Positions 1 through 64,000 of a stretch of 64,000 nucleotides of DNA are shown here, in pieces. The stretch covers positions 2,404-66,403 of the IMG/VR virus record IMGVR_UViG_3300021579_000001; one strand, written 5' to 3'. Made by a program: the position numbers and the translations under genes. How positions within the stretch are numbered: position 1 is the stretch's first letter; each line of letters opens with the position of its first letter. The notes beneath the pieces are model-generated. The model did not search any database and had not been told where the DNA came from. It saw only the letters and a program-made list of their open reading frames with translations. Source of the DNA: a virus.

Positions 1-604
1 CGGTAGCGCATGTGCTGAGTTCGTATCTCCTATCCTCAATCACTTCCACAGTGCAGGACTCAAGAAGCTGTGCGAAGAGATTGGCATGGACGGACACAAC
101 ACCAGCCCAGGTGTGCATGTGCATGTCGATGCTAGCGATGTGACAGTATCAGATGTTCGACGCTTGCTCTTTGCTTACGGTGCTATCTCTCCATTGCTTG
201 AGCCAATCTATCAGCGTCAAGTCCGTGACTACTGCAAGGACTTGCCTCTTGACCAAGTGGCACACTGGGCACGCTACACCAAGCAGTACATTCCAACCAC
301 CATTGCAGCTCAGGTCATCTATGACATTGGGTCGGGAGACCGCTACCAAGATGTCAACCTGTGTGCACTGACCAAGCACGGCACCATTGAGTTCCGTGCC
401 ATGGGCCCTGTGTACGACTACGAGTACCTAGTTCGTTGGGCTTGGTTCTGCCGTCAGATGGTGGCTGTGTCCAAGGTTGACCTACCACAGCGTGTGTGGT
501 CTGCGTGCAGTTCATTGGCTGATGTCATTCAGTTACTCATCAAGCACGGAGATGAGAACAACCCAGGGCACGACCTCACCTTGTCCACCCTTATCGAGCA
601 GTAG
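1..604 (+). CDS. Putative amidoligase (COOH-NH2 ligase type 2), 5'-truncated by window
   Basis: Frame open from position 2 (GSACAEFVSPIL...); motifs E-x-VSP-x-L, HVHVD, RY-x-x-VNL-x-AL-x-KHGTIEFR; GATase follows directly. Confidence 0.85.
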   Translation, partial: GSACAEFVSPILNHFHSAGLKKLCEEIGMDGHNTSPGVHVHVDASDVTVSDVRRLLFAYGAISPLLEPIYQRQVRDYCKDLPLDQVAHWARYTKQYIPTTIAAQVIYDIGSGDRYQDVNLCALTKHGTIEFRAMGPVYDYEYLVRWAWFCRQMVAVSKVDLPQRVWSACSSLADVIQLLIKHGDENNPGHDLTLSTLIEQ

Positions 605-622
605 CTCACCCACTCAATCAGT

Positions 623-647
623 AGGGGGCGCAGTTGTTGCGCCCCCT
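623..647 (+). terminator. GC-rich stem-loop without U-tract (terminator or processing/stability hairpin)
   Basis: AGGGGGCGCA-gttgt-TGCGCCCCCT, 10-bp perfect stem, intergenic. Confidence 0.6.
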
Positions 648-670
648 GCACACTACGAAAGGAGATACCC

Positions 671-1753
671 ATGTGTGGTATCGCAGGCTTTAGCCTATCA
701 AAGAACAGCAACATCAACGCACAAGCATTAGCACACGCATTGCTGTGCAGTATCGAAGACCGAGGGTACATGGCATCAGGTTATGCATACCAAGAAATCG
801 ACGGTAGCATCTCAGTGCACAAGGGTGCAGTAACAGGTAGCTTGCTATCAGTCGCAGGCTTACCTGAAGACGCAAGCAATGTTATCCTGCACACTAGGCT
901 AGCAACTCACGGTTCAATCGATGTCAATGACAACAACCACCCAGTGTGGTCACCCAACAAAGGCATCGCCCTAGTACACAACGGTGTTATCCACAATCAC
1001 CACCAAGTGCGTGCCATGCTAACTGACAAGTTGCCTGAAGTAGACACCAGTGTAATCCCTGCGCTACTTGAGTCAGGTTCAACAGACATGCTAGACAACC
1101 TATCAGGTGATGCAGCTATCGCATGGTTCGATGTGACTGACCCCAACCGACTACACCTAGCCCGCTACCAGTGGTCACCACTTGTAACAGCGACACTAGA
1201 AGATGGGTCGTTCCTGTTCTGCTCAACCGAAGCATTGCTATGGGAAGCATTGATTGCGCTAGACATCATGCCTGAGTCTATCCAGTCAGCTAAGGAGCTC
1301 GACTACTTCATCATCGAAGACGGCATGGTAGTTAGCAAGACCACGCTACCCAAGCCTAAGAGTGGTAGCTATGGATACGACAACGACTACTTCCGCTACC
1401 AGACATCAGGTGCTAAGGGTGGGTTTCAGTACAGCCCCAGCGCATGGCTAGACGAAGACGACGACGACTATGTGTACGCACCACCAGTAGTAATGGGTCG
1501 TAGTGTCTTGGGTCTATCCGATGACGAGTACGCACAGTACGAAGAAGACCAAGCTATCGAAGAGAACATGCCAATGTTCTGGGCTAAGATACATCACCAA
1601 GGTGAGTACGAGCAGACAGAGTTCTTCTTCAAGCACGAAGAATCCCTATGGCAACACAGCGTGTCCCTTAGCCAAGAAGCAGGTGTGCTAGTAGACTACG
1701 GTCGTGTAGAAACTACTTTAGTATCCGCACTAGACACCGATGATACCTTCTAG
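671..1753 (+). CDS. Class II glutamine amidotransferase (Ntn fold) with acidic C-terminal extension
   Basis: N-terminal MCGIAG nucleophile, HTRLATHG, NNHP, LVHNGVI-x-N; AAGGAG RBS. Confidence 0.9.
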   Translation: MCGIAGFSLSKNSNINAQALAHALLCSIEDRGYMASGYAYQEIDGSISVHKGAVTGSLLSVAGLPEDASNVILHTRLATHGSIDVNDNNHPVWSPNKGIALVHNGVIHNHHQVRAMLTDKLPEVDTSVIPALLESGSTDMLDNLSGDAAIAWFDVTDPNRLHLARYQWSPLVTATLEDGSFLFCSTEALLWEALIALDIMPESIQSAKELDYFIIEDGMVVSKTTLPKPKSGSYGYDNDYFRYQTSGAKGGFQYSPSAWLDEDDDDYVYAPPVVMGRSVLGLSDDEYAQYEEDQAIEENMPMFWAKIHHQGEYEQTEFFFKHEESLWQHSVSLSQEAGVLVDYGRVETTLVSALDTDDTF

Positions 1754-1763
1754 CAAGTAACAC

Positions 1764-1785
1764 ACGGGGGGCGCAAGCCCCCCGT
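1764..1785 (+). terminator. GNRA-capped stem-loop
   Basis: ACGGGGGGC-GCAA-GCCCCCCGT, 9-bp stem, intergenic. Confidence 0.6.
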
Positions 1786-1822
1786 AATCCCCCCGCAACA
1801 ACACACTACCAAGGAGAAACAA

Positions 1823-2245
1823 ATGTCACAATCATTCTCAGTAGCAGGTCTAGTAGCCACTAGCCCACGACACATCATCACCAGTGAAGGCACAGCTATC
1901 ACATCTTTCCGACTAGCAAGCATGTACAGAAAGTTTGACCGCAGTCAGAACCGTTGGGTTGATGGAGAAACAAACTGGTACACCATCACTGCGTTCAACC
2001 AGCTAGCTATAAATGTTTCCGAGTCAGTCAGCAAGGGCGAGCGCGTGATTGTTACTGGAGAGATGCGTGTGCGTGAATGGGACAACGGTGAGCGTAGCGG
2101 TACATCAGTAGAGATTGACGCCGAGTCAATAGGTCATGACCTAAGCTGGGGCACTGCAACCTTCTTGCGCACAGTCCTAGTACGAGAGACCACACCCCCT
2201 GATGATGCGCCAGCGCCACGCCTACACCCTATCTCAGTAGCGTAA
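1823..2245 (+). CDS. ssb: Single-stranded DNA-binding protein, actinobacterial type, lacking acidic C-terminal tip
   Basis: OB-fold motifs FRLAS..R.FD....WVDGETNWY, LA.NV.ES.SKG.RVIVTG, VEIDAESIGHDL. Confidence 0.92.
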   Translation: MSQSFSVAGLVATSPRHIITSEGTAITSFRLASMYRKFDRSQNRWVDGETNWYTITAFNQLAINVSESVSKGERVIVTGEMRVREWDNGERSGTSVEIDAESIGHDLSWGTATFLRTVLVRETTPPDDAPAPRLHPISVA

Positions 2246-2271
2246 CCACACGCCACACCACAGCACCAAAC

Positions 2272-2323
2272 ACTAGGGCAGACAGCGTGCCGACACAAAC
2301 AACGCCACAAAGTCTGCCCTAGT
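2272..2323. promoter_or_regulatory. 12-bp inverted repeat with 28-nt loop
   Basis: ACTAGGGCAGAC (2272-2283) / GTCTGCCCTAGT (2312-2323), intergenic. Confidence 0.55.
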
Positions 2324-2356
2324 AATACCCCCACACCCATACCCAAAGGAGTACCC

Positions 2357-2554
2357 ATGGCAACCTATGCCGATAGAGTCTATGCTCGTACGTCTATGAC
2401 CCTAGACGAGCTTACACACGAGCTACGCAAGATTGACCCCAATGTAGAAGTTCACTACACCGATACCGACCCAGCTTGGTTTACAGCGTACTTTAGTATC
2501 GTGCCAACCGATGAACAACTACAGGTTGTAACCACCATCTTTCCTAAGGAGTAA
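2357..2554 (+). CDS. Hypothetical protein
   Basis: ORF with AAAGGAG RBS. Confidence 0.75.
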   Translation: MATYADRVYARTSMTLDELTHELRKIDPNVEVHYTDTDPAWFTAYFSIVPTDEQLQVVTTIFPKE

Positions 2555-2558
2555 CCTC

Positions 2559-2765
2559 ATGAAGCTAAAGCAGTACAACATAGACCTGTGCACAGACTGC
2601 TACATCAAGTACGCAGGAGAAGGCAAAGACCTAAACGGCTTGCTAGTGACTAGCAAACAAGAAGAGCCGTTCTTCAAGTCAGGAAAGTATGGCAACCCTT
2701 GTAGTGGGTGCGACACGAAGCTTGGCGGAGATTTCATGGCGTGTATCGCAATGAAGTATGTATAA
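2559..2765 (+). CDS. Hypothetical protein with two CxxC motifs
   Basis: CTDC...CSGC; AAGGAG RBS. Confidence 0.75.
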   Translation: MKLKQYNIDLCTDCYIKYAGEGKDLNGLLVTSKQEEPFFKSGKYGNPCSGCDTKLGGDFMACIAMKYV

Positions 2766-2781
2766 CGAAAGGAACAAAAGC

Positions 2782-3153
2782 ATGACACAAGACGCAGCCT
2801 TTTATACCAGCAGTTCCACATGGCAAACTGTCTGGTATGAAAGAGACAACCCGTTTTATGTAGTTCGCAATGGAGAGCTACGCATTCACGCAACTGCTAA
2901 AGACGGAAGCCGAGCTGTAATCCGTTACACTGACCAGCTCGAAGACTTTGGCATCACAACTGATACCCAACTAGCAGAGTGGTCTGCAAAGGGAGAAGAA
3001 GTTTTTGAGTGGGTGCACAACCCCTGGTTCGAAGTGTACTCAGAGAACGACCTTGGTTTCTTCAGTGACCCAATCCACGAGATTGATGAAGCAATCAAAC
3101 AAGCCAAAGAGTTTCTGCGGGATTACCCTAGCGGAACAACAGAAGGAGAATAA
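2782..3153 (+). CDS. Hypothetical protein
   Basis: Start moved to ATG 2782 behind AAAGGA RBS. Confidence 0.75.
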   Translation: MTQDAAFYTSSSTWQTVWYERDNPFYVVRNGELRIHATAKDGSRAVIRYTDQLEDFGITTDTQLAEWSAKGEEVFEWVHNPWFEVYSENDLGFFSDPIHEIDEAIKQAKEFLRDYPSGTTEGE

Positions 3154-3156
3154 CAA

Positions 3157-3357
3157 ATGACAAAAGACAACACCATTGTTAGCACAGTACTATGGGTCGC
3201 AGAAGACGGCTCATACGGAACAGGGGAAGTAGTAGTCATCAACCAGATGACTATCTCGCAACTGTCATCACTTGAAAAGCTATTCGATAGTGGAGACACC
3301 GACACGCTGTACCAAGTAGTTCGTGAGTTTGCTATCACAGGTAAGCTAGCTGTCTAA
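3157..3357 (+). CDS. Hypothetical protein
   Basis: GAAGGAG RBS, in operon. Confidence 0.75.
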   Translation: MTKDNTIVSTVLWVAEDGSYGTGEVVVINQMTISQLSSLEKLFDSGDTDTLYQVVREFAITGKLAV

Positions 3358-3366
3358 ACAACCTAA

Positions 3367-3383
3367 GGGGGTCAAAAGCCCCC
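3367..3383 (+). terminator. Short G/C stem-loop
   Basis: GGGGGT-CAAAA-GCCCCC, intergenic, same type as 623 and 1764. Confidence 0.4.
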
Positions 3384-3404
3384 CCAACTATACAAGGAGC
3401 AATA

Positions 3405-3620
3405 ATGAGCGACAAAGTTTACACAGTAAACATCAACAAGTACAAGGTAACTACTGAAACACCTGATGGTCAGGTAGAGAACATCATGTGGGCAACCGAT
3501 GATGGCGTGGTTGAGTGGGCTTCAAAGCACTCAGCAATCTCAACTGAGCTAATCGAAGTTGGCGCAGTTCAAAAGGGCAAGCCAGTAGTTCACATCAACG
3601 CACCCAGCAAAGGAGAGTAA
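3405..3620 (+). CDS. Hypothetical protein
   Basis: AAGGAG RBS. Confidence 0.75.
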   Translation: MSDKVYTVNINKYKVTTETPDGQVENIMWATDDGVVEWASKHSAISTELIEVGAVQKGKPVVHINAPSKGE

Positions 3621-3623
3621 CAC

Positions 3624-3818
3624 ATGGGGGAAATCATTGTGAAACAGATGACTGTAGAGCAGTGGGAAAAGCTTGACGATGGAAAGCGTCCTGCTCACAT
3701 CGCTGTGCAGTTAGGGGACAACTTGTGGGCAGTATCCCCTGACGGATACGGAGCAATCTTCTACGACTCACTATCGGAGTTGGAAGAAGATTACTACGAC
3801 CTAGCAAGGAAGGTGTAG
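3624..3818 (+). CDS. Hypothetical protein
   Basis: AAAGGAG RBS. Confidence 0.7.
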   Translation: MGEIIVKQMTVEQWEKLDDGKRPAHIAVQLGDNLWAVSPDGYGAIFYDSLSELEEDYYDLARKV

Positions 3819-3821
3819 GGT

Positions 3822-3908
3822 ATGTCACGCAGAACATTTTGGCTAGTTTATCTAGCCTGTGTAATCGTTGTGTACCCAGCAATAGCTCACGCAATCATTT
3901 CTAGATAG
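3822..3908 (+). CDS. 28-aa single-TM micropeptide (not in ORF track)
   Basis: MSRRTFWLVYLACVIVVYPAIAHAIISR; fills gap, upstream AAGGAAGG. Confidence 0.5.
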   Translation: MSRRTFWLVYLACVIVVYPAIAHAIISR

Positions 3909-3919
3909 GAGAAAACATC

Positions 3920-4180
3920 ATGGCAGTATCAAACTACAACGAGCTAAACGCTCACCGAGGTCACAAAGTACAGGTGTACGGATACTACACCGAGAGTGTC
4001 AGTATCGAGTGCGCAGATTGCTACGAAATCCTAGTGAGTTTCGAAAACGAAGAAGAAGAGCAAGATTCAGATGCTTGTGAACCAGCAGACTTACCTTGTG
4101 TGAATGGGTTTAGCTGCAAAAAGCACGAAAAGAACATTGACGAGTTGGTCGAGTACATCAAGGAGATAACTAATGGCTAA
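3920..4180 (+). CDS. Hypothetical Cys-containing protein
   Basis: AGGAG RBS; CADC and C-x5-C-x5-C. Confidence 0.75.
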   Translation: MAVSNYNELNAHRGHKVQVYGYYTESVSIECADCYEILVSFENEEEEQDSDACEPADLPCVNGFSCKKHEKNIDELVEYIKEITNG

Positions 4181-4364
4181 GTACCTAGTAACAATCGAAG
4201 CTTCAGCATTGATTGAAGCACGCAACCCCAAAGAAGCATGGGAAACCATGAACACCGCTATCGAAGGTGGCGCAGACTTAGGGTTTCACTTGCGAGCTGT
4301 TGGCTCAGAAGTGGAGCTGTATGTAGGCGAACCTGAACAAGTAACCGAAGAAGAGGAGAACTAA
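4173..4364 (+). CDS. Small protein, DpnD/PcfM-like pattern
   Basis: KYLVTIEASALIEARNPKEAW. Confidence 0.65.
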   Translation: MAKYLVTIEASALIEARNPKEAWETMNTAIEGGADLGFHLRAVGSEVELYVGEPEQVTEEEEN

Positions 4365-4367
4365 CAA

Positions 4368-4583
4368 ATGGCTGCATTCAACATCAAAGCTACTTACGAA
4401 TACGAAGGCGTAGTGCACGCTGACAGTGAGGAGCAAGCTAGAAAACTGTTTTGGCAAGAACTGAACAGTTATTACTCAAGCACTGAGGATGAAACAATCG
4501 AAGAAGTATGCGAGCACTGCGAGAAAGACATTGAGTTCGTGTGCATTTGCGACGAAGAGTCAGAAGAAACGGAGAACAACTAA
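4368..4583 (+). CDS. Small protein, DpnD/PcfM-like pattern plus C-terminal Cys cluster
   Basis: FNIKATYEYEGVVHADSEEQAR; CEHC...CIC. Confidence 0.65.
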   Translation: MAAFNIKATYEYEGVVHADSEEQARKLFWQELNSYYSSTEDETIEEVCEHCEKDIEFVCICDEESEETENN

Positions 4584-4762
4584 TGGCTAACTATGAAGTG
4601 CGTATCTACGAGACCGTTTACCACACCGTTGAGGTAGAAGCAGACAACAAAGACGATGCGTATACCCAGGCTTGGTCTGCCATCATAGATGGACCTTTTG
4701 ACGAGTATGAAACTAATTCTGATGGTTTCACTGGCAGGTTTTCTATTGAGGAGGTGAAGTAA
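4583..4762 (+). CDS. Small protein, DpnD/PcfM-like pattern
   Basis: Start at TAATG overlap 4583; NYEVRIYETVYHTVEVEADNKDDAY. Confidence 0.7.
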   Translation: MANYEVRIYETVYHTVEVEADNKDDAYTQAWSAIIDGPFDEYETNSDGFTGRFSIEEVK

Positions 4763-4971
4763 TGAACAACCACACTATCCTCGAGCTAACTAAAGTAATC
4801 CAAGACATCGACACCCTAGTAAACACCCTTACTAAAGACGAGTTTTGGTCTAACAACACGGAGCTTGTTGAGCACGCAAAAAATCTTACTGTGCACAACG
4901 AGGTACTAAAGAAACTTCTGTTTGAAATCTCAGAACCCACTTGGGTAACTATGCAAAGATTTGAGGACTAG
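4762..4971 (+). CDS. Hypothetical protein
   Basis: TAATG coupling, GAGGAGG RBS. Confidence 0.7.
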   Translation: MNNHTILELTKVIQDIDTLVNTLTKDEFWSNNTELVEHAKNLTVHNEVLKKLLFEISEPTWVTMQRFED

Positions 4972-4973
4972 AC

Positions 4974-5153
4974 ATGAACGGACTATACTGCGTCACTTTT
5001 GTAGGCGACTACTTCAATCTGACAACTGTGGTTGAAGCTGAGAGTGAAGATAAAGCAAAAGATTTTGCAGCGTATGTAATCGGTAGCCAGTATGGCTGGG
5101 ATGTAGAAGGCGTGAGTAACGAAATCAATGTAGAGCTGGAAGGAACATACTAA
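4974..5153 (+). CDS. 59-aa protein, DpnD/PcfM-like pattern (not in ORF track)
   Basis: MNGLYCVTFVGDYFNLTTVVEAESEDKAKDFA...ELEGTY; GAGGA RBS, TAATG overlap. Confidence 0.65.
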   Translation: MNGLYCVTFVGDYFNLTTVVEAESEDKAKDFAAYVIGSQYGWDVEGVSNEINVELEGTY

Positions 5154-5371
5154 TGAACATGGAACAAATGAAAGAAAAAGCATCAGAGCTAATGTCAGAC
5201 GCAGACTTCAGTTGGTTTGATAGTAAAGAAACCGACATGTCTATTGGCATGGACTGGGAAACCATGCAAATGGTTATCGTGGACATGGAGCACCCTGATG
5301 GTCCAAGCATTGAAGCCGTAGGAGAAGTCATTGACTTCGTAAAGATTTACACGGATGGAGAAACGCTGTGA
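5153..5371 (+). CDS. Hypothetical acidic protein
   Basis: TAATG coupling. Confidence 0.7.
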   Translation: MNMEQMKEKASELMSDADFSWFDSKETDMSIGMDWETMQMVIVDMEHPDGPSIEAVGEVIDFVKIYTDGETL

Positions 5372-5601
5372 GTAGCAACTACCCTGAAGGGTCTATGAAT
5401 GGCTCTGGTATCTACCAAAAAGAGTTAGCACAGTATGTGTACTGTGACTGCGACTTTGAAGGAGAAGTAGATACTGTGGTTGATGATTGGAACACTCAGA
5501 TGTCTTGGGCTTGTCCTGTGTGCAAAGAAGAGCACACAGAAGACTTGCCTGAGCAAACCCCTGGCGATTACTGGGAACAAAACAAAGGAGGAACAAACTA
5601 A
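5368..5601 (+). CDS. Hypothetical Zn-ribbon protein
   Basis: CDC...CPVC; GTGA overlap, GGAG RBS. Confidence 0.7.
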   Translation: MSSNYPEGSMNGSGIYQKELAQYVYCDCDFEGEVDTVVDDWNTQMSWACPVCKEEHTEDLPEQTPGDYWEQNKGGTN

Positions 5602-5834
5602 TGCTAACCTGCATAAACTGTTCGTACGAGTATGACGAACTAGAAGAAGACAAGTTATGCCAAACCTGTTGGAAAGCATGGGACAAATCGCGCATAGAAG
5701 AGCGTGCCCGTATCATCCAATACCTAATCGACAACGAAGTTTTGCGAAAGTCTATGTTCGGCAATAGCTGGGTAGCACTACACCACAGTGAAGGTTACGG
5801 CATTGACCTTGGGCGTAACTTTGGTGGGAAATGA
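5601..5834 (+). CDS. Hypothetical protein, CxxC...CxxC plus ER-x-RII module
   Basis: CINC...CQTC, EERARIIQYL. Confidence 0.7.
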   Translation: MLTCINCSYEYDELEEDKLCQTCWKAWDKSRIEERARIIQYLIDNEVLRKSMFGNSWVALHHSEGYGIDLGRNFGGK

Positions 5835-5959
5835 CATTGATAACTGGGTGGTGTCTTACGGGACACCACTCACAGTGTCCTGTCCAATCTAAATGGAGTG
5901 ACACAGTTCGTGTGTGTCCTTGCAAATGCCATGCCAACACAAACACTAAGGAAAACTAA
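5831..5959 (+). CDS. 42-aa Cys/His micropeptide (not in ORF track)
   Basis: MTLITGWCLTGHHSQCPV...VCPCKCHANTNTKEN; ATGA overlap. Confidence 0.55.
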   Translation: MTLITGWCLTGHHSQCPVQSKWSDTVRVCPCKCHANTNTKEN

Positions 5960-6223
5960 ATGGTTACTACAACGCAACTTGAGATTGCAAACTGCGCAAT
6001 CCATTGGAACGATGCCCCTGAGAACCAAACTGTAGATGTTACTTTTGGGTTTCTCAACACTCAAGAAGAAGCAGATGCTTTAGAAGTGAACCTAGACAAT
6101 GAAGTAGAACATTGGGTGTGGTTTGATGAACAAATCTTTATGTGGGTAGAGCGTTACCGCGGAGAAACTTTAGCCACTTTGTCTAATGAGTTTACTGTCG
6201 TAAAAAACTATACGGAGGAATAA
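5960..6223 (+). CDS. Hypothetical protein
   Basis: AAGGA RBS, abutting genes. Confidence 0.7.
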   Translation: MVTTTQLEIANCAIHWNDAPENQTVDVTFGFLNTQEEADALEVNLDNEVEHWVWFDEQIFMWVERYRGETLATLSNEFTVVKNYTEE

Positions 6224-6466
6224 ATGAGTAATGAAATAACTGTAATCAGTTCAAGTGAAGAAACAACAGGTTGGACACGCCGCATTATACTGACCTATAA
6301 AGGCAAAGTAGCGTATGTAAGAATGTACTATTCTGAAGGCAATGGCTACGAGACTTCTGCGCCTGATTTCAAAGGTGAGTGGTCAGTAGAAGAAACTAAA
6401 GAGTTCCATTGGTGGTTGCTCGACCACGATAACCTTTACCTGCTAGACGAACTAACCTCCTACTAG
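6224..6466 (+). CDS. Hypothetical protein
   Basis: GGAGG RBS. Confidence 0.7.
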   Translation: MSNEITVISSSEETTGWTRRIILTYKGKVAYVRMYYSEGNGYETSAPDFKGEWSVEETKEFHWWLLDHDNLYLLDELTSY

Positions 6467-6480
6467 AAAGAAGATAACTA

Positions 6481-6684
6481 ATGAATAGCTACACCCCTGC
6501 AACAAGAAAGTACTCAGTAACATTTGAAATGTTTTTTGAAGTCACTGCCGAAAATGCTAAGCAAGCGTTTTACGCCGTTGACACTCTTTTGGGAGAGCTA
6601 AACATTGAGCGTATAGTAGAAGAGTTTGACGAGTGTAGCGTTGAGTTCTTCCTGCATGAAGCCGAACTAAAGAAAGGTAACTAA
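6481..6684 (+). CDS. Small protein, DpnD/PcfM-like pattern
   Basis: KYSVTFEMFFEVTAENAKQAF. Confidence 0.6.
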   Translation: MNSYTPATRKYSVTFEMFFEVTAENAKQAFYAVDTLLGELNIERIVEEFDECSVEFFLHEAELKKGN

Positions 6685-6864
6685 TGGATAGCAAAACTCT
6701 AGAAAAGTTTGATGATTTTTTTTGAGTCATTGAACGAGCAAAACGGAGGCAAACTGTCTTGGGTTACAGTAACTGTTAATGGTGCCAAGCTTACTATGGT
6801 GTCAGATAACTTTGGTTGCCTTGAACTGGATGAGTTAGCGAAAAAATTGGAGGTAACAAACTAA
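6684..6864 (+). pseudogene. Small gene split by +1 frameshift in a T8 tract
   Basis: ATG 6684 and TAA 6862-6864 are 181 nt apart; in-frame TGA at 6723 ends the T8 run 6716-6723; removing one T gives a clean 59-aa ORF. Confidence 0.6.
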
Positions 6865-7052
6865 TGGCAAGAATTGCTAGAGCAGTATTTATCTACAACT
6901 ACGAGCTTGACGAGTATGAGGAATCACAAAACTTGTCAGGTCAAGCATTGATTGATTATGTAAAAGACCTTTTTGCAGAAGACATCATCGCAGAACAACT
7001 TCATGGAACAATCTATGAAAACATGGCTATCGACATTTACGAGGTGGACTGA
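6864..7052 (+). CDS. Hypothetical protein
   Basis: GGAGG RBS, TAATG coupling. Confidence 0.7.
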   Translation: MARIARAVFIYNYELDEYEESQNLSGQALIDYVKDLFAEDIIAEQLHGTIYENMAIDIYEVD

Positions 7053-7198
7053 TGAGTAACATTGACCTACCGCTACTCAAAAAACAGATTGACGCTCTAA
7101 GCTACCTACTTGACAGCAAAAACTACCCCGAAGAACACATTTTATGGGGAGCGTTGTATCTTTTAGAAGAAATCTACAAGGAGAAAACTAATGGCTAA
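7052..7198 (+). CDS. 48-aa hypothetical (not in ORF track)
   Basis: MSNIDLPLLKKQIDAL...; TGATG overlap, GAGG RBS. Confidence 0.55.
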   Translation: MSNIDLPLLKKQIDALSYLLDSKNYPEEHILWGALYLLEEIYKEKTNG

Positions 7199-7427
7199 AC
7201 CAGATTGCGACCACGAGTACAGCATAGACCGTTCAGGACAAGGAACTTGTATGGTCTGTGGCCACCTTCAGTTTGAAGAAACAGACGGGTACTTGTGCGA
7301 TTACTGCCAGTCAGAACAAGTTGATAAGCCTGATACTATGTGTCAAGGTTGTGACACCCATTATTGCGAGGAGTGCCACTACTCGCCCTGTGCAAAGTTT
7401 TGCGGAACTGATAAGGAGATTGGCTAA
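7191..7427 (+). CDS. Cys-rich multi-Zn-finger protein
   Basis: CDH, CMVC, CDYC, CQGC, CEEC...C. Confidence 0.7.
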   Translation: MAKPDCDHEYSIDRSGQGTCMVCGHLQFEETDGYLCDYCQSEQVDKPDTMCQGCDTHYCEECHYSPCAKFCGTDKEIG

Positions 7428-7717
7428 TGAGCAAACTAACTCGCAAAGACTGGAGAAACGACTACCCTGCCGATGTAGATAAGTGGCTGGCTATCTATGC
7501 TCAAGACAAAAATCTATTTTGGTTCAGTGATAGTGGTCACATCCAGCCTGTTATTGACGAACTTATCTTGCGTTTAGAACAAGCGGATAAGCGAGCCGAG
7601 GAACGCATTATCAAGCAGTTAAAAAAGATGATTGCTGGTTATGGTCGTGTCGGTTGGACTATTGAACAAAACGCTTTGCAACTTGCTATTGATGAACTTG
7701 AAAAGGACAACAAATGA
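7427..7717 (+). CDS. Hypothetical protein with ERIIKQL module
   Basis: AAGGAG RBS, TAATG. Confidence 0.7.
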   Translation: MSKLTRKDWRNDYPADVDKWLAIYAQDKNLFWFSDSGHIQPVIDELILRLEQADKRAEERIIKQLKKMIAGYGRVGWTIEQNALQLAIDELEKDNK

Positions 7718-8001
7718 GCAACAAGATGGTTACGGTTAGGGAACCACAACGAGTTTGTGACCTATGTGGAAACCCAGTTGATGTTTATGGCCATCGTGAT
7801 TGGTCAGCATTAAATGTTGGGCATCCACGAAGCGGTGAAACTTTGCCGCTAAACAAGAGAGCGTTTCGCTTTTTTCGAAAACCTTATCTGAATAAGACAA
7901 GTGGGGCACCTGAAAATGATTACCGCTCTTGGGAGTGGGATTTTCACGGTGAGTGCTTAGTTGATGCACTGACACCACTTATCAAAGGGGAGAACAAGTG
8001 A
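7714..8001 (+). CDS. Hypothetical protein (CxxC...HxxC), C-terminus LIKGENK
   Basis: CDLC...HGEC; ATGA overlap. Confidence 0.7.
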   Translation: MSNKMVTVREPQRVCDLCGNPVDVYGHRDWSALNVGHPRSGETLPLNKRAFRFFRKPYLNKTSGAPENDYRSWEWDFHGECLVDALTPLIKGENK

Positions 8002-8267
8002 GCAAGCATAAATCTTGGTGTCAAACTAACCAGTATCTTGATGGTTACTGCACCTGTAAAAAATCTAAAAGTTTTTGGTTTTGGCTAATCGCTCTTATCA
8101 AAGTGAGCAAAAAGTCACGTTGTTCTCATTTGAATCTTTGTGTAATCTACGGTGACAAGGTTATCTTTGCCACTCCAAATAACAATCGGCTTCAGTGCAT
8201 TGACTGTGGGAAATTTCTAGATGGGTCTGTGAAATCCGCAGAGTTGAGAAAAGGACAGAACAAATGA
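7998..8267 (+). CDS. Cys-rich hypothetical, probable fusion of two microgenes
   Basis: Internal ALIK|VSKK junction remnant; C-terminus RKGQNK. Confidence 0.65.
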   Translation: MSKHKSWCQTNQYLDGYCTCKKSKSFWFWLIALIKVSKKSRCSHLNLCVIYGDKVIFATPNNNRLQCIDCGKFLDGSVKSAELRKGQNK

Positions 8268-8518
8268 GCCTTCGAGTATCGCAGATGCCAGACGGCACTT
8301 ATTTTTTAGTTATGACTCAAGACCTTACAAAAGCTGAGGGAGTTAAGTTACTAACAGAAATAGCTATAGCTTCAAAAATTAATGAGGCAGTAATTGCAGA
8401 ACGTGAACGCATTATCAAACAGCTGGAACAAGCAAGTCTTGAGTTTGAGCAGTATGATTTCAATGCTGTTGGTATCACTAATGGGCTTATTGCTCTTATC
8501 AAAGGAGAGAACAAGTGA
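8264..8518 (+). CDS. Hypothetical protein with ERIIKQL module, C-terminus LIKGENK
   Basis: ATGA overlap. Confidence 0.7.
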   Translation: MSLRVSQMPDGTYFLVMTQDLTKAEGVKLLTEIAIASKINEAVIAERERIIKQLEQASLEFEQYDFNAVGITNGLIALIKGENK

Positions 8519-8691
8519 ACGAAGAAGAGCGTAACGCATTACTAGACATTACCCGCAGAGTTGAGCGTAACGAAATCATTGAACTTCTTTATGTTTACTG
8601 TGAGGCTAACCATTCTGCAAAGGTATGCCCACCGTGTGAAGCTCAAATCAGTTTTATTTCAGACAAACGCCGTGAAGCAAATGGATATTAG
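8515..8691 (+). CDS. 58-aa hypothetical (not in ORF track)
   Basis: GTG start in junction motif; MNEEERNALLDITRRVERNEIIELL...CEANH...CPPC. Confidence 0.6.
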   Translation: MNEEERNALLDITRRVERNEIIELLYVYCEANHSAKVCPPCEAQISFISDKRREANGY

Positions 8692-8701
8692 GAGAGAACA
8701 A

Positions 8702-8953
8702 GTGAGCGATAAAACACCATCTACTAAAGTAATCCGCAAGTTCTGGAGTTCGCAAGGGATTGTGCGAGCTTCTAAACGGAGTAAGCGTGAACAAGAGTTT
8801 GACCGTTGGCTAAAACGAGTCAAGGCTGATGCTTGGGATGCAGGGTTTGATGCTGGCGAAAAAGATGTTTGGATGCACGAAGAGAAACAAGACTGGGGTA
8901 GTGCAGACACAAAATGTATTCCTAACCCATACCGAAAAGGAGAGAACAAATGA
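8702..8953 (+). CDS. Hypothetical protein, C-terminus RKGENK
   Basis: Start moved to GTG 8702 behind AGGAGAGAACAA. Confidence 0.65.
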   Translation: MSDKTPSTKVIRKFWSSQGIVRASKRSKREQEFDRWLKRVKADAWDAGFDAGEKDVWMHEEKQDWGSADTKCIPNPYRKGENK

Positions 8954-9150
8954 ACCTTGACCGCTACGTACACACCGCTTCTTTTATGGATTACGCTCCA
9001 GACGGGGAGTATGTGCTAGTTGCTGATGTAATCAAACTGCTAGAAAACGAACATTGGCTATGTTCAGATGAGCGTGGCTGTTACACAAGTGATGAATACG
9101 GCTGCGATTGTAAAAGAGTTAGACAACTTATCAAAGGAGAAAGCAAATGA
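8950..9150 (+). CDS. Hypothetical protein, C-terminus LIKGESK
   Basis: ATGA overlap; HxxC...C...CDC. Confidence 0.7.
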   Translation: MNLDRYVHTASFMDYAPDGEYVLVADVIKLLENEHWLCSDERGCYTSDEYGCDCKRVRQLIKGESK

Positions 9151-9506
9151 AAACAAGAGAACAAGCATTTGAAGTTGCAGGACAAGCACTTGATTTAGCG
9201 CAAGACCTTGGATACGAAATGCACTTGGTCAATCCCGAACATTTGAAGCGACGCTATCGTTGGTTTGCAAATAAAACACTGCTTCAAGAAGTGATTAGTC
9301 GCCAACGTCGTATAGAAAAAATGTGCAAACAGGCGTATGAGCTTTACAACGAAATTTCAGCTTGGGCAGATGAACACCCTGACGAATACGCCCCACAAGC
9401 ACCCTGCCCTGAGTGTGACGAAGTTTGCTCACTCGAAGAGCTTGCCCAATGGGGCATGTGCCACGACTGTGATAACCAACTAGAGTATGACAAGGAGAGT
9501 AACTAA
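9147..9506 (+). CDS. Hypothetical protein with C-terminal Zn finger
   Basis: CPEC...CHDC. Confidence 0.75.
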   Translation: MKTREQAFEVAGQALDLAQDLGYEMHLVNPEHLKRRYRWFANKTLLQEVISRQRRIEKMCKQAYELYNEISAWADEHPDEYAPQAPCPECDEVCSLEELAQWGMCHDCDNQLEYDKESN

Positions 9507-9730
9507 TGGGAGAAGTAACTGTAACAATCAGCGTTACCTATGCATTTGCAGGAAAGTTTTTGCAAGACTACCTAGAGCAGCTAGACGACTACGAAGACAC
9601 CCCAGCACAACGTGAGTGGTTTGCTATAGACCAACTCATTGGGGAAGAAGCCCTGGCTAAGCTAGACCCTAAACACACACTCACTATAGTGTTCCCCAAC
9701 CTGCCCAACACAAACACACAGAAAGACTAG
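9506..9730 (+). CDS. Hypothetical protein
   Basis: AAGGAG RBS, TAATG. Confidence 0.7.
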   Translation: MGEVTVTISVTYAFAGKFLQDYLEQLDDYEDTPAQREWFAIDQLIGEEALAKLDPKHTLTIVFPNLPNTNTQKD

Positions 9731-9732
9731 AC

Positions 9733-9936
9733 ATGGAAATCTCATGGCGTAACTCTTCCACAACTAAATACTGTTTTTATTGCCAAAGCTTCCTAAATAC
9801 TCCACGCAACCCTCTTAAGGAAACAGAGAAAGGCAACTATGTTCACAAAAATTGCATTAAAGACTTTATGCGACTAGACTCGTATACCCCAGCCACTTTC
9901 AGCATCAAGCTCAAAACTAAAAGGAAGGCAAGTTAA
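9733..9936 (+). CDS. Hypothetical protein, CxxC...HxxC
   Basis: CFYC...HKNC. Confidence 0.65.
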   Translation: MEISWRNSSTTKYCFYCQSFLNTPRNPLKETEKGNYVHKNCIKDFMRLDSYTPATFSIKLKTKRKAS

Positions 9937-10211
9937 TGTCAGAGTACTCAACCGTTCTAGGGGGAACTCTTAGAAAAATACGTAAACTTCAACAGAGAAC
10001 ACTACGGAGCGTGGCCGCAGAAAGCCATGTTGCGTTAGGGTATCTAAGCGAGGTAGAAGTTGGCAGTAAAGAGCCGTCAGCAGCTACCTTGTATGCAGTT
10101 TGCTCAGGGCTAAACATTGAGCTATGGTGGTTACTACAGCAAGTAAGCATCGAACTACACAACACAACAAAAGGAGAACCACATGTTACACGACAACTCA
10201 TTTCCAAATGA
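9936..10211 (+). CDS. XRE-family HTH regulator, ClgR-like
   Basis: LR-x-IR...RTLRSVA...VALGYLSEVE-x-G-x-KEPS...L-x-AVC-x-GL resembles actinobacterial ClgR. Confidence 0.85.
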   Translation: MSEYSTVLGGTLRKIRKLQQRTLRSVAAESHVALGYLSEVEVGSKEPSAATLYAVCSGLNIELWWLLQQVSIELHNTTKGEPHVTRQLISK

Positions 10212-10557
10212 GCTATCTGATGCAGGTAAGCTGCTTTGGGTGGGGGCGTTAGCTTCAGAAGTAATCAAGTATGGTGAAGCAGAAGCCATGCTTATAGACG
10301 CTATCAACCTTTCAGATTCTCAATCCGATGCGATTGTAAAAGCTAACGCTATGCTTTGCTCTTACGCACTCACCTTGACCCACATTCAAGAAACAAAAAA
10401 CGTAGCGTTAGCAAACGTAGTCATTGAGATGTGGAACTCTAACATGATGCAAGAGGTCATAGCGTATGCGTTTGAAGAAGAAATAACAGATGCCAAAGAA
10501 AAAATGGCTGAGTCAATCAACGCAATCGAAGCACTAATCAACCAACAGACAAGTTAG
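10183..10557 (+). CDS. Hypothetical helical protein
   Basis: AAAGGAG RBS. Confidence 0.75.
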   Translation: MLHDNSFPNELSDAGKLLWVGALASEVIKYGEAEAMLIDAINLSDSQSDAIVKANAMLCSYALTLTHIQETKNVALANVVIEMWNSNMMQEVIAYAFEEEITDAKEKMAESINAIEALINQQTS

Positions 10558-10565
10558 GAGCCAGC

Positions 10566-10790
10566 ATGTCTGGTAGAAAAGACGTAGAAGTCTTAGTACA
10601 AAAGGCTAGGGAACAAGGATGGACTGTGACTAAAACAAAGGGCAGCCATTACAAATGGGTCAGTCCTTTGGGGGGTCTGTTCTTTTCCACATCAACTCCC
10701 TCAGACTTCAGGGCCATCGACAACCTAAAACGTGACATGAAACGTTACGGGTTTATTGAAATCACAAAGAAAGGTAGGCGCTCACGATGA
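10566..10790 (+). CDS. HicA-like (dsRBD-fold) toxin/mRNase-like protein
   Basis: QGW-x-V-x-KTKGSHYKW-x-SP-x-G...STPSD-x-RA-x-x-NL-x-RD. Confidence 0.75.
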   Translation: MSGRKDVEVLVQKAREQGWTVTKTKGSHYKWVSPLGGLFFSTSTPSDFRAIDNLKRDMKRYGFIEITKKGRRSR

Positions 10791-11068
10791 GTACCTTCAA
10801 ACAAATGCACAATGCTATGGACGTAAGTCAAGCTGCCTGTAAAGACAGTGACCCTGAGTTGTTCTTCCCTGAGAAGATGACCCAACAAGCTGCTGCCGAT
10901 GCTAAGGCAGTGTGCGCTGAGTGCCCTATCATTGCTGACTGCTTGACTTGGGCAGTAACAGCTAAGGAGCTTGGCATCTGGGGTGGCACTACGGAGAATG
11001 ACCGTAAGCGCCTACATTCTAGCCAGGCATTAGCCTCCTACGTGCTGCAGCTTCGCGCTAAAAACTAG
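10787..11068 (+). CDS. whiB: WhiB-family Fe-S transcription factor
   Basis: AAC...DPELFFP...AKAVC-x-x-CP-x4-CL...GIWGG-x-T-x-x-DR. Confidence 0.93.
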   Translation: MSTFKQMHNAMDVSQAACKDSDPELFFPEKMTQQAAADAKAVCAECPIIADCLTWAVTAKELGIWGGTTENDRKRLHSSQALASYVLQLRAKN

Positions 11069-11073
11069 GTAAA

Positions 11074-11112
11074 AACAAACCCCCTGCCAGATTTACTGAC
11101 AGGGGGTTTGTT
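11074..11112 (-). terminator. Intrinsic (probably bidirectional) terminator between convergent early and middle blocks
   Basis: AACAAACCCCCTG..CAGGGGGTTTGTT 17-bp stem (one G-U on minus strand) followed by U-tract on minus. Confidence 0.85.
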
Positions 11113-11123
11113 CTATTCAAATG

Positions 11124-13169
11124 TTATTTGTTGTTTTCGCTAATCAACTTGATTTCACAAGCGTCTGTGGTGCAGTAAGCTTCGCCTACAGCATCCAGCG
11201 ACATTCCCTGGTAAACTCCTTCGAAGTCAATCGGGAACAACTGGTTGCCATACTCAGTGTACTCTTCCTCAGTAATCTGAGTGTAAGGCATCTGAGGGTA
11301 AACGTGGTTTCCCATTGGCAAGAAGCTGACAGTCTTCAACTGGCCATCGTACATGTGCAAAACCGTACCAACAGCTTCTGATTCTTTCTCTGCGTCAAAC
11401 GTAACCGTTACAGACACAGAGTTGTCTGACCAGTAACGCTGTGCAGTTGCAGCAAGCGACATCTTCTCGTAGATAGATACTTCTTTCTCCGAACGGCTAG
11501 CGCCACTCTTAATCGGGAAGAATACTACAGACGTTGTGTCTGGAGATTCTGACGCTGGCTCGATACGATAGTTAGCCATCTTAAACAGTTCAAGCATAGG
11601 TTCGTTGTTCGCAAAACGAATAGCCCTTAGGAAGTACTTGCCACCAGCAGTCCAGTGTACGCCAGGGCTTTCACCAGCAAGGATACTTACAGTACCTGAA
11701 GGCTTCACAGTAGTCATCTTGATAGACTCACGCACACCAAGCCACTCAGAGTAAGTAACGTCGTACGTCTTTACCGTAGCGTACCCTTCATTCATCCACT
11801 CACGTAGCACTGGTAGCCCTTGGTTATCTGCAAAGTTAGCGACACCTGAAACAGATGTTCCAATACGACGGTTACGCTGCATGATTGCGTTGGTCTCTTC
11901 CCAGTGAGTAGGAAGCAAGGTAACAGTCTTAGCGTAGAGATACGCAAACTTGAGAGTGCGCTTGAAGTCTTCCAAAGACTCGTGACGGTTCAAGTAAGTT
12001 TCTACAAGAGTGCACATCTCAAAGCTTTCTAGGCTTTGTTCTGCACAAGGGTTGTACCCTACAACACGCCAATCCTTATTATTAGGGGCGTCAATCAAGC
12101 GACCATACTGGCGCGAAACATCCATCCAAATAACACCTGGCTCACCGTTGCGGACGATGCCATCAACGATAGGTGAGAAGTCCGTTCCAACACAAACTTC
12201 CACCGAGTTGTTTGACATCCATGCCCAACCTGGGGCTTCAGGGTCATAGCTATTACGCTCAGGAAACCTTTCAGCATTTTTCAAGTTCAAGAAATCTTGG
12301 TCGTCAATACGGCCAATCAAAAGCTCCGCTGAACGACGCACGTTGCCTGATACAACACAAACACCAATGAGGTTGCCAATGTCAGCAATGTCTTTGCGAG
12401 TAAGCTTGTCTCCCTTACGTTTGCGGAACACGTTGCGGATTGCACCATGCAGTTTGAACAATGGGTCTGGACCAGAGGCTGTACCACCAAAGGTGGCAAT
12501 AGGAGAACCGTATGGACGAATCTGGTCGTAGTTAAACTCCCAAATAGGTTGTTCAGGTTTTAGGTAGCTGTTAATCAACGCAACTGTTGACTCCATCCAA
12601 CCTTCACGAGTGTCAGGGATTACATACTCTTGGAATCCTTTAGGCTCATAAATCTCAAAACCTTTATCTGCGCCCTTGTCATCAAAACCTACGCCTACAC
12701 CCAACATCGATGCTTCCATTAGGAATGCAAACGGCTTACCTGGGTTCTGCTGGGTCATTGCCTTAGTTGAAACAAACGCACAGTTCTGTAGTGCTGCTGA
12801 GTTTTTCTGAATGTTCACAATTGGGGTACCCATTACCCATAGACCGCGACCTGGTGGAGTCCACTTTAGATTGAACAAACGGTCAAATGCTTCTTTGGCA
12901 CTTGCTGCTGCCTTTGCGTCACTCCATGGCAAACGGTTCTGTTTTGCATGGTCCTTCTGTAGTGAATACATACCGTTGATTACACGTTCGCATACTTCTG
13001 CCCAAGTTTCCTTGGTGCCGTTATCTTTCTTACGACTGTATGTACGGAGGAATGTAATCTCGCCAACCGAGTTTCCTGCTACGTCTGCATAACCGAACGG
13101 TGGCTTCTTATCCCTGTATCCTGCGACAAACTCTGCCGCTAGTTGAAACGAAAACATCGTCATAACCAC
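11124..13169 (-). CDS. nrdJ: Class II (adenosylcobalamin-dependent) ribonucleotide reductase
   Basis: PPGRGLW, NC, GNVRRSA, NPCAEQ-x-L...CTL-x-E, RRIG, TVKPSGTVS, C-terminal CxxxxC. Confidence 0.95.
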   Translation of the reverse strand: MVMTMFSFQLAAEFVAGYRDKKPPFGYADVAGNSVGEITFLRTYSRKKDNGTKETWAEVCERVINGMYSLQKDHAKQNRLPWSDAKAAASAKEAFDRLFNLKWTPPGRGLWVMGTPIVNIQKNSAALQNCAFVSTKAMTQQNPGKPFAFLMEASMLGVGVGFDDKGADKGFEIYEPKGFQEYVIPDTREGWMESTVALINSYLKPEQPIWEFNYDQIRPYGSPIATFGGTASGPDPLFKLHGAIRNVFRKRKGDKLTRKDIADIGNLIGVCVVSGNVRRSAELLIGRIDDQDFLNLKNAERFPERNSYDPEAPGWAWMSNNSVEVCVGTDFSPIVDGIVRNGEPGVIWMDVSRQYGRLIDAPNNKDWRVVGYNPCAEQSLESFEMCTLVETYLNRHESLEDFKRTLKFAYLYAKTVTLLPTHWEETNAIMQRNRRIGTSVSGVANFADNQGLPVLREWMNEGYATVKTYDVTYSEWLGVRESIKMTTVKPSGTVSILAGESPGVHWTAGGKYFLRAIRFANNEPMLELFKMANYRIEPASESPDTTSVVFFPIKSGASRSEKEVSIYEKMSLAATAQRYWSDNSVSVTVTFDAEKESEAVGTVLHMYDGQLKTVSFLPMGNHVYPQMPYTQITEEEYTEYGNQLFPIDFEGVYQGMSLDAVGEAYCTTDACEIKLISENNK

Positions 13170-13226
13170 CTATTTCTCTTTTTTGTTAAATACCCTTATT
13201 GGTATACCTCTATTGTCGGTGTTTTT

Positions 13227-13256
13227 AGCCTACTACACACCTACTAATATGGTCAA
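13227..13256 (-). promoter_or_regulatory. SigA/HrdB-like promoter for nrdJ
   Basis: TTGACC-N18-TAGGCT on minus strand. Confidence 0.5.
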
Positions 13257-13281
13257 CTGCCAATATACTTGCCTAAATGTT

Positions 13282-13315
13282 AGTGCCCACCATGTTTCAA
13301 GGCATGATGGGCACT
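13282..13315 (-). terminator. Stem-loop after TGT-like gene
   Basis: AGTGCCCATCATG-8nt-CATGGTGGGCACT on minus strand (one G-U). Confidence 0.55.
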
Positions 13316-13336
13316 GTTATCAGATACTAACTAACG

Positions 13337-14830
13337 CTATCTTTCCAACTTATCTTGGATAATGCTGGTGGTAGCATCGGCATCTATGACCCTTTTATTC
13401 TCTTTTGCGGCATCTACTCGGTCACCAAAAATGGCTGCCAAAACTCCCTGGCTAGCGTCCCGCTGTGCCGTGATTTGAATGAACTCTTTTTGCTCATCCA
13501 ACTCCTTCAAACTTTTCAACATCTTCAAGTAACGGTCCATCTCTTGAGACACGTTTGGGTCTGCGTATCCACCATTCAATTCTTCTGAAAACCGCATGAA
13601 TGCTACTCTCTGGGCCTGCATCTCTAGCAACGCAATGTTCATTGCCTTCAACTGGTCAGGCGTTTTTACCTCTATCGGCAGGCTAAACGCACAGGTAGTA
13701 TCTGCCTTAAATGCTGGACAGTTTGCTGCTACAAAACACGTGTTACATTGTCTCAAACTTGCCTGTTGGCTGTTTACGACAGGCACATCTTTCAACACAT
13801 CTCTGCCGTTTTCGTGCTCTACTACCTGCTTCATCTCGTACCCAAAAACAGGCATTGATGTCATCTCTAATGGGTCTCTTTGGGCCACTTCTACGCGTTC
13901 AACTTTCCGCATTGCTGACCCACTGTTATTAGAACCATCTACCCCTAAATCCATCAAACCCGTATATAGGGTATCATCACTGTTATCAGCTACTAGTGGC
14001 TTCCATGGGTGGTTATTTTCGATTGGTGCTTTGTCATTCATTGTTTTCTCTAACTGTAAATACGACCATACAGCAACTTTTGTTGCCTCTAAGGTGTCAT
14101 CATCAATAAACTTCTGGAAATCTAACCCTGATTTTTCTACGATGTTTTTGTATCGAATACGGGCTTGTGCCTTCATTTTTTTGGGGTATCGAACGAGTTT
14201 TGACCCATCCCAGATAATCGTTTCGCCTCGACGCATTGGGGATATCCAGCTCAACGTCGAGGCTGTAGTAAAAGGTATCTGACGTAGGTTATCTGGTTTG
14301 GCTACCGCTAGTCCGTGCAACACCGTCTTGTGGATGCGCACCATGTTACGGGCAATGCCTGCCAATGACTTTACTGACTCAATCGCATCGCCTGGAATAG
14401 CGATGTTCTGGTGCAAAAACCCCCACTGCTGGAGTACTGGAATGCCGTACGACTCATGCCATACCACAATCATTTTCTGGTCATTCTGGAACGGTTCTCG
14501 TTCTTTTACTACCCATTCTTTGCCCAAAACTTGGCTGTCAAACTCTACCCAGCCCTCGATACGTTCGTAGTTTAGAGCTACAAACTCTTGGTAATCTGCC
14601 GCAAACTCTTCCAGTTCTTCTCGGCTTAGGTTCGCTGCGTCTGCCTGTACCGCACCAGAATCCAACCACACCTTCATGTCAGGCAAAAAATGCTCACTAA
14701 TCAAATACGGTTTGTTCTTTGGCATACCCCGCTTACGCAATCCCCAATAGTTGAGCATTACGTTACTTGCCCCTGATTTTTCTAGCAGTATTCGGTTACT
14801 AGGAATCTCGGTGCCACTAAATACAATCAT
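13337..14830 (-). CDS. TGT/DpdA-like TIM-barrel protein with altered catalytic motif, fused to C-terminal Cys4 and helical domain
   Basis: WLDSGA, EFD, VVWH, HGL, P-F-x-x-x-[S]-x-x-SW-x4-RG pattern of phage DpdA-like proteins; CNTC-x5-CP-x7-C. Confidence 0.7.
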   Translation of the reverse strand: MIVFSGTEIPSNRILLEKSGASNVMLNYWGLRKRGMPKNKPYLISEHFLPDMKVWLDSGAVQADAANLSREELEEFAADYQEFVALNYERIEGWVEFDSQVLGKEWVVKEREPFQNDQKMIVVWHESYGIPVLQQWGFLHQNIAIPGDAIESVKSLAGIARNMVRIHKTVLHGLAVAKPDNLRQIPFTTASTLSWISPMRRGETIIWDGSKLVRYPKKMKAQARIRYKNIVEKSGLDFQKFIDDDTLEATKVAVWSYLQLEKTMNDKAPIENNHPWKPLVADNSDDTLYTGLMDLGVDGSNNSGSAMRKVERVEVAQRDPLEMTSMPVFGYEMKQVVEHENGRDVLKDVPVVNSQQASLRQCNTCFVAANCPAFKADTTCAFSLPIEVKTPDQLKAMNIALLEMQAQRVAFMRFSEELNGGYADPNVSQEMDRYLKMLKSLKELDEQKEFIQITAQRDASQGVLAAIFGDRVDAAKENKRVIDADATTSIIQDKLER

Positions 14831-15312
14831 TCGAAATTCAACGATTCTGTTCTAGTCAAACGAGCATCCTCTGTTCGCAGGATGTTCTGCTTGTGAATGG
14901 CCTGCTCGATGTCATCCCATGACCGCACACGCTTTGGCGCATCTGGGCGGAACTCTGGACGAGTGTAGTTGGGTACGCCAAACATCACTGATGGGATGCC
15001 CATGTCAAACGCAAACGCCCACATTTTAGGGTTATTAGTAATGAACAAATCCACTGGCCCACGTGCTCTAGCTACCTTAATCTGGCGCTCGGTTAGATTT
15101 TCCCCCTCCAAATGATACGAGGAATCGATGACTCTATCAAAATCAACAATCTTGTTCATGTTCAACCATTGGTTAGTTTCTGCCTCCGTCATGGGAGAAA
15201 TAAACGTCAATCGGTTATACACACTTAGGGTTCCCACCATCAAAATACCTGTGGGAATGGGCTCATCTGACGGCCCTTTTAGCACGCCTTGGATGTCAAT
15301 TAACAACTGCAT
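14827..15312 (-). CDS. HAD-superfamily-like protein with degenerate motifs
   Basis: LLIDIQGVL (motif I DxD to DxQ), LFITNN (motif IV). Confidence 0.55.
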   Translation of the reverse strand: MQLLIDIQGVLKGPSDEPIPTGILMVGTLSVYNRLTFISPMTEAETNQWLNMNKIVDFDRVIDSSYHLEGENLTERQIKVARARGPVDLFITNNPKMWAFAFDMGIPSVMFGVPNYTRPEFRPDAPKRVRSWDDIEQAIHKQNILRTEDARLTRTESLNFE

Positions 15313-15315
15313 TTA

Positions 15316-15411
15316 CTAATCCTCGTAACAATCACAACGACACTTGTCGTCTATACAAATATTTTGGTACAACTCATGCCCACATAAACGGCACGTGTCT
15401 AGTAACGACAT
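15316..15411 (-). CDS. 31-aa Cys-rich micropeptide (not in ORF track)
   Basis: MSLLDTCRLCGHELYQNICIDDKCRCDCYED; TAATG overlap with NTase stop. Confidence 0.6.
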   Translation of the reverse strand: MSLLDTCRLCGHELYQNICIDDKCRCDCYED

Positions 15412-16310
15412 TACTCGCCTGCCCTGTACAACGCTGCTCTGCGCACCATTACATCGGCACTAGGTAGGTCTACCCCGTAAAGTGTTCTGGTGTCTGTGCT
15501 TACCCTAGATTTTGCTGCATGGCTAATCTCATGTAACATCTCCAACGTGCCGTTGCGCTTAGCTGCTTGCCATCGGTAGTTGTAAAAGTCGTCGTAGCCT
15601 TGGCCCTGTGGCCCAAATGCTTCTGAACGGTTATCATGGATTTGCTGGTGCAGGGCGTTAGCTTGCTGGTATGTTGCCAACAAGGTTGCCTCTGCGTTTT
15701 TTCTTTGAGGTCCAGGGTGCAAACCTTCTAGGTCTTGTATCGCTTTGGTGGCTCTGGTGTACGCAGTTTGAGTGGTTGCGTAATCTGACGATGCCACAGC
15801 TTCCCAATCAGGGTTAACTGGAGGGGTTCTATTAGGGTCTGGAGTGACAGTCCACTCATCGTACTTTAGGTCGTACGCAGCATAAGGTTTGATACTGGTG
15901 ATGTCTGTGGCTCTTGGGTTGACATAAAAGGTCAACTCGTAACCATTCCAGTTCTCTGTAGTTGGCTGCAACCCACTACGGAACTCCTCGTTCAGTTGTT
16001 GGCTAATTTCTTTGTCCGTCAAACCTCTGTACGCAGGGTTTGCTTGCCTAAACTGCACAAAATCTACACCGACCAAGCAATCCAAATCTCCTGGTTGGCG
16101 TGCTGCGCTCCACTGATACGACACCCCTGACCCTGCTAACCATGGGTGAGACCACAGTTCTGCATGGCGGTACTTTTTTGCGAAAAAATCGCTCAACAAA
16201 TGGTTGATGCCTTGGCGAACCCACGAACGCAGGGCTCTGCCTTGGAATAACTTAGGGTCTAACTCTTGTGAGGGCTCGCTGAAATACGAGGTAGGTAGGT
16301 AACTAGTCAT
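15411..16310 (-). CDS. Pol-beta-superfamily nucleotidyltransferase
   Basis: LAGSGVSYQW...GDLDCLV, third acidic residue in YELTFYV, helical C-terminal lobe. Confidence 0.8.
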   Translation of the reverse strand: MTSYLPTSYFSEPSQELDPKLFQGRALRSWVRQGINHLLSDFFAKKYRHAELWSHPWLAGSGVSYQWSAARQPGDLDCLVGVDFVQFRQANPAYRGLTDKEISQQLNEEFRSGLQPTTENWNGYELTFYVNPRATDITSIKPYAAYDLKYDEWTVTPDPNRTPPVNPDWEAVASSDYATTQTAYTRATKAIQDLEGLHPGPQRKNAEATLLATYQQANALHQQIHDNRSEAFGPQGQGYDDFYNYRWQAAKRNGTLEMLHEISHAAKSRVSTDTRTLYGVDLPSADVMVRRAALYRAGE

Positions 16311-16320
16311 ACCACCTAGT

Positions 16321-16617
16321 TTATTCTACGGGGGTAACGCTTTCGGGGTCAAACCCGCGCTTCTTCAAGGCATCACGAACTTTGTCCTGAGGGGTGGCAG
16401 GCTGTGCTGGTGCCAGAACCTGAACCAATCCTTGGATAACTTTGCTAGCAATCATGTCGCGTTCAAAATCATCTACAATCTGGCGTGAGGTCAGGTAAAT
16501 GTCAGTGATGGTAGCTTCGTGCTCTGCTTCAGGCAAAGTCTCAGGAACATCGGTGTAACTGGTTACGGTGCCATCGTTGTGCGAAACAATCAGATAATAA
16601 GTTTTTACTTCCGACAT
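16321..16617 (-). CDS. Hypothetical protein
   Basis: TAATG coupling in operon. Confidence 0.75.
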   Translation of the reverse strand: MSEVKTYYLIVSHNDGTVTSYTDVPETLPEAEHEATITDIYLTSRQIVDDFERDMIASKVIQGLVQVLAPAQPATPQDKVRDALKKRGFDPESVTPVE

Positions 16618-17186
16618 TAGCGGTAATCTCCTCGCATTGCGCGGTGCTTAGTAGTCATTACTGAATGCATTGGGCAAAAGTTACACACGTAAATCTTTGG
16701 TCCGTCTGCATGCTCAGGTTTAGGTAGGTTTAGGTCTGCACGTTCTTTAGCTGTGTTAGGGAGCAACCGCTTCTTAGGGCTGAGATAATCATCGCAGTGG
16801 TCATCAGGCTGCAAGTGGTACTTCCAACAGCTCATCGCATCTTCTGAGAACTGCATCTTAGTTTCGTAAAACGCTTTCTCAGGGTCAAGTTCGTCTAGAC
16901 CTGTGGAGCCTCCCTTAGCTAACTGCTCAAGGATGGCTTTACGCTGCTCGTAGTTGCCCCATGCACTTACGGGTACCTTGAACAACTTTCCTACGTGGGG
17001 TTCTCCTGAAGGGAACACGTGCTTCTCAATAGTGATTGCCAATAGGTAGTCTAGGTCTGATGGACCATCGTAATCAGGTAACTCTTCCCAGGTTTGGCAC
17101 ACTAGGCAACGGAGCAACCTAATCAGTGGGCCTGAGTGCTCTTTACTGCCGATTAACGGCTTACCGTAATCATCAATTGCTGGCAT
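16617..17186 (-). CDS. Hypothetical Zn-binding protein
   Basis: CLVC...H...H; C-x3-H...C; CNFC. Confidence 0.75.
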   Translation of the reverse strand: MPAIDDYGKPLIGSKEHSGPLIRLLRCLVCQTWEELPDYDGPSDLDYLLAITIEKHVFPSGEPHVGKLFKVPVSAWGNYEQRKAILEQLAKGGSTGLDELDPEKAFYETKMQFSEDAMSCWKYHLQPDDHCDDYLSPKKRLLPNTAKERADLNLPKPEHADGPKIYVCNFCPMHSVMTTKHRAMRGDYR

Positions 17187-17347
17187 TAGTTACTCCTGCG
17201 GTCTTCTCCACGAGTCCAAATGTACACTCCCAAATGTGGGCGCTCATTGGCTTTTTTAGCGTCTTCTGCGGTAGAGGTAACACGTTCACCTTTGGTGTTC
17301 ACCCATGAGTATACCCCTGGTGACACTTCAACAACTTTTTCATCCAT
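17186..17347 (-). CDS. 53-aa hypothetical, leaderless (not in ORF track)
   Basis: MDEKVVEVSPGVYSWVNTKGERV...; TAGTAT-6nt-ATG; TAATG overlap downstream. Confidence 0.6.
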   Translation of the reverse strand: MDEKVVEVSPGVYSWVNTKGERVTSTAEDAKKANERPHLGVYIWTRGEDRRSN

Positions 17348-17365
17348 GTACCCATACTAATACAA

Positions 17366-17389
17366 AAACCCTTCCCGTAGGAAGGGTTT
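17366..17389 (-). terminator. Intrinsic terminator with UACG tetraloop
   Basis: AAACCCTTCC-TACG-GGAAGGGTTT-TT on minus strand. Confidence 0.8.
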
Positions 17390-17410
17390 AAGTAAAAACT
17401 GATTACAGAA

Positions 17411-17623
17411 CTATTTACCTGGGTTAACCATGTTGGTAGTAGGGTACTCGGTGGTAGCAAAACCATACCCATAGAATGGGTGTAGGGTCTGCTTGTTGTC
17501 GATAGTTTTCTCGTGGCCTTCGTGGTCCAGCACCTCGGTGTCAGGGCGAATTTTACGGTACTTTCCGTCAGTTGTGCCCTCGTGTAGGCTTTCGTTCATT
17601 GAACGGCTAGTGTTTACTGACAT
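17411..17623 (-). CDS. Hypothetical protein
   Basis: AAGGAG RBS. Confidence 0.7.
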   Translation of the reverse strand: MSVNTSRSMNESLHEGTTDGKYRKIRPDTEVLDHEGHEKTIDNKQTLHPFYGYGFATTEYPTTNMVNPGK

Positions 17624-17633
17624 TGGTAACTCC

Positions 17634-18395
17634 TTAGTTAATTGAATCTACGTACTTTTGAACCGTGGACTGGTCGCTACCTTCACCATAATCATGCACA
17701 AAACTTGGCAATGCTTGGTTCAAGTTAGTTGAGCGGACTAGGGTTCGGGCTGCATCCTTATTGTGGTTAGCTGCAACGCCCAGCAATGCCGCTGCGCCTG
17801 AGCCGTCACCCTTACGGTGTGCTTTCCATGCGTCTAGTGTGGCTGACTGGGCGCTGTTTAGGAACTTGCTGATTTTAGCGTGAACATCTGGCGTGATTCC
17901 CTGAAGTTCTAGGTGGCTATTTGCAATAGAACGAATGTTATCCGTAGCAGTACCATTGAAATGGTTGTAATCGTGGTGCGGCTCATTGGTGTTAGCAAGC
18001 GTTGCCTGAGGTGTTGGGGTACCGTACTGTGCGTCTACCTTAGATTGCAGGGTGGCAATCTTCTTCTTAAAAGCTTTAGCTTCCGCAAGGTCAGCACTAG
18101 TAGGTTGGCGAGAAGAGTTGATTGGTGGGTGCTCCCAGAAAGAGGAATCAACTTTGTTCTGCGCTTTTTTTCTAGCTTTATAGGCTGTGTCAGTGACTCT
18201 TAGCGCAGCTTTTTGTTCTGCAGTCTTTACTCGAGTCTTTGGGGCAGGTGCTGGGGCAGCTTTTACTGCACCTTTCTTAGCCGCAGGTTTAGCTGCGGTT
18301 GCCTTAGCAGCAGGCTTTGCAGGAGCTTTCTTCTCTACCACTACTTTAGTGTTTTGCTTTGCCGCGGCTAGCGCAGCCTCTACAGTGAATGCCAT
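17634..18395 (-). CDS. Hypothetical protein with histone-H1-like P/A/K N-terminus and helical C-terminal domain
   Basis: KKAPAKPAAKATAAKPAAKK. Confidence 0.75.
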   Translation of the reverse strand: MAFTVEAALAAAKQNTKVVVEKKAPAKPAAKATAAKPAAKKGAVKAAPAPAPKTRVKTAEQKAALRVTDTAYKARKKAQNKVDSSFWEHPPINSSRQPTSADLAEAKAFKKKIATLQSKVDAQYGTPTPQATLANTNEPHHDYNHFNGTATDNIRSIANSHLELQGITPDVHAKISKFLNSAQSATLDAWKAHRKGDGSGAAALLGVAANHNKDAARTLVRSTNLNQALPSFVHDYGEGSDQSTVQKYVDSIN

Positions 18396-18399
18396 TTAC

Positions 18400-20691
18400 T
18401 TATCCTTTTGGAAATGTTGCCTTTAGTTCTTCAAAGTTGTTAGGAATAGCTACGCGCTGTCCTTTTAGGTACTTCTCAGGATTCTTTTTAGCTTGGCTGT
18501 TATTCCATGCTTGGTTAGCTGCAGCAGCTTTCTCAGAAGTTTCCTGAGTGATGAGTCGGTGTGAGTATGCCCAGGTCTTGTGAGCTTTAGTGCCTTTTCT
18601 AGGCTCAGCACCAAGGGCGGCTCTACGAGTCTGCCCTTCTGCCAAAGCCGCATCAACTGCGGTTCTAACGCCAGGGTTTGCTAGGTGGAAGTGAGTGTGA
18701 GCTGCTGCCTGAATAGCTGCAGTGCGCTCTTCCTCAGGAGTTAGGCTACCAGTTGGGATGTTAGATGGAGTGCTGGCTGGGTTGTGAGTGGTGTAACGTT
18801 TAGTGCCAGCAATTTCAGTAGGTAAAGTAGAAATTCTACCTTCATCGGTAGTAACCGTCTGACCACTTGGGCTACGTTCAACGTCCTCTGGGTGAATGAG
18901 GTTGTACGCGCTAGAGGCTAGCCCAGCTCCAAACTCTGAAGTTCTGGTAGCTTTAGGGGCCACAGGAGCAAACCCACCACGCTCACGGATTTGGCTTTCA
19001 AGAACAGCTTTAGCAGCAGGGTTGCTGTCATAGTCAATAGGCTTCTTCGAATCAGCATCATACCCAAACTTAGACCGCTGGATTTCCGCAGCCTGCTCAA
19101 GCGCATTCCCCCTTCTACCTGCCTTGCTGGCGTTGATTCCAATTTGCGCGTGAAGCTCTTGGCGGGCTTTAGCAGCAGTTTCTTCTGCAGAAAGAGCTGG
19201 AACTCCTTGAGTAGAACCAGATGAGGCACCTTGTTGGGCTGCTCGTTCGCGTTGAACTGACTCGGAACGAGCAGTTTGCTCCGCTATCGCTGCACGGATT
19301 CTCTCACTCTGCGCAGCTTGGAACCCTGGACGGGCAGCTTCACGAGCAGCGTTTGCTTCATCTGCCGTTTTCTGCTGTTTAGCGGTCAAAGGCTTAGGGT
19401 TAATTCTCTCTTGTACCAATGGGTGAGTAATAGGCAACCCTGGAGTAGAAGTATCCGCCTGCACCCTCAATGGGTTCTCGCTAACAATCGACGCCATCTT
19501 AGGGAGGTTTGATGAACGATTGCCTCGCTTGAAAGCCTGTCGAGTTATGTCATAGGCAGAAATAGCCTCCATACCTTTAGCAAGGTCCAGTTTATTAGGA
19601 ACCCCACCGTTAAGGTCTGAGTCAACTTGTCCAATGATTCCTGAGCCTGGCTTACCTTTACTAGAGGCTTTGCCCACAATGTTAGAAATTAAGTCAGCTC
19701 CATTAGCTGCCTTAAAGTCTGGGTGGTGGTCTTCCAAGGTATTGGCTGCGGACTTAATGCTTTCAGAAGCTTGGCGCAAGTGGGTAACTAGGCCTGGAGA
19801 GCTTGTGTCGTACTTGCTATCTGCTGGCGCACCTCTTCTAGTGCTTCTCAAGTTTGATGGGTCCATAGCTGGTCCATCGTTAAATCTTCCCTCTAGGTAA
19901 GCGATACCCGCATTACCGATAGAGTTATTGGCTCTGCGTAGGTGACCGCGCAAAGTGGCGTATTCTGCGCTGTTTCCTTTAGGGTCCAACTCATTTAGGT
20001 GGTTTTCCAAAAGGTCGTGCAAAGCTCCGAGTGAGGCCATAGGGTCTGAGCTTAAGCGCTTGTGGTTAGGACCAGTGTACATCTCTGTTACAGGAGCGAG
20101 GCCTGGTCTATCGGCAACTTTTTTGCCAAGCCAGCTCTGTTCACTTACGTTCCAGTGACCCTGACTGTTGTCAACAGGAGCAGCATCTTCAGCCTTTTTC
20201 TTTTTTATGTAGCCTTGAGCTCTAGAGCCACCATAGTTTTGTGCACTTTTAGCACTTTCGTAGTGAGCCTGCTCTTCTTCAGGGGTCGAAGCATACTCGG
20301 CAAATGTTCCTGCTCTGCGGTGGTCTTCAATCTCGTCATCAGACATGCCTCTGAACTGTTTAAAAAACTTTGCTTTAGCGTTCTTAGTAGTTTGTTCGTT
20401 AGTACTCTTGGTAAACTTTTTTCCACCTAAAGGAACTTGAACACCGCTACCAAAACTAGCCCCAGCACCTTGTAGAGTCTTAACAACTGACCTTACAGTT
20501 GTGTCCTTTACTCGTGAAACTGTGCCATCGGCATTGCGCTTGGCAGTGACTGGCTTTGAGCTTTGGCCCAGAATAGCCGTAGTTGCTTCTACTTTTTTAG
20601 ATTTTGGGCGTGAACGCTTTAGCCCGTCAATGATGGCCTTGTCTTCTTTAGGGTTTACATCGCCTTCGCGGTTGAAATCTTCAGCAGCCAT
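18400..20691 (-). CDS. Large low-complexity protein (possible internal virion/ejection protein)
   Basis: 763-aa A/S/G/K-rich ORF with no Cys, coupled to neighbours. Confidence 0.7.
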   Translation of the reverse strand: MAAEDFNREGDVNPKEDKAIIDGLKRSRPKSKKVEATTAILGQSSKPVTAKRNADGTVSRVKDTTVRSVVKTLQGAGASFGSGVQVPLGGKKFTKSTNEQTTKNAKAKFFKQFRGMSDDEIEDHRRAGTFAEYASTPEEEQAHYESAKSAQNYGGSRAQGYIKKKKAEDAAPVDNSQGHWNVSEQSWLGKKVADRPGLAPVTEMYTGPNHKRLSSDPMASLGALHDLLENHLNELDPKGNSAEYATLRGHLRRANNSIGNAGIAYLEGRFNDGPAMDPSNLRSTRRGAPADSKYDTSSPGLVTHLRQASESIKSAANTLEDHHPDFKAANGADLISNIVGKASSKGKPGSGIIGQVDSDLNGGVPNKLDLAKGMEAISAYDITRQAFKRGNRSSNLPKMASIVSENPLRVQADTSTPGLPITHPLVQERINPKPLTAKQQKTADEANAAREAARPGFQAAQSERIRAAIAEQTARSESVQRERAAQQGASSGSTQGVPALSAEETAAKARQELHAQIGINASKAGRRGNALEQAAEIQRSKFGYDADSKKPIDYDSNPAAKAVLESQIRERGGFAPVAPKATRTSEFGAGLASSAYNLIHPEDVERSPSGQTVTTDEGRISTLPTEIAGTKRYTTHNPASTPSNIPTGSLTPEEERTAAIQAAAHTHFHLANPGVRTAVDAALAEGQTRRAALGAEPRKGTKAHKTWAYSHRLITQETSEKAAAANQAWNNSQAKKNPEKYLKGQRVAIPNNFEELKATFPKG

Positions 20692-20909
20692 TAGACCATT
20701 TTTCCTTTAACTCTTTTAGCTCTACGGGAATCCCCACATGGAGGGCACAGACCTAGGGTGCTGTACATAAATTCTGTAGGGTTCATGATGATGCCACACT
20801 GTGGGCACATCCTACTGCCTCTATACATAGTACCATTTGTATTGGCTACATTTTTGGCAATCTTAAACGCCTGTAACTCTAGGGTCTCTGCCCCATCACC
20901 ATCAAACAT
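20691..20909 (-). CDS. Zn-ribbon protein
   Basis: CPQC...CPPC; start moved to ATG 20909 overlapping upstream stop. Confidence 0.6.
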   Translation of the reverse strand: MFDGDGAETLELQAFKIAKNVANTNGTMYRGSRMCPQCGIIMNPTEFMYSTLGLCPPCGDSRRAKRVKGKMV

Positions 20910-22602
20910 TTCTACCCTTAGGTTTACGAGTACGTTTAGGCTTAGGCTTAGCTTCCTCAGCGTTGCGCTCACGAGCACTGGGGGCAGAAACTTGAGCGTT
21001 GTACTCGTCGTAAGCCGCTTTTTGCGCGTCAGTCATACCAGGCTTAGTGCGGCCTAGTCGTTCCATAACCTGAGCGCGACGCTCTTCACGAGTGCCCGAA
21101 ATGGCGGGCTTTACGTCTGCAGCTGAGTTTGAAGGCACCGCTGTAGCTCGGCCTCTCTCAGTTTCAACAGGAATTCCCACGCGAACTAGGGTACCGTTTA
21201 CTCGTCTATACGCAGGTTTGCCATCAGCGGTTACCTGCTCTTCAAAAGGAATTTTGACAGGCTTGTTACTGCTCACAGATACAGGCTCCGAGGCCATTTC
21301 ACCGCTATTAAATCTACTTCTAGAAGGCTTACCAGAGGTTTCCCCACTGCTCCACCCGCCACGCATAGCGTCTTCATTGATGGTTCGCCCTGTCTGGGCT
21401 TCCTTCATGTACTTTCTAATCTTTAGATAGTCTTGGTGTTGCTTAGATGCTTCGGGGTGCGCTGCTAGCCAGTCTTTATCCGCGGTGTCACTGAGCGCGT
21501 ATTGACGCAAAGCTGCAGGCGAACCAGCTCGAGCACGAGGGTTACCAATCCAGACATGCCCAGGTTTTGACAACCCTCCTTGAGGGTGGTCTTCTTGAAC
21601 ACTTCCATAGTCGTTCTTGACTACGCCCATGTCACCTAGGTTATCGGCAACCTGAGTGATTCCCTGCTTTGAAACTCCAGAAGGTAGAACTCCTAGTTTT
21701 CCTAGAGGGGTTCGTGAAAGTCTAGTGAGCTCTCGGGTTAGGTGAGACGCAGCACGACGAATGTGGCTAGCTGCTAGGTCTGTGTTTGAGTTTGCGTTAG
21801 CTTTTTTAGCTGCAGAAAGATAGCTGTCTGCTTCTACAAGGTCATTACCAGAAACGTCAGGTCTGCCACCCGATGTACGCCCATTGTTGGTTAGCTCTAG
21901 AGCATCCACAAGGTTTTTCACATGGGCAGCATGAGGCTTGCCAATAACTGCGCCAAGAGTTCTTGCTTGGGTGACGTGGTGCGCAATTTCTCTATTAGCA
22001 ATGCCAACTCTGTCTGAGATGTGCTGTCTAATGGCAGCGTGGGCAGCTGTTAGCGCAGCAATAGCTTCAGTAGTACCTGTCTGCTTAAATGATGCAGGCT
22101 CTCCAGAACCCTCTACTCCTGCTCTTGCTACAGAAATTTTATCAGAGATTAGTTGCTTCTGTTCCGCTGCAAGGTGCTTGTCACTAGGCCCAGCAGATTC
22201 TGCTGCGTTTCCGATAACTACGTCTTCTTTTACTGCGGCTCTTCTGTTTCGGTAGCCTGCTACGGCAGGAATCGCAGCATCTCCAGAGGTTCTGCGACTT
22301 GGTGAAGAAGGCGTTTCACCACTAATGGTTAGCCTAGGGTTGCTACCCGCAATAGACAGCCCCTCTAAGTGGGTGTTCTGTTGACGTGGAGTTAGAGAGG
22401 CGAACTCGTCAGCAGTAATGTATGGGGTACCGATACGCTGGGTTACCTGAGGGTAAATCTTTTGCATGTGAGCAATTTGGTCACCTCTGGAAAGGCCACC
22501 AAACTCTTCTTGAGTAATTTTTGGGTCACCAATACGTGAGGCATCTACTGCACCTGTGTGTTTGCTAACAGTGCCCTTAAAGACGTCTGAATTGCCTGCC
22601 AT
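20902..22602 (-). CDS. Large low-complexity protein (possible internal virion protein)
   Basis: 566-aa A/G/S-rich ORF with no Cys, basic C-terminus. Confidence 0.7.
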   Translation of the reverse strand: MAGNSDVFKGTVSKHTGAVDASRIGDPKITQEEFGGLSRGDQIAHMQKIYPQVTQRIGTPYITADEFASLTPRQQNTHLEGLSIAGSNPRLTISGETPSSPSRRTSGDAAIPAVAGYRNRRAAVKEDVVIGNAAESAGPSDKHLAAEQKQLISDKISVARAGVEGSGEPASFKQTGTTEAIAALTAAHAAIRQHISDRVGIANREIAHHVTQARTLGAVIGKPHAAHVKNLVDALELTNNGRTSGGRPDVSGNDLVEADSYLSAAKKANANSNTDLAASHIRRAASHLTRELTRLSRTPLGKLGVLPSGVSKQGITQVADNLGDMGVVKNDYGSVQEDHPQGGLSKPGHVWIGNPRARAGSPAALRQYALSDTADKDWLAAHPEASKQHQDYLKIRKYMKEAQTGRTINEDAMRGGWSSGETSGKPSRSRFNSGEMASEPVSVSSNKPVKIPFEEQVTADGKPAYRRVNGTLVRVGIPVETERGRATAVPSNSAADVKPAISGTREERRAQVMERLGRTKPGMTDAQKAAYDEYNAQVSAPSARERNAEEAKPKPKRTRKPKGRNV

Positions 22603-22976
22603 TAGTCAGCTCCTAAGCTATTTCTACTGCTTCCCGAGTAGCCCGCTGGGCTTCCGCTATACCACGAGATTCGTGGTTCAGTGTACACTCGGTCTAAACT
22701 TACGACATCGTCAATGTCTGGTTGAGTCCTAAACCCAAACCCAAATCTATCTGGAAACAAACGAATTTGAGGTAAAGGAGGTCGAACAAGTTCCTGCAGC
22801 TGGGCTCCTGGCATTGTTGCCGCTAGCAGAGCTTGCTGGGTCAGACGTTCCATGTTTGATGCCCAAGGACCATTATACGTCCATTTAGGTTGAGCTTCGC
22901 TGTAACTATCTTCTGAAGGGGTTCCAGTAACCCAAGGCTTAGTGTAGTCGTATCTTCCGTCAGTCATTATGACCAC
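22602..22976 (-). CDS. Hypothetical protein
   Basis: Overlapping operon ORF. Confidence 0.7.
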   Translation of the reverse strand: MVIMTDGRYDYTKPWVTGTPSEDSYSEAQPKWTYNGPWASNMERLTQQALLAATMPGAQLQELVRPPLPQIRLFPDRFGFGFRTQPDIDDVVSLDRVYTEPRISWYSGSPAGYSGSSRNSLGAD

Positions 22977-23491
22977 ACAGGTTTTAGGTACGCCATTGCG
23001 TTAGCACGCTGAACGTTGATGGTTGTAGCGTTACCTACAGTGTTAGCTTTGCCATCGTTGACCAAATGTGGCGCAGGAACTAACCGCAAGTTTTGACCTT
23101 GACGAGGAACTCGATATGTTCCAGAGGTTGGGTCGTACTTAGCTTTAGACTCTCTTTGAATGCCCATTTTGTCGTTGAACTCTGAAGGCCAGAAGTACAT
23201 AGATGGCTCAATGCGCTCACCTTTGTGCACTCCACGCTGGTATGACTTTTGGCCAATACGACTTTTTATTGAATCAAGGATTCGGTCGTCACGACGTGAG
23301 CGAATAGTGCCTAAGTAACCATCAGGGTATTCCGCAGAAGGTACTCGACCAGTTCCAATACGGATAGCGTCCAGTTCACCACGTGCAACAGCTCCACCGT
23401 AACCACCTTGGTTATTGTACCCTTGCATGCCATTGCCGCCAAGGGATTGCCAGTTTTGGTTAGGGCTATAGTTGTTTACTGGACCAGCCAT
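22967..23491 (-). CDS. Hypothetical protein, G/N/Q-rich N-terminus
   Basis: 174-aa ORF in operon. Confidence 0.75.
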   Translation of the reverse strand: MAGPVNNYSPNQNWQSLGGNGMQGYNNQGGYGGAVARGELDAIRIGTGRVPSAEYPDGYLGTIRSRRDDRILDSIKSRIGQKSYQRGVHKGERIEPSMYFWPSEFNDKMGIQRESKAKYDPTSGTYRVPRQGQNLRLVPAPHLVNDGKANTVGNATTINVQRANAMAYLKPVWS

Positions 23492-23493
23492 TT

Positions 23494-23823
23494 TTAGTAG
23501 TCGCTTTCGCCTTCACCTGCAGGGTGTAATGGGTTTCTAGTCATGCCTGATGGACCAGATACTGGGTGGAAAGGGTTTGCGCCCATGCTACTAGACTTAG
23601 CTCCGTACAACGCAGTCGAAGTCTCAAGTCCATGAGATTGAACCTTGCCTTCATGAAGCTGCTTAGTGCTAAACACAAAGCTCTGGCTAGAAGCGTTACC
23701 TGACTGGTAGCCTGCGCCAGAGTGAGCCCCATTGTACGGGGAAATGTCATTACTGCCAGTTACAACTGAATGGTCTGACCCAGTAACAATTCGTCTAGAT
23801 ACGTTCGGGTTGAAACCAGTCAC
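23494..23823 (-). CDS. Hypothetical S/G-rich protein
   Basis: Operon ORF. Confidence 0.7.
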   Translation of the reverse strand: MTGFNPNVSRRIVTGSDHSVVTGSNDISPYNGAHSGAGYQSGNASSQSFVFSTKQLHEGKVQSHGLETSTALYGAKSSSMGANPFHPVSGPSGMTRNPLHPAGEGESDY

Positions 23824-23825
23824 GA

Positions 23826-24248
23826 TTACTGCTCTGCTAGCTGGTTTTCCTGTGTAAAGTTGTTTACGCTACCAGGAACCGCAGGGATAATGCGTGCGCT
23901 TGCCATGGTAGGACCTACGGTAGGGTCAACTACTGAGATACCTGTGTTTGGCTGGATGCGGTAAGTTGCGCCAACTCGCTCGATGTTCTGACGGTTAACT
24001 TTGCTACCAGGGTTGGTAGGGTCACCAGCCTGGACATTGTGACGAGGAACTGGGGTGCCAGTCAAAGCAGGGGCTGCTGCAGCTGGGCCAATAGGAACGC
24101 GTACACTGTTTGCTGCAGCTGCAGCGTCGTAGTGCTCGTCTGAGGTGTTGTGCATACGGGCCATCGATTTACCTGCCGCTTCTGTGTAAGATGATTTGAT
24201 TCCTGAACGACGACGCATGCCGTGCCCAGTGCTAAATTGAGTTGCCAT
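23826..24248 (-). CDS. Hypothetical P/A-rich protein
   Basis: AAAGGAG RBS; first gene of block. Confidence 0.75.
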   Translation of the reverse strand: MATQFSTGHGMRRRSGIKSSYTEAAGKSMARMHNTSDEHYDAAAAANSVRVPIGPAAAAPALTGTPVPRHNVQAGDPTNPGSKVNRQNIERVGATYRIQPNTGISVVDPTVGPTMASARIIPAVPGSVNNFTQENQLAEQ

Positions 24249-24283
24249 AAAAGCTCCTTTATCTATCTAATAGTAAGGGTTTT

Positions 24284-24577
24284 TTACTTAGCTGTAAGGT
24301 CAAAAATTATTGCGGAAATCTTGCCTTCGTGGCTTTCGATTTCAGTAAATCCAGGCTTGCATGTCAAGTCTAAACCTCTTGGGGCAACGTACCCTCTGGC
24401 AATAGCGATTGCTTTTACTGCTTGGTTTACCGCACTTGCGCCAACAGCACGTAGTTTTACCTGACGAGCGTCATAGATGGCGTGGGCGATTGCTGATGCT
24501 ACGGATTGTGGGTTAGAGCCTCCGCCTACACGCAAAAATGGTTCTTCTGTAGAGGGTACGGCAGTTATTTCAGTCAA
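24284..24577 (-). CDS. spoVS: Stage V sporulation protein S (SpoVS) family protein
   Basis: LRV...SNP-x-SVA-x-AIA...L-x-AVGA-x-AVNQAVKAIAIARG-x-VAP-x-G-x-DL-x-C-x-P-x-F; TTG start. Confidence 0.92.
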   Translation of the reverse strand: MTEITAVPSTEEPFLRVGGGSNPQSVASAIAHAIYDARQVKLRAVGASAVNQAVKAIAIARGYVAPRGLDLTCKPGFTEIESHEGKISAIIFDLTAK

Positions 24578-24632
24578 GTTGTAGTCCTTAATAGTACGGG
24601 TTATGCGCCATCCTCATACTAAGGATACAGGG

Positions 24633-25229
24633 TTAATCCCGTACAGAATCCCTAAACTTAGGGTCAGTTAGCTTTTTAAGGATTGCCCGCTCATCTTGGT
24701 CTAGGCAGTACTCAGAAGCAATTCGAGCCAAACCATAGGCATCTGCCGCGTTGTTGTCGGTCAGCTCTACTCCATATTTTTTGTACACATTAAGCAACAT
24801 CACGTCTTTTGTGGCAGTACCTTTTCCACTAACAAACTTTTTTAGTGTCATTGGAGGAACCTGCAGGGGAGTGCGAAGTAGCTGGTTGGGGTGAGTAGGT
24901 CCGAAGACAGTAAACAGGGTGAGCTTTACTACGCCAGCGAGTTCTCCTAGAACGGTAGCTGCTTGGCTATGAAGGACTGAGCCCTCCATAGCAATGTCGT
25001 AAACATCGTTAACGTTACCTTCTAAGAAGTCAAACTTAGAAGCAACCCACTCTGAAATGTCTGCTAGTCGTTGAACGCCTCGGTAGGGGGATGAATACAC
25101 CCATGTTTCGTGATTTTCAGGACGAGCAATCTCAACTGCGGACATTGCAAACCCTGTCAGGGATTGGTCAATCCCAATCCCCACAGGTACTCCTGGGGTT
25201 AGACCACCATCAAAAACTTTTTCAGACAT
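24633..25229 (-). CDS. ruvC: RuvC-like Holliday junction resolvase
   Basis: GIDQSLTG, IAMEG, P-x-TLKKFVSG-x-G-x-A-x-K, DNNAADA; start moved to 25229. Confidence 0.88.
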   Translation of the reverse strand: MSEKVFDGGLTPGVPVGIGIDQSLTGFAMSAVEIARPENHETWVYSSPYRGVQRLADISEWVASKFDFLEGNVNDVYDIAMEGSVLHSQAATVLGELAGVVKLTLFTVFGPTHPNQLLRTPLQVPPMTLKKFVSGKGTATKDVMLLNVYKKYGVELTDNNAADAYGLARIASEYCLDQDERAILKKLTDPKFRDSVRD

Positions 25230-25767
25230 TTTCAGGAACCTTAAGGTCAGCCATATCATGTAGCTCTGCGATGGGCACTGCGTAGTTTCCTACACCATAC
25301 GGCATCATGTGGCGAATGTCTGCGCACTCACTTCCTCGCATCCACCCAACTGCACGGAAAGCTGGGGCTTTGTACCCATCGGCAGGATTACGTCGGGTCT
25401 TTTGCTCAGGCCCACCCACGATAAGAATGTACGTTTCATCAGGGCTATCCACACCATCCTTATACCGCAAAGACCACTTAGGATATCCAGGAATGTCTTT
25501 TGTAAAAGAGTATCGCACCTCAAAACCTGGGATGTCTAGCTTGTTTTTAAAGGTGTTTACGTGTGGCTCAAAGTCATTCATGCCAAGCATACGGGCAGCC
25601 GCAATCTCAGAAGCTGCACAAATCATGTGCTGCCAAGCTTCCCAAATGTCTCCTTCACTGTAGTTACGGTTACGCTCAGGTTGACCAAGCATAGGAAGTT
25701 GACGTTCCCAGCCTACCCTTGCTGCTAGGGCCTCTTCTTCGGCAGTCAGTTGATAAATCCAGCTCAT
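25222..25767 (-). CDS. Hypothetical protein, possibly PD-(D/E)xK-like
   Basis: G/A-x-x-x-E-x-AAA...D...EVR pattern, weak. Confidence 0.6.
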   Translation of the reverse strand: MSWIYQLTAEEEALAARVGWERQLPMLGQPERNRNYSEGDIWEAWQHMICAASEIAAARMLGMNDFEPHVNTFKNKLDIPGFEVRYSFTKDIPGYPKWSLRYKDGVDSPDETYILIVGGPEQKTRRNPADGYKAPAFRAVGWMRGSECADIRHMMPYGVGNYAVPIAELHDMADLKVPENV

Positions 25768-26315
25768 GACCAGGCCGACATAGATGACATTAGGATGTTG
25801 ACTTTTGCAGAAAGCTGGTGCAAAGTTCCACGGTTTCCGATTACGTAGTCCGCCTCATAGTTAGCGAGTTGGTGTTCAGACACGTGAGAGTTGGCTGGCC
25901 CAATGTTAGGCTTGGTTACCCTGATTATGATGCCCCCTCGGTTCTTAATAGCGGCTACTTCATGCAGAAATCGAACATCTGGAATAACTAGGTCTTTAAT
26001 TCCAGAGGCGTTTTTGAAAGTCATGTCAACCCACAGGTTTTTGCCGAACATACGCTGACCAACTTCAGTTCCCATGCGCTGTAGCAGACCTCGAATCTCG
26101 GGACTTCCTGCCTTAATCTCATCCCAAGTCAAAGTGTCAATCAACTGGGAAAGGTGTGTGTGCGTACCATTGAAAGAAACAATAGGGTCTAGAGCAACTA
26201 GTGCTTCCCTGATAGGGTCTGCAAAAGACATTTTCTGAAAGTCGTAGTCTTTAACGAGAAAGTTAGCAATGGTGTCTTTGCCACTGCGCGCAGGGCCGAT
26301 AATCCCGATTAGCAT
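25764..26315 (-). CDS. Deoxynucleoside monophosphate kinase
   Basis: IGIIGPARSGKDT, FADP, R-x-LLQ-x-MGTE, IPDVRF-x-x-E. Confidence 0.92.
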   Translation of the reverse strand: MLIGIIGPARSGKDTIANFLVKDYDFQKMSFADPIREALVALDPIVSFNGTHTHLSQLIDTLTWDEIKAGSPEIRGLLQRMGTEVGQRMFGKNLWVDMTFKNASGIKDLVIPDVRFLHEVAAIKNRGGIIIRVTKPNIGPANSHVSEHQLANYEADYVIGNRGTLHQLSAKVNILMSSMSAWS

Positions 26316-26773
26316 TAGAACGCATCCTTCCTGAATGTGCGTGAGTCATTAGAGCGTCGTGTGATTTCACGGCTTACTAGCGATAGGTCACGTTCGTAGT
26401 TTTGCAAAAGCATTTCCACGAGTTTTCGATATGCGTACTTTTCTTCGTACTCAACATCTAAGTCATGAATGTCTTGGTTAGCAGCAATCTCCGCCTTGAT
26501 GGCGGTGACCCTCTCGCCCTTTACCTGAGCTCCCATGCGTTTTACCATCATGGTGTTTTCTAGGTATTCCTTCTTCTTCAGCAAAGACCGCTCTTCCAGC
26601 TGGGCTAGTGTGAGCTGAGAGTTAATGTAGTCAGTCCAAGAAGTTAGGCGAGTAAACAACCCGCCAAGTTCTTCAGAGCCAATAGAGGTGATGTCTTGAG
26701 GAAGAGTTACTTGGTCGTCTTCGGGCTTAGCGAATCGTAAACCCCAACTGTTGAACTTTTCTACTGCGCTCAT
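26315..26773 (-). CDS. Coiled-coil protein, possibly UvsY-like recombination mediator
   Basis: Long heptad helices, C-terminal SREITRR; located in recombination cluster. Confidence 0.5.
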   Translation of the reverse strand: MSAVEKFNSWGLRFAKPEDDQVTLPQDITSIGSEELGGLFTRLTSWTDYINSQLTLAQLEERSLLKKKEYLENTMMVKRMGAQVKGERVTAIKAEIAANQDIHDLDVEYEEKYAYRKLVEMLLQNYERDLSLVSREITRRSNDSRTFRKDAF

Positions 26774-27621
26774 TAGTCCTCCTTGTATGGGGCGCACTGC
26801 TTGCAGACTCCGCCTGGTACGTTGTTACATTTAGGTGCCACGCCCTCAGCAAGAGCATCAACTACAAACTGTGCTCCCTCGAAGATGTGAGCCACTAGTT
26901 CGTAGTCCGCACGAATCGGAGGGAACTCACGGATAGACTGGTCCGCCTTTAGTTCATATAAGAAAGTAATCTCGTGAACTTCGTGACCCATACGACGCAT
27001 AAGCTCTAGATACATTTGACCTTGCAAAATGTGAGAGCCGAATGGGCGCTTGATAAGCTTCCATGCTTCCATGAAATCTCCGTTAGCTTCCTGCATTAGC
27101 TGCGGAGCTTCAGAGCGAATAGTTCCTGGACCCACTGACTTAATCTCGATTAGGGTGTCTGCACCGATACCTTTAATCCAGCCGTCAGTGTGTCCAGCAA
27201 TACGTAGGTCATTATCAACCAAGGTGACTTCATCGTAGATGAGTTTGCTAGAAGGGGCGTCACAAGCCATGCAGTTTGAAGGGCTAGTTCCCCAAGTAAC
27301 ACGGTCACAAACTAGGCACTTAAATTTGCCATGAAGAACTCCCATTTCTTGGAAGTACTTTTGCCATTTTGCGTGAATAGCATGGCCTTCATCAAAGATA
27401 CTCTGCAGACGCAGTGGTGGCTTTTCAGCAACTTTAGTGTGCCCTTTTAGCAGAAAGTATGAGGCTCGCTTGCACCAGTCGCGCTTAATAATTTCAGAGG
27501 GGTGCAGCACGGTGGTGCTGCGGTCACCCACTGGACGAGCAAGCAAGTAACGCTCGACGTCTCCTAAAAGCCTAGTTGGTTTTGCCTTAGCATCAAGAAA
27601 CTTTTTTAGGTCCGATACCAT
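26773..27621 (-). CDS. Cas4-like PD-(D/E)xK exonuclease
   Basis: HPSE...C, G-x-AIH, GHTDG...IEIKS, Q-x-Q-x-Y, C-terminal C...CxxC. Confidence 0.85.
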   Translation of the reverse strand: MVSDLKKFLDAKAKPTRLLGDVERYLLARPVGDRSTTVLHPSEIIKRDWCKRASYFLLKGHTKVAEKPPLRLQSIFDEGHAIHAKWQKYFQEMGVLHGKFKCLVCDRVTWGTSPSNCMACDAPSSKLIYDEVTLVDNDLRIAGHTDGWIKGIGADTLIEIKSVGPGTIRSEAPQLMQEANGDFMEAWKLIKRPFGSHILQGQMYLELMRRMGHEVHEITFLYELKADQSIREFPPIRADYELVAHIFEGAQFVVDALAEGVAPKCNNVPGGVCKQCAPYKED

Positions 27622-27961
27622 CTTGTTCTCCCGTGTCTAATTGAAAGATGTACTCTTTCAATGTCATTTGTGTTCTGTATTTTCTTTGCCATTTTCTGAC
27701 TAAAGCGTTTCTCTCTCGATGAGACATCCCGCCCCAGATTCCATAAGGCTCTTCGGTTTGGACTGCTTCCCAAAGACAGTCAAGTCTGACAGGGCACGGT
27801 AGAGTGTTACCGTCTCCTTTACAGTAGCTCTTTGCTTCTGCAGCAATCTTGCTGTAAAGGGCCTTGTCTCTTGGTGGGAAGAAAATGTCGGGGTCTTCGA
27901 CTCCGTCACATTCTGCCAAATAGCGCCAAGATTGGTCATCGTTCTGAAAGAGGTTTAGCAA
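27593..27961 (-). CDS. whiB: WhiB-family transcription factor
   Basis: W...A-x-C...DPDIFFP...AK-x-x-C...CPVR-x-x-CL...GIWGGMS-x-RER. Confidence 0.92.
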   Translation of the reverse strand: MLNLFQNDDQSWRYLAECDGVEDPDIFFPPRDKALYSKIAAEAKSYCKGDGNTLPCPVRLDCLWEAVQTEEPYGIWGGMSHRERNALVRKWQRKYRTQMTLKEYIFQLDTGEQDGIGPKKVS

Positions 27962-28265
27962 GTTTTTCCCGTATCTCTAAGAAATCTGTTTCTAGTAAAA
28001 GAACATAGTCCTCACCATCAAGGTGAATTCCAAATACGGGTGTGCGACCATCCATGATGGCTTCGTTAGTTATTTTTTTCAATTCAGCAGAGGTAATAGT
28101 TTTAGACTTCTTACCTGTCCACTTGTGTTCTACCAGTAAGTCATCGCTCCGCACATCTCCTTTGCGGGACCAAAAAGCCCCAGAAGCAGCATTGACTTGC
28201 CCTCCAATTGCTTTAGCAATTCGACGCTCATGCTTCTGGGACTGCTTTTGGCCTTCTGACTTCAT
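27936..28265 (-). CDS. Hjc-like (PD-(D/E)xK) Holliday junction resolvase
   Basis: HERRIAK, SGA...KGDV...LVEHKWT. Confidence 0.8.
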   Translation of the reverse strand: MKSEGQKQSQKHERRIAKAIGGQVNAASGAFWSRKGDVRSDDLLVEHKWTGKKSKTITSAELKKITNEAIMDGRTPVFGIHLDGEDYVLLLETDFLEIREKLAKPLSER

Positions 28266-28492
28266 TAAATCTGTGCGCCCTTAACAACCGTACGTACAGA
28301 CTCTGCCATAGAAATAGCCACTGGTGGATAGCCATTATCTAAAGTTACAGGAGCAAACAGTTCCTCGAAACGACGTAGAAGTTCAATACGAAGCTCTTCC
28401 GCACCTTCTTCACGAAGTTCTTGGCGCATTGACTCTTCGTACTGTTCGTACGCTTCGTGGTTAACGCTCAACTCACTCATCTTGCTCATCAT
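28265..28492 (-). CDS. Hypothetical protein
   Basis: Start moved to 28492 behind AGGAG. Confidence 0.7.
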   Translation of the reverse strand: MMSKMSELSVNHEAYEQYEESMRQELREEGAEELRIELLRRFEELFAPVTLDNGYPPVAISMAESVRTVVKGAQI

Positions 28493-29531
28493 TGTCTCCT
28501 TCTGAGAAAACCATTTTTGCGGATAGAACTTCATTGCGAAGCTCTTGGAACAAGTCTACATCTTCACGTACCGAGTTAGCAAATGCTTCACTGCCATTCC
28601 ACTTGCGGTCTTTGTAGTAAATCCAGCCACCTTTTCGGTCAACTACCTGCTGAATGATAGACAAGGCAACAACTTCTTTAGCGGTGTCAAAGTCTCCTGG
28701 GGAGTAGATGCTATGTTCTTTGAAGTAGAAGTCCACAGAAGCTACCTGATAAGGTGGCGCAGTTTTGTTCTTAACCGTCTTCATAATAATCTGCTGACCT
28801 ACACGCTTTTCGTTTTCTCCTGAGCCTGCCTTAATCCAGTCTTTACGACGAACCTCGGTGCGGGTGAAGTAGGCGTAGTCTTTGCCCTGTCCACCTGGAG
28901 TCGTACGTGGGTCTCCGTGCATTACACCAATCTTCATACGGTACTGATTGATGATGATGCCTAGGATAGGGCGTTCCGATTCTGTAAGGCTACGCTTGAT
29001 AGCAGCACCTGCTTTACGGAAAAACTTGTTGGTTAGAAGAGCGCCACGACCTACAGTCATTTCATCCATGCTCTTCTCGTCTTCTGGCCCTGGGATTAGC
29101 GCAGGAAGAGAGTCAATTACAATAGCGTCAATAGACCGCGACTCAGCGAATGCGATTACCGCATCGTAGGCTTCTTCCATGATGTTGGTCTCAATGACGA
29201 TTACTCGGGAAGTGTCTACACCACAAAACTCGGCATACTCTGGAACCCACTGCTCAGCAGCAACCCACACAGCGATGAACTCTGAGTTGATGCTCTGGTT
29301 GGCAGCAATAGTTTTAAGGGCCAAGGCCGTCTTACCGTGGCTTGGCTCTCCCACAAGTTCGTTCCATTGGTTTGCGGGGAACCCACCGCCCAGGATGTAG
29401 TCGTAGGTAGTCGAGCCTGTAGTAAACCGCTGAAGAAGGTCTGCGCGGATACTTTCCCCAACTACTACCGCCTCATGGCCCAACTTCTTGTTGATTTGTG
29501 CCATGATTTTTTTAGCTTCTAGGTTAATCAT
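28473..29531 (-). CDS. recA: RecA/UvsX recombinase
   Basis: TGS...D-x-ILGGG-x-P, GEPSHGKT, IVIDS, INQ-x-R-x-KIGVM-x-G-x-P-x-TTPGG, KNKTAPP. Confidence 0.96.
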   Translation of the reverse strand: MINLEAKKIMAQINKKLGHEAVVVGESIRADLLQRFTTGSTTYDYILGGGFPANQWNELVGEPSHGKTALALKTIAANQSINSEFIAVWVAAEQWVPEYAEFCGVDTSRVIVIETNIMEEAYDAVIAFAESRSIDAIVIDSLPALIPGPEDEKSMDEMTVGRGALLTNKFFRKAGAAIKRSLTESERPILGIIINQYRMKIGVMHGDPRTTPGGQGKDYAYFTRTEVRRKDWIKAGSGENEKRVGQQIIMKTVKNKTAPPYQVASVDFYFKEHSIYSPGDFDTAKEVVALSIIQQVVDRKGGWIYYKDRKWNGSEAFANSVREDVDLFQELRNEVLSAKMVFSEGDNDEQDE

Positions 29532-29724
29532 TATGCTCCTTCTTTAGGTCTTCTAGAAGAACATCTGCGATGTCCTCCAACAAACTGGCGTCTTTCTCGC
29601 CCTCTTCTCCTGCAACACTGCGCAGGTCTTGGGCAACAGACTTCATAAAGTCTGTGGTGTGGTAGATTCCATCGTTGAACCCTACCTCATAGTGGCGCTT
29701 CAAGTCTTCCTGGAATCCATCCAT
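29524..29724 (-). CDS. Hypothetical protein
   Basis: Coupled ORF. Confidence 0.7.
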   Translation of the reverse strand: MDGFQEDLKRHYEVGFNDGIYHTTDFMKSVAQDLRSVAGEEGEKDASLLEDIADVLLEDLKKEHND

Positions 29725-30122
29725 TACTGAACCCTCGCAATCGCTTCGCTAGCACTAGAGATAGGGTTCCAGTTATTGGTAGCGTCGTTTCCTAGCGCAG
29801 GTTGCGTAGCGCCTTCAACATGCGCACCAGCGAGGCCACCGTAACGCGAGCCTGACTGCTGAATGGGATACCCACAGTCGTAACAGCGGAATGAAGTTTG
29901 AGCCGTAGCAGCAAAGTAGTTCCCCGACCCGCAGTCAGGACACGTAGCAACACTTTTAGCGGACTGCGCTTTTGACTCGGATGTTTGCGGCTGTTGAAAC
30001 GCAGGCATCGGAGTCATTGGTAGCTGTGACGGTGGGGTTGGCAGGTTTGGCTGCCGATTAGGCTGAGGGGTAGGTACAGGTGGAGTGTTTAGTTTTTTTG
30101 CCCACCAGTCTGCGTTATTCAT
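29724..30122 (-). CDS. Pro-rich Zn-ribbon protein
   Basis: CPDC...CYDC. Confidence 0.75.
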   Translation of the reverse strand: MNNADWWAKKLNTPPVPTPQPNRQPNLPTPPSQLPMTPMPAFQQPQTSESKAQSAKSVATCPDCGSGNYFAATAQTSFRCYDCGYPIQQSGSRYGGLAGAHVEGATQPALGNDATNNWNPISSASEAIARVQ

Positions 30123-30532
30123 CGTTTATCCTTTATTGGTGCGAGTAGACCCATGTCGATTAACTGTGAAACTGCTCCGACAAGTGCAGAAAAAGCGAAC
30201 TCTTCCATCATCTTCTTGCTTTGCAGCCAAACCTCGTCAGCTACTCCTTGAAGTTCCTCAGGAAGGTTTTTTTGCTGAAAGGTAGTGGTTCCTTCCGCTA
30301 GGGTTTTTGCATAAGCAAAAAGTAGCGGAATAAGGAAAGACACCCGCTCAACACGGGTATCGCTCTCCTGCTCTTCGTGCTCAGCGACTTCGTCACTAAC
30401 TACTGAGCAACCAAGTAGGTAACTGATTTCATGTGCATTCTGAATCTGTGAGTCTAGGATAAACCCACGAGTTCGTTTTGACATGTCTGCCATAGTTAGC
30501 GCAGGGCGCTTACGCGTTTTCTTTTTAAACAT
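30119..30532 (-). CDS. Hypothetical protein
   Basis: Coupled ORF. Confidence 0.75.
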   Translation of the reverse strand: MFKKKTRKRPALTMADMSKRTRGFILDSQIQNAHEISYLLGCSVVSDEVAEHEEQESDTRVERVSFLIPLLFAYAKTLAEGTTTFQQKNLPEELQGVADEVWLQSKKMMEEFAFSALVGAVSQLIDMGLLAPIKDKR

Positions 30533-32535
30533 TATTTAGCCTGACCCCATTTGTCTACGATGTATACTTCTGCTTTTAATGGTACTCGTATTTGTGGCAA
30601 ATTGATACCCTCCATAGACTCCCGAATAGCGTCAGCAACTTCTTCTGCACGGTCTTCAGGGCAGATGGTGACCAACTCATCGTGAACAGTGAGGACCACG
30701 TTGATGTCGGGCTCATTGATGAAGCAGGAGTGAGCACGAACAATCGCTAGCTTCATAATGTCCGCAGCTGAACCCTGAATCATGGTGTTAAACGCTTGGC
30801 GCTCAGCACGTGACAACAGCCCCTGTTCTTTAGACAGTAGGTCTGGGATGTAGCGCCTACGTCCGAACAAAGTTTCCACATAAGGTAGCGGTGACTTATT
30901 ACGGGCTAAACGGATAACGCTGTTCTTGTATTTAGAGATAGTCGCAAACTCTGTTTCAAAACGAGTAAGAAGTGCCTTAGCTTCTTTTACAGTACAACCG
31001 ATAGACGAAGCAATCTTGTCAGGACCAACACCGTAAGAGATGGCTAGAACAAGCACCTTACCCGCTTTGCGGTCAACACCCATGGTGTCACCGATTGTGG
31101 TGTAGATGTCCCCACCAGTTAGGTAGTTATCTACAAGCACAGGGTCGTTGGCTAAAGACGCAATGACACGAGGTTCAATCTGCGAGTAGTCCGCCACTAC
31201 TAACTTGTGACCTGGAGGAGCCACAAACAAGTTGCGAACCAACTTACCATAGTCGCCTGATGATGGGATGTTCTGCAAGTTAGGCTCAGAAGAACTTAGA
31301 CGACCAGTTTCAGCACCATGAGATTTGAAGTTAGTGTGCACACGCCCATTGATAAGCAACGAACGTTTTTCGATAAGAGTCTTCTTACCGTTGGTCTCAC
31401 GCTCAACCATACCGCCAGTGTATGGGGTAACGTAAGTGGTCATTAGCTTGTTTAAGTCGGAATACTCCAGAAGAGCATCCACAAGAGCGTCTTTTCCGCG
31501 ATAGAAATCTAGTGCGTCTGCTGCCACTGAGAAATGAGTATGGTTCAGTTCGCCCTTACTACGGTAAACCTGACGTCCCTTATCAGTGAGAGTATTACCA
31601 AACTTAGGATTCATGGGTAGGCGAGGACGAGCCTCAGGGCTGGAAACTCCATAAAGCAGGCGTTGCTTGGTAGGAACCGAGTTAATCGCAAATGGCTCTC
31701 CTGCTACCTTGAATGCTTTAGCCTTAGCCGCCTCTTTGTCGTTACCAATTTGCTCTGCTAGAATGGCCAACTGTTCTTGGTCGATGTACGCACCAACAAG
31801 CTCCATGTCGGATAGCGCAGCTAGTACATCCATCTCTAGACGCCATACACGACGTAGGTTACCCATAATCTTACGGTCAAGAACCTTGTACAGTTCCCAA
31901 GTAAGCTGAGAGTCAATACCAGAGTAGTTGGCTACATCTGTAAAAGAGTGCAAAGCAACATTCTCTCCGATGCCCTTAGACATGTCTACGCCAAGCTCAC
32001 GCTCAACACACGCCTTGAGACCCAAAGAGTTTTTGTTCATGTTGTTGGTAATCATCGCAGCGGTCAGTGTGTCAAAGTATGGCTTACTAGGAATTTTTCC
32101 ACCGTAGTATTTAGCAATCGACTTGAGGTCAAACTTTGCATTGTGAGCAATCTTTAGCGCAGGACCAAACAACAGAGGTTCGATGGCGTCAAATACTTGT
32201 CGTGGGGTAAGCTGCGCTGGAGGTTCTGAGAACTTAGCTACCCACTTCTTTTCGTCTTTAGAGTAGTGAGTGTCTTGAAGTTCTTTACCCTCGGCAAGAC
32301 GGCGCTGACCAACAATCAGCAGGGGCTTACTCCATGAGTCAAACTCACCGTTAGGGTGTCCCATAGGGATAACGTCTGTGCGCCCCTCGGTAGCAAAAGA
32401 AATCCAGCAAACGTCATTGATTACTGGGTAAAGGCGGTTTTCACCAATGGTCTCAACGTCAAACGCAAATGCGTCAACGGAGCTGTAAAAAGAAACAAAC
32501 TCTTCGAGCTGTTCTTTAGTAGTAATAATGTTCAT
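30532..32535 (-). CDS. polA: Family A DNA polymerase (3'-5' exonuclease plus polymerase), Leu at position 762
   Basis: FDVET, HNAKFD, Y-x3-D exo motifs; RLSS-x-x-PNLQNIP, ADYSQIEPR, K-x3-L-x3-YG, TVHDE; start moved to 32535. Confidence 0.96.
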   Translation of the reverse strand: MNIITTKEQLEEFVSFYSSVDAFAFDVETIGENRLYPVINDVCWISFATEGRTDVIPMGHPNGEFDSWSKPLLIVGQRRLAEGKELQDTHYSKDEKKWVAKFSEPPAQLTPRQVFDAIEPLLFGPALKIAHNAKFDLKSIAKYYGGKIPSKPYFDTLTAAMITNNMNKNSLGLKACVERELGVDMSKGIGENVALHSFTDVANYSGIDSQLTWELYKVLDRKIMGNLRRVWRLEMDVLAALSDMELVGAYIDQEQLAILAEQIGNDKEAAKAKAFKVAGEPFAINSVPTKQRLLYGVSSPEARPRLPMNPKFGNTLTDKGRQVYRSKGELNHTHFSVAADALDFYRGKDALVDALLEYSDLNKLMTTYVTPYTGGMVERETNGKKTLIEKRSLLINGRVHTNFKSHGAETGRLSSSEPNLQNIPSSGDYGKLVRNLFVAPPGHKLVVADYSQIEPRVIASLANDPVLVDNYLTGGDIYTTIGDTMGVDRKAGKVLVLAISYGVGPDKIASSIGCTVKEAKALLTRFETEFATISKYKNSVIRLARNKSPLPYVETLFGRRRYIPDLLSKEQGLLSRAERQAFNTMIQGSAADIMKLAIVRAHSCFINEPDINVVLTVHDELVTICPEDRAEEVADAIRESMEGINLPQIRVPLKAEVYIVDKWGQAK

Positions 32536-32558
32536 TATGCGCCTCGCAAAAATTAAGA

Positions 32559-32610
32559 GTGGGAGACCAGGACAGAAGGGAGTAAGAACCTGGTCTCCCA
32601 CATGGGGGAT
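32559..32610 (-). promoter_or_regulatory. Hairpin/attenuator in polA leader
   Basis: GTGGG(G)AGACCAGG / CCTGGTCTCCCAC stem with U-rich tail; overlapping alternative TCCCC-ACATG-GGGGA hairpin. Confidence 0.55.
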
Positions 32611-32613
32611 GGA

Positions 32614-33273
32614 CTAAGAAACTAGTCCACGTGCGATGGTCAGCAATTCCTCGCGAGGCGTGAGAGTAATTACTGATTCTTCGTAACGCACAGCTTGAGC
32701 AACAAGGTCAGCCACATCATCAGGGTCAATCTCGAACTCTTCAGCAAGGTCGGTGGCACGTACACGCTCTAGGGTGTACTGAGTGTCACGGCCCATACCA
32801 AGGCGCTTGATTTCCCAGAAGTAGCGAGTTAGAGGACCCTTCTTAGGGTCATCGTTTGCTGCTTGAAGAAGTTTTGCAAGAGTTGGAACAGCAACCATTA
32901 CCTGTACGGTAGGCTCCTCTTCGTTCAACACGAGCACGTTGAATGCGAACTTAGGGCGTGGCTTGTCACCAGCGATAGTGCAGAGTGGGCAGTCGCCACC
33001 TGTACATACGAATGAACGACGACCTTCAGTGCGGTCAATCCAGTGTTCTTCGTAGACCTTGAAAGGACCATCGTCAAGGAAGCGGACAAGAACGCCCTGC
33101 TCTGAGAACTTCAAAAATGAAGCGTACTTGCTGTCTGAGGTTGAAGACTTCTTCTTTAGGAAGATGTCTGCAGCAGCCCATCCAGCCTGAACTGTAGTAC
33201 CGTGCTTTGGTTCTGCAGCTGGCTCATCATCAATCAAATAAGCGTCTGCGTCAATAATCGGGCGGTTAATCAT
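32614..33273 (-). CDS. T4 gp32-like ssDNA-binding protein
   Basis: VRFLDD, H-W...C-x4-CPLC Zn site, FAFNV, K-R-x-G-x-G-x-DT-x-Y. Confidence 0.8.
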   Translation of the reverse strand: MINRPIIDADAYLIDDEPAAEPKHGTTVQAGWAAADIFLKKKSSTSDSKYASFLKFSEQGVLVRFLDDGPFKVYEEHWIDRTEGRRSFVCTGGDCPLCTIAGDKPRPKFAFNVLVLNEEEPTVQVMVAVPTLAKLLQAANDDPKKGPLTRYFWEIKRLGMGRDTQYTLERVRATDLAEEFEIDPDDVADLVAQAVRYEESVITLTPREELLTIARGLVS

Positions 33274-33322
33274 AATGCGGTGGTTCTTTCTCTGTGGGGA
33301 CTTACGTCCAGTTAGTCGGAGG

Positions 33323-33811
33323 TCAGTTCTGACTCTCGTTTGACACGATTTCTTTCCACCGTGCTACAAGCACACGGGTTAGGTCTTCGTGGTATTTCCA
33401 TTCTACACGAGCTGAACCCAAAAGTCCACGACGTGCGAATTCTTCTACGATACTTTCAATAAATGGGCGAGTGTATACGCGGTTTCCGTTTACTGTTTTA
33501 CCGTTCAGTTCCTTTGACCGAAGTCGGTAAGGGGCTGTTGGGATGTATCCGTTCTTTTCCCAAAGACGAACTGTTACTACTTGCTTATCCAAAGCGTGAG
33601 CTAAGGCGCTAATAGTAAACAGTTCCATCTCTTTTCCTCTGAAGGTCTTGATGATGGGGGCTGTGTCCCAACCGTTAGACTCTCCAAAAGACTGTTTACG
33701 TTTTTTCTCAGCAACAGGGTTGTCTTCACGACGCTTCTGCTTAGAGCCTGGAACAAAATCTAGCCCGTCAAAAGCTCTAAGAATGTCTTCGTCGCTGCGT
33801 AGCCCTGGCAT
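33323..33811 (-). CDS. MerR-type HTH DNA-binding protein
   Basis: FTISALA-x-AL...TVRLWEK-x-G-x-IP...G-x-R-x-YT. Confidence 0.8.
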   Translation of the reverse strand: MPGLRSDEDILRAFDGLDFVPGSKQKRREDNPVAEKKRKQSFGESNGWDTAPIIKTFRGKEMELFTISALAHALDKQVVTVRLWEKNGYIPTAPYRLRSKELNGKTVNGNRVYTRPFIESIVEEFARRGLLGSARVEWKYHEDLTRVLVARWKEIVSNESQN

Positions 33812-33820
33812 GTCTTGCTC

Positions 33821-34186
33821 CTACTGCTTGTGGTAGGTGAGGTTCATGCCGTTAGCTGGGCTATACGACCATTTAACTGAAATTCCGTCAAACTCTTCTG
33901 ACTGACGACCGTCAATAGCACGAGTAGCCCACATTTCATCTTTGATGAACGCTGGGGTTCCTACCTCGTCTACAACGCACACTAGGTCGTCATAGGTTGC
34001 GCCAGTAATCTCTTCCTCGCCCATCATGTCGACTGTAAGGGTTGTTCCGTTGTCTGATACCTGTACACCAGATGAGGCGAAACATGTATCCGAGGCGTCT
34101 TGAAACGTGTGAAACTGGTTGCCTGCGCATCCAGTTAGTGAAATAACTGTTGCGGTTAGCAGAAGTACTGCCAATGTTTTTTTCAT
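33821..34186 (-). CDS. Putative lipoprotein
   Basis: MKK + hydrophobic stretch + lipobox LTGC. Confidence 0.8.
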   Translation of the reverse strand: MKKTLAVLLLTATVISLTGCAGNQFHTFQDASDTCFASSGVQVSDNGTTLTVDMMGEEEITGATYDDLVCVVDEVGTPAFIKDEMWATRAIDGRQSEEFDGISVKWSYSPANGMNLTYHKQ

Positions 34187-34190
34187 TTAG

Positions 34191-34295
34191 TTAAGCCTTA
34201 GCTACTAGACGACGTTTGGTTGCATCAAACATCTTTGGGTGCTTCTTGCTTGCTTTGCCGTTGTTGCGGTTTGCGTTACGTTGTCCCTTAGCCAT
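34191..34295 (-). CDS. 34-aa basic micropeptide (not in ORF track)
   Basis: MAKGQRNANRNNGKASKKHPKMFDATKRRLVAKA; GAGGAGGA RBS. Confidence 0.6.
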   Translation of the reverse strand: MAKGQRNANRNNGKASKKHPKMFDATKRRLVAKA

Positions 34296-34297
34296 TA

Positions 34298-34492
34298 CTA
34301 GTCCTCCTCGTCATACTCATCGTCGCCCTGCTCTTCTGATTCTGGCAGGTTTAGGCTGTCCCACATTGCATCATCTAGTTGGTTTTGTTTAGCGATGTAA
34401 TCTGCGCTACCCTCTGCTGAGTGGTCTACACTCCAACGCTCACCAAAATCTGCTTTGGTGTTGTAGGTTACTTTGAACTCATACGTAGTCAT
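34298..34492 (-). CDS. Hypothetical acidic protein
   Basis: TAATG coupling. Confidence 0.7.
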   Translation of the reverse strand: MTTYEFKVTYNTKADFGERWSVDHSAEGSADYIAKQNQLDDAMWDSLNLPESEEQGDDEYDEED

Positions 34493-34704
34493 TAGAATAC
34501 AGACTCCACAATCTCTACTGCACCGCAGCAGCTCTTTTGTTCTTTCTTGAGGCCTGTTTTATGTTCCAGTTTGTACACACGCTGTTCAATTTCGTAAAGT
34601 CGAGTGTTTTGACGCTGCTCAGCTTCACGTTCCCACGCGTCTTTCTCGGCTTTGCTCTGTACCTCAAAAATCTTACGTTCTAGTTTTTTCTTGCTAATCC
34701 ACAT
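34492..34704 (-). CDS. Hypothetical coiled-coil protein
   Basis: AAGGAG RBS. Confidence 0.7.
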   Translation of the reverse strand: MWISKKKLERKIFEVQSKAEKDAWEREAEQRQNTRLYEIEQRVYKLEHKTGLKKEQKSCCGAVEIVESVF

Positions 34705-34736
34705 GTGAGTCTCCTTATTTGTACAGACTTTTAGCT

Positions 34737-35180
34737 CTATTTTTTTACTGTTCGTAGAGCCCAGACTACATTCGCAGGGAACATGCTGTCAAGTTCTTCT
34801 TCAGTAAGAAGCTCGTCGTAGTAGGCTGCCATCAAAGCTTCTTCGTTGATAACCCGCTTAACTTCGTAAACACGGTCACCAATACCTTTTTCTTCGATTA
34901 GGGTCTCCGCCAAAGCTTCGTTAAGTTTGCGGGTGACACGACGCTGTTTTTCTAGAGAAACTACGCCATCAACTGCTGCTGGTAGAGCAAATACGATGTT
35001 GCCCTTTAGGTCTTCTTCACCTTGATTGTCTAGAACTTCAAATAGTTTTTGACGCAGCTCTTTTGCTCGAGCGTCCATCATGTCAATAGTGTTCTTGACA
35101 CGTACATACTCACGAACTTGTGCCGTGAAATCATTTGGGTCTGCGAACTTGCGACCTTCTTCTTCTGAAACTAGTGCCAT
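34737..35180 (-). CDS. Hypothetical coiled-coil protein
   Basis: GGAG RBS; first gene behind strong promoter. Confidence 0.75.
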   Translation of the reverse strand: MALVSEEEGRKFADPNDFTAQVREYVRVKNTIDMMDARAKELRQKLFEVLDNQGEEDLKGNIVFALPAAVDGVVSLEKQRRVTRKLNEALAETLIEEKGIGDRVYEVKRVINEEALMAAYYDELLTEEELDSMFPANVVWALRTVKK

Positions 35181-35181
35181 G

Positions 35182-36756
35182 TTACTCTCCGTTCATTCTG
35201 TGTGTTAAAAAGTCTAGCAGGCTGCCAACTGTTAAGTCAACACCGCCTCTAGAATTGATGCCAGTGCCATCTAGCACTGCGCCTGCAATGTTGCTCTTCT
35301 GTTTTAGCATATCCCATTGTCTTTGCTCAATGGAATCTTTTACCAAAATGTCTTGAATGGTTACGGTAGCCCAGGTACTAGAAGTTCTGTTGATTCTCCC
35401 GTTGCGTTGCACAGCAAGCCCTGCGCTCCAAGGTTGGTCATAGTTAAGGAGCAAGTTTGCTTGTGGCAAATCTACGCCGTAACCACCCGCATCGCTGGAA
35501 ACTAATACCCTGATGTGACTTCTAGTTTGGAACTTTACTTTAGCGTCTTCTTTTTTTACTGCGTTCATCTCGCCTGTGTAAGCCACGGCACCAAATCCTT
35601 TGGCGTTTAGTCTATCTACCAGTTCCGATACGGAATCCAAATAGGAAGTAAATACCACCGCTTTATAGGAGTCATCAATCTCCAGATGGTCTTCCAGGTA
35701 TTTGGTTGCCTCGTCTAGCTTTGGAGTTTTGGAGATACCATGCAGCAAGTCTCCTAAAGAGAACACATAGGCGCTACCTTTACCATTGTTTTCAGCAAAG
35801 TTCGTGTAGCTGGCGAGTAGAACGTTGGGGCTAGAGCACAGCATTCTTAGAGCAGAGATTCTTGACATGACTTCCCCTCGCAACTGGTTAGCTGGGTCGT
35901 TTGGGTCGTAAGACTGCCCATAATGTGCGGAAAGGCTAAAGTTGCTGCCTAGGGTCTCACGTGCTTCTAGAAGTACCCCATAAAGGTCTTTGACAATGTG
36001 GTTGTACAGTTTTTGTGTGGCGTTGTCTAGCTTGACAATGACAGGTTCTCGGTAAACAGCATCTGGAAGGTACGGCTTTACGTCTTCATCTGATTGAGAT
36101 TTACGCACAGCAAACTTCATAACAGTTTTGTGTAAAGTAGGTAGGTTGGTGTATCTCTGAACCCCACCGAAGTGATTTCTAACAATAAAGGTTTTATCGA
36201 AGATGTCGAATCTTCCCAAAATCTTTGGGTCAACAAACTGCATAATTGAGTAGATTTCTTCTGGTCTACCATTTTCAATTGGTGTACCAGTAAGTGCAAA
36301 TCTGACAGGAATTTGTTTAGCGAGTTCCTTCACTCGCTTGGCTCTCTTAGCTCTGAACCCTTTAATGGCGGTGGCCTCGTCACAAATTATGGCATCAAAA
36401 CTAAAGTGTTTTAACACATCAAAATCGTTTACTACTTGCTCATAGTTCATGATGACATAGTCATGCTCTACTACCTCTGCGTACTGTTCTGCACGCTTTC
36501 TAGGGTTACCATCAATAACAATGGCAGATGAATCGCTAAACTTTTCTATCTCTTTTTTCCATTGATACTTAAGCGAAGAAAGACAAAGGACAAGGACCGT
36601 TCTGGTCATCTTGCCTTTGTCTCTTAGCTCTTCTATTGCTGCAATCGTCATCGGGGTTTTACCGAGACCCATCTCGTATGCCACTAGTATGGTCTTTTGT
36701 TCGACCATTTTTTGCACCGCTTCAGTTTGATACGGTTTTAGCGTTCCTTTGAACAT
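35182..36756 (-). CDS. SNF2-family (SF2) helicase
   Basis: L-x-PYQ, EMGLGKT, DEAT, LTGTPIEN, G-x-GVDL-x-x-A, Q-x-x-GR-x-x-R. Confidence 0.92.
   Translation of the reverse strand: MFKGTLKPYQTEAVQKMVEQKTILVAYEMGLGKTPMTIAAIEELRDKGKMTRTVLVLCLSSLKYQWKKEIEKFSDSSAIVIDGNPRKRAEQYAEVVEHDYVIMNYEQVVNDFDVLKHFSFDAIICDEATAIKGFRAKRAKRVKELAKQIPVRFALTGTPIENGRPEEIYSIMQFVDPKILGRFDIFDKTFIVRNHFGGVQRYTNLPTLHKTVMKFAVRKSQSDEDVKPYLPDAVYREPVIVKLDNATQKLYNHIVKDLYGVLLEARETLGSNFSLSAHYGQSYDPNDPANQLRGEVMSRISALRMLCSSPNVLLASYTNFAENNGKGSAYVFSLGDLLHGISKTPKLDEATKYLEDHLEIDDSYKAVVFTSYLDSVSELVDRLNAKGFGAVAYTGEMNAVKKEDAKVKFQTRSHIRVLVSSDAGGYGVDLPQANLLLNYDQPWSAGLAVQRNGRINRTSSTWATVTIQDILVKDSIEQRQWDMLKQKSNIAGAVLDGTGINSRGGVDLTVGSLLDFLTHRMNGE
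35211..35240 (-). promoter_or_regulatory. SigA/HrdB-like promoter inside 3' end of helicase gene
   Basis: TTGACT-N18-TAGACT on minus strand. Confidence 0.65.
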
Positions 36757-37723
36757 AAGCGTCTTCTCCGAGTAGTGACGTGATTGCGTTATCGATACCC
36801 CAACGAATCTCAGCAGCCGTCATGTCGCCAGGGTCTTTAGCACTACTACTACCATAGTTGAAAAAGAACAGATTTAAACTGTATTTATTTGCTAGCTTTA
36901 GCAGTTCTTTGCTGGCCTTATGCCCAGCAGCATCGTTGTCAAAAGCTGCGATTAGTCGTTCCGAGTGTCGGAGGAGTTTCGCTTGCTCATCGCTAACGCT
37001 ACTACCACAAATAGCAAGAGCACCGTCCATGCCGACAGAACACAGGCGAAGGCAATCCAAAGGGGATTCCACGATAATAGTGCACAACTCATTTTGATTC
37101 TCGATTCCAAATAGTGTTTTTGATTTTTGTAAGCCAGCTGGGCGATTGAAGAACGTGCGATTCACAGTTCCTTTTTCTTGCCATCCCATGAGGCGGTAGA
37201 AGTGAGGGTCACGCAAAGGGAGAATCCAGTTTTTACGTTGGCTATCCCAAAGCACACCATACTTTTGCGCAGATTCGGTAGTCAGGTTCCTAGCATCTAA
37301 TGCATCTTGAGGTGGGGAATCAAACACAGCTAGCCGTGCTTCTGACATCTCAAGTGGCTTGGTATTTGACTGCACGTAGTTGGGCAAACTACGCATAAGC
37401 TCTGCGAGCTTTTCCAAAGGAACTTCAGATACTTGAGAAATCCAGAGTTCTGCAGCAGCGTAGTCGTAGCTAGTAACGGCTCCAAAAGTGTTTTGGTAGA
37501 ACTCGTTAACGTCACAAACTAGCTGCGCTAGGTTACCCTTGTACCCACAAGAAAAGCAGATGTGCTGTCCAGTGTCAGCATTGATAAACCACGATGGCGA
37601 GTGGTCTTGCTTACCCGTCCTGCGCTCGTGCATAGGGCATAGTGCCCTATACTCCGAGCCTGCCTGCTCGCTGGGAATTCCCAGAGCGGTAAGAACTGCC
37701 TCTACATCAATAAGCAGGGACAC
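36722..37723 (-). CDS. DnaG-like primase (CHC2 Zn finger plus TOPRIM)
   Basis: CP-x-H...CFSC, IVES-x-x-D, FDND-x-AG, KDPGD; probable GTG start at 37723. Confidence 0.9.
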   Translation of the reverse strand: MSLLIDVEAVLTALGIPSEQAGSEYRALCPMHERRTGKQDHSPSWFINADTGQHICFSCGYKGNLAQLVCDVNEFYQNTFGAVTSYDYAAAELWISQVSEVPLEKLAELMRSLPNYVQSNTKPLEMSEARLAVFDSPPQDALDARNLTTESAQKYGVLWDSQRKNWILPLRDPHFYRLMGWQEKGTVNRTFFNRPAGLQKSKTLFGIENQNELCTIIVESPLDCLRLCSVGMDGALAICGSSVSDEQAKLLRHSERLIAAFDNDAAGHKASKELLKLANKYSLNLFFFNYGSSSAKDPGDMTAAEIRWGIDNAITSLLGEDAYVQRNAKTVSN

Positions 37724-38972
37724 CGAACACCATACTTCCTGCACAAAACTTGCAGTTAGCAGACTGGGACTCATCGTGGAAACAGCCTGTGCGCCAGTTC
37801 CATGTGATAGAGGTCTCCCTAGGACCACAGTTACGTGCCTGGACTACCTTTAGCGTACGTAGCAAATCTTCTCCCTCAATAGGTTCAAGACCGATAATAA
37901 CATCTGAGTCTTGGAAAAAGGAAGACGAGTAACCGATAGAACCTGCGTCTACCTTTCCGCCCTTCATCTTCCAAAGAAGAGTCTGGGTGGTAATCACGAT
38001 AGGGATATTCATGCGTTGCGCCACACGCTTCAAGCCACGAGTGATGTTAGTCAAAGCTTGAGGAGTGTTTGAGTCTCCAGAAACTTGGTCCATCATCAGG
38101 TAAACACCATCAACAAAAATAATGTCTGGGTTTAGCTGTTCAGCTTTGGCTACTAGGTTGTCAATGGTAAGGCCACCAACTGCGTCCACAAAGTTGAACG
38201 GTGCGGTCTTCTTCAAAGATTCGAGGGTGTCCTTGAACCTGGCCTCGGAAACCTCATCCAGCTTTCCTAGTCGGAACTGTGTGCTGTTCAGGTTGGCTTT
38301 CATGGATAGGTACCGCTGGGACTGCTCGTGATTGTTCATCTCAAACGACTGGAACATAGGTACCATTCCAGCTTCGTGCACATTTGCTGCCATGCGTAGG
38401 GCAATCTGTGACTTACCTGTTTTAGGTGGCGCAATCAAGGTAATCAACTGACCACCCTGCAGCCCTGCTGTAGCCTCGTCAATGTCCGAGAAACCTGTAG
38501 GAACACCAAGCATTTGTGAGTTCTGGCGGTTTAGGTATTCTTCCAAAAACTTGTCAGGGTCTTTGGTCATGTCAAGGTGAGTAGTTCCTTGTACACCCTG
38601 CTCATTCACCAATGTGATGGTTTTACTCATCTCGGTGAGTGCAGCCTCATGGTCGTTAGCCGAGGCATCCTCGATTACTTTGGTGATACCTGCTCGAGTG
38701 AGCATCCTACGACGGTATGCCACCATAACGTCTAGTAGGTACTCCAGGGTGTCTTCCACTTTTAGTGCTTTAAAGTTTGGAAAGTTGTCTACCACAGCGA
38801 CAAGTGTAGGAACTTCACGGTAGTTAGCGTAGTGCTCACGTACAAACTTCCATACACGACGTAGGTCGTCGTCTACAATCCAGTCATCTTTGACACCGCG
38901 CTCCATTACTGGAATGATGTTGCGGTCAGTAATCACCTTACTGACTAAGCGGTACTCGTTATCGTTTGCCAT
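37707..38972 (-). CDS. dnaB: DnaB-like replicative helicase (SF4)
   Basis: GVPTGF-x-x-ID, APPKTGKS, SFEM, DGVYLM, Q-x-x-D, ARN. Confidence 0.93.
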   Translation of the reverse strand: MANDNEYRLVSKVITDRNIIPVMERGVKDDWIVDDDLRRVWKFVREHYANYREVPTLVAVVDNFPNFKALKVEDTLEYLLDVMVAYRRRMLTRAGITKVIEDASANDHEAALTEMSKTITLVNEQGVQGTTHLDMTKDPDKFLEEYLNRQNSQMLGVPTGFSDIDEATAGLQGGQLITLIAPPKTGKSQIALRMAANVHEAGMVPMFQSFEMNNHEQSQRYLSMKANLNSTQFRLGKLDEVSEARFKDTLESLKKTAPFNFVDAVGGLTIDNLVAKAEQLNPDIIFVDGVYLMMDQVSGDSNTPQALTNITRGLKRVAQRMNIPIVITTQTLLWKMKGGKVDAGSIGYSSSFFQDSDVIIGLEPIEGEDLLRTLKVVQARNCGPRETSITWNWRTGCFHDESQSANCKFCAGSMVFGVPAY

Positions 38973-38998
38973 CTTTTACCCTTCTGTAAAAAATTAGT

Positions 38999-39424
38999 TT
39001 AAAGGTTGTTTAGTTCGATTCCGTAGGAACCATAGCGAGCTACTTTCTCACGAAGGTCCACTACTCCTTTGAGATTATTCCGATAAGGAATCTCCCCAAT
39101 AAAGTCGTCCAAGCTGGTGTATAGCTCGGCGTAGTTAAACGGGTTACCGCCCCTACGGTCTAGCTTGTCCATTAGCTTGTCCAAGTGTTCCTGAGACCAG
39201 TGCTCTTTCTCGATTCCTGCGAGCTCCAGTGAAAGACCATACTTGTTAGCAATGTTCCATAGGTGGGACAAAGCTAAGTGGTTTAGAGAGGTTACTTTGC
39301 GCTCTTTCGCCACGCGCATAAGCTTCCGTTCTTCGACAATCTCGGAGGTGACCACAGCGTCAATCATAACGATAACACGTGGAGATGTTTCGTTAGAAAT
39401 GTCACCGTTAATCAATGGTCTCAA
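38999..39424 (-). CDS. Hypothetical protein
   Basis: Coupled ORF in replication operon. Confidence 0.75.
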   Translation of the reverse strand: MRPLINGDISNETSPRVIVMIDAVVTSEIVEERKLMRVAKERKVTSLNHLALSHLWNIANKYGLSLELAGIEKEHWSQEHLDKLMDKLDRRGGNPFNYAELYTSLDDFIGEIPYRNNLKGVVDLREKVARYGSYGIELNNL

Positions 39425-39701
39425 TCTTTCCGTACTTCATCACAAACTCACGCCAATCTTCAAGACTTGCCATTGCTTCAGCTGCTTCTTCATCAGGAAC
39501 ATCCTCTGGGATTTGGATGTTGTAGTTTCCATCTCCCTCAATAAGGCGTTCTTTAACAAACTTGATGTGCTTGCACCGACCTGAGTTCGAAAACGCAGTG
39601 CAGGTGCAGCGTGCCTTGCGAGTATCATGAGTAGCAAGTGCTACCTCAGAGATTCCTTCACTTCCTAAGAACAGTTGAACTGTACGCCATTCGATATCCA
39701 A
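39408..39701 (-). CDS. SWIM-type Zn-finger protein
   Basis: CTC-x-x-F...CKH. Confidence 0.8.
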   Translation of the reverse strand: MDIEWRTVQLFLGSEGISEVALATHDTRKARCTCTAFSNSGRCKHIKFVKERLIEGDGNYNIQIPEDVPDEEAAEAMASLEDWREFVMKYGKIETID

Positions 39702-39711
39702 TTTCAGCTCC

Positions 39712-40440
39712 TTATGCCTGACGAAGGTCTTCGCCAGTAGTCAATCGTACACGCTTGAACGCTTCGTAAGCAAAGCTGCCCATAGCCTCACCATACTGAT
39801 TAGCCCACTTTTCACGAGCTACGTTGGTGGTGATAATAGTTGGTAGCCCTTTGTCATACCGAGAGCGCAAAACCTCATCAAAAGAAGCGTCGTTGAATCC
39901 AGCGCCTTTGTACTCTTTACCCAAATCGTCAAGGATTAGAACCCTAACATTTAGAGCGTCATTCTCGGCACGTCCGTGGAGCCCCTCCATCTCGTGAAAA
40001 ATTAGGCGCTTAGTTTCAGGGTCAGCGTCAATCATGGACTTCTTGCGAGATAGAAACTCTGGGTAAGTCATGTAGTACACAGGGCGAGCAGCCATTCCGA
40101 AGTCGCTAGCCTGCATACTCAAAACTGCTTGAGCAGCCTCAGGCTCCTCAGGTAGGCGACGAATGAGCTCCATGGCGGTTACTACTGCGTGAGTGGTTTT
40201 ACCGATGCCTGGGGCACCGTCAAACAGCAATCCGACACCAGTGGTGCCCACTCCACCGATACGACGAATAGTTTCGCAAGCTAGGACCTTAGTCAGCCAC
40301 TTATCGATGGCTACGGGAAACTCTCCCACAGTTTTTTCTAGGTCAGTTAGGTCTAGCCCAATGAACCTACGAGGAATGTTGGAGTTCCTGAGAATCCATT
40401 GGCGTTTTAGAGGAGATAGCTCCGCAAGAGTGTAAGACAT
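39712..40440 (-). CDS. DnaC/IstB-like AAA+ helicase loader
   Basis: GLLFDGAPGIGKT, LILDDLGKE, R-Y...PTIITTN. Confidence 0.9.
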   Translation of the reverse strand: MSYTLAELSPLKRQWILRNSNIPRRFIGLDLTDLEKTVGEFPVAIDKWLTKVLACETIRRIGGVGTTGVGLLFDGAPGIGKTTHAVVTAMELIRRLPEEPEAAQAVLSMQASDFGMAARPVYYMTYPEFLSRKKSMIDADPETKRLIFHEMEGLHGRAENDALNVRVLILDDLGKEYKGAGFNDASFDEVLRSRYDKGLPTIITTNVAREKWANQYGEAMGSFAYEAFKRVRLTTGEDLRQA

Positions 40441-40974
40441 TTATTTTCCCTTCAAAGTGTCTTCGTAATGCTTCAGTTCTAGGCGACCAGCCATTGAGTT
40501 ATCAAACTCGGTTCCATCTGAAGCGTAAACATACTCTGACACAGACTCTGGTTCTTTGTCAAATTTTTCGTCCATGTCAAAGGTAACCAGAATGTTGTTC
40601 ATCTGAGCAGAGATAGAGTTTAGAAACATTTTGTGAGCATTTTTTGGAAACTTACGAATAGCAACTAGGTTTCGTTCGTCTGAAATAAAACGGTCCATAG
40701 CCTCGAGTTCGATTACTGCAGTCACGTTGTGTTTAGTGCGGTTAGTAGCTAATGCTCCCCAAAGAGCCTTAGTGTTTACCACACCTGGGTATCCACGAAG
40801 CTTTTGATAGATGCGGTACGAAAACTCTGAAGCAACATCCGCAGGTGTCCACTCTTCTTGTGGCCTTTGATGCCTTGTCTTTGGGTCTCGTTTGTTTACT
40901 TTTTTGATAGTGCTAGGTTCTGATGAAAAATCACCAAGGATGAACCCATCATTTTCTTCCCATTTATTTACCAT
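40441..40974 (-). CDS. Hypothetical protein, possible replication initiator C-terminal-type domain
   Basis: Directly upstream of loader, downstream of AT-rich palindromes. Confidence 0.6.
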   Translation of the reverse strand: MVNKWEENDGFILGDFSSEPSTIKKVNKRDPKTRHQRPQEEWTPADVASEFSYRIYQKLRGYPGVVNTKALWGALATNRTKHNVTAVIELEAMDRFISDERNLVAIRKFPKNAHKMFLNSISAQMNNILVTFDMDEKFDKEPESVSEYVYASDGTEFDNSMAGRLELKHYEDTLKGK

Positions 40975-40985
40975 TGTTTTTCCCT

Positions 40986-41080
40986 TCTGAGGGCGTCAGC
41001 CCTCTAAAGATAATACGTAGTATTATCTTTACTAATGTACAAATATGTATCTTATATAAACCTATATAGCTATATAAGCT
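40986..41080. other. Candidate replication origin
   Basis: Very AT-rich; 12-bp IR 41005-41031, 14-bp palindrome TATATAGCTATATA 41063-41076, GC hairpin AGGGC-GTCA-GCCCT. Confidence 0.5.
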
Positions 41081-41088
41081 GTTGATGT

Positions 41089-41313
41089 TCACTTTACCAA
41101 TAGGTATTTGTTTTTGTAAAGTCGTCCAAGATTTCGTTTGGTTCTGACAACTTTTACTGCCCCTGACAGGCTAAGCTGGTTTACCGCTTTAGATAAAGAT
41201 GTCCTACCGTAGCCAGTGTGTTCTTGTAACTCTGCCATAGTTACACTTGATTCACCCCACCTATCCGCAGTGTTAGTTATCGCGGTAAGTACGGCTAGTT
41301 CTAGTTTGGTCAT
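41089..41313 (-). CDS. Winged-HTH DNA-binding protein (initiator N-terminal-like)
   Basis: T-x-AEL-x-x-x-TG-x-GRTS-x-SKAV-x-x-L-x3-G-x-V. Confidence 0.8.
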   Translation of the reverse strand: MTKLELAVLTAITNTADRWGESSVTMAELQEHTGYGRTSLSKAVNQLSLSGAVKVVRTKRNLGRLYKNKYLLVK

Positions 41314-41585
41314 TAGCGCCTCGTATAGTTACTGATTACTTGAGGCTTTGAGGTTACCCTATCTACCAAAATACGGCAAGTGGTAGACACGAACCCGATA
41401 GCAGCAATGAACATTGCCCAGTAGTAAACCTGGCTCCAAATCACCCATGAAACAGCAACTGCTAGTGCAATAGTGAGTATGTGCTTAGCAAATGTTTGGA
41501 ATGGTGTGGGTATAACCAAGCTGATTAGCTCGGTCAAGTAGGCTACAGCAAAGCTAGCTGTTATTACAGTAAAAAAGTCATTCAT
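41313..41585 (-). CDS. Small multi-pass membrane protein, leaderless
   Basis: 2-3 hydrophobic segments, basic tail; TAGGAT-6nt-ATG. Confidence 0.7.
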   Translation of the reverse strand: MNDFFTVITASFAVAYLTELISLVIPTPFQTFAKHILTIALAVAVSWVIWSQVYYWAMFIAAIGFVSTTCRILVDRVTSKPQVISNYTRR

Positions 41586-41594
41586 AGGCTTATC

Positions 41595-43697
41595 CTATGA
41601 TGAAAAGCCTGAACTTTCAATTGTGGCACCAGAAGTCAGTCCTGTTGAAATCACATACGGGGTGTTCACAGGGATAAACTCAGGAAGGCTAGTTACTAAG
41701 TTGTTTATTCTTGTTCCTTTTTTAGGGTACATGGTTGAAGTGCTGGCTCCAACAGTTCCTGACCATGAAGCACCTCGAGTACTAAACGAACCGTCAAAGT
41801 AGTCTGTAATGGTGTACCCAGGTTCTGCTTGAGCAGCATCAAACTGCAATGTTGGAGTTGAAGATGAACTTCCCACACCTTTTACCTGTACCTGTAGGTA
41901 CAGCGACCCAGTGTATGCTGGAACGTACACTGTTGAGGTATACCTAGCCCAAGAGGCAGTTACCCCACCTGAAGGGGTAAACGTTGAGGTTACTAGCACT
42001 GTATTGTCTGTGCTATCAAGGGCGCTGGTTACAAACGCTAACGCAGCAGTTCCAGTAGTAGTTTTAGCATAAATGCTAAACGTGTAGTACATGCCTGAGA
42101 TAACTGCATCGGTGTTTGCTGTAAGGGTGAAGTTGCTCATGTTAGCAGATGCCACCTGCAACATGTGGCTTCCGTCTAGGATGCCTGGAACAGTGGTTGG
42201 CGTTGGGTAGCTTACTGTTCCTGTAGTTCCTGCGATGGTCCAGTTAGTACCGTCAGGAAACGAAGAGTTTTTGATGTAGTTAATTTTTGAAGGAGCTAGG
42301 TAAATCTCTAGGCCACGTGGTTCATGGTATACAGTATTTCGAGTGTCACTAAGCAGAGCTAGCTGAATTAGGTCTATGTTGTAAGTTTTTGCGCTTGAAA
42401 ATGAAAACTGTAGGCTCATAAACACCGCGTTACTTGGCGAGGTAAACTGTTGTACTGTTCTACCCCAAGAAGTAGCCACGCTAACAGCTGTTCCTGTAGA
42501 AGAAGAAAGTACTGACCCTGAAAGGTCGTACCAAGTTGCCTGAGGGGTAACTGTAGCTCCTGTGCTGTTGGCCATGGTGTACCACGATAGTTGATACGCG
42601 GTACCTGCTGTAACTGGAACTGCAGTAAACTTTGTGGAGCTGGCCCCTAAGGTGATTACTTGGTTAGTTCCAGTGGTAACAACTTTTCCTGAGTACACGC
42701 TATTGACAGAGTACTTTTCACTCGTGACTGTGGCAGTGGCAGTATCCGCTGTAAGAGTCACGCCTGTTCCCGCAACCCAGTTGCCAACTGTTTTGTAGAA
42801 CGACCCATCCTGCACAGATAGCAGAAGATTAGGTGATACAGTGGCAGTAGTTGGGTACCCAGTAAGTGCGGACACATACGCTTGAGTTGCTGCCAAAGTG
42901 CCTTTATGCTTATAGATGAACGCAGCCTGACGAATTAGCTTTTTTTGAGTTTTGAGGCTAATGCCTGGCAGGTTAGGAAGCCCAAGTTGTTGCGCTAAAA
43001 CTGCTACGAAGTTTGGGTTTATTTCTCTTCCAGAGAACGCTTTTTCCAACAAGTCTGCAGACGTGGTGACCTCGTCTAGGGTGTACGAGAGACCACTAAA
43101 GAACTTGTAGAAGTCAGTGTCGGTATCAACTTCACCGACTGCATCTCCGTTACCGCTTGTGTACACTCTTGGGAAAAGGCTCATAAATTTATTTTCAGAG
43201 CTAGTAATCTCGACGCCTTCTGGGCTCATTACCCCATGAGGTTTAGGGATAACAATAGCTGCCCAAGAGGACAGTGACCAAGTCAAATCAGGGAATAGAA
43301 CCCAGAATGTATAGTATGCGTATTTCCCAGGGATTAGGGGTACTGCTCCACCAAAATCGGTTAGTTGTTGGTTAGTTGTAGTTGCAGTCTGTCCTGCTGC
43401 AGGGTACACATCTAGAAGGATTACTCCGTCTTCCTCAGTTTCCGAAAAACCCTCTTGGTTTCTTAAAATTCTAATTCCTAGAACTGTTCCTGCAGGGTCA
43501 ACCCAACTAAGCTCTACTGTTGGAAGAACGGTATTTACTGTAGCCCCATTGATTACGCTAGAGGTGACCGTATTGCTGATTGCTGTTGCAATGAATGGGT
43601 CAGCTGAGTAAGTTAGTTTTGATTGACTACCGTACTTAACCTGGGGAATTCCAGAAACTGTACCATCACTATATTGAAAAGTATTATAAATGCCCAT
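41595..43697 (-). CDS. Baseplate wedge/tail protein (gpI/gp7-like) with beta-sandwich carbohydrate-binding-like modules
   Basis: L-x-x-LA-x-QLG...IY-x-x-KGT; S/T-rich beta domains with DAAQAE motif. Confidence 0.75.
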   Translation of the reverse strand: MGIYNTFQYSDGTVSGIPQVKYGSQSKLTYSADPFIATAISNTVTSSVINGATVNTVLPTVELSWVDPAGTVLGIRILRNQEGFSETEEDGVILLDVYPAAGQTATTTNQQLTDFGGAVPLIPGKYAYYTFWVLFPDLTWSLSSWAAIVIPKPHGVMSPEGVEITSSENKFMSLFPRVYTSGNGDAVGEVDTDTDFYKFFSGLSYTLDEVTTSADLLEKAFSGREINPNFVAVLAQQLGLPNLPGISLKTQKKLIRQAAFIYKHKGTLAATQAYVSALTGYPTTATVSPNLLLSVQDGSFYKTVGNWVAGTGVTLTADTATATVTSEKYSVNSVYSGKVVTTGTNQVITLGASSTKFTAVPVTAGTAYQLSWYTMANSTGATVTPQATWYDLSGSVLSSSTGTAVSVATSWGRTVQQFTSPSNAVFMSLQFSFSSAKTYNIDLIQLALLSDTRNTVYHEPRGLEIYLAPSKINYIKNSSFPDGTNWTIAGTTGTVSYPTPTTVPGILDGSHMLQVASANMSNFTLTANTDAVISGMYYTFSIYAKTTTGTAALAFVTSALDSTDNTVLVTSTFTPSGGVTASWARYTSTVYVPAYTGSLYLQVQVKGVGSSSSTPTLQFDAAQAEPGYTITDYFDGSFSTRGASWSGTVGASTSTMYPKKGTRINNLVTSLPEFIPVNTPYVISTGLTSGATIESSGFSS

Positions 43698-43706
43698 GAG
43701 TTATTG

Positions 43707-44117
43707 TTACGCAGTCCCACCATCAAGAACTATGTACCCTGATTTATCAAAAGTAGTGTTACCTACTACAAGAAGGTTGCCTGTTCCAGAAGTTGATAAG
43801 GTGATTCCTGCGGTTGTCCCTGAAAGTGACAAGACGTTTGCACCTGAGAGCTTCATTCTGTCGGTGTAAGCTGTGTACAACCCTGTTTCAATGTTCTGAA
43901 TTCTGGCAGCTACAGACCCCCAGCTAGTACCTTGGGTAAACGAACCGCTACCCCAACTGGCGCTAGTAGTTGGCGCAGTGCCTAAAGTAGACTCAATAGC
44001 AGTAACTTCTACATAGACTAGGTTAACGTCGTTAGCTACAACTGTGCTAACATTGTCTGTTCTTGGGTACGTACCTGCAAAAGTTTGAACTGCACTTGGG
44101 TAAACTGCTGTGGCCAT
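43707..44117 (-). CDS. Tail/baseplate-associated protein
   Basis: S/T/G-rich; AGGAG RBS; context. Confidence 0.65.
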   Translation of the reverse strand: MATAVYPSAVQTFAGTYPRTDNVSTVVANDVNLVYVEVTAIESTLGTAPTTSASWGSGSFTQGTSWGSVAARIQNIETGLYTAYTDRMKLSGANVLSLSGTTAGITLSTSGTGNLLVVGNTTFDKSGYIVLDGGTA

Positions 44118-44139
44118 AATAGCTCCTAACTAATAACAA

Positions 44140-44161
44140 GTATGGCAAGTTTTTGCCATAC
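44140..44161 (-). terminator. Stem-loop after gp5-like gene
   Basis: GTATGGCAA-4nt-TTGCCATAC followed by TTGTTATT on minus strand. Confidence 0.55.
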
Positions 44162-44169
44162 AAACTTCT

Positions 44170-44466
44170 TTAACTGACTACTCCAGCGTCCATGGTTGGG
44201 TCAGGAATTCCTGGAACTCCTTCTCCAAACATCCCGAAGTACACTGGGTAAGAAGGGTCCCCTCCTTCAAACAACACAAACACTCCCTGCCCTATTTTAG
44301 GGGTCAGGTATGCTTCTGCAGGCCATGCCCAGTCGGTGGTTACATTACCAAAAACTTGTGGAATAGATAGTTTTACTCTTTTTTGAGAGTTAGGGTCGTT
44401 AACTTCGGCAATAACGCCTCTGTACACCCCAAAGAATCTTCTATTACCAAACTCGTCTTTAATCAT
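44170..44466 (-). CDS. Gp5/VgrG N-terminal OB-fold (short baseplate spike/hub protein)
   Basis: YRG-x-I-x3-NDP...RVK...WAWP...P-x-IG-x-x-V-x-V-x-FEGGDP-x-YPV. Confidence 0.85.
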   Translation of the reverse strand: MIKDEFGNRRFFGVYRGVIAEVNDPNSQKRVKLSIPQVFGNVTTDWAWPAEAYLTPKIGQGVFVLFEGGDPSYPVYFGMFGEGVPGIPDPTMDAGVVS

Positions 44467-46307
44467 TATCTAGTTACCGTGATTGTGTAAGTGTTACTAG
44501 ATAGACCGTCTGCACTGGTTACAGTTACTGTGATTGTGGTAGTACCTGTCGGTGTAGAAATGCTGCCACTAGCTACTCCAGAGGCAACGGTAGTTCCGTT
44601 GACCTTGATTACGCAAGTAGCATCCCACGCAGTTGGGGTAAGGGTAATAGTGGAGGTGGTTACCCCAGTCAGTGCGTAGTTAAACGTAGCAGAGCTAAAC
44701 GCTGGGCTAAATGTTCCAGAAGAAGCAGCCATAGTGCTTAGAGATGCAGTTGGGTAAACATCCATGTTGGCATCGCTAAACACGAAAAACTCTCCAGAAG
44801 CAGGTATTAGCACAGTTCTAGCTGCGCTGTTTGTTGCACGGTATAGGTACACTGCCTTCAAAGAAACGATTCCAGGAATTTGCATTAGGCTGGCTTCAAT
44901 TTGCTCTGGGTAAATAGTGGCGTCAAAATCTAGAGTGTTGTACCCAAGACCATAAACCACACCGTACTTAATGGCTGCTATCATCTGGTCATGCGTATAC
45001 GTTGGTAGCTTGTTGTATTGGACTGCAACTTTTGCGTCTATGTATGTAGGGGGAAGTACTGTCATTGCCACACCAATTTGAGTTTTGTCAGAGAAGTAAC
45101 TTGTAATAGACGCGGCTGTATCAGCACTTATTTTTGGGTAGTAGTCTGAGGATACATCCGATACAGTAGGCCCAACATAGAGTACGACTGAGTTAGGTTG
45201 CGTAGCTTTTGCGGAAGCTTTGCCTACGCCCGCTACTGACAAAGCCAAACTGCGGTAGTCCTCCAAAGACACCGCTCTACTCAAAGTCTTCAGTGATGCT
45301 GGAATGTTTTTTCTAATTGAGTCATTAGACTCAGGGTCATCTCCACCGTATGCTGCTGCCGATGAGGCCATGTCAACACTAGGGAACCCAGTGGTTTGCA
45401 CACCATTGTTGGTAGGAATCGCAGAAAGAGTAAAAGTCTGACCTCCAGGGATGTTACCTACTAGTCCTCCACCAGTTACGTAAGCTGTTTTTATTGTGTT
45501 TCCCAAAGTAGGGATTGCTCCTGAGATGCCATCGCCAAAAACTACGTAAACAATGTCATTACTGTCAGTCTCTGTAGTGTACACGATGTCGTTAGGACCA
45601 TAATCTCCTAGGTTGTCCACTTTCGTCCATAGGACAAACCCAGACCCATCGTATACATACACTTCTACTGACGACTCAACTACAGGAGTATTTTTCAGTG
45701 CAATTCTCTGATTGGAAAGCCCTGTGCTGTGCCCAAGTAGCTCCCCAGCAATGTCCGTTGCGTCAGTGGACGATGCTCCATTACTTGGAAAATTTGTGAC
45801 ATTTCTTCCATGAGTTGCAGTCCCTGTAACTGTTCCTGCTACAGTACTGCTTGCTGCAATAGGAACCACAATTGTGTCGGTAAGCGTAAAGTAAAGAGTG
45901 GTTTGATACGTACCCGCATAAACGGTGGTTAAAACTTCCGTTCCAATAGGCAGCACTACGCTGTCGGTAGTGCTGTAGTTAGTAAAAGAAATGGTAACAG
46001 TAGCCTGACGGTACCCCGCAGGTGCGTATCCGTAAAGTTGGGCAATGTCTAAAAGGCTCTGTCTCTGAATTGCAGTAGCCAAAAATCCCTCATTAGCTAC
46101 ACGGTCGATGTAGTAGTTGCTAATGTCCCCAACGTGGGCAAATGCTTCTACGATAGCCACTCCGAAGTCAGAAGCATCGGTACCGCTCCAATAGGCTCCG
46201 CCTGGGGTGTTCACACGTGCCTGCACACGAGAAATCAAATCTCCACGCAGAGAGTAGAAATCTCTGTTGGTGTAGTTGATTGCTGTTGGAATGTTATTTA
46301 CAGCCAT
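44466..46307 (-). CDS. Baseplate wedge protein (gpJ/gp6-like) with C-terminal cadherin-like beta sandwich
   Basis: INYT-x-RDF-x-SL, GY-x-P, FGDG-x-x-G-x-IP, GG-x-D-x-ES, RAVS-x-x-DY. Confidence 0.92.
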   Translation of the reverse strand: MAVNNIPTAINYTNRDFYSLRGDLISRVQARVNTPGGAYWSGTDASDFGVAIVEAFAHVGDISNYYIDRVANEGFLATAIQRQSLLDIAQLYGYAPAGYRQATVTISFTNYSTTDSVVLPIGTEVLTTVYAGTYQTTLYFTLTDTIVVPIAASSTVAGTVTGTATHGRNVTNFPSNGASSTDATDIAGELLGHSTGLSNQRIALKNTPVVESSVEVYVYDGSGFVLWTKVDNLGDYGPNDIVYTTETDSNDIVYVVFGDGISGAIPTLGNTIKTAYVTGGGLVGNIPGGQTFTLSAIPTNNGVQTTGFPSVDMASSAAAYGGDDPESNDSIRKNIPASLKTLSRAVSLEDYRSLALSVAGVGKASAKATQPNSVVLYVGPTVSDVSSDYYPKISADTAASITSYFSDKTQIGVAMTVLPPTYIDAKVAVQYNKLPTYTHDQMIAAIKYGVVYGLGYNTLDFDATIYPEQIEASLMQIPGIVSLKAVYLYRATNSAARTVLIPASGEFFVFSDANMDVYPTASLSTMAASSGTFSPAFSSATFNYALTGVTTSTITLTPTAWDATCVIKVNGTTVASGVASGSISTPTGTTTITVTVTSADGLSSNTYTITVTR

Positions 46308-46711
46308 TAGACTTCCTTAAATGGTGCGCTACCGTTTAGAGTTAAATCGGTAAGAGCGGTAGTAACTTGTTTTTTGTTCGGTAGGCGGTAAGTTATCGAC
46401 ACTTTGACACCGTTGATACTGGCATCGTAGCTACCGTCTACAGACACCAAGGTCAAGTCAGGTAACCATCGGTGAAAGGCAGAAGCCACATAGTCAGGGA
46501 TTTTGTCTAACGCATCATCTGCAGTGAGGTATTGCGCGGTGTATATCTCTGACCCAAAATCTGCAAGCATAACTCGCTCATTTAAGCATGTTCCTACAAC
46601 AGAAAGTACTTTGTCTTGCCAGATTTTTGTTTGGTCGGTAGCAGTAGCTACTGTTCCTTGGTATGAGATAGAGAACGGGTAAGCAATAGTTGTTTCATAG
46701 AACTGTGTCAT
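46307..46711 (-). CDS. Baseplate gp25/gpW-like protein
   Basis: T-x3-ERVM-x-x-DFGS, W-x-P-x-L. Confidence 0.85.
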   Translation of the reverse strand: MTQFYETTIAYPFSISYQGTVATATDQTKIWQDKVLSVVGTCLNERVMLADFGSEIYTAQYLTADDALDKIPDYVASAFHRWLPDLTLVSVDGSYDASINGVKVSITYRLPNKKQVTTALTDLTLNGSAPFKEV

Positions 46712-46715
46712 GAGG

Positions 46716-47993
46716 CTACTTTCTAGCGTAAACCCAAGTGGCAGGAGTTCTTGCCCATCCTTGGTTAAGCTCTGAGTGAAGTTCAGTTAAAACTTTTAAC
46801 GTGTAACTGTTATGGTTTGTAGCGTTAGGGTTTTGACCCCCATTGTTTAGCGCCTCGGTCAAGTTTACCACTCCAGCAATACTGTTTTCGGTTATGCGCA
46901 CGTACGCATCCCCGATTGTGCCGTTACCATCAGTGGCAATGTCCAAGTCTACTTGGTAATTGTGGTTACTCGAAAAGTGATGTACAGCTTTGTGAACTAT
47001 CCAAATTCCATCGTTTAAATCGCTAGTTCCTACCACTGCAATCGGATTGTACAAGCGTACTCTAGGGTCACCTTGTCCTTTAAGTTTCCCAGGGATAGAG
47101 AACCTAGAGTGATGTGCAGCACCTTCAGCTAATAGTTTCGCTATGGAAGCAGAACTACTCACGTGCTCTTGGAAGTTATGCGAGAAGAGCACATCGCCAA
47201 CATTAGCCCTAGTAGGCACTCCCAGCAGTTTAGGGTTCGCAGATGCGGACACTTTACCTACGTCTTTGGGGTTCACTCCTCCTGTGGTTTTTTCTGAGCG
47301 AACGTAGTTACCGTATTCAACGTACTCTCCGTTGTAGACTTGCATCCAGTCCAGGGTTCGGTCTTCTTGCATGTTGTTTATGCCAGTACCTTTACCAAAC
47401 ATAGTGAATGTTGGAAGGCTAGTAACTCCTGCATGGATTAGCTCGTCTAAAGGTCTAAACATAAACGTTAGACCATCGACCATTACCCCATAACCGATTT
47501 TTCTTGCCTGTTCTTGAATCCATTCCCAGTAAGAGTGATTTGCGATTATCACCTGGTCAAAAACAATACCGTTATCTTCCCCATAAAACTTAAACCCAAA
47601 CTCTTCCACAATCGTCTTTACTATTGACGGAATGGACTGGTTTACAAATACCCTTGAGACGCGCTCCTTTAGAGGGAAAGTAGGACCTATACAATGCACC
47701 TCCATAAGTTCCTGAAGTTGCCCTGCAGTGTGTGTTGTTACAGAAGACACATACCCCACCCAGTTTCTTGCGTAAGGTCCTTGAGTGATGTTTACCTCGA
47801 TAGGCACTCCAGTACGGAGAGTTTTTATCCAAAGTGGGTTACCAATGCTGAACTGAAGAGTTAGCAAATCATGCATACCACGTTCTTCAATTAAATCGAT
47901 TTTGGTAGGCTGAAGTTTAATGGATGGAACTGTAGGGAACCTAACCACCGTGTAGGCACTTTGCCTGGATTTTCCTAAAGAGTTACTGGGCAT
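46716..47993 (-). CDS. Baseplate hub (gp27/gpD-like)
   Basis: S-x-W-x-x-I-x-x-x-A-x-x-x-G, G-x-G-x-P-x-x-R, G-x-W-x-V-x-x-x-x-H; context. Confidence 0.8.
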   Translation of the reverse strand: MPSNSLGKSRQSAYTVVRFPTVPSIKLQPTKIDLIEERGMHDLLTLQFSIGNPLWIKTLRTGVPIEVNITQGPYARNWVGYVSSVTTHTAGQLQELMEVHCIGPTFPLKERVSRVFVNQSIPSIVKTIVEEFGFKFYGEDNGIVFDQVIIANHSYWEWIQEQARKIGYGVMVDGLTFMFRPLDELIHAGVTSLPTFTMFGKGTGINNMQEDRTLDWMQVYNGEYVEYGNYVRSEKTTGGVNPKDVGKVSASANPKLLGVPTRANVGDVLFSHNFQEHVSSSASIAKLLAEGAAHHSRFSIPGKLKGQGDPRVRLYNPIAVVGTSDLNDGIWIVHKAVHHFSSNHNYQVDLDIATDGNGTIGDAYVRITENSIAGVVNLTEALNNGGQNPNATNHNSYTLKVLTELHSELNQGWARTPATWVYARK

Positions 47994-48264
47994 TCGCTAA
48001 AACCCTCAGCAACGTACCTGGAGCAATGTTAAACGGGTCAGTGATTTCTGGGTTAAGGTCCATGATTTGCCACCAGCTATCCTCAGAGCCGTGTAGCTTA
48101 CGGGAAACAATATCGATACGGTCTCCTTCTACCCAAGTGTACGTGCTAAATCTGGTCATTAGGGTGGGAAATACGCGGTCTACAGCAGTTTGAACTACTC
48201 CAGACAATGGCTGGGCAGCTTTGTAGTACCTTCCATTAGCGTATCTACTATCTGAAAATGGCAT
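47983..48264 (-). CDS. LysM/gpX-like baseplate protein
   Basis: EGDRID-x-VS-x-K-x-x-G...WW-x-I-x-x-x-NP. Confidence 0.85.
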   Translation of the reverse strand: MPFSDSRYANGRYYKAAQPLSGVVQTAVDRVFPTLMTRFSTYTWVEGDRIDIVSRKLHGSEDSWWQIMDLNPEITDPFNIAPGTLLRVLANAQ

Positions 48265-48267
48265 TGG

Positions 48268-50064
48268 TTACTCCAAGTTTCGCATTAAAGAGGTTCTACC
48301 ACTTCCCCCATTTCGGGAAGGGTTGTCGTGCTGTTGATTCCATGTGGTTAGTAGTGAACCTGTTCCATTAATCTTAGCCTTACCGAGGTAAGGCTCAACA
48401 CGACGAGCAAAGGTGATACTAATGTTAGTAAATAGTGGCACCATGTTTTCCCCAAAAATGGTGTGGGTAACATTGAAATCAAAAATAGTGCCGATGTATC
48501 TAAGCTGTTTACCTAAATGAAGCTCCACAGGAATACCCATTAGGAATCCAATGTCCGCGGTGTACCTACCCCGCAACTCACTAAACTCTCTAAACCCGAT
48601 AAGAGTACTCAAGAGGTACTCCACGTCGTACATGGTTCCCAGCTGTTTAATAGCTTTAATCTCGTTAAGGTGGTCTACGCTAGGCTGAATACCATAAATG
48701 TCATACAAGTTTTTTTCAACTTCAACAGGCCCTAAATCTTTAATAATAGCCATGTCGGCCATACGGTTGATAATCAAGTCAAACTGAATAAACGAAGTAG
48801 TCTGCGAAGGAGTAACGTATGGAGATGCGTCTTTTCCTGACATAAGCAGGCCAGGGTCAACCTGGGGCGTTCCTCCCCAACCCATAGTAATTGTTCCAGG
48901 ATTGTACAAGAATTGGAACCCATAACGGGCAGTCTGGTACCCTGCACTGTTGTACCAATCAGGTACGTTCGGGTCAGTGTACTTACCCGAGTTAGTAGGA
49001 AGTTTAGACTTCCAGTAAGAGTATGTTTGTAGCATGCCCTTATGGGAGCCCTTGTTGGCCCCAACCCAAAGCTGGTTAGCGGTCTCTACCATTCCAGCAG
49101 AGGCAGGACTTCCACCCTTATTCAATAGGATTTTATCGTGGTAGTCAACACTTGCATTATTGAAGTACGCCCATTTAACACTAGGTAAGTTGTACATAAC
49201 TGGAGTTTTGTCAGTAGTGATTTTGGCAGCATCAGGTTTTGGGGTGTTATTCCCTCCGCCACCATTACCTGACCCACTACCAGTGCCACTTCCCGAACCT
49301 GAGCCTGAACCGCTATCTAGTCCAGATAGTGTTTTCAACTGCTGAAGGTATGCTTTTAGTGCGTTTAGTTTAGTAGCGGTACCGTTGTACGCATTTAGCT
49401 TATCCCTGTAGATTGTGCATTTTTCTTTGGTTACTGTAACTCGGGTTACTGCGTTACTAGGAACAAGTTTTAGGCTAACTACTGTGCCGTCTCCAATGCT
49501 TACTGATGGGTTCACATCTGGAGTTACGGAAGCAATAGTGGCTGTAAAAGTGTATACACCACTTCCACCAACGTTATAGCTGGTGCTTGTAACCTTCAAA
49601 AGGCCGTTACTGCCCGCAACGTTAAACTGGTCTTTATAGACCGTGTAAGGAATATCAAGTTTAGTTAGTTTTGGGATGTACACTGTATCGTTTACAATTG
49701 GAAGTACAAAGACTGCGGTTGCAACAGCATCATTAGGGGAGATTGTGAAAGTTCCTACAGTTCCTACCTGCTTGTAAGCAGTGATTTTCATAGTTTGCAT
49801 TAGTCGGTACGCGTTAAACGTATCTAGACGAGCTTTTGTAGGAGCGGCAACGTTTTTATCGTACCTGTCCACTTCTTTGGTAAACCATGCGATTTCTTGC
49901 GCCAACCAGTCCGCAGACTTTTGTTTAGCAGTTTTGGTATCAGGGTGATGTGCATCATATCCTGTGTCAAACGTTTTCATAATAACGTTTTCAAACGTTT
50001 GTAGCTCACCTTTTACAAATGCGTTCTTAGGCGCAGGGATTCCTTTAGGAGAATATTTACTCAT
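48268..50064 (-). CDS. Tail tube initiator-like protein with long N-terminal extension and G/S linker
   Basis: FQFLYNP-x-x-I C-terminal domain; GSGSGSGSGTGSGSG linker. Confidence 0.65.
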   Translation of the reverse strand: MSKYSPKGIPAPKNAFVKGELQTFENVIMKTFDTGYDAHHPDTKTAKQKSADWLAQEIAWFTKEVDRYDKNVAAPTKARLDTFNAYRLMQTMKITAYKQVGTVGTFTISPNDAVATAVFVLPIVNDTVYIPKLTKLDIPYTVYKDQFNVAGSNGLLKVTSTSYNVGGSGVYTFTATIASVTPDVNPSVSIGDGTVVSLKLVPSNAVTRVTVTKEKCTIYRDKLNAYNGTATKLNALKAYLQQLKTLSGLDSGSGSGSGSGTGSGSGNGGGGNNTPKPDAAKITTDKTPVMYNLPSVKWAYFNNASVDYHDKILLNKGGSPASAGMVETANQLWVGANKGSHKGMLQTYSYWKSKLPTNSGKYTDPNVPDWYNSAGYQTARYGFQFLYNPGTITMGWGGTPQVDPGLLMSGKDASPYVTPSQTTSFIQFDLIINRMADMAIIKDLGPVEVEKNLYDIYGIQPSVDHLNEIKAIKQLGTMYDVEYLLSTLIGFREFSELRGRYTADIGFLMGIPVELHLGKQLRYIGTIFDFNVTHTIFGENMVPLFTNISITFARRVEPYLGKAKINGTGSLLTTWNQQHDNPSRNGGSGRTSLMRNLE

Positions 50065-52505
50065 TACAAACTCCTCATATTAGTTTTAAACTCATCTTCA
50101 TCTAAGTACTCTTTGATTATTTTTGCCAGCCGTCTAGCTTCAAGCTCCGAAGCTGAGGCTACAGACACATTGATGGTAACGTTATTCTTGTCTTTTCCTA
50201 CAGATAGCCCTGGACCACCTTGATAGCTGTTTGACGCACCAGTATATGAGCTATTTGAGGCTGAAGTTGCAGAGAGCTTATTTCCTCCAGCCATTCCTAT
50301 AACTCCAGTAGAATTTTGCCCAATCATTGCCCCCATGTAAGATTCTGGGATTTTAGTTCCTGAGTTTCCTGAACCAGCATCGAACCCCAGAGCCCCAGCA
50401 CTACCCGCGCTACCCCCAGAGCTTCCACCATCACTGTTAGACGCGGTGCTGTTGGCGTTTCCTGCGACAACTGCAATGTTGCCCTTCATACCCAAAGACG
50501 CAGGGTTTACTTTGTTACCGTTCTGTCTTGCTTCAAAGTGTAGGTGAGCACCAGTAACGTATCCTGTGTCTCCTGATAAACCAATTACTTCTCCCTGGAC
50601 GACACTCATTCCTTTGCTTACCATAGCTGAGCTCAAGTGAGCGTAAAGAGTAGAGATTCCACCTCCATGGTCAATAACAATGTAGTTTCCGTAAGAACGG
50701 GAGCCTGAACCTGAGCCAGACTCACTAATTGTTCCACTGGCAGCAGCTTGAACTTTAGTTCCTTTAGGAACACCATAGTCGATAGCTTTGTGTGCTTCTC
50801 CGCCCCACAAAGCTGTTCCATGGATGTCAGTAGTTTGCCCATATTTAGTAGTAATAGGCCCATTGACTGGAGCAACCAAAGTTACTTTAGTGTTGGTAGC
50901 GGATGAGCCCCCTAGTCCATTAAGGTTAGTGTCTCCACCAGAAAAGAACCCACCGATAGCGTCCCCTGCCATGCCGCCTAGCCAACTACCCAGCATACCT
51001 CCAGCTACGGTTCCAATACCTGGTAAAAGTGCACTTCCCACGGCACCAAGGGCAAGACCACCTGCAGTTGCACCTATTGCGCCACCCATGTCCTTAGTGA
51101 ACTGCTTACTTCCCCATCCCTGTCCGCTCAATGCATCCGCGCCTAGAGTAACCCCGCTGGCAGCTAATCCGATTAGAGGACCAGCACCTTTTAGAAACTT
51201 AGCTCCTCTGGCAAGTTTTGAAGCAGTTTTTGCGTTTACACCAAGTTTTCTTAAAAAGTTGTAATTTTGAGAGCCAACACTCTTTGGCGTTTCTAACAAC
51301 CCAAGCTTTGTGAGCAGTTTTTTACCACCAAGGTAAGTAGCGGCAGCCCCACCAGCAGCAAGCAACCCACTTAGACCACCCGCTGCTCCAGCAGTTGTTC
51401 CTGCGACTGCAGGGTCTTTAGAGGCTAAGTTGATACCTGCGTTAGCCTGTGCCATAGCATTACCTGCTGGAGTTTTTAGGAAGTTGTTCATAGCGGTCTC
51501 AAACTGCTTGATAACCCCAACGGCCTTGTTCATACCGTCTACGTATGCTTGGGTAGCTGTAATCATCGGCTGGGTTTGAGCAGTAAGCGCGTCCATCTGA
51601 GGCTGTTGAGTGTTGCCTCCGCTGTTTTTAGCTAGTTCAGCACCGTAGGTTTTACTGTTCCAGAATTTTCCTTGAGATGCGTCCAGCATGTACTGGCGCA
51701 GCATGCTTCTTTGCGTAGGGTCTTGCACAATGCTGTTGATGTTAGCGGTCATCATACCGCCAGGGCCTAAAGAGGTTTGCAGTTGCTTATAGCTCATTCG
51801 CCCACCACCAGTCAGGCGCTGGTTCAACATAGCTAGAAGTTGCACAGGACTTGCAGATTGTCCTTGAGGCCCAGTAGTCATAACCCCTGCTTGTTGCATA
51901 AGGTTCATTGAGGTACTACCAGAGTAGAACCCACCGATTGCTTGAGCAGCAACATCGTTCGAGATGTTCATATATTTAGCTGCGCCACCAATAGCGCGGG
52001 TAATGTTGTTGTACTGACCCGCACCGCCTGCTAGCCCACTTTTTCCAAAGTAGATTCCTTGAGCAGCTAAGCTTTGAGCAACAACCCCTGGAGCACCAAC
52101 AATGTTGGCACCACCGTTCAGCGTGCTGAATGTTCCCTGTAGAACTTTGTTAAAGTTTGTCCTGCCCGACATAACGGCAGCGTTGTAGCCACCCATAGCC
52201 ATGCCCATGGTTGCATCCACGTTAGGCATAGCCATCATGGCACCGCCAGCGACTCCTAACGCGGCCTTACCGACACCTCCAATAACAGAGGCGATTGCAG
52301 AAATTTTTCCGAATGAACCTCCAAGGATGTTTGAGCCAGCATTTCCTAGGCCCAGTTGCCCTTGACCACCAACGTTAGCTAGCCCACCACCAAGACCACC
52401 AAGTTTTTTAGAAACAGAGTCGATAACGGAGCCGAGGGCTTCCATCTCTTTTTTGACTTGCCCAACATCTGCTGCAAGACCTTTAGAGTCAAATCCATCA
52501 CTCAT
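50064..52505 (-). CDS. Tape measure protein with M23 peptidase domain
   Basis: A/G-rich helical body; H-x3-D, YG-x3-IDH, Y-x-HL, TG-x-HLHFE. Confidence 0.88.
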   Translation of the reverse strand: MSDGFDSKGLAADVGQVKKEMEALGSVIDSVSKKLGGLGGGLANVGGQGQLGLGNAGSNILGGSFGKISAIASVIGGVGKAALGVAGGAMMAMPNVDATMGMAMGGYNAAVMSGRTNFNKVLQGTFSTLNGGANIVGAPGVVAQSLAAQGIYFGKSGLAGGAGQYNNITRAIGGAAKYMNISNDVAAQAIGGFYSGSTSMNLMQQAGVMTTGPQGQSASPVQLLAMLNQRLTGGGRMSYKQLQTSLGPGGMMTANINSIVQDPTQRSMLRQYMLDASQGKFWNSKTYGAELAKNSGGNTQQPQMDALTAQTQPMITATQAYVDGMNKAVGVIKQFETAMNNFLKTPAGNAMAQANAGINLASKDPAVAGTTAGAAGGLSGLLAAGGAAATYLGGKKLLTKLGLLETPKSVGSQNYNFLRKLGVNAKTASKLARGAKFLKGAGPLIGLAASGVTLGADALSGQGWGSKQFTKDMGGAIGATAGGLALGAVGSALLPGIGTVAGGMLGSWLGGMAGDAIGGFFSGGDTNLNGLGGSSATNTKVTLVAPVNGPITTKYGQTTDIHGTALWGGEAHKAIDYGVPKGTKVQAAASGTISESGSGSGSRSYGNYIVIDHGGGISTLYAHLSSAMVSKGMSVVQGEVIGLSGDTGYVTGAHLHFEARQNGNKVNPASLGMKGNIAVVAGNANSTASNSDGGSSGGSAGSAGALGFDAGSGNSGTKIPESYMGAMIGQNSTGVIGMAGGNKLSATSASNSSYTGASNSYQGGPGLSVGKDKNNVTINVSVASASELEARRLAKIIKEYLDEDEFKTNMRSL

Positions 52506-52683
52506 TGGCGTTCTTTCTTAAAGTAGTCTGGTATTCTCTTGAAAGTTCAAACCAGTTGTTGCGTTCTTTGAAGCTTAGTTTTTTGATTTCTTTCAAAGAC
52601 CACCCAGGGGAAATCTTAGATAAAATCATCCAGGAAGAAATAAGCTCTTCATAATCGATACTAGAATCGAAACAAAGCGCCAA
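52498..52683 (-). CDS. Tail assembly chaperone extension (gpE'/gp51-like)
   Basis: GWSL-x-EI-x-x-L-x-x-x-ER-x-x-W; in +1 frame overlapping upstream chaperone. Confidence 0.7.
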   Translation of the reverse strand: MALCFDSSIDYEELISSWMILSKISPGWSLKEIKKLSFKERNNWFELSREYQTTLRKNANE

Positions 52684-53470
52684 TGCTGACTGGTACTACA
52701 AGCTCACCACCACAGTCGGGGCATTCCATAGTAATGTCCTTGAACTTTGGTCCAGGCGAGCGGTTACTGATTTCTTCAACGAGTTTGTCACGGTCTGCCA
52801 TACCAAGGTTCTGAACCTGAGCACGAGATACCACTCGCTGACCATCAATTGTTAGTACGGTCTGTTCCAACAAAATGCTGACCTTCTCTGAGATAGTCCC
52901 AGTGCTTTCAACAATTTTTGCTTCGGTAACTCCTGTAGGGAGAGTGACCAAGAACGTTTTACTACGACCAACTACCTCAAAGGTCCTATCTTCGACAGGG
53001 TCAATTAGAGGTTTAGTCTCAATGTCTTTCAACAAATCTAGTTCGACCTCTTCTGTGTTTCCGCAGTTACAGAAGCCCAGAAGTTTAGCTGTATCCCCGT
53101 ATGTTGCGCGGTAGATGCCCAGCATCAGTGCATCTCGGTCACCTAGGAGAAGGTTGCCTAGAGCTTCGGAAGTTGCAGATGTTTCTCCCAAAGAAACTAC
53201 TCCACGCTGTAGAACAGCTGAGTAGATTTTGTTTTGGTTGGTAGTTTTTGCGATAAACTCTTCATCTTTTCCAGTTAGTTCTCGAACTTCAGCTGTTTGA
53301 GTGAGCTCCCCAGAGAACGTTACAAGTCCTCCAGGGAGTTCAACTTCAATGTTTGTAGGTACGGTGAGTTTGGCTGGCTCGATAACTATCTCTGGCTCTT
53401 TCAGAGCTTTGTCGATTAGCTGTTTAGCCAATTCTGGGTTTTGTGCTGCATTAATTACTTGTTCAGTCAT
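52661..53470 (-). CDS. Tail/baseplate assembly chaperone (gp26-like)
   Basis: RELTG-x-DEE, GDRD-x-L...R-x-x-TYG, CxC and CPDC; between tube and tape measure genes. Confidence 0.8.
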   Translation of the reverse strand: MTEQVINAAQNPELAKQLIDKALKEPEIVIEPAKLTVPTNIEVELPGGLVTFSGELTQTAEVRELTGKDEEFIAKTTNQNKIYSAVLQRGVVSLGETSATSEALGNLLLGDRDALMLGIYRATYGDTAKLLGFCNCGNTEEVELDLLKDIETKPLIDPVEDRTFEVVGRSKTFLVTLPTGVTEAKIVESTGTISEKVSILLEQTVLTIDGQRVVSRAQVQNLGMADRDKLVEEISNRSPGPKFKDITMECPDCGGELVVPVSIGALFRF

Positions 53471-53496
53471 ATTGTGCTCCTTATGTTAGAAATTGT

Positions 53497-54108
53497 TTAG
53501 ATGATGCTGTCTGCCGCGGTGGCTAGGTCTTTAGCTACAGTCATTTCAAAACCTTCGTGTACAAGGCTAATCTGTTCTACGAGAATAGCGTTGTCACCTG
53601 CGTTTAGGTCTGAGTAAGCAATCGAGCTAATCCATGCGTTATAGACACGGAAGCGCTGTACTACAAAGTCGTCCTGTGTAGTTGCGGTACTAGAAACCGA
53701 TAGCGCGTTACCAGCAACTGGATGAGCTAATACTTGAATTTCCAAGTCACAGCGAAAGTTAGTAGCAGTTGTGCTCGCAGCGCTTCCCTGTACTGTTTGA
53801 AACAACATTTTCATCCAGTTCCAGTTTTGGCTAGTGCCTAGCATCATTCCTCTCGAAAGAGTAATAGGTGCAAATGAAGTCTGACCAGGAATCTGGTGGA
53901 CAGTGGTGTTATAGCTACCTTCACGATAAGGAATTGAGTCGGTAGTGGTGGCAAGACCAGAAACCGAAGTAAACCCAAAAGGAATAGTTGCCAAGGCGTT
54001 TACTGCAGTTGAGCCTGTGGCATCTAATGGCTTGAAGTTAACCAGATAACGGAAGTTTCTTATCGGGTCGGTAGCTAGCGTTGAACGGTTATTGATAATA
54101 GTTGGCAT
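53497..54108 (-). CDS. Tail tube protein (T4 gp19-like)
   Basis: DP-x-RNFR, GF-x-x-VSGL, YREG, ITL-x-RG, AW-x-S-x3-SDL-x-A. Confidence 0.92.
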   Translation of the reverse strand: MPTIINNRSTLATDPIRNFRYLVNFKPLDATGSTAVNALATIPFGFTSVSGLATTTDSIPYREGSYNTTVHQIPGQTSFAPITLSRGMMLGTSQNWNWMKMLFQTVQGSAASTTATNFRCDLEIQVLAHPVAGNALSVSSTATTQDDFVVQRFRVYNAWISSIAYSDLNAGDNAILVEQISLVHEGFEMTVAKDLATAADSII

Positions 54109-54127
54109 TTAGTTTTATCTCCTATGC

Positions 54128-55750
54128 TTACTGTCCAGAAATCTGGTTTAGGGTAATGACTACAAACTCAGATGGGTACTGTAGGGCCACTCCAACTTCA
54201 ATGTTTACCACACCAGTGGCAACCGAAGCAGGAGGGTTGTTTTGGGCGTCTACTTTAACGTAGAACGACTGCTTAGGGGTAGCTCCAGCTAGACCACCTT
54301 GGTTACGGTATTCGTTCAGGAATACTGTAAGAACAGTTTCAACCTGCGACCACAACTTGTAGTCGTTGTTCTGGAACACTGCAAATGAAGTCAAGTCACG
54401 CATACGCTTCTTGATGTGGATTAGAGAACGACGCATGTTCACGTAGCGGTTTGCAGTTCCATCCTGCTTCAAAGTACGAGCACCCATAACTACGATTCCA
54501 GCACCTGGCAGGTTTCGGATAGCGTTGATTGAGGTACCAATAGTTGCTCCTGAGATACCGTTGTTTAGAACGTCAAGGTCACCAGTAGTGAAAGCACGCT
54601 CAAGAGCAACCGCTCCAGCAAGAGTGGTGGTAGAACCAGCAGGAGCCTTGAAGACACCTTTAGCAGTGTCGGTGTAGATGTACCGACCCGCAACTGCAGC
54701 AGCAGGACCAACCTTGCGCAAAACTCCACGGGTAGAGTTTAGAGGGTCACTGATGTAGTAGTTCGGGTAGTACACTGCAGCCTGGCTAGTAACAATGCCT
54801 GACGTGAAGTTACCGCTTGCAGAAGTAGGGTACTGGATAGCCTGAAGTGGGGTGTAGTTAGGAGGAGTATCCAAAACTGCAAATCCGTCTCCTGAAGCAG
54901 CCCAAGCAGCCAGCTGGTTCTGCACAGTGGTCAAATCGCTAACGGCGTTAGCTGCAAGGTATGACCCGTTGCCTGCGTTAGCTGCTACAAAGTAAGCGTA
55001 AAGCTCAGGTGCAAAAATAACTAGAGGTCGGTTTAGAGTGTCGAATTCTGAGGTGCCGTCTGTGAGTACTGCGTTTGCAAAGTTAGTTGCAGTAACTGCG
55101 CTACCGTCTGCACCACTACTCAAAGGCAACACGTGAGTGGCATCCTGAACTGCAGGTGTACCTGTAGTTAGTGAAATCGCTCCTGTTGAAGGGTTAATGA
55201 AAGTGATGTAGTTTGATAGGCTGTTGATGACTGAGACCACGTAGTTAGGGTCAGTGGCCGAGTTGAACACTAGGTTGTCCCAAGATTCAACTAGAAGGTC
55301 ATTGGTAGAGTCTGATGCAGTGACAGTCGTTGAAACTTCCTGGTAAACACTTAGATTGTAAGTACCTCCAGCAAGCGAGTAAATACGTACTCGTAAGTTG
55401 TTGCCTGCTGAACCAACGTTTTTAGCGTACACGGTGCCTAGGCTACCGCTGGCATTGTTAGGGATGGTGGCGCTAGCGTTTGCTGCACCAGAGCCAACTA
55501 CACGCTTGATGTAGAGTTCGCCACCGCTGTTAGCAAAGAACTGGCTAACGCCAAAAGTTGCAGGGTAGCTTGCGTTGTAAGTTCCAAACAGTTTAACAAA
55601 GTCGTACCATGATGCGACTCTAGTTACAGTAGTTGGTCCTTGTGCGAAAGCGCCAATTACTGCGCCAGCTGCTGCTGCAGAACCTGTCGTAGTGATTGGT
55701 GCTGGAAGGAGAGCCTCATTAACGTAGACTCCAGGACGACCATAGGTCAT
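54128..55750 (-). CDS. Contractile tail sheath protein
   Basis: RPGVY, GP-x-x-x-x-V-x-SW-x-DF-x-x-x-FG, APAG, IN-x-IR...GART, YVN-x-RR, FQ-x-ND, P-x-EFV. Confidence 0.95.
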   Translation of the reverse strand: MTYGRPGVYVNEALLPAPITTTGSAAAAGAVIGAFAQGPTTVTRVASWYDFVKLFGTYNASYPATFGVSQFFANSGGELYIKRVVGSGAANASATIPNNASGSLGTVYAKNVGSAGNNLRVRIYSLAGGTYNLSVYQEVSTTVTASDSTNDLLVESWDNLVFNSATDPNYVVSVINSLSNYITFINPSTGAISLTTGTPAVQDATHVLPLSSGADGSAVTATNFANAVLTDGTSEFDTLNRPLVIFAPELYAYFVAANAGNGSYLAANAVSDLTTVQNQLAAWAASGDGFAVLDTPPNYTPLQAIQYPTSASGNFTSGIVTSQAAVYYPNYYISDPLNSTRGVLRKVGPAAAVAGRYIYTDTAKGVFKAPAGSTTTLAGAVALERAFTTGDLDVLNNGISGATIGTSINAIRNLPGAGIVVMGARTLKQDGTANRYVNMRRSLIHIKKRMRDLTSFAVFQNNDYKLWSQVETVLTVFLNEYRNQGGLAGATPKQSFYVKVDAQNNPPASVATGVVNIEVGVALQYPSEFVVITLNQISGQ

Positions 55751-55768
55751 TTTATCTCCTTAGATGGT

Positions 55769-56386
55769 TTATTGGACGTAGACCGTGTTTTGTGCTGGGT
55801 TGTATTCCGTAGTTAGAGTTTGAGATACAGAGAGTACCTTGTAGAGTTCAGTTAGTGAGGTTTGTACTATTTCGCTAGCAACACGTACTGTTAGCACGTT
55901 GGTAAATAGTCGCTTAGCTTGTTCTGAGCCGTTGTCTCTCTTGGAAATGCCCAATAGTTCTAGACGGCGCAAAGTGCCGTCGTCCAAACTCAACTGGCCA
56001 AATCTAAAAGGCAATCTTTCAGAAAGAATGGTTGATAGTAACTGACGGTCGTGCCTAGGGTGTCGGCAGTAGGTCGTTATCTGGTAATCAATGTTTACAG
56101 GGATAGGCAAATCAATTTCCCAGCCTTTGTTGGGCGCTAGGTTAGTTGGTGCCAAATACTCTGGTGAAACTTTGCCGCGCATTTCTCGCTCAGAATCACG
56201 CACAATATCAATCATGTCAATCGTGATGTAGGGGTAGCGTTGTTCACGGAGTTCTTGGTCAGGCTGTCCAAACCACACACCGACCTGACGAGCAGCAGCA
56301 ACGGTGCCGTCAGCTTTTTGGTCAGTAACCGTCATACCGTCTAGCCATGACCTAAGCGCGTTGTCTTCAGAGAGTAAGAAAGTCAT
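55769..56386 (-). CDS. Tail terminator/sheath stabiliser
   Basis: YPYITI, PV-x-IDYQI; upstream of sheath. Confidence 0.75.
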   Translation of the reverse strand: MTFLLSEDNALRSWLDGMTVTDQKADGTVAAARQVGVWFGQPDQELREQRYPYITIDMIDIVRDSEREMRGKVSPEYLAPTNLAPNKGWEIDLPIPVNIDYQITTYCRHPRHDRQLLSTILSERLPFRFGQLSLDDGTLRRLELLGISKRDNGSEQAKRLFTNVLTVRVASEIVQTSLTELYKVLSVSQTLTTEYNPAQNTVYVQ

Positions 56387-56697
56387 TTTGTACCTCTGTA
56401 ATGTTGGTCTAGATTTCCAGCAATAGCTGCCTGAATCTCTGCTTTTCTGTTACTAAACTTTCTAATAACTGCAGTAGGGCGCTGAGTCTCACTCCCGTAC
56501 TCATGGACAAATGCACGGTCCTGGTAGTCAGGGTGGACATGGACGTTAAAACTGTTATTAGAGTGCTCAACGGTAAGGTGTGCTACGACGTCTTTATCCC
56601 AGCCATGCGCAAGGGCTGATTGACGGAGCTTATCAGTTAGATTGCCCGCAGCATCATCAGAGAATTTTTTAAGTGCCTGTTTTACTCTTGAAATCAT
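56383..56697 (-). CDS. Neck/tail completion protein (HK97 gp10-like)
   Basis: EYG-x-x-x-x-x-P motif, context. Confidence 0.6.
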   Translation of the reverse strand: MISRVKQALKKFSDDAAGNLTDKLRQSALAHGWDKDVVAHLTVEHSNNSFNVHVHPDYQDRAFVHEYGSETQRPTAVIRKFSNRKAEIQAAIAGNLDQHYRGTK

Positions 56698-56876
56698 TTA
56701 TCTTTAGGCTTACGTTGAGCGGCTCTACCACCAACGTAACCAGCAATGATTGCATACAGAATTCCAGTTCCATTACGAGCTGGAGCTCCACCAAGTCCTC
56801 TGAGAAATTCTTCTTTCTCAGCAGGAGTTGAGAGTTCAGTCATCTTTTCCCACCAAGGTTTTGGGTAAGATGTCAT
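56694..56876 (-). CDS. Hypothetical protein with one hydrophobic helix
   Basis: AAGGA RBS. Confidence 0.65.
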   Translation of the reverse strand: MTSYPKPWWEKMTELSTPAEKEEFLRGLGGAPARNGTGILYAIIAGYVGGRAAQRKPKDK

Positions 56877-56906
56877 GGCAAAAATCCTTTTCAGGTGCAG
56901 GCTACG

Positions 56907-56944
56907 TTAGTAGGTAGCTATTCGCACGAATAGCTACCTACTAA
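56907..56944. promoter_or_regulatory. 17-bp perfect inverted repeat upstream of tail operon
   Basis: TTAGTAGGTAGCTATTC-GCAC-GAATAGCTACCTACTAA. Confidence 0.65.
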
Positions 56945-56994
56945 GGATAAAAGAAAAGCCCACCAATGGTGAGCTAAACTTTGTTTGTGTTGGG

Positions 56995-57144
56995 CTATTT
57001 CTTTTTAGGAGCAGGTTTCTTAGCTGCAGGCTTCTTGCCCTTGCCTTTGTCGTCTGAGTCCTTGCCATTTTTGCCCTTGTCATCGGCATCCTTGCCCTTG
57101 CCCTTAAGGAGCCATGGTGGAAGTTGCTTTTTTGCTGCGGCCAT
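56995..57144 (-). CDS. 49-aa Lys-rich micropeptide (not in ORF track)
   Basis: MAAAKKQLPPWLLKGKGKDADDKGKNGKDSDDKGKGKKPAAKKPAPKKK; TAATG overlap. Confidence 0.65.
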   Translation of the reverse strand: MAAAKKQLPPWLLKGKGKDADDKGKNGKDSDDKGKGKKPAAKKPAPKKK

Positions 57145-57368
57145 TATTTGCTCTTTCTCTTAGATTTGATGCCTCGGATAATCTTGGCATCAATTTTCTT
57201 GTCTTCCTCCATAGTACTAGGCTTTTTCTTTTTGCCATGAGCTTTGTCCTTTTTCTCGAACTCAGCTTTTTCTTTTGGAGTCAACCCTTTGGTCATACGA
57301 GCGTCTTTAGTTTTGTCCTGTTTTTCAGTGTACTTACCGTGCTCGTCATCGTGGCGTTTTCTAGCCAT
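57144..57368 (-). CDS. Lys/Asp-rich small protein
   Basis: 74 aa, highly charged. Confidence 0.7.
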   Translation of the reverse strand: MARKRHDDEHGKYTEKQDKTKDARMTKGLTPKEKAEFEKKDKAHGKKKKPSTMEEDKKIDAKIIRGIKSKRKSK

Positions 57369-57372
57369 GATG

Positions 57373-57684
57373 CTACTTCAAAATTCCAAGAACTGCAAGA
57401 CTGCTAGTTCCACTTGAGATAGCGTACAGCGGAGTACTAGGGAGAAGGCCATTAAGCTGGAGGGTTGCCCCCGCTACCAACTTGTACCCGTAAGAGGCTG
57501 AAGTGACGTTAGAGCCACCGATGTACACAGTCGCAGATGAGTCCACATTCTGAATTACAAGGTCAATAGTGTTCCAGTTGTAGTTATTGTTCTTAGTAAA
57601 CTGATTCACGATAGTGGTAATCGTGGTAAGTAGAACGGGAGTCGAGCTATTTAGGTTGCTCAAACCATGGCTAGTAGATGGCAT
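57373..57684 (-). CDS. Small beta-sandwich virion-type protein
   Basis: IQN...VYIGG-x-x-VT...GY-x-L-x-AG...LYAI. Confidence 0.7.
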   Translation of the reverse strand: MPSTSHGLSNLNSSTPVLLTTITTIVNQFTKNNNYNWNTIDLVIQNVDSSATVYIGGSNVTSASYGYKLVAGATLQLNGLLPSTPLYAISSGTSSLAVLGILK

Positions 57685-57687
57685 TTT

Positions 57688-57924
57688 CTATTTCCCTTTC
57701 TGAGGGGTTGTTTTGGGCTTTTGAGTTTCTAATCGAGCGTGTGCAATCTTTGCGTTCAGGTCGACTTGGTCATGAAGGAGCTGTTTTAGCTGAGTAGTTT
57801 TAGTGGTTTTTGCTGCCAATTTTTCTAGTCCTTTTCCTTGAGGCAGTAGGGCCAAATGGTTATCCCTATGGATAGCCTCAACCTGGCCTTTCCAACGGCT
57901 ATTGCTGAGGTTTGGTCTACGCAT
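57688..57924 (-). CDS. Basic small protein
   Basis: 78 aa K/R-rich. Confidence 0.65.
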   Translation of the reverse strand: MRRPNLSNSRWKGQVEAIHRDNHLALLPQGKGLEKLAAKTTKTTQLKQLLHDQVDLNAKIAHARLETQKPKTTPQKGK

Positions 57925-57925
57925 T

Positions 57926-58066
57926 TTACGCCTTTTTTACTTTCGGGCTTCTAGGGGCAACTTTACGCACAGTCTTAGTGGCATGCTTGCCCTTTCCAAT
58001 AGACTTACTCTTACCCTCACCATTAGCATCTGAGTGCTCTGGCTTCTTGCTAAACTTGATTGTCAT
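57926..58066 (-). CDS. 46-aa Lys-rich micropeptide (not in ORF track)
   Basis: MTIKFSKKPEHSDANGEGKSKSIGKGKHATKTVRKVAPRSPKVKKA; ATGA overlap. Confidence 0.6.
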   Translation of the reverse strand: MTIKFSKKPEHSDANGEGKSKSIGKGKHATKTVRKVAPRSPKVKKA

Positions 58067-58359
58067 TTTTTTCCTGCTCTGTGCTTATTTTCTTTACCCA
58101 CGTTTTTACCGTGCTTCATAGGACGAAGGTTACTCTTAGAGTCATTCTTTTTGTTGTTATCTTTGTGGTCAACATCCACATCTTTTGGAAGTCTGCGACC
58201 AGTCTTAGTTTCGTAATCTTCACGAGCTTTATTCTTAGACTCAGTCTTCCACCCGTTTGCAGTTTTTACTTTCCAAACATAAATCTCACGGCCACCATTT
58301 TGCTCAGAGCCTTTATACGGACCGAACTTCTTTCTGGTTCCAACTCTAACTTCAGCCAT
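58063..58359 (-). CDS. Small HNH endonuclease-like protein
   Basis: DVDH-x-D-x-NK-x-N-x3-NL. Confidence 0.75.
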   Translation of the reverse strand: MAEVRVGTRKKFGPYKGSEQNGGREIYVWKVKTANGWKTESKNKAREDYETKTGRRLPKDVDVDHKDNNKKNDSKSNLRPMKHGKNVGKENKHRAGKK

Positions 58360-58360
58360 G

Positions 58361-58651
58361 TTACCACTTCACCTTATTTGCCCAATAAGCGGCAGACATC
58401 TTACCCTTGGCAATGTTTTTAGCGTGACGAGCCTTAAACGACTCACGACGCTTGCGGTAAGCCTCAGATTCGCCCTCCTTCTTAGGAGAGCCCTTCACAC
58501 CGTGCTGACCAAAGTGAATAGTTTTAATTTGGTCGCCTTCTTTAGCCACCACCACGTGCGAGTGGCGTGGGTCGTTAGGAGTCGCTTTAGGCTTGTTGTA
58601 CCCTGACACCCCAGCTCTAACTAGTCTTGGGTCTTTCTTACTTTCTGCCAT
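58361..58651 (-). CDS. Conserved small basic phage protein
   Basis: HFG...RR-x-SFKARH...SAAYWA-x-KVKW. Confidence 0.75.
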   Translation of the reverse strand: MAESKKDPRLVRAGVSGYNKPKATPNDPRHSHVVVAKEGDQIKTIHFGQHGVKGSPKKEGESEAYRKRRESFKARHAKNIAKGKMSAAYWANKVKW

Positions 58652-58769
58652 TTTTCTTTGCCTTTTTCTTCAACTTCTTGCCTTTAGGCGTGTCTTTTTC
58701 CCACTTCTTAGCCATCTCAGGGTCATTGGCGTACATCCATGCTCGCTGAGCGGCACTTTTAAACGGCAT
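58638..58769 (-). CDS. 43-aa basic micropeptide (not in ORF track)
   Basis: MPFKSAAQRAWMYANDPEMAKKWEKDTPKGKKLKKKAKKNGRK. Confidence 0.65.
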   Translation of the reverse strand: MPFKSAAQRAWMYANDPEMAKKWEKDTPKGKKLKKKAKKNGRK

Positions 58770-59334
58770 TTCTAGGGTCCGTTGTTGGGGCAGGGGCGTA
58801 TCTTTGGAACTGTGGGTCGTTTACAAGCTCTTCAGGGTTTACCTGGTTGCAGTCCACGGTAACAACTGTCCAACGGTAACCGAATGAACCTCTAGGAAGA
58901 ACTCTAGTAGGAATAAACACCTCACCACGATAGAGGATTCTGTCCTTAATGTGGTTATTTGCATCGCTTACTAGTGATGGCAAAAGGCGGTTAACATCTC
59001 CCACGTTTATCACTAGGCGCAGAGTATCAGTGACATAAAAACCGCGCTCGTTCATTACGTTAGTTGAACGAATAAACTGGGCCATTACTACAGGCATTTT
59101 GAAAGGTAACATCCATCGCCTACCTTGACCCACTACAGACGAAGAAACATCATAGATAGGGTCTACGATAGTGGAATAGTTTGCATCTAGGTATTCTTTT
59201 TGCCAACGAAACCAGTCAACGTCTACCCCGACGGTACCACCAAGTTCTTCAGCGATACCTTCATAGATAGACTTTGACTCGTAATCCATCCCAAATCGGG
59301 AGTTACGGTCGCTTCCCTCTTTACCGCCACGCAT
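58759..59334 (-). CDS. Head closure/neck protein
   Basis: Beta-rich; DRI-x-Y-x-G-x-VF; next to tail terminator block. Confidence 0.6.
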   Translation of the reverse strand: MRGGKEGSDRNSRFGMDYESKSIYEGIAEELGGTVGVDVDWFRWQKEYLDANYSTIVDPIYDVSSSVVGQGRRWMLPFKMPVVMAQFIRSTNVMNERGFYVTDTLRLVINVGDVNRLLPSLVSDANNHIKDRILYRGEVFIPTRVLPRGSFGYRWTVVTVDCNQVNPEELVNDPQFQRYAPAPTTDPRNAV

Positions 59335-59335
59335 T

Positions 59336-60814
59336 TTACTTGCTTTCTAATGCAGTAATTCGAGCTTCAAGAGCCGAGATTTGCTCAGCTTGTTTTCTAA
59401 CGACTAACTGCAAAGCCGATACATAGAACTCGTAGTTTACTGTTTCTGGCAAGTTTTCAGCATCATAAGAAACAAACCCATGAAGACCTGCATCATGAAC
59501 ATCCTCTGCGATAAAACCAGCATGCTTTGGGGCAGTGTCTGCCTCTTCGTTATAGTGGTACTGAACTGGCGCTACTGACAACACTTGCTCAGCTGTGTAC
59601 CCAAGTGGTTCAATGTTTTTCTTGAATCTACGGCTAGAAGCTACGTAGCCTAAGCTATCAGGAGCAGTTGAGGAAGTTACATAAACTGAGCGGTAAGACG
59701 TCGTAAGCACATTGGTGTATACGTTAGCCGCAAAGACATTCCCTGATGAGTTAGTTCCCAGAATTGCCGTACCGTTGTACCAAAAACCAGCAGAGCTAGA
59801 GGATACTTTAGCTTGATACGAGGTACTTGCTCCGATGTTTGTTGAGTTACCTGATGTAGCATTGATGCTAAAGGTATACGTTGACGCTGTACCTATTTCG
59901 TTAGCGTCAATAATGACACCTGTGCTGGCACCGTTATTAAATCTTGTAACTCCAGCAAAGGACTGAGATGCGTTTAGTTTGGCATATGCGGTATCAGTAA
60001 AGCTAAGAGTACCTGCGCTAAGAACAAGCGGGGCGCTAGCTGATACCACACCTGTTGCGCCTGTTGCACCTGTAGTTCCCTGAGGTCCAAGAGGGCCTTG
60101 TGCACCAGTAAGCCCAATGCTTCCAGCCGCACCTTGAGCACCAGTTGCACCTTGAGCACCAGCTCCAGTTGCTCCTTGGATACCTTGAGTTCCCTGAGCT
60201 CCGACTCCAGCTGCACCTTGCGCACCTGTTGCACCTTGTGCTCCTGAACCAGTCGTACCTTGTGCACCAGTTGCTCCTTGGGTAGCAATACCCAATCCTC
60301 CCTGAATGCCCTGTGAACCCTGGCCACCTTGGATACCTTGGATACCTTGAGCTTGAGCAAACCCAAATCCTTGAACTCCTTGGGTTCCCTGTGCACCCTG
60401 GGCAGCTGCAGTTCCAGCGACACCCTGTGCTCCAGTAGACCCTTGAATTCCAGTAGAACCAGTAGTTCCAGTAGAACCTTGAGCACCAGTTGCTCCTTGA
60501 GCACCAGTAGTTCCTTGAGCCTGAGCAAAGCCAAATCCTTGAACACCTTGAGTTCCCTGGGCTCCAGTGGCACCTTGTGTTCCAGTGGTTCCTTGAGTTC
60601 CCTGAGGACCCTGTAGTCCTTGCAGACCCTGTATTCCTTGGATACCTTGAGCAGATTGGTACGGCAAAGCTGCCCAAAGGCTAGAGCCATTACCGATTTT
60701 AAACTTTAAAGTGTCTGTTTCAAAACCTAGTTCACCAGCTGCTAGCTGGGGGTTAGCTGTGGTCCAGTTGGCCGCAGTGTCTCTGCGGTGCTTAATGACT
60801 GATTGCGCGGGCAT
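59336..60814 (-). CDS. Collagen-like fibre with MTD-N-type N-terminal domain and C-terminal S74 intramolecular chaperone
   Basis: RRDTAANW...L-x-x-GE-x-GFETDT-x-x-FKIG-x-G; long G-X-Q/T run; SSRRFKKNI. Confidence 0.9.
60030..60660 (-). repeat. Gly-X-Y codon repeats with duplicated FGFAQAQ interruption
   Basis: ccttgagc/accttg-type 9-nt periodicity; near-duplicate ~50-bp blocks at ~60341-60390 and ~60511-60560. Confidence 0.85.
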
Positions 60815-60880
60815 AAAACCTCCATAAGTCTTCCATACTATTGTGGCGTATTACTAGTCGCATTACTTGCTAAGTAGAAA

Positions 60881-60908
60881 GTACCGCCCTCCAAGTGGAG
60901 GGCGGTAC
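60881..60908. terminator. GC-rich inverted repeat in divergent intergenic region
   Basis: GTACCGCCCTCCA-AG-TGGAGGGCGGTAC. Confidence 0.55.
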
Positions 60909-60965
60909 CGTACCTTGTCGGGTATTTTGTTCCTACCTGCACTGCGAGGTAAGTCTTTTGGGAGC

Positions 60966-60994
60966 TTGTCAGCTATCATTGCCTTAGCTATAAT
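60966..60994 (+). promoter_or_regulatory. Near-consensus sigma70/SigA promoter giving a leaderless mRNA
   Basis: TTGTCA-N17-TATAAT, then 6 nt, then ATG 61001; no SD. Confidence 0.8.
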
Positions 60995-61000
60995 TGTACA

Positions 61001-62014
61001 ATGAACAACTTAGTGCAAACAGCTGTAAGTCTTGGTGGCAGACTAGCTCCAATCGTAATTCCTAATGGATTGACTTCTGGAACAGGATTGATGAACCCAT
61101 CCGTGTTCGTAACCAATGACGGCAAGATTTTAGTTAATCTACGACATGTAAACTATACCCTGTATCACTCAGAAAATACTCAAAAGTTTCCAAGCAGGTG
61201 GGGACCATTAGCGTACCTTCACCCAGAACAAGACCTTACTTTGCGAACCATTAACTACCTAGTTGAACTATCGCCTTCCTTTGAGGTTAAGAACTACTCG
61301 CAAATTGACACCTCTAAGCTCGATAAGCCTCCTATTTGGGAGTTTGCAGGGGAAGAAGACTGCAGGCTAATTGAGTGGGACAATGACCTATACATTATTG
61401 GTGTTCGTAGGGATACCACTGACAATGGTCAAGGCCGTATGGAGTTGAGCAAGCTAAACGTTACTGACGACTTTGTAGTAACCGAAGTGTCTCGAGAACG
61501 CATCCCTGCTCCAGGAGACGACTCCTCATACTGCGAGAAAAACTGGATGCCTATTCTTGACGCTCCTTTCCGCTTTGTGAAGTGGACTTCTCCCACAGAG
61601 GTAGTTGAGGCAAAAGTTATCAGCGAGGGTGCAGTTGAGTGCCATCAAGTATCTCTGCAGCATGGCGTCACCACTAACGTGGACCAACGAGGCGGCTCGC
61701 ACGTAGTCCCATGGGGGGACTATTACATTGCGCTTACTCATGAGGTAAACCTGTTTAATAACTACCTTGGTCAAAAAGACGGGGTGTATCGACACAGGCT
61801 AGCCGTATGGAACAGAGAGTTTGTGTTGGTTGGGCTAACCCCAACACCGTTTAGTTTCCTAGAAGCGGAAATCGAGTTTGCATGTGGCGCAGCCAAGTTC
61901 GGAGAAGACCTTTTAGTCACTTTTGGGTTCCAAGATAACGCTGCGTACATCCTTCAACTTCCAAATGAACTAGTTGAAACCATGATTGAGGAAGCCCTTT
62001 CGTATGGTAAATAA
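61001..62014 (+). CDS. Five-bladed beta-propeller glycoside hydrolase/phosphorylase-like protein (GH130/DUF377-like)
   Basis: NPS, EDxR (GEEDCR), EKNW-x-P, RGGS, Y-x-HR, IEF-x-x-G...V-x-FG-x-x-D. Confidence 0.75.
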   Translation: MNNLVQTAVSLGGRLAPIVIPNGLTSGTGLMNPSVFVTNDGKILVNLRHVNYTLYHSENTQKFPSRWGPLAYLHPEQDLTLRTINYLVELSPSFEVKNYSQIDTSKLDKPPIWEFAGEEDCRLIEWDNDLYIIGVRRDTTDNGQGRMELSKLNVTDDFVVTEVSRERIPAPGDDSSYCEKNWMPILDAPFRFVKWTSPTEVVEAKVISEGAVECHQVSLQHGVTTNVDQRGGSHVVPWGDYYIALTHEVNLFNNYLGQKDGVYRHRLAVWNREFVLVGLTPTPFSFLEAEIEFACGAAKFGEDLLVTFGFQDNAAYILQLPNELVETMIEEALSYGK

Positions 62015-63284
62015 CATCAACCAACTTATAGTTGACTTATCAACAGACTCTCTGAGCCCACAAAAGAACCTGGTTTTGGGTATTGAGTACGAGAACTTGG
62101 GGCAACTGGCATCTGCTATCTCCTTTTACCTTCGAGCAGCAGAGTACGGGTACCACTCAGAACCTTTAGTGGTCTATAGCGCCCTACTCAGGGCTTCTAC
62201 CTGTTTTGAGAAACAGCAACATAGAGCACACACCGTTAGCAACTTGCGACTTCAGGCTATGGCGTATCTTCCCACTCGACCTGAGGCGTATTTCCACATG
62301 TCTAAGTTTTACGAGCAGCAAGCTGATTGGCAAGAATCGTACAGCTTTGCAATAGTAGGTAAAAACTTTTCCCTAGAGGCTACCCCGCTACCTGTGTTTG
62401 TAGACTACCACGGGGAGTTCTGTTTAGACTTTCAGCAAGCAGTAGCCGCGTGGTGGATTGGGCGTGAAGAAGAATCCCTTCAACTTTTGAACTATCTATC
62501 TACTCTAGACCTTCCAGAAGTGTACCGAGTTGCGGTAGACAGCAACCTGGCTAAGCTACAGACAAAGAAGCCTTTGCATGAAGAGCTCGCTGAACGGTCA
62601 AGTACTTTCCGAGGCTTGCTAAAAACCAAAGTGTGCAAAGATGCAAACTACATTCGCATGGGCAGCCAACATGACGGAGGGTACATTTACGTCAACGATT
62701 TCTCTAAATCTGACTACGTGCTTTCTTTTGGTGTGGATAAGAACGTTGACTGGGAGCTTGATGCCAGTAAGTTTGGTTGCCACATTGACATGTACGATTA
62801 TTCGGTAGATGGTCCACCAGTAGAAGTTCCGAACTCCAAGTTCTACAAAAAAATGATTGGACCAGAGTTTGAGCAAGTAAGCCTAGAACAGGCAGCGTCT
62901 AAGTCCAAAAAAGACCTAATCCTAAAAATGGACATTGAAGGTAGCGAGTGGGCAGTTCTTGCTCAAGCGTCTACCGAAGTCCTCAGCAAATTCCGACAAA
63001 TAAACATTGAGTTTCACGACGCTTACATGCTAGAAAATGAGCTGTTTTACTCTACAGCCATTTCAGCACTAGAAAATCTACGAAAAACCCATACCCCAGT
63101 ACTAGTGCACGCAAATAACAACATCCCACTTATGGTTATCGGTAGCGCCCCATTGCCACCAGTATTCGAAGTGCTGTTTCTGCGTAACTCTAGTTATGAG
63201 CTTGAAGAGCCAGTTGACCAGTTTGCAGGGCTATTGACTCGAAACGACACTACTATTCCTGAAGTTTCTTTGTCGTTCCCTTAA
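62004..63284 (+). CDS. TPR-repeat domain fused to FkbM-like/Methyltransf_22 SAM-dependent methyltransferase
   Basis: P-x-RPEAY TPR helices; R-x-G-x-x-x-DGG, LSFGV, YD, LKMDIEG-x-EW, QI-x-IEFH; start moved to 62004 behind GAGGA. Confidence 0.8.
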   Translation: MVNNINQLIVDLSTDSLSPQKNLVLGIEYENLGQLASAISFYLRAAEYGYHSEPLVVYSALLRASTCFEKQQHRAHTVSNLRLQAMAYLPTRPEAYFHMSKFYEQQADWQESYSFAIVGKNFSLEATPLPVFVDYHGEFCLDFQQAVAAWWIGREEESLQLLNYLSTLDLPEVYRVAVDSNLAKLQTKKPLHEELAERSSTFRGLLKTKVCKDANYIRMGSQHDGGYIYVNDFSKSDYVLSFGVDKNVDWELDASKFGCHIDMYDYSVDGPPVEVPNSKFYKKMIGPEFEQVSLEQAASKSKKDLILKMDIEGSEWAVLAQASTEVLSKFRQINIEFHDAYMLENELFYSTAISALENLRKTHTPVLVHANNNIPLMVIGSAPLPPVFEVLFLRNSSYELEEPVDQFAGLLTRNDTTIPEVSLSFP

Positions 63285-63287
63285 CTA

Positions 63288-64000
63288 CTATGCCCAACCA
63301 CCCACAGATACTGCCGAGGCATTTCCTATCTGTGTCAGAGTCATGTAGTTACCTGCGTCTAAGGTTACAGTTCCACCAGTTAAAGTAGCTGCAAATTGGT
63401 ACGAAGGGGCGATAGTTCCACCGCTGCTAATAGTTACCATTCCCTTTCCCATAACGATGTAGGTTCTTGGGTTAGCGGCAGATGTCGGAGAAACAGCGAT
63501 TGAAGTTGCGGTTCCTGTTGAGGTGTACCAGTATTGACTTGATGCACCACCTACGGAGTTTGCTCCAGTGCCAAAAAAGGTAAAATTTCCAGCCAGGTTT
63601 CCCGCTCCTTGAATGTTAAAGTTCAATACAGAACCAACGGTAGAGCCTGATACCGCTACTTTGAAATAAATTTCATAAAGGTAAGTTCCAGCCTGAAGAG
63701 AGATAGTATCACGAGCTGCTGGGAATATCGCATAGTTGGTGTTTAGGGTAATGCCTGAAGTACCCACTCCTGAGGTTATGGAAAGAGCAGGAATTACCGA
63801 GCGTCCTTGACCACCAGAATCTCCCGTGGCGTAGAACACGGGGTTTTGATACTCTATCACACCGTTAGTTGGGATAGTCATCAAGCTTGCTTGGGTAGTA
63901 AACTTTATCGGGGCTAATGTAGTGGAACCAGTAGCCAATACCAACCCAGAACTCAGGGTTCCTCCAGAGAACGTTGCTCCAGAAATTCCTTGAATGCCTT
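63288..64000 (-). CDS. Second collagen-like fibre protein, 5'-truncated by window
   Basis: Frame open to right edge reading GIQGISGAT...; beta-rich C-terminal domain. Confidence 0.75.
   Translation of the reverse strand, partial: GIQGISGATFSGGTLSSGLVLATGSTTLAPIKFTTQASLMTIPTNGVIEYQNPVFYATGDSGGQGRSVIPALSITSGVGTSGITLNTNYAIFPAARDTISLQAGTYLYEIYFKVAVSGSTVGSVLNFNIQGAGNLAGNFTFFGTGANSVGGASSQYWYTSTGTATSIAVSPTSAANPRTYIVMGKGMVTISSGGTIAPSYQFAATLTGGTVTLDAGNYMTLTQIGNASAVSVGGWA

Follow-up and report, generated by a model that had tools for sequence, protein, structure and literature searches.

A 24-nt stop/start junction between early phage microgenes is probably both a translational-coupling site and a recombination linker

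What is a short repeat doing when it recurs at one gene boundary after another? The question is raised by an array of very small early genes in a 64,000-nt stretch of viral DNA (positions 2,404 to 66,403 of IMG/VR record IMGVR_UViG_3300021579_000001), the whole of which is termed the window below. The phage that carries the repeat is uncultured and probably actinobacterial. An earlier note on this DNA had observed that the array's genes meet at a junction repeat, and the observation is confirmed: a motif of 24 nt, CTTATCAARGGAGAGAACAARTGA (termed M2), closes one tiny early gene and opens translation of the next. Our reading, to which we give a probability of roughly 0.6, is that M2 is a translational-coupling junction that doubles as a recombination linker, functionally like the PeSLs of T4-type phages, a causal role that we infer.

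The 18-nt core of the motif, AAAGGAGAGAACAARTGA, sought with up to three mismatches, has 7 matches in the window against 0.12 expected. Positions 7701-9150 hold six strong junction copies (18-mer sites 7984-8001, 8250-8267, 8501-8518, 8688-8705, 8936-8953 and 9133-9150) and one degenerate copy, all on the plus strand and every one at a stop/start overlap between consecutive small ORFs; the prefix CTTATC is present at 7978, 8495 and 9127. The features of the array, including an intragenic island, M1, described further on, are these:

7427..7717, + strand: microgene of 96 aa, a degenerate member of the family described below (ERIIKQLKK ... AIDELEKDNK), with a weak junction at its end
7601..7614, + strand: intragenic island M1, ERIIK codons, an exact 14-mer in common with 8405-8418
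7701..7717, + strand: degenerate junction, EKDNK, ATGA overlap
7714..8001, + strand: microgene of 95 aa, Cys-rich N-terminus, tail ...TPLIKGENK
7978..8001, + strand: junction M2 with CTTATC prefix, GTGA overlap
7998..8267, + strand: ORF of 89 aa with tail RKGQNK, in which two cassettes are probably fused in frame
8094..8114, + strand: internal junction scar, a match with 1 mismatch, where CTTATCAAAG abuts the start-like TGAGCAAAAAG
8250..8267, + strand: junction M2, prefix CTTATC absent, ATGA overlap
8264..8518, + strand: microgene of 84 aa, a full family member, 98% identical to a cassette in the otherwise unrelated contig L087
8402..8428, + strand: intragenic island M1, encoding R E R I I K Q L E and differing from the family DNA consensus at 2 positions
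8495..8518, + strand: junction M2, exact 24-mer
8515..8691, + strand: microgene of 58 aa, a degenerate family member, with a TAG stop inside the following motif
8688..8705, + strand: junction core without an encoded tail; SD, spacer and GTGA retained
8702..8953, + strand: microgene of 83 aa from GTG, tail YRKGENK
8936..8953, + strand: junction M2, exact 18-mer core
8950..9150, + strand: microgene of 66 aa, family-like (VIKLLENE ... C..C.C ... QLIKGESK)
9127..9150, + strand: junction M2 with CTTATC prefix, 2 core mismatches
9147..9506, + strand: gene of 119 aa directly after the array, with a TAATG-type junction at its end

Seven boundaries had been credited with the motif; six of them bear it in strong form, but that at 7701-7717, ending in EKDNK, is a degenerate relative with a shorter distance from SD to start. 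Similarly, the encoded tails LIKGENK, RKGQNK, LIKGENK, RKGENK and LIKGESK were read correctly, but none is made at 8688, because the upstream ORF, 8515-8691, ends at a TAG within the motif. Beyond the window, a second plus-strand early cluster carries three further copies, at genome positions 84411, 84850 and 85045; copies in the genome are confined to these two clusters and are all forward. In the ORF at 7998..8267, position 2 of the phrog_23679 profile aligns at residue 29, and the scar at 8094..8114 looks, from its letters, like an 11-nt deletion of SD and spacer. Neither the second-cluster copies, nor this scar, nor M1 figured in the earlier note. Among related contigs the motif recurs at hundreds of gene junctions, in well over 100 of them.

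As a translation signal M2 is complete, carrying SD, stop and next start as had been claimed: bases -14 to +3 comprise a strong SD (AARGGAG), a spacer fixed at 5 nt and a start codon, GTG in about two-thirds of cases, in a 4-nt overlap with the upstream TGA. Of 264 copies, 253 lead into an ORF of at least 30 codons; on the upstream side 230 encode the tail, and in 10 the preceding ORF ends in another frame. The downstream genes are unrelated. A separate TAG-stop flavour of the junction (..CTAGAGGGAGAG..) was considered and dropped, most such copies having a TGA frame that is long and open and encodes LEGENK. In positions 1-11300 of the window there was no excess of promoters or terminators, promoter-like counts being below the shuffled expectation, and the plus strand of the array junctions showed neither promoter-like sites nor a terminator-like hairpin. 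The motif has what we take to be a resemblance to T7/T3-like promoters (..AAGGGAGA), but the constancy of its distance from start codons favours a role in translation. The array would then be expressed as a single polycistronic early transcript, along which ribosomes would pass from microgene to microgene by translational coupling.

Translation might be the whole story. M2 would in that case be the conserved 3' end of duplicated microgenes together with an optimal coupled RBS, with no part in recombination, a reading that we consider rather unlikely. The geometry of SD, spacer and overlap is as expected of a coupled site, and in unrelated contigs the 18-mer core is also found between genes, as an ordinary RBS. 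Paralogy too is real. M2 contributes the final seven codons (LIKGENK) to a family of microproteins laid out as an ERERIIKLLE helix, a variable and often Cys-rich loop, an IALIK helix and a GENK tail; CTTATC spells the Leu-Ile of helix 2, which that helix needs. At the DNA level 77 members were collected, and an HMM search found 1587 clusters (at 50% identity), in which the domain is almost always C-terminal and, among the top 150 matches, terminates in ALIKGENK in 93. AF2 predicts a helical hairpin (pLDDT 94) with GENK outside the helices. Pfam, PHROGs, the ESM Atlas and a text search yielded no named family or paper for these microproteins; tblastn with one 54-aa member against 50,697 GenBank phage records found no match, nor did megablast of the region against GenBank phages, nor a search for the 24-mer in 185,579 prokaryote genomes.

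Could the tail itself be what is selected, as a degron, localisation or interaction tag, the DNA repeat being its by-product? The tail's presence in so many copies and its near invariance across the family speak for such a peptide. But its codons are frozen (GGA 95%, GAG 91%, AAC 99%) exactly where SD and spacer are spelled, its variants GEN, GEK and GENE follow changes in stop/start geometry, and at 8688 the motif is kept where no tail is made; moreover GENK falls outside the predicted helices. We give this alternative, which the earlier note had raised in its degron and localisation forms, hardly any credence.

Conservation extends further than either the tail or the SD. In the PWM, information forms a block of 24 nt with sharp edges (-20 to +3), and position -21 is a free wobble. 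Among copies ascertained by the core only, CTTATC is present in 32 of 87, the Leu codon is CTT in 38 of 42 cases (background 0.19-0.25) and the Ile codon ATC in 50 of 53 (background 0.41-0.52). The earlier note was right that conservation 5' of the SD exceeds what translation needs, these synonymous sites being frozen, but it missed that CTTATC also codes for part of helix 2 in so large a family. The same holds for M1, the ERERIIKLL codons: at M1 and M2 synonymous sites are conserved across many phages, while the loop sequence between them varies in length and is unalignable. Where 0.2-0.5 would be expected, codon homozygosity at individual positions reaches 0.7-0.9 in M2 and 0.4-0.8 in M1; at a conserved Gly just upstream of M1 it is at background. 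Frozen synonymous sites at M2 and at a second, intragenic island thus indicate that conservation acts at the nucleotide level. Translation plus paralogy leaves unexplained both the frozen CTT/ATC upstream of SD pairing and a frozen M1 that lies within genes and has no translational role. Pairing of M1 with M2 RNA, or occlusion of the SD, was also considered and rejected (1.84 predicted pairs, against 2.22 with M1 shuffled).

Nucleotide-level conservation of this kind might instead mark the binding site of a trans-acting regulator of early genes: a translational repressor, an SD-cleaving RNase like T4 RegB, or an anti-SD small RNA. Such a site would account for conservation beyond the SD, for the sharp edges of the block and for the restriction of the motif to two plus-strand early clusters. 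The loop of a putative anti-SD small RNA can indeed pair with AAAGGAG of the junction TIRs, but the pairing is not specific to the motif: the same loop pairs with many TIRs and ordinary RBSs score equally, so that as a motif-specific partner it is a weak lead, which we set aside. No candidate protein was found, M1 and M2 RNA do not pair, and neither the M1 island nor the breakpoints described next would be explained; we regard a regulator site as improbable.

If M2 is also a linker, gene content should differ between relatives and the differences should end in the motif; the earlier note had proposed both checks. Content is not conserved, the array genes of the closest relatives all being different from those here. 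Contig L087 has only three short patches in common with this genome, at 97-98% identity; one is exactly the cassette 8264-8518, with both crossovers within M2 and identity stopping inside the motif on each side, and another ends at M1. A contig of 85.6 kb and one of 57 kb likewise have one 176-bp cassette in common. More generally, when a tract of at least 90% identity between phages meets M2, it ends there in 82-89% of cases, and when it meets another small-gene junction in 29-46%, a strong concentration, with the qualification that many compared loci were retrieved through the motif itself and that tract encounters are not independent events. Tracts reaching M2 were terminal in 238 cases and traversed it in 54, compared with 63 and 157 at other small-gene junctions (OR 11, p 2e-34) and with 46 and 54 at control junctions inside the array (OR 5.2, p 5e-11). 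An independent, metagenome-only replicate gave 85 and 10 at M2, 24 and 51 at other junctions, and 15 and 29 in the array. Tract starts peak at -20 and ends at +3/+4 of M2. M1 is less clear, its tract ends being marginally above the in-array control (p 0.07-0.13).

In a hypervariable region, such breakpoints might result from selection that keeps genes intact: under translation plus paralogy they would arise by illegitimate recombination, with only exchanges at gene borders surviving. It fits that gene borders of one kind or another account for 67% of all tract ends and that junctions lacking the motif also break, as the lower percentages above attest. Left unexplained are the odds of termination at M2, 5- to 18-fold higher than at other junctions of the same arrays, and the presence of the whole motif in both partners at about 80% of M2 breakpoints.

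Every relative compared is a metagenome assembly, and chimeric assembly at a common 24-30-mer could therefore have created some of the joints. At the extreme, the entire breakpoint signal would be an artefact of de Bruijn graphs branching at the islands, exact repeats of k-mer size, and joining different phages. Against this, the pattern is repeated in two collections and many samples and involves long contigs, such as the 85.6-kb and 57-kb pair, as well as a 91-kb genome that is complete and has terminal repeats; neither the conservation of codons nor the existence of the family hinges on how contigs were assembled; and final assembly k-mers usually exceed 30. A wholly artefactual origin is very improbable.

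By which enzymes, then, might crossovers at M2 be made? The genome encodes no integrase, in keeping with the integrase-free system proposed earlier: searches of the complete genome found no tyrosine integrase (PF00589), serine recombinase (PF00239) or reverse transcriptase (PF00078). The RecA and Cas4-like exonuclease noted before are both present, joined by a resolvase and an SSB:

28473..29531, - strand: RecA (PF00154, 7.8e-48)
26773..27621, - strand: Cas4-like PD-(D/E)XK exonuclease (phrog_2506, 1.7e-28; phrog_1706)
24633..25259, - strand: RuvC-like Holliday junction resolvase (phrog_159, 4.9e-22)
1823..2245, + strand: SSB (PF00436, 8.4e-19)

A length of 24 nt is close to the lower limit for RecA-type exchange, which speaks against the linker reading. 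Since the same island of about 24-30 nt recurs from junction to junction, dozens of times in phages that co-circulate, homologous recombination by the phage's own proteins would be expected there: RecA, the Cas4-like exonuclease, the RuvC-like resolvase and SSB would act within the M2 and M1 islands, swapping whole cassettes (M2 to M2) or sub-gene modules (M1 to M2). Every product of such exchange would be in frame and have a ribosome-binding site for the next gene, and the uniformity of the islands would be kept by repeated exchange together with selection for translation. Cassette exchange through boundary homology, as first suggested, is partly supported, by variable content, by breakpoints in the motif, by the lack of an integrase and by the recombination proteins listed, with the motif as a putative cause of exchange. 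An HNH homing endonuclease beside the second cluster (genome 83469-83915) was rejected as driver of exchange, homologues being present at 12 of 256 loci and mostly kilobases from the motif.

The closest functional parallel is with PeSLs, which in T4-type phages are intergenic and combine a sigma-70-like promoter with a terminator hairpin; exchange there is ascribed to homologous recombination by phage enzymes, with no integrase, and recombination between neighbouring repeats forms mini-circles (PMC2839356, PMC4122927). M2 resembles them as a short conserved expression signal between small, non-essential early genes of hyperplastic regions, at which the ends of insertions, deletions and replacements between relatives fall. 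Unlike them, it is a translational signal within the coding end of a protein family, has neither promoter nor hairpin, is shorter (24 nt), and is accompanied by a second island, M1, inside genes.

The boundary or linker sequences of lambdoid phages are short, conserved and located at mosaic joints; conserved sequences are not found at most mosaic boundaries, and the gene 67/68 junction of Island3 was the first mycobacteriophage example (PMC3029335). Like the lambdoid linkers, M2 is an island of nucleotide identity at joints of otherwise unrelated genes, and like that of Island3 it is a C-terminal coding end common to two adjacent genes; unlike both, a single motif is used at hundreds of junctions in more than 100 contigs, so that a breakpoint excess can be measured. 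M2 has two properties of a linker, identity between unrelated flanks and crossovers commoner in the island than outside it, the latter subject to ascertainment, non-independence and the use of assemblies.

The SAS of Cluster K mycobacteriophages has a 13-bp consensus, GGGATAGGAGCCC, favours ATG starts and exists in an extended form with inverted repeats (PMC3203893). Similarities to M2 are many: an asymmetric conserved repeat directly upstream of starts of non-structural actinophage genes, with an SD core inside; conservation beyond the needs of rRNA pairing; one orientation, before unrelated gene families; sometimes inclusion of the upstream stop codon; and absence from host genomes. M2 differs in sequence, in its preponderance of GTG and in lacking inverted repeats, and SAS has not been described as marking mosaic breakpoints or as forming the 3' coding end of a protein family. 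Integron cassettes (attC/IntI) are likewise small, mostly promoter-less, one-gene units in one orientation and delimited by repeats, but here there is no integrase, the cassettes are probably translationally coupled, and the 24-mer, read directly, is neither self-complementary nor an imperfect inverted repeat. Nor is this a diversity-generating retroelement, given the lack of PF00078 and loops that differ in length and cannot be aligned.

The origin of phage mosaicism is unsettled between homologous exchange at linkers and random illegitimate joins followed by selection, and clean test cases for the linker model are few, most mosaic joints being devoid of conserved sequence. M2 offers one, in that a single, defined junction of 24 nt recurs hundreds of times among co-circulating phages and its breakpoint excess can be measured. 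With CTTATC and the whole of M1 open to synonymous recoding, a part in recombination can be separated experimentally from one in translation. The junction also shows that an RBS can dictate the C-terminal residues (KGENK) of upstream proteins, and it has led to the definition of a phage microprotein family, very large and unannotated, in which the helical hairpin is constant and the loop hypervariable; its members may be host-takeover or anti-defence proteins. It is possible, and we propose it tentatively, that M1 and M2 together are the joints of population-level shuffling, in which N-terminal modules, Cys-rich loops and microgenes would be recombined on the constant helical-hairpin scaffold by RecA-type machinery. 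If true, this shuffling system would be a coding-embedded counterpart of PeSLs, diversifying at least 1587 clusters of early microproteins.

The virus record, of which the window spans bases 2404-66403, is complete (91,322 bp, with direct terminal repeats), and its DNA polymerase has its nearest counterparts in large Streptomyces phages, at only 35-36% identity. Plus-strand genes, mostly tiny ORFs, extend from the left end to about 13,500 in genome (whole-record) coordinates and again from about 83,400, two stretches that look like early regions. The first opens with the gene for a 572-aa protein carrying an amidoligase_2 domain; one for a protein resembling class-II glutamine amidotransferases comes next (genome 1289-4156 for this stretch; window up to 1753), and then SSB. 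The phage encodes a recombination set of RecA, Cas4-like exonuclease, RuvC-like resolvase and SSB, and no integrase, serine recombinase or reverse transcriptase was found in the complete genome, in keeping with the integrase-free system, equipped with RecA and the exonuclease, that the earlier note had proposed.

A run of small plus-strand genes lies within window 7000-10000, each start overlapping the previous stop as ATGA or GTGA. The junction motif, M2, is a 24-mer made of a CTTATC prefix and an 18-nt core (SD, spacer, RTGA); the core, AAAGGAGAGAACAARTGA, sought with up to 3 mismatches, matches 7 times in the window against 0.12 expected, and every motif copy in the whole genome lies on the forward strand. 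The features concerned are these (window coordinates unless stated).

Features of the array and its surroundings
7984, 8250, 8501, 8688, 8936, 9133, plus strand: six 18-mer copies (mismatch search, up to 3)
7978, 8495, 9127, plus strand: CTTATC extension
8264-8518, plus strand: full family member
7427-7717, 8515-8691, 8950-9150 and the first 35 codons of 7998-8267, plus strand: partial or degenerate family members
Genome 84.4-85.1 kb, plus strand: second cluster, three further junctions with tails GLIKGENK, AFIKGEK and ALIKGENK
10787-11068: WhiB-family regulator (PF02467, 2e-21)

The motif had been assigned to seven boundaries; six copies stand, but the 7701 boundary carries only a degenerate relative. 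The proposal that it encodes the upstream C-terminus also needs one exception: ORFs ending in the motif form one family, but at 8688 a TAG within the motif terminates the upstream ORF, so that the DNA motif is retained there without the peptide tail. The second early cluster (genome 84001-85065; L263:2001-3066 in the fetched locus) holds four more family-type microgenes, joined in the same way. Before it comes a 148-aa protein whose sequence suggests an HTH-HNH endonuclease (L263:1470-1916, without a Pfam match at E ≤ 0.001), and after it ThyX. Adjoining the array, a block kept in relatives (10183-11068) consists of a 124-aa ORF, a 74-aa HicA-toxin-like ORF (a weak PF07927 match, below cut-off) and WhiB, with an XRE-type HTH protein just upstream (9936-10211).

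Family members begin with an N-terminus that varies; then come G..ERERIIKLLE, a stretch of 20-35 residues that cannot be aligned and in many cases contains Cys pairs, and finally IALIKGENK. CTTATC and the sequence upstream of it are the protein-coding part of the motif. A 43-position profile, A1, gathers 1587 clusters (50% identity) and places the domain at the very C-terminus in nearly all of them; ALIKGENK is terminal in 93 of the 150 top matches. AlphaFold2 predicts a helical hairpin for A1 (helices 2-20 and 25-39, pLDDT 94), in which Leu-Ile would lie in helix 2 and GENK outside the helices. Neither Pfam nor PHROG offers a model for the family, the literature gave no match, and neither did GenBank phages when searched with one member. 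The 89-aa ORF at 7998-8267 resembles an in-frame fusion of two cassettes: codons 1-35 end ...LIALIK, joined directly to V-S-K-K at a scar (8094-8114) whose appearance suggests the loss of 11 nt, SD and spacer included, from between two AAG repeats. The phrog_23679 profile aligns to this ORF from its position 2, which falls at residue 29. Relatives likewise have read-through fusions containing internal ALIKGENK.

In 191 distinct junctions compiled from related contigs, position-wise information content is restricted to -20..+3, counted from the start codon, and the Ala wobble position, -21, is unconstrained. Bases -14 to +3 read AARGGAG, an invariant 5-nt spacer AACAA, then RTGA. The 3' tail of actinobacterial 16S rRNA offers a pairing partner for AARGGAG (compare Fig. 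14 of PMC3203893), and the R arises because either A or G can stand opposite U. The 4-nt overlap fixes the upstream gene's frame, and SD plus spacer therefore necessarily read K-G-E-N-K; where the tail is instead GEN, GEK or GENE, the arrangement of stop and start is different too (TAATG, for example). Of 264 motif copies, 253 precede an ORF of 30 codons or more. No promoter or terminator signal was found within the array, and we infer that it is read as a polycistron with translational coupling, the ribosome being handed over at each junction. A candidate anti-SD small RNA (genome ~88,620-88,745, minus strand), whose CCUCCUUUCU-like loop can pair with the junction AAAGGAG, is no more than a weak lead for a junction-specific partner: pairing is no better than at the phage's other ribosome-binding sites.

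Conservation exceeds what translation needs, as the earlier note had held. Among junctions ascertained solely by the 18-nt core, CTTATC occurs in 32 of 87 distinct copies, Leu is CTT in 38/42 (background 0.19-0.25) and Ile is ATC in 50/53 (background 0.41-0.52), a codon choice not explained by amino-acid conservation. Across 75 genes of the family the tail shows codon homozygosity of 0.85-0.97; the value is 0.4-0.8, against 0.2-0.5 expected, in M1, the intragenic ERERIIKLLE codons (roughly CGT GAA CGC ATT ATC AAA CTG CTA GAA), which have no translational role and never served for locus retrieval; a conserved Gly four codons upstream of M1 is at background. These biases thus define two islands of ~25-30 nt frozen at the DNA level, and the stretch between them is unalignable.

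The nearest relatives by ribonucleotide reductase (RNR; 82-89% amino-acid identity) keep the WhiB and HicA-like neighbours and share no array gene, so the array's gene content is not conserved; nucleotide similarity in the array region is almost nil. Three of these relatives (L008, L009 and L010, RNR identity 82-86%) have early microgene arrays (~12,000-19,000, minus strand) largely without the motif, the sole core match being in L008, and acidic C-termini (EEEEY, EDDEDE) are common among their genes. What carries the motif is thus a pool of cassettes rather than the phage lineage as a whole. Contig L087 matches this genome in just three patches, at 97-98% identity; the second and third are neighbours in L087, whereas in this genome one is at 10.7 kb and the other at 84.3 kb, in different early clusters.

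Patches shared with L087
Patch 1: 3' part of gene 7191-7427
Patch 2: complete cassette 8264-8518, both identity breaks inside M2
Patch 3: 67 bp of a gene from the 84-kb cluster, ending at M1

Gene 7191-7427 encodes a 78-aa protein containing ~14 cysteines, arranged in CxxC-like pairs; identity to L087 is 98% over the 3'-terminal 140 bp of the gene and does not extend to the 5' part.

Loci were then compared all against all: 83 IMG/VR stretches with the exact 24-mer, core-only matches and 118 metagenome stretches, each cluster of near-identical loci being reduced to one representative. Shared tracts, counted from 90% identity and 80 bp upwards, were scored as ending within 25 nt of a junction or running through it; the loci being ascertained by the motif, encounters not being independent events and comparison sequences all being assemblies, the counts are to be read accordingly.

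Tract behaviour at junctions (ending / running through)
M2: 238 / 54
Other small same-strand gene junctions: 63 / 157 (vs M2, OR 11, p 2e-34)
Other small-gene junctions within 1.5 kb of a motif: 46 / 54 (vs M2, OR 5.2, p 5e-11)
Replicate, M2: 85 / 10
Replicate, other small-gene junctions: 24 / 51 (vs M2, OR 18)
Replicate, other small-gene junctions in-array: 15 / 29 (vs M2, OR 16)

Breakpoints do fall in the motif, and the independent replicate, from clusters consisting solely of metagenome loci, is concordant. At M1, 60% of encounters are terminal, an intermediate value: p is 2e-5 when all non-motif junctions serve as the reference and 0.07-0.13 with the in-array control. The sequence around M2, which makes up 0.64% of the viral set, takes 28% of its real tract ends. 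Tract starts peak exactly at -20 and ends at +3/+4, so that in ~80% of breakpoints both partners have the whole motif; five tracts run exactly from M2 to M2, as cassettes, and another five from M1 to M2, as modules of 103-133 bp. That translation and paralogy suffice, selection placing breakpoints at gene borders, seems to us less likely than recombination within the islands: it accounts neither for the M1 and CTT/ATC codons nor for the excess of breakpoints at M2 over neighbouring junctions. On the recombinational reading, homologous crossovers inside the islands would swap cassettes and sub-gene modules in frame, and each exchanged cassette would supply the ribosome-binding site for its successor.

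Integrons and diversity-generating retroelements were ruled out for this array. The functionally closest systems are the PeSLs of T4-type phages, in which small early genes are shuffled by recombination of conserved cassettes, each with a promoter and a terminator (PMC2839356, PMC4122927); M2 is not a PeSL, since it lacks the promoter and hairpin that define one. In where it sits and in its SD content M2 is like the start-associated sequences of Cluster K mycobacteriophages (PMC3203893); it differs from them in sequence, and they are not known to be linked with breakpoints or with a protein family. The broader idea of conserved boundary sequences accommodates M2; such sequences are not findable at most mosaic joints, though in Island3 genes 67/68 a shared C-terminal coding end acted as homology (PMC3029335). 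At least 83 stretches in IMG/VR and at least 118 in metagenomes contain the 24-mer, which has zero matches in 185,579 prokaryote genomes. The motif is thus real and widespread, a coding-embedded, translational linker, accompanied by a new family of microproteins and by a connection, amenable to testing, with the origin of phage mosaicism.

Follow-up and report, generated by a model that had tools for sequence, protein, structure and literature searches.

The window, a stretch of 64,000 nucleotides from a phage genome, carries at positions 13337-17347 seven minus-strand open reading frames (ORFs), which the earlier note had described as a tightly coupled candidate operon for nucleic-acid or nucleotide modification. 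All seven are present over this span and are tightly joined: neighbouring frames overlap by 1 nt or, in one case, by 4 nt (ATGA), or are 3-10 nt apart. The features of the block and its flanks, with the basis of each description in brackets, are as follows:

17411-17623, minus strand: p70, a conserved protein of 70 aa, upstream of the terminator and outside the span of the earlier note
17366-17389, minus strand: intrinsic-terminator-like hairpin between p70 and the 53-aa ORF (terminator scan and sequence)
17186-17347, minus strand: 53-aa ORF, the first gene past the terminator, poorly conserved (few loci)
16617-17186, minus strand: p189, a cysteine-rich protein of 189 aa (conservation profile of homologues)
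16321-16617, minus strand: p98, a protein of 98 aa, function unassigned (conserved among loci)
15411-16310, minus strand: Pol-beta-fold nucleotidyltransferase (NTase) of 299 aa, from an unmodelled phage family (motifs, AF2, AFDB and BFVD neighbours)
15316-15411, minus strand: six-cysteine micropeptide of 31 aa (motif recurring in sub-clade loci)
14827-15312, minus strand: HAD-fold protein of 161 aa, PNKP phosphatase domain-like (Atlas structural neighbours, weak 3u26 profile match)
13337-14830, minus strand: DpdA/TGT-family protein of 497 aa (phrog_887 match, AF2 model, Foldseek, VIA, hhalign)
about 13282-13315, minus strand: imperfect hairpin separating the DpdA-like gene from the RNR gene (read from sequence)

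The ATGA overlap joins the stop of the HAD-like gene to the start of the DpdA-like gene. The upstream terminator that had been proposed is present, with 10 pairs, 5 of them G-C, followed by a T-rich tail (hairpin 17389-17366 in the terminator scan). Downstream, the hairpin expected before nrdJ was recovered only in its imperfect form, which has no T-run and is missing from the terminator scan list; the B12-dependent RNR gene lies past it at 11124-13169. The proposed leaderless promoter could not be verified: a scan for sigma-70 sites gave none upstream of 17347, and such sites are fewer in the region than in shuffles (3 vs 7.9). The block as a whole is located in a DNA-metabolism region, with replication, recombination and dNMP-kinase genes on one side and the RNR gene on the other.

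A DpdA homologue that has lost its nucleophile

The 497-aa protein is a genuine homologue of phage DpdA. Its N-terminal (beta/alpha)8 barrel (residues 1-266, pLDDT about 97 in the AF2 model) is followed by a disordered linker and by a C-terminal part with an invariant Cys4 motif (C362, C365, C371, C380) and a helical domain. The protein matches phrog_887 at E 1.4e-59, all of its top 50 Foldseek PDB matches are TGT (50/50), and the VIA structural Z reaches 16.9 for ArcTGT, 16.4 for DpdA (7ui4) and 16.2 for Cap10; it is recognised neither by the Pfam TGT model nor by any other Pfam, NCBIfam or PADLOC model. Comparison of its family with DpdA1 by hhalign gave 98.5% and E 3.2e-15. DpdA1-type phage DpdA (Pseudomonas phage Iggy, Enterobacteria phages 9g and JenP1, Pantoea phage Vid5) has the TGT-type barrel in common with it, and over ~240 profile columns motifs of the LDSG, P(V/C)(W/F)H, (L/V)HG and SxxSxSW types are aligned. 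The lineage proteins differ in that Ser, Ala or Gly replaces the Asp of the SCDSSSW motif, in the absence of adjacent FolE, QueC, QueD and QueE genes, and in an extra ~230-residue linker with the Cys4/helical domain.

In the phage studied here the nucleophile position is Ser191; of the 182 unique proteins encoded at IMG/VR loci, all have Ser, Ala or Gly there and none has Asp, so that the degenerate TGT active site of the earlier note extends to the entire lineage. In DpdA, the D256A mutation abolishes activity (PMC10164549). Besides BCD7 gp021, only P0136, encoded on a 1.8-kb contig, has Asp among ~140 representatives of metagenomic 50%-identity clusters. The residues of the base pocket, [D/E]57-S-G, E96-x-D98, H125 and H172-G173, are kept in both deep clades of the lineage, and intein insertion sites at GE|T204, C365 and C380 point to strong constraint on the hairpin and the Cys4 motif.

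The Asp-bearing proteins BCD7 gp021, from a Bacillus phage, and the split pair BS162P1_00087/00088, from Bacteroides phage BS162P1, belong to the same phrog_887 subfamily and share with the 497-aa protein the barrel, at 27% identity, and the diagnostic CNTCxxAxxCPxxKxDxxCAF Cys4 domain. Unlike the lineage proteins, they keep the nucleophile Asp, adjoin 7-deazaguanine synthesis genes (FolE, QueC, QueE and QueD beside the family gene in BCD7, QueC directly upstream of it in BS162P1) and lack both the HAD-like and the NTase partner. Of the three Asp-bearing family members, P0136 being the third, two adjoin que genes, and these two, from BCD7 and BS162P1, seem to represent the family in its ancestral, catalytic state. 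The earlier note had seen no que genes in the window and had named their presence elsewhere in the genome, together with dG+/dPreQ0 in DNA, as the sign of an ordinary DpdA pathway; the complete 91-kb genome was found to have no QueC, FolE, QueD, Pfam TGT, YhhQ or radical-SAM gene and encodes no catalytic TGT or DpdA. QueC is likewise absent in 41/41 near-complete relatives, while the positive control, BCD7, has it. Since the nucleophile Asp is replaced and genes for 7-deazaguanine synthesis or import are absent from the genome, canonical double-displacement base exchange would not be available to the protein.

The neighbouring 161-aa protein has HAD_PNKP and Acid_phosphat_B as Atlas structural neighbours (TM 0.60-0.64) and a weak profile match to the HAD structure 3u26. 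It has in common with the PNKP phosphatase domain (HAD_PNKP, PF25109) the HAD Rossmannoid fold, a similar size and most of the positions Asp+2, Thr, Arg/Lys and motif IV Asp (Asp+2, Thr39, Arg82 and Asp94 are mostly kept across its family), whereas position 6 in motif I, that of the nucleophile, varies between the clades, one having S/E/D/F and the other V/T/A. The nucleophile Asp is thus not conserved, as had been suspected from the single sequence, and an aspartyl-phosphate mechanism is unavailable.

The NTase, in turn, appears canonical. G60-S61-G62, D75-L76-D77 and E125, like a C-terminal H225/R228/K251 cluster, show little or no variation among 36 diverse homologues, and the intact GS..DxD..E site given in the earlier note is thereby confirmed family-wide. 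The AF2 model has a pLDDT of 93. Its AFDB and BFVD neighbours are NTases (E 1e-27 to 1e-8), and its PDB matches, to ANT and CD-NTase, are only weak.

The block in its phage lineage

Comparison of 148 loci in two deep clades, which include the Streptomyces BRock group, revealed that the block is the conserved core of a large actinobacterial phage lineage, composed of freshwater phages of ~91-98 kb and soil BRock-like phages of ~100-116 kb. The co-conservation in relatives that had been proposed as a check is observed: the HAD-like, p189 and p70 genes accompany the DpdA-like gene in 148/148 loci, p98 in 137/148 (79/89 and 58/59) and the NTase in 135/148. The order along the lineage is p70..p189-p98-[endolysin]-NTase-HAD-like-[gp37]-DpdA-like, with p70 upstream of p189 in all 148 loci and p98 invariably flanked by p189 on one side and by the NTase or HAD-like gene on the other. 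The NTase is missing from the remaining 13/148 loci and is absent genome-wide from six 100%-complete relatives which keep the other block genes; it is therefore not the hub of the block, contrary to the central role given to it earlier.

The endolysin gene lies within the block in BRock-like phages, and the block is thus not a clean single-purpose operon. Moreover, as it is one stretch of a single lineage, with p70, p189 and p98 also in order, co-conservation alone is no proof of a joint pathway. Since the nucleophile-less members all come from this one syntenic lineage, the loss of the Asp, the loss of que genes and the gain of the HAD-like gene count as a single unreplicated event.

Possible roles of the block

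We tentatively favour, at somewhat less than an even chance, an exapted, non-transglycosylating DpdA homologue which is paired with a pseudo-phosphatase and anchors the conserved core block. The DpdA-like protein would most likely bind DNA or a guanine-type ligand in its retained pocket, beside a constant neighbour of the PNKP-type HAD fold in which the phospho-aspartate nucleophile has been given up and the phosphate-binding residues kept. The p189, p98 and p70 genes accompany this pair, the products of the block may associate physically, and the NTase, competent as judged from its motifs, is a dispensable add-on. A comparable case is QTRT2 (QTRTD1), in which the catalytic Asp is lost and the role is one of binding and dimerisation. 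Its PDB entry gives this TGT-fold protein (Z 14.4 to the 497-aa protein) as the non-catalytic subunit of the eukaryotic tRNA-guanine transglycosylase; QTRT2 partners the catalytic QTRT1, whereas a catalytic TGT or DpdA is precisely what this phage lacks. On such a reading, a DpdA relative widespread in actinobacterial phages must now serve a role other than the swap of guanine for 7-deazaguanine.

The conserved pocket could equally be that of a still-active enzyme with altered chemistry. Possible, if rather unlikely, is a hydrolytic or dissociative N-glycosidase or transglycosylase, with water or another group filling the space at position 191, which would carry out an undescribed DNA or nucleotide modification, the HAD-like protein and the NTase acting on its precursor or product. 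This is consistent with clear purifying selection on E8, [D/E]57, E96, D98, H125 and H172 in both clades, with the restriction of position 191 to small residues (S, A, G or T), with the nearly invariant, family-specific acidic E/D203, which is an intein target, and with a catalytically intact NTase in a block among DNA and nucleotide metabolism genes, adjoining the RNR gene. However, E8 and E203 also occur in the Asp-bearing BCD7 gp021 and are therefore not compensating novelties, D, E and H all occur at position 57 even in close relatives, the HAD-like partner has no nucleophile, the NTase is dispensable, and base-synthesis genes are not recognisable in the genome.

That these core genes of one lineage are linked by synteny only, with unrelated functions and no joint pathway or complex, is unlikely. 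The same gene order holds lineage-wide, with endolysin, gp37 and 1-kb inserts interleaved in clade B, the NTase is lost while the rest is retained, and the 53-aa ORF and six-Cys peptide are lineage-restricted, all of which speaks for synteny alone. Against this, in all 148 loci, down to ~30% identity, the HAD-like gene is next to the DpdA-like gene or nearly so, and in clade A the two overlap translationally; their products share the same oddity, a lost nucleophile with a kept pocket, and phages with Asp-bearing members have no HAD-like gene.

A module acting on RNA or tRNA, in which the TGT-like protein binds the anticodon loop, the PNKP-like HAD protein the 3'-phosphate end and the NTase adds nucleotides, in protection or repair of tRNAs against host anticodon nucleases, is very unlikely. 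PNKP phosphatase domains are nearest to the HAD-like fold, the TGT superfamily is ancestrally tRNA-binding and the phage tRNAs include Asn(GTT), but the nearest profile homologues are DNA-acting DpdA rather than tRNA TGTs, both would-be repair enzymes miss their catalytic nucleophiles, the NTase is optional and the block has no recognisable ligase or kinase.

It is more improbable still that the retained base and phosphate pockets are a counter-defence decoy or sponge for a nucleotide or nucleobase immune signal, or mimic the Cap10-type TGT of type IV CBASS. In CBASS of this type, as here, a TGT-fold protein is genetically linked to a Pol-beta NTase (Cap10-CdnD, with Cap9; bioRxiv 10.1101/2025.04.06.647259), Cap10, in complex with CD-NTase, ranks with the best structural matches (Z 16.2), and CD-NTases are among the weak PDB matches of the NTase. 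However, the Cap10 score is no better than those of ArcTGT, DpdA or bacterial TGT, and Cap10 keeps its nucleophile, Asp248, and needs the QueC-like Cap9 and a Gly-rich CD-NTase N-terminus (bioRxiv 10.1101/2025.04.06.647259), none of which is found in this phage. In addition, the NTase is dispensable in the lineage, no PADLOC model matches, and the genes belong to the core of an old lineage, in contrast to the fast turnover typical of anti-defence genes.

Finally, an ordinary DpdA pathway, by which preQ0 or a related base made by the host would enter phage DNA, although DpdA-only ('singleton') phages using host precursors have been described (PMC6884629) and database labels for BRock gp36 and GiJojo gp181 read queuine tRNA-ribosyltransferase, DpdA-like, is scarcely credible, given that the Asp invariant in TGT/DpdA and essential in DpdA is missing in every lineage member, that no importer was found in the genome, and that Mycobacterium, the sole actinobacterial genus discussed in PMC6884629, is without Q-pathway genes.

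Cysteine-rich and other small proteins

Among 165 unique homologues of p189 the conserved residues are C27-x2-C30, C120, H124, C131 and C168-x2-C171, a pattern which suggests that the protein is probably zinc-binding; its Atlas model (pLDDT 0.38) allows no fold assignment. No family match was obtained for p98, and neither p98 nor p70 could be given a fold or function. The 31-aa gene pointed out in the earlier note is real and conserved, within a sub-clade: about 25-30 of 89 close loci, and a UFOVP223 relative, carry the motif CxxCGHELYxxxCxxDxCxCxC, whereas the gene is absent from the BRock-like clade. The 53-aa ORF was detected in only 3-4 loci. As a separate observation, one p189 homologue carries a LAGLIDADG intein.

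The gene block and its genomic setting

The seven minus-strand ORFs described in an earlier note made from the sequence alone are all present exactly as claimed. They are listed here together with p70, which lies upstream of the terminator.

17411-17623, minus strand: p70, 70 aa
17186-17347, minus strand: 53-aa ORF
16617-17186, minus strand: p189, Cys-rich protein of 189 aa
16321-16617, minus strand: p98, 98 aa
15411-16310, minus strand: NTase (nucleotidyltransferase), 299 aa
15316-15411, minus strand: six-Cys ORF, 31 aa
14827-15312, minus strand: HAD-like protein, 161 aa
13337-14830, minus strand: DpdA-like protein, 497 aa

The ORFs of the block either overlap, by 1 or 4 nt, or lie 3-10 nt apart. 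A strong terminator-like hairpin was located at 17389-17366, in agreement with the upstream boundary that had been claimed. A second hairpin had been placed ahead of the gene for a B12-dependent ribonucleotide reductase (RNR); one is present there, at about 13282-13315, but it is imperfect and lacks a T-run. The leaderless promoter also claimed finds no support, as a consensus scan returned no site upstream of 17347 and promoter-like sites are rarer than in shuffled sequences. Recurrence of the CxxCGHELY...CxCxC pattern in relatives shows the 31-aa six-Cys ORF to be a genuine gene, but it is limited to a sub-clade. The 53-aa ORF is nearly unique among relatives.

The window is part of a complete IMG/VR phage genome of 91.3 kb that has terminal repeats. 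Along the minus strand, tail and baseplate genes and those for a DnaC-like loader, DnaB, a helicase and SSB are followed by DNA polymerase I, a UvsX-like recombinase, an exonuclease, a dNMP kinase and RuvC, and lastly by several large unknown proteins, p70, the terminator, the block and the RNR gene. This order therefore places the block among the genes of DNA and nucleotide metabolism. Two proteins of 763 and 566 aa, encoded between the replication genes and the block (18400-22602), have no match in Pfam, PHROGs or NCBIfam. A 253-aa Ala/Lys-rich protein (17634-18395) occupies the slot which, in the close relative uncultured Caudovirales phage UFOVP223, holds a 381-aa protein that combines a DnaJ domain at its N-terminus with a long region rich in Pro and Ala (L005:4453-5598). 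UFOVP223 also has WhiB, an indication of actinobacterial hosts. Among cultured phages, homologues occur only in the Streptomyces BRock group, and megablast against cultured phages gave no match. Beyond the right (downstream) end of the window, a small tRNA cluster (genome positions 87428-88610) comprises Met(CAT), Gly(TCC), Asn(GTT) and an 89-nt tRNA-like gene in which ARAGORN reads a four-base anticodon (cagg).

Fold and active site of the DpdA-like protein

The 497-aa protein is matched by phrog_887 ('queuine tRNA-ribosyltransferase', E 1.4e-59) and by no other family model. No Pfam, NCBIfam or PADLOC model matches any of the seven block proteins, and the same holds for 93 diverse DpdA-like relatives, Pfam TGT included; PDB sequence searches with single proteins and with family profiles returned nothing useful. 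An AlphaFold2 (AF2) model built on 93 diverse homologues folds residues 1-266 into a (beta/alpha)8 barrel of the tRNA-guanine transglycosylase (TGT) type (pLDDT about 97), followed by a disordered linker and a Cys4/helical domain of moderate confidence. All of the top 50 Foldseek matches in the PDB are tRNA-guanine transglycosylases, and an exhaustive VIA-align search ranked five TGT-type structures above unrelated TIM barrels, which score at most 13.2.

TGT-type matches of the DpdA-like model in the VIA-align search
Match, Z
ArcTGT, 16.9
DNA preQ0 insertase DpdA (7ui4), 16.4
Cap10, 16.2
Bacterial TGT, 15.9
QTRT2, 14.4

Furthermore, hhalign of the family alignment against the DpdA1 proteins of phages Iggy, JenP1, Vid5, VpKK5 and phiFN37 gave a probability of 98.5% (E 3.2e-15), pairing the family motifs LDSG, PVWH, LHG and SvSStSW with LDSG, PCFH, VHGFG and SCDSSSW, respectively. 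A bridging member, gp021 of Bacillus phage BCD7, reaches ordinary DpdA genes by tblastn. At 50% identity the family divides into 874 clusters, at 90% into more than 1,500; a search for related loci seeded with the distant relative P0122 returned only the clade already known.

The alignment of SvSStSW to SCDSSSW means that Ser191 sits at the position of the DpdA/TGT nucleophile Asp. This residue (D256 in DpdA, D280 in TGT) is reportedly invariant in the two families, and Salmonella DpdA cannot do without it: D256A abolishes activity (PMC10164549). Among about 140 representatives drawn from the best-scoring 150 of the 874 50%-identity clusters, this position is occupied by S, G, A or T, the exception being P0136, the only Asp-bearing metagenomic representative, which sits on a 1.8-kb contig. 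Among unique lineage proteins from IMG/VR loci, Asp occurs in 0 of 182. The nucleophile is kept only in BCD7 gp021, P0136 and the barrel protein of Bacteroides phage BS162P1.

The two deep clades alike conserve residues E8, [D/E]57, E96, D98, H125, H172 and W195. The general acid/base Asp (DpdA D95, LDSG motif) is present as D57-S58-G59, position 57 being D or E in most family members and H or Y in some. The base-recognition and His motifs are also kept, as E96-x-D98, W124-H125 and H172-G173 (compare D130 and H181-G182 of Salmonella DpdA); H125 and H172 were matched by motif to PCFH and VHGFG of DpdA1, and either may correspond to Salmonella H181.

C362, C365, C371 and C380 are invariant in the family. 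In 10 of 93 family members the Cys4/helical domain (residues about 340-470, within 13337-14400) matches phrog_6902, annotated 'terminase small subunit', weakly (E 2.6e-4 at best); this may hint at a DNA-binding or oligomerisation role, as a lead and nothing more. Identification of the domain as a terminase small subunit was not adopted; the gene lies about 59 kb from the TerL candidate. Inteins interrupt DpdA-like relatives (P0204, P0190, P0200 and P0150) at three sites: C365, C380 and the point after E203 (GE|T) in the hairpin motif GET, which is conserved. The inteins that were scanned contain LAGLIDADG domains; the insertion positions fit strongly constrained, important sites. The 'long' family members of 854-865 aa are intein-bearing proteins, not fusions, and a p189 homologue (L087:6271-7878) likewise carries a LAGLIDADG intein.

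Partner proteins and their co-conservation

The ORFs of 224 collected loci were searched iteratively with the window proteins, and co-occurrence was counted where the DpdA-like protein was unique and the upstream sequence reached 6 kb or more. The loci counted fall into a freshwater clade and a BRock-like clade, the latter at about 30-40% identity.

Loci encoding each protein
Protein, freshwater clade (89 loci), BRock-like clade (59 loci)
HAD-like, 89/89, 59/59
NTase, 88/89, 47/59
p189, 89/89, 59/59
p70, 89/89, 59/59
p98, 79/89, 58/59

The genes are thus co-conserved in relatives, with the HAD-like protein, p189 and p70 in all loci counted, and their order is invariable: p70 .. p189 - p98 - [endolysin] - NTase - HAD-like - [gp37] - DpdA-like. 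The bracketed genes are found in the BRock-like clade, where an endolysin gene lies inside the block between p98 and the NTase (L001:3265-4197 and many other loci) and the variable gene gp37 between the HAD-like and DpdA-like genes. In BRock itself the counterparts are gp36 (DpdA-like), gp38 (HAD-like), gp39 (NTase), gp41 (p98) and gp42 (p189). The NTase, which the earlier note had made the hub of the block, is instead accessory, being absent anywhere in six 100%-complete genomes that keep the remaining genes. BCD7, BS162P1 and phiFN37 have no HAD-like gene.

The HAD-like protein has HAD_PNKP and Acid_phosphat_B as structural neighbours in the Atlas (TM 0.60-0.64) and a weak profile match to the HAD structure 3u26 (E 0.1). 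Its predicted structure is a HAD Rossmannoid fold, nearest to PNKP-type phosphatase domains. Position 6 of motif I is S (36), E (27), D (14) or F (11) in the freshwater clade and V (31), T (12) or A (6) in the BRock-like clade. The window protein has D6 but Q8, with N94 in motif IV; across the family Asp+2, Thr39, Arg82 and Asp94 are mostly kept. The altered TGT and HAD active sites noted earlier are borne out, the nucleophile Asp being missing from the DpdA-like lineage and unconserved in the HAD-like family. Judged by these residues, the HAD-like protein mirrors the DpdA-like one, with the covalent nucleophile gone and the pocket retained.

The NTase motifs are intact, as had been claimed: G60-S61-G62 and D75-L76-D77 do not vary among 36 diverse homologues, in which E125 reaches at least 90% conservation. 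The AF2 model (pLDDT 93) has a two-lobed Pol-beta fold. No Pfam model matches the protein, its AFDB cluster neighbours are named nucleotidyltransferases (E 1e-27 to 1e-8), and the PDB gave only weak matches, to ANT and CD-NTases (E 8.6e-3 or worse). It is a member of an unmodelled phage NTase family; among the relatives of that family, fusion to amidoligase, acetyltransferase, M23, Zeta-kinase or NUDIX domains is common. A wide VIA search with the model was swamped by helical-bundle matches to the C-terminal lobe. The 'nucleotidyltransferase' gp015 of BCD7, considered as a counterpart, is unrelated.

In p189 the conserved residues include CxxC pairs together with other Cys and His; the Atlas yielded no usable model or structural neighbours for this protein, and no fold could be assigned. 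Complex prediction for the DpdA-like and HAD-like proteins scored 0.00, a value which counts neither for nor against binding.

Precursor supply and the role of the block

No que genes, which the earlier note had taken as the mark of an ordinary DpdA pathway, were found elsewhere in the complete genome. Searches that covered the phage genes, with positive controls, detected no QueC, GTP cyclohydrolase I (FolE), PTPS/QueD, Pfam TGT, YhhQ-type importer or radical-SAM gene, and QueC is absent from 41/41 near-complete relatives (BCD7 as positive control). Among the Asp-keeping members, BCD7 gp021 has both the barrel and the Cys4 domain and directly adjoins FolE, QueC, QueE and QueD, and in BS162P1 the barrel and the Cys4 domain are encoded by separate neighbouring genes, with a QueC homologue immediately upstream. 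Their position beside que genes makes the ordinary DpdA pathway the probable ancestral state of the family.

The best-supported reading, tentative as it is, is that of an exapted, non-exchanging DpdA with a similarly disarmed HAD-fold partner in phage DNA metabolism. The DpdA-like protein would keep the guanine-type pocket and the Zn/helical domain, would no longer be capable of double-displacement base exchange, and would act in phage DNA metabolism with the nucleophile-less HAD-fold partner plus small zinc and unknown proteins; the active NTase would be an optional addition to the module. A further claim, possible though somewhat doubtful, is that the nucleophile-less, pocket-conserving DpdA-type and PNKP-type HAD proteins, both derived from enzymes whose usual mechanism runs through covalent Asp intermediates, and the zinc protein constitute an obligatory, undescribed DNA-directed machine of a very abundant actinophage lineage, with new non-7-deazaguanine modification or glycosylase chemistry or as a base-flipping reader in replication or packaging.

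A rival that we regard as doubtful in the same degree is that the DpdA-like protein is still enzymatic and makes a new modification by altered (hydrolytic or dissociative) chemistry. Rather unlikely is mere synteny of unrelated core genes; since the nucleophile-less members represent one syntenic phage lineage, the co-occurrence counts as one evolutionary event and is no proof of a joint pathway. An RNA or tRNA repair or protection module is very unlikely, the NTase being dispensable in complete genomes. The idea of a decoy or sponge akin to type IV CBASS Cap10-CdnD, suggested by the structural match to Cap10, is highly improbable: that system needs a QueC-like Cap9, whereas the block genome and 41 relatives are without QueC; Cap10 has the nucleophile Asp, at whose position the DpdA-like protein has Ser; the CD-NTase has a Gly-rich N-terminus, whereas the block NTase begins MTSYLPTSYF; and no PADLOC model matches a block protein. 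Finally, the ordinary pathway is excluded for this lineage, which lacks the nucleophile Asp and a precursor supply, and its host-fed version is barely credible.

DpdA has been proposed as a signature protein of 7-deazaguanine DNA modification (PMC10516641). The DpdA-like family is abundant in freshwater and soil actinophages, and public records call its members queuine tRNA-ribosyltransferase or DpdA-like where they are named, and otherwise hypothetical. Such annotations would over-predict modified genomes, because the family is without the catalytic Asp and precursor supply; caution is thus advisable when DpdA homology is taken as the sign of a 7-deazaguanine genome. Literature searches turned up no account of the nucleophile loss, of the absent precursor pathway or of the conserved set of partners, nor anything specific on BRock-like phages. 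Exaptation, if correct, would provide a clean natural case for a nucleic-acid-modifying enzyme, with the ancestral catalytic state visible in BCD7 and BS162P1, and it is directly testable in the cultured Streptomyces phages BRock, GiJojo, Alone3 and LuckySocke.

The three consecutive BS162P1 genes for the QueC homologue, the barrel and the Cys4 protein (L225:3052-5483) are all annotated as hypothetical and probably represent an unrecognised 7-deazaguanine module.

Follow-up and report, generated by a model that had tools for sequence, protein, structure and literature searches.

P0001, a gene in the 64,000-nucleotide stretch of viral DNA analysed here (the window), encodes a protein that profile alignment identifies as a descendant of DpdA (DpdA1 type), the DNA-guanine transglycosylase of phages, and that has serine at the place of the nucleophile aspartate. 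Family alignments and a tree identify this loss as a trait of a clade, not a local mutation, and the large PHROG 887 phage family to which P0001 belongs, so far probably mis-annotated, is likely to have a role other than base exchange. The homologue in Streptomyces phage BRock is already known as a 'DpdA-only' case, the phage being listed as such in Supplementary Data 1 of Hutinet 2019; what the alignments add is nucleophile loss across one large DpdA-only lineage.

A DpdA-type barrel with serine at the nucleophile position

The P0001 open reading frame is intact (Table 1), and its product matches the PHROG 887 profile over the full length (E 1.4e-59; residues 1-475 against positions 11-479 of a 509-position profile), which places it in this family. 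The name of PHROG 887, 'queuine tRNA-ribosyltransferase', we take to be an annotation label that conveys a function by name only. A family profile search of the 91-kb genome returned P0001 as the single gene of this type. Neither P0001 nor its neighbours matched anything in Pfam, NCBIfam or PADLOC; the silence of Pfam on P0001 means little, because Pfam TGT also misses the bona fide DpdA of CAjan. The PDB, searched by sequence and by profile, gave no hit for P0001, its family profile, CAjan DpdA, or the profiles of the nucleotidyltransferase (NTase) and HAD-like proteins encoded nearby.

Residues 1-267 form a barrel predicted by AF2 with pLDDT ~97. Foldseek matched P0001 to Z. mobilis TGT (E 4e-6, probability 1.00), and VIA-align aligned the two at Z 17.0 (rmsd 3.9 Å over 270 residues) and P0001 with P. 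horikoshii ArcTGT at Z 16.7. Profile-profile comparison with CAjan DpdA by hhalign gave a probability of 97.6 % (E 4e-12). The TGT/DpdA barrel proposed in a preliminary description, made by eye from the letters, is thus confirmed. The Zn motif of the TGT/DpdA superfamily, C-x-C-x2-C...H directly after the barrel, is absent from P0001, which has another Cys4 motif ~100 residues after the barrel; two of the four Zn ligands are reportedly missing from phage DpdAs in any case (PMC5699537).

Residue equivalences between P0001 and CAjan DpdA were based on the profile alignment together with strand topology. The functional residues of CAjan DpdA are D63, S64, D105, H132, G154, F189 and the nucleophile D206 (PMC7544227); in the alignment they fall, in this order, on D57, S58, D98, H125, G147, L174 and S191 of P0001. 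In the numbering of the Z. mobilis enzyme (Zm) and of Sm DpdA, the general acid/base Asp of D-S-G (CAjan D63) is D102 and D95, the guanine-recognising Asp (CAjan D105) D156 and D130, and the nucleophile at the end of beta8 (CAjan D206) D280 and D256, respectively. By this mapping, the nucleophile alone among the CAjan functional residues is missing in P0001: the barrel, the D-S-G Asp and the guanine-recognising Asp are present, as had been claimed, and the minus strand reads I-P-F-T-T-A-S-T-L-S-W, with Ser191 encoded by tcg (14260-14258). The by-eye alignment is thereby reproduced, including the serine that it had placed at codon 14258-14260.

A substitute for the lost carboxylate was not found. 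The end of beta8 (A190, S191, T192, L193) holds no acidic residue, the family alignment contains none specific to Asp-less members, and E8 is common to the P0001 family and an Asp-bearing protein of Bacillus phage BCD7. Asp188 was rejected as a shifted nucleophile, being Asp in 36 of 125 representatives and sitting at the start of the strand. Nor did the profile alignment place another, compensating Asp at the nucleophile site, a case that the preliminary description had raised against itself. All three aspartates have been reported to be invariant among TGTs and DpdAs, and S. Montevideo DpdA no longer exchanges bases once one or the other catalytic Asp is changed to Ala (PMC10164549). A basic surface (R214, K220, R224, R226) is conserved in the P0001 clade.

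Table 1. Features of P0001 and its neighbours (positions in the window; residues of P0001)
Feature	Residues or length	Position	Strand	Basis or remark
DpdA-like gene P0001	497 aa	13337..14830	(-)	whole ORF including stop
TGT/DpdA-type (beta/alpha)8 barrel with short Ins8-like hairpin and helices	1-267	14030..14830	(-)	AF2, Foldseek, VIA-align, hhalign
Asp57 of L-D-S-G, equivalent to the general acid/base (CAjan D63)	57	14660..14662	(-)	profile alignment
Asp98 of E-F-D, equivalent to the guanine-binding Asp (CAjan D105)	98	14537..14539	(-)	profile alignment
His125 of W-H, equivalent to pocket residue CAjan H132	125	14456..14458	(-)	profile alignment
Ser191, beta8 end, where CAjan DpdA has its nucleophile Asp (D206)	191	14258..14260	(-)	profile alignment
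Linker, poorly conserved, low-confidence	268-319	13874..14029	(-)	pLDDT 40-44 over 272-312
Family-specific C-terminal domain	320-497	13340..13873	(-)	pLDDT 87 when modelled by itself with AF2
C362-x2-C365-x5-C371(P372)-x8-C380, presumed metal site	362-380	13691..13747	(-)	motif and conservation
HAD-like protein	161 aa	14827..15312	(-)	stop overlaps P0001 start (ATGA)
Pol-beta-type nucleotidyltransferase (NTase)	299 aa	15411..16310	(-)	invariant G60-S61, D75-x-D77, E125
Small acidic protein inside the block	98 aa	16321..16617	(-)	conserved in most close relatives only
Cys-rich protein	189 aa	16617..17186	(-)	conserved block member

The aspartate was lost by a clade

PHROG 887 comprises 874 representatives at 50 % identity; residues were counted over 125 representatives for the family and over 32 close relatives of P0001. 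The latter share 61-78 % overall identity, most conserved in blocks 1-40 and 181-220 and least in the linker. Position 191 is Ser in 31 of the 32 and Thr in one, D57 and D98 are each kept in 31, and T192 in all 32. The pocket of the P0001 clade is under purifying selection.

The wider family is more permissive. Position 191 is S/T/A/G or hydrophobic, mostly small; position 57 is Asp in 78 of the 125 representatives (62 %), with Tyr, His or Glu tolerated, position 98 is Asp in 101, and position 125 is His in 74. One whole subclade combines Tyr57 with an aliphatic residue at 191. Given this subclade and the 62 % figure for D57, the guanine pocket is not universal to the family, and the retention of the DSG Asp noted earlier holds for P0001 without extending to all its kin. 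Asp at position 191 was found in 2 of 151 + 120 relatives (P0017 and P0152), and in a tree built with MAFFT and FastTree both are nested deep inside the Asp-less clade (SH-like support of 0.998 for their group). The Asp-to-Ser change seen at the level of the one gene is therefore real, but it characterises a large family and is not peculiar to P0001.

Family members carry inteins at three independent insertion sites in conserved motifs; in members other than P0001, inteins are inserted immediately before C365 and before C380. Intein sites in conserved motifs, together with the 874 representatives, indicate that the P0001-type gene is important.

Presence of the aspartate so far goes with preQ0 genes

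The known systems closest to P0001 include DpdA1 of Escherichia phage CAjan (gp35), phage 9g and Pseudomonas phage Iggy. These have the same barrel, D-S-G, guanine-binding Asp and His; like P0001, they have a short layout that lacks the PUA and long C-terminal portions found in tRNA TGTs, and they are encoded among DNA metabolism genes. They differ in that P0001 has ~230 extra residues (the linker and the Cys4/helical domain), Ser where CAjan DpdA has D206, and a genome without QueC, QueD and FolE. CAjan DpdA has been shown to insert preQ0 into DNA. The P0001 locus itself is a DNA/nucleotide metabolism region, adjoining RNR and with a polymerase and helicases nearby. The 64-kb window contains no tRNA genes, and a tRNA-related role for P0001 was dropped.

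Bacillus phage BCD7 gp021 and Bacteroides phage BS162P1 genes 87 and 88 have the barrel subfamily and the Cys4/helical domain of P0001, and in tblastn searches the BCD7 gp021 barrel ties the P0001 family to the DpdAs of Queuovirinae. Unlike P0001, they keep the nucleophile Asp (G-D-S-T-T-W in BCD7, V-D-S-V-T-W in BS162P1), branch outside the Asp-less clade and adjoin preQ0 genes, namely FolE/QueC/QueE/QueD or QueC; their loci lack the NTase, HAD-like and Cys-rich neighbours found at P0001. In the record of the P0001 phage, complete at 91,322 bp, searches that included positive controls detected no QueC, PTPS/QueD, GTP cyclohydrolase I (FolE) or YhhQ, and no QueC was found in the BRock genome. 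The pattern so far is that Asp-bearing kin come with Que genes and Asp-less ones without. The one mycobacteriophage examined was Rosebush-like, with Que genes.

Members of PHROG 887 related to P0001 include Streptomyces phage BRock gp36, GiJojo gp181, and proteins of Alone3, LuckySocke and pSt2308. BRock gp36 is a full-length family match, 33 % identical to P0001, with Ser at the nucleophile position in both. About 76 'DpdA-only' phages were unexplained as of 2019; such phages have been flagged as possibly functionally diverged, and the DNA of one, Mycobacterium phage Orion, is without 7-deazaguanine (PMC6884629).

A conserved block of genes accompanies P0001

A HAD-like protein, here 31 % identical to BRock gp38, is encoded upstream in all contexts examined; its GiJojo counterpart is annotated 'hydrolase', and motif I of the HAD-like proteins is variable (DxD, ExD, DxQ or VxE). 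The NTase is 36 % identical to BRock gp39, has neighbours with PF01909 in the Atlas, and carries an invariant N-terminal peptide, S-Y-F-S-x-P-S-x-x-L-D-P-x-L-F. It is missing in L004, the closest relative, and in L049, and is therefore not an obligate partner of P0001. Homologues of the Cys-rich protein occur in BRock, L044, L049 and 30 IMG/VR relatives.

The neighbours of P0001 recur in BRock as gp39 (NTase), gp38 (HAD-like) and gp42, and the block neighbours are conserved across phages with only 33-40 % identity to the P0001 phage. BRock-type loci differ in having one extra gene between the HAD-like and DpdA-like genes and interspersed lysis genes, and their host and virion type differ from those of the P0001 phage. 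Interpretation of the block as a structural or morphogenesis cassette was rejected; it lies at the end of the replication module, in agreement with the GiJojo annotation. None of the four block proteins matched a PADLOC model at E <= 0.1 (2023 library). A predicted complex of NTase, HAD-like protein and P0001 scored 0.00, from which no verdict was drawn.

The C-terminal domain is shared with Asp-bearing members

The C-terminal domain consists of a long beta-hairpin, a Cys4 knot, a helical hairpin and two further helices. The C-x2-C-x5-C-x8-C motif described after the linker is present, and C362, C365, C371 and C380 are conserved in 124, 124, 124 and 123 of the 125 representatives, respectively. 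The motif is compact in the AF2 model (pLDDT ~95) and would bind a metal, as [4Fe-4S] or Zn. In line with the earlier statement that ordinary TGTs lack this domain, it has no Pfam family, and fold searches of the PDB and ESM-Atlas gave nothing beyond generic helical hairpins: the best Foldseek hit in the PDB had E 0.2, and VIA-wide reached Z <= 8.7 for the helical hairpin only, with T4-type small terminase among many coiled coils. Atlas shape and feature searches returned the domain's own family and a 0.76 feature match to a T5 small-terminase domain, which is below the useful threshold. A small-terminase reading was rejected because catalytic DpdAs encoded in preQ0 clusters carry the domain as a fusion or have it next to them. 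In BS162P1 the two domains are separate genes, and in BCD7 they are separated by an insert of ~350 aa. Loss of the Asp and the C-terminal fusion, reported side by side in the preliminary description, both occur in P0001 but are not linked, as Asp-bearing BCD7 and BS162P1 proteins have the domain too. A search for short stand-alone C-terminal proteins yielded mostly gene fragments on short contigs.

Possible functions of P0001

We tentatively favour, at not quite even confidence, the view that P0001 is a DpdA-derived DNA binder that has kept its guanine pocket and lost base exchange. The earlier suggestion of a guanine or modified-guanine reader, or of new chemistry with a metal cluster, would be compatible with the observations. 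The clade has given up the Asp that forms the covalent deoxyribosyl-enzyme intermediate along with the linked preQ0 biosynthesis genes, while keeping the pocket (D57, S58, D98, H125) and the basic surface. P0001 would then still bind DNA, flip a base and accommodate guanine, or a base resembling it, in the pocket; catalysis being presumably absent, it could not exchange bases and would therefore be a non-exchanging guanine-site binder. It may serve as the targeting or recognition component of the block, cooperating with the Cys-rich, HAD-like and usually NTase proteins, and the C-terminal domain may be a metal-stabilised element for nucleic-acid binding or oligomerisation taken over from catalytic ancestors. 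There is precedent for a TGT-fold paralogue without catalytic capacity: the subunit of the eukaryotic enzyme that does not catalyse, QTRT2 (QTRTD1), is conserved and functional. It heterodimerises with catalytic QTRT1, whereas the P0001 phage has one TGT-like gene by the family profile search, although the host may supply a partner. Several considerations weigh against a binder: the strict conservation of D57, S58, D98 and S191 in this clade would fit an enzyme equally well, the pocket varies across the family, the NTase is missing from L004 and L049, and host-made 7-deazaguanines may be available to the phage.

An enzyme of this kind could be a hydrolytic DNA N-glycosylase in which D57 activates water to cleave the glycosidic bond of guanine or a modified guanine, for example host-installed 7-deazaguanine, so that an abasic site, and no exchanged base, would result. 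The pocket and D57 are strongly conserved in the P0001 clade, a small residue at 191 (S, T, A, G) would leave space for water or an exogenous nucleophile, and the genomic surroundings would suit such an activity. We nevertheless consider it unlikely, since D57 is not conserved across the family (a large subclade is hydrophobic at both 57 and 191), the block shows neither an AP endonuclease nor a lyase or ligase as a partner, and an unrestrained glycosylase would harm the phage's own DNA, for which no protecting modification pathway was found in the genome. That P0001 still exchanges bases, inserting host-made 7-deazaguanine or another base by a different strategy (another carboxylate, Ser/Thr, or a dissociative mechanism), would agree with its annotation as DpdA or queuine tRNA-ribosyltransferase, with the presence of every pocket residue but the nucleophile, and with the suggestion of Hutinet 2019 that DpdA-only phages may use host preQ0, Salmonella phage 7-11 being DpdA-only with trace dADG. 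It is rendered improbable by the reported invariance of the nucleophile and the effect of its mutation (PMC10164549), by the lack of a conserved replacement acidic residue near beta8, by the occurrence in the family of Tyr, His or Glu in place of the general base and by the association of the Asp with Que genes. More doubtful still is a new DNA-base modification or replacement pathway without preQ0 genes, made up of the Asp-less protein, the NTase and the HAD-like protein. Here the NTase would activate a sugar or base position in DNA, nucleotidyl activation replacing the lost covalent Asp, and the barrel would position and deprotonate the incoming base through D57, or hold a flipped guanine; modified guanine could in this way arise in phage DNA.

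The barrel may also have left DNA altogether, binding a guanine-type ligand, whether free or attached to a nucleotide or protein, and regulating or scaffolding the NTase, by analogy with Cap10 of type IV CBASS. Cap10 is a TGT-fold protein found in a 2:2 complex with an NTase; its pocket, without tRNA modification, holds a guanine-type base, the 7-deazaguanine-modified N-terminus of the CD-NTase (bioRxiv 10.1101/2025.04.06.647259). The invariant N-terminal peptide of the phage NTase would fit this analogy, and so would the degenerate nucleophile motif of the HAD-like protein, which suggests binding proteins around one active enzyme. However, Cap10 is a bacterial defence protein that keeps its nucleophile (D248), needs the QueC-like Cap9 and binds a Gly-rich NTase N-terminus, whereas P0001 is a phage gene in a genome without such a Cap9, and its NTase begins M-T-S-Y-L-P-T-S-Y-F instead of the CBASS pattern M(G/S)G(G/S)GG. 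With the NTase absent from some relatives, the four block proteins unmatched in PADLOC, and a conserved basic helix and the ancestry pointing to nucleic acid, a Cap10-like role is as improbable as continued base exchange. Loss of the catalytic residue and of the pathway genes might finally mark P0001 as a decaying, functionless remnant, an idea that is hardly credible and already contradicted by the conservation data: the reading frame is intact, the family counts hundreds of members with many invariant polar residues, the active-site strands are strongly conserved in the 32 close relatives, and inteins are maintained in conserved motifs.

Implications for DpdA-only phages

When a phage gene is annotated 'DpdA' or 'queuine tRNA-ribosyltransferase', this serves to predict modification of its DNA with 7-deazaguanine and hence resistance to restriction and Cas9. 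In one large DpdA-only lineage, with hundreds of clusters and cultured Streptomyces phages among them, the protein is without its catalytic nucleophile, and such annotations are probably wrong there as functional predictions. The Cys4/helical domain, common to catalytic members, may explain how some DpdAs engage DNA without a DpdB partner. The question can be tested now, cultures of BRock, GiJojo and related phages being available. Having swapped its preQ0 genes for another conserved gene set, the lineage would illustrate how a DNA-modifying enzyme can be put to another use in nature.

A phage DpdA fold with serine at the nucleophile position

The window spans bases 2404–66403 of an IMG/VR phage record that is complete (91,322 bp, with direct terminal repeats), and tail sheath and baseplate proteins are encoded in the window. 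The gene for the DpdA-like protein P0001, to which all residue numbers refer unless stated otherwise, begins with an ATG that overlaps the stop codon of the upstream gene as ATGA. P0001 had no match in Pfam or NCBIfam and matched PHROG 887 ('queuine tRNA-ribosyltransferase') over nearly its full length, including the C-terminal domain (E 1.4e-59). AF2, run with 125 relatives, modelled residues 1–267 as eight strands alternating with helices (pLDDT ~97). The model matched P. horikoshii ArcTGT (VIA-align Z 16.7) and Z. mobilis TGT, the latter with a Foldseek E of 4e-6 at probability 1.00 and a VIA-align Z of 17.0 over 270 residues at rmsd 3.9 Å. Profile alignment matched the family with DpdA of Escherichia phage CAjan, an enzyme shown to put preQ0 into DNA, at 97.6% probability. 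The TGT/DpdA-like barrel proposed in the preliminary description is thus borne out. Since dozens of Queuovirinae DpdAs are also matched directly by the barrel of a related protein from Bacillus phage BCD7, we conclude that P0001 descends from the phage DpdA1 lineage.

In CAjan DpdA, D63 is the base deprotonating the incoming 7-deazaguanine, D206 is the nucleophile, and the pocket consists of S64, F67, D105, H132, G153/G154 and F189 (PMC7544227); we confirmed this numbering on the CAjan protein sequence. Profile alignment placed D63, S64, F67, D105, H132, G153/G154, F189 and D206 opposite D57, S58, V61, D98, H125, P146/G147, L174 and S191 of P0001, respectively, an equivalence based on alignment and topology, not superposition. 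S191 lies at the C-terminal end of strand β8 (189–192), the topological nucleophile place of TGTs and of S. Montevideo DpdA, and the residues beside it are A, T and L. The by-eye reading of a motif with Ser for the nucleophilic Asp was therefore correct: positions 14278–14246 encode I-P-F-T-T-A-S-T-L-S-W, with Ser191 specified by tcg at 14260–14258. Judged from the alignment, all residues for holding guanine are kept and the nucleophile is missing. The aspartates have been described as invariant across the TGT and DpdA families, and replacement of either catalytic Asp by Ala abolished guanine exchange (PMC10164549). In S. Montevideo DpdA, a large insertion (Ins8) begins at the nucleophile residue (PMC10164549).

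Asp loss across the family

Exhaustive search (E ≤ 1e-3) yielded 874 family representatives (50% clusters), most of them 470–510 aa long and matching end to end. Position 191 in 125 full-length representatives was S (55), T (17), A (17), G (13) or, in the rest, hydrophobic; Asp was found there only in BCD7 and in the pair of family members P0017/P0152 (151 + 120 sequences). In a barrel tree rooted with CAjan DpdA and a Rosebush-like DpdA, BCD7 and Bacteroides phage BS162P1 branched outside the family, and all 48 sampled family members formed one clade on a long branch, with modest SH-like support (0.61). P0017/P0152 were nested deep within this clade (0.998 for their group), in the usual nucleotidyltransferase (NTase)/HAD-like context and with no Que genes in the visible 7.4 kb around them; their Asp would most simply be a secondary change.

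Position 57 is Asp in only 78 of the 125 representatives. A well-supported derived subclade (0.96), with such members as P0043, P0099, P0218 and P0254, has mostly Tyr or Glu at this position, and its residue 191 is aliphatic or otherwise non-nucleophilic, Val, Ile or Leu in most cases. This is coordinated remodelling of the pocket and not random decay. In a set of 32 close relatives of the window phage (61–78% identity), D57, D98 and S191 were each present in 31 and T192 in all, the best-conserved segments being 1–40 and 181–220. By this measure the pocket is clearly under selection in the close clade of P0001.

The C-terminal domain and its inteins

The Cys4 motif noted earlier is present as C362-x2-C365-x5-C371-x8-C380. 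Folded alone (pLDDT 87), the C-terminal domain is modelled as a long beta-hairpin (about 329–354), the Cys4 knot, a helical hairpin (391–447) and two more helices. It belongs to no Pfam family, and comparison with the PDB and the ESM Atlas gave no specific match, only generic helical hairpins (Z ≤ 8.7). Its polar residues (the four Cys, P372, Q405, R408, E416, E430 and R433) are the most invariant in P0001. The C-x2-C-x5-C-P spacing resembles Fe-S motifs of DNA-processing proteins, which we take as a lead only; Zn would be equally possible at this site.

The domain is common to the P0001 family and Asp-bearing catalytic members. In BS162P1 (L038:4851-6483), a 275-aa barrel that keeps the nucleophile Asp and a 251-aa Cys4/helical protein are encoded by adjacent genes directly downstream of QueC, a natural split form of the P0001-type fusion. 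The domain is therefore an accessory of the DpdA branch and not a consequence of Asp loss.

Inteins, consisting of LAGLIDADG and splicing domains, entered the family at least three times: immediately before C365 (P0071), before C380 (P0031) and before T204, whose G-E-T motif adjoins the active-site strand (P0085); P0081 is a further carrier. The choice of insertion site singles out these motifs, and the gene as a whole, as conserved and important. P0006 and P0013 have HNH endonuclease domains at the N-terminus of the DpdA-like protein, either fused to it or included in the same gene call. Taken with the inteins, these HNH domains suggest frequent homing-element traffic at this locus.

Que genes and the neighbouring block

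No QueC, QueD, FolE or YhhQ was detected in the window phage genome in searches that included positive controls, nor was a second TGT-like gene; QueC was also not found in Streptomyces phage BRock. Asp-bearing members, by comparison, sit in preQ0 clusters: FolE, QueC, QueE and QueD surround BCD7 gp021, and QueC immediately precedes the BS162P1 barrel gene. Around neither of these two could any of the block neighbours be detected.

Features of the P0001 locus in window coordinates
Feature	Position	Strand	Remarks
Class II (B12-dependent type) ribonucleotide reductase	11124-13169	-	directly downstream of the P0001 gene
P0001, DpdA-like ORF	13337-14830	-	497 aa
HAD-like protein	14827-15312	-	161 aa; GiJojo counterpart annotated 'hydrolase'
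Pol-beta-type NTase	15411-16310	-	299 aa; Atlas neighbours carry PF01909
Promoter-like site	16352-16323
Cys-rich protein	16617-17186	-	189 aa; C-x2-C near 27-30 and 168-171, further Cys/His
Strong terminator-like hairpin	17366-17389	-	10-bp stem and T-run; just downstream of the 70-aa gene
Three large ORFs	17634-22602	-	253, 763 and 566 aa; just upstream

The conserved order (70-aa, 189-aa Cys-rich, 98-aa, 299-aa, 161-aa, then the DpdA-like gene) was found in about 30 IMG/VR relatives. At 25–40% identity it can still be made out in L044, a metagenomic phage only distantly related, and in BRock and GiJojo, which infect Streptomyces. Every context examined contained HAD-like and Cys-rich genes, and the Cys-rich gene accompanies the DpdA-like gene in phages as remote as BRock (gp42), L044 and L049; the NTase gene is missing from the closest relative, L004, and from L049. 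The hairpin may separate the 70-aa gene from the Cys-rich/NTase/HAD-like/DpdA-like run. The three large ORFs had no PHROG, Pfam or NCBIfam match; about 30 related phages lack them at the equivalent position, and they thus represent a variable insert within an otherwise conserved block. Other family members (L048, L049) have dCMP deaminase and a canonical NT5C nucleotidase among their neighbours.

Invariant residues of the NTase are G60-S61, D75-x-D77 and E125; its invariant N-terminal peptide S-Y-F-S-x-P-S-x-x-L-D-P-x-L-F, which precedes the catalytic G-S...D-x-D core, may be a docking element. Motif I of the HAD-like protein varies among orthologues (DxD, ExD, DxQ or VxE), so its nucleophile is also unconserved; the motif IV position reads T-N-N/D-P, and a C-terminal R-P-E-F-R-P-D...W motif is invariant. 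This protein may be a second pseudoenzyme of the block.

Possible function

The BRock homologue has already been listed among 'DpdA-only' phages, with the remark that functional divergence of singleton DpdAs needs more study; DNA of Orion, another such phage, is unmodified (Hutinet et al., PMC6884629). Our literature search found no mention of the missing nucleophile, the Cys4/helical domain or inteins in the P0001 family, or of an NTase/HAD-like block beside a DpdA-like gene.

The data firmly support P0001 as DpdA-derived, in a clade that lost both its covalent nucleophile and the preQ0 pathway and gained different conserved gene company. Given a kept pocket with Ser at 191, a hydrolytic glycosylase is conceivable and, in our view, unlikely; we rate lower still a DpdA that remains active on host precursors, for which the pocket would serve and the nucleophile is missing. 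Equally improbable is a Cap10-like partner of the NTase binding a non-DNA guanine-type ligand: type IV CBASS offers a precedent, but none of its defining features was found at the P0001 locus. With the pocket so conserved among close relatives, a dead gene is hardly credible.

We tentatively prefer to see P0001 as a DNA binder with a non-exchanging guanine pocket, because the pocket is retained, a basic helix (R214, K220, R224, R226) is conserved and the ancestor was a DNA enzyme. As we infer the mechanism, P0001 would act together with its neighbouring proteins.
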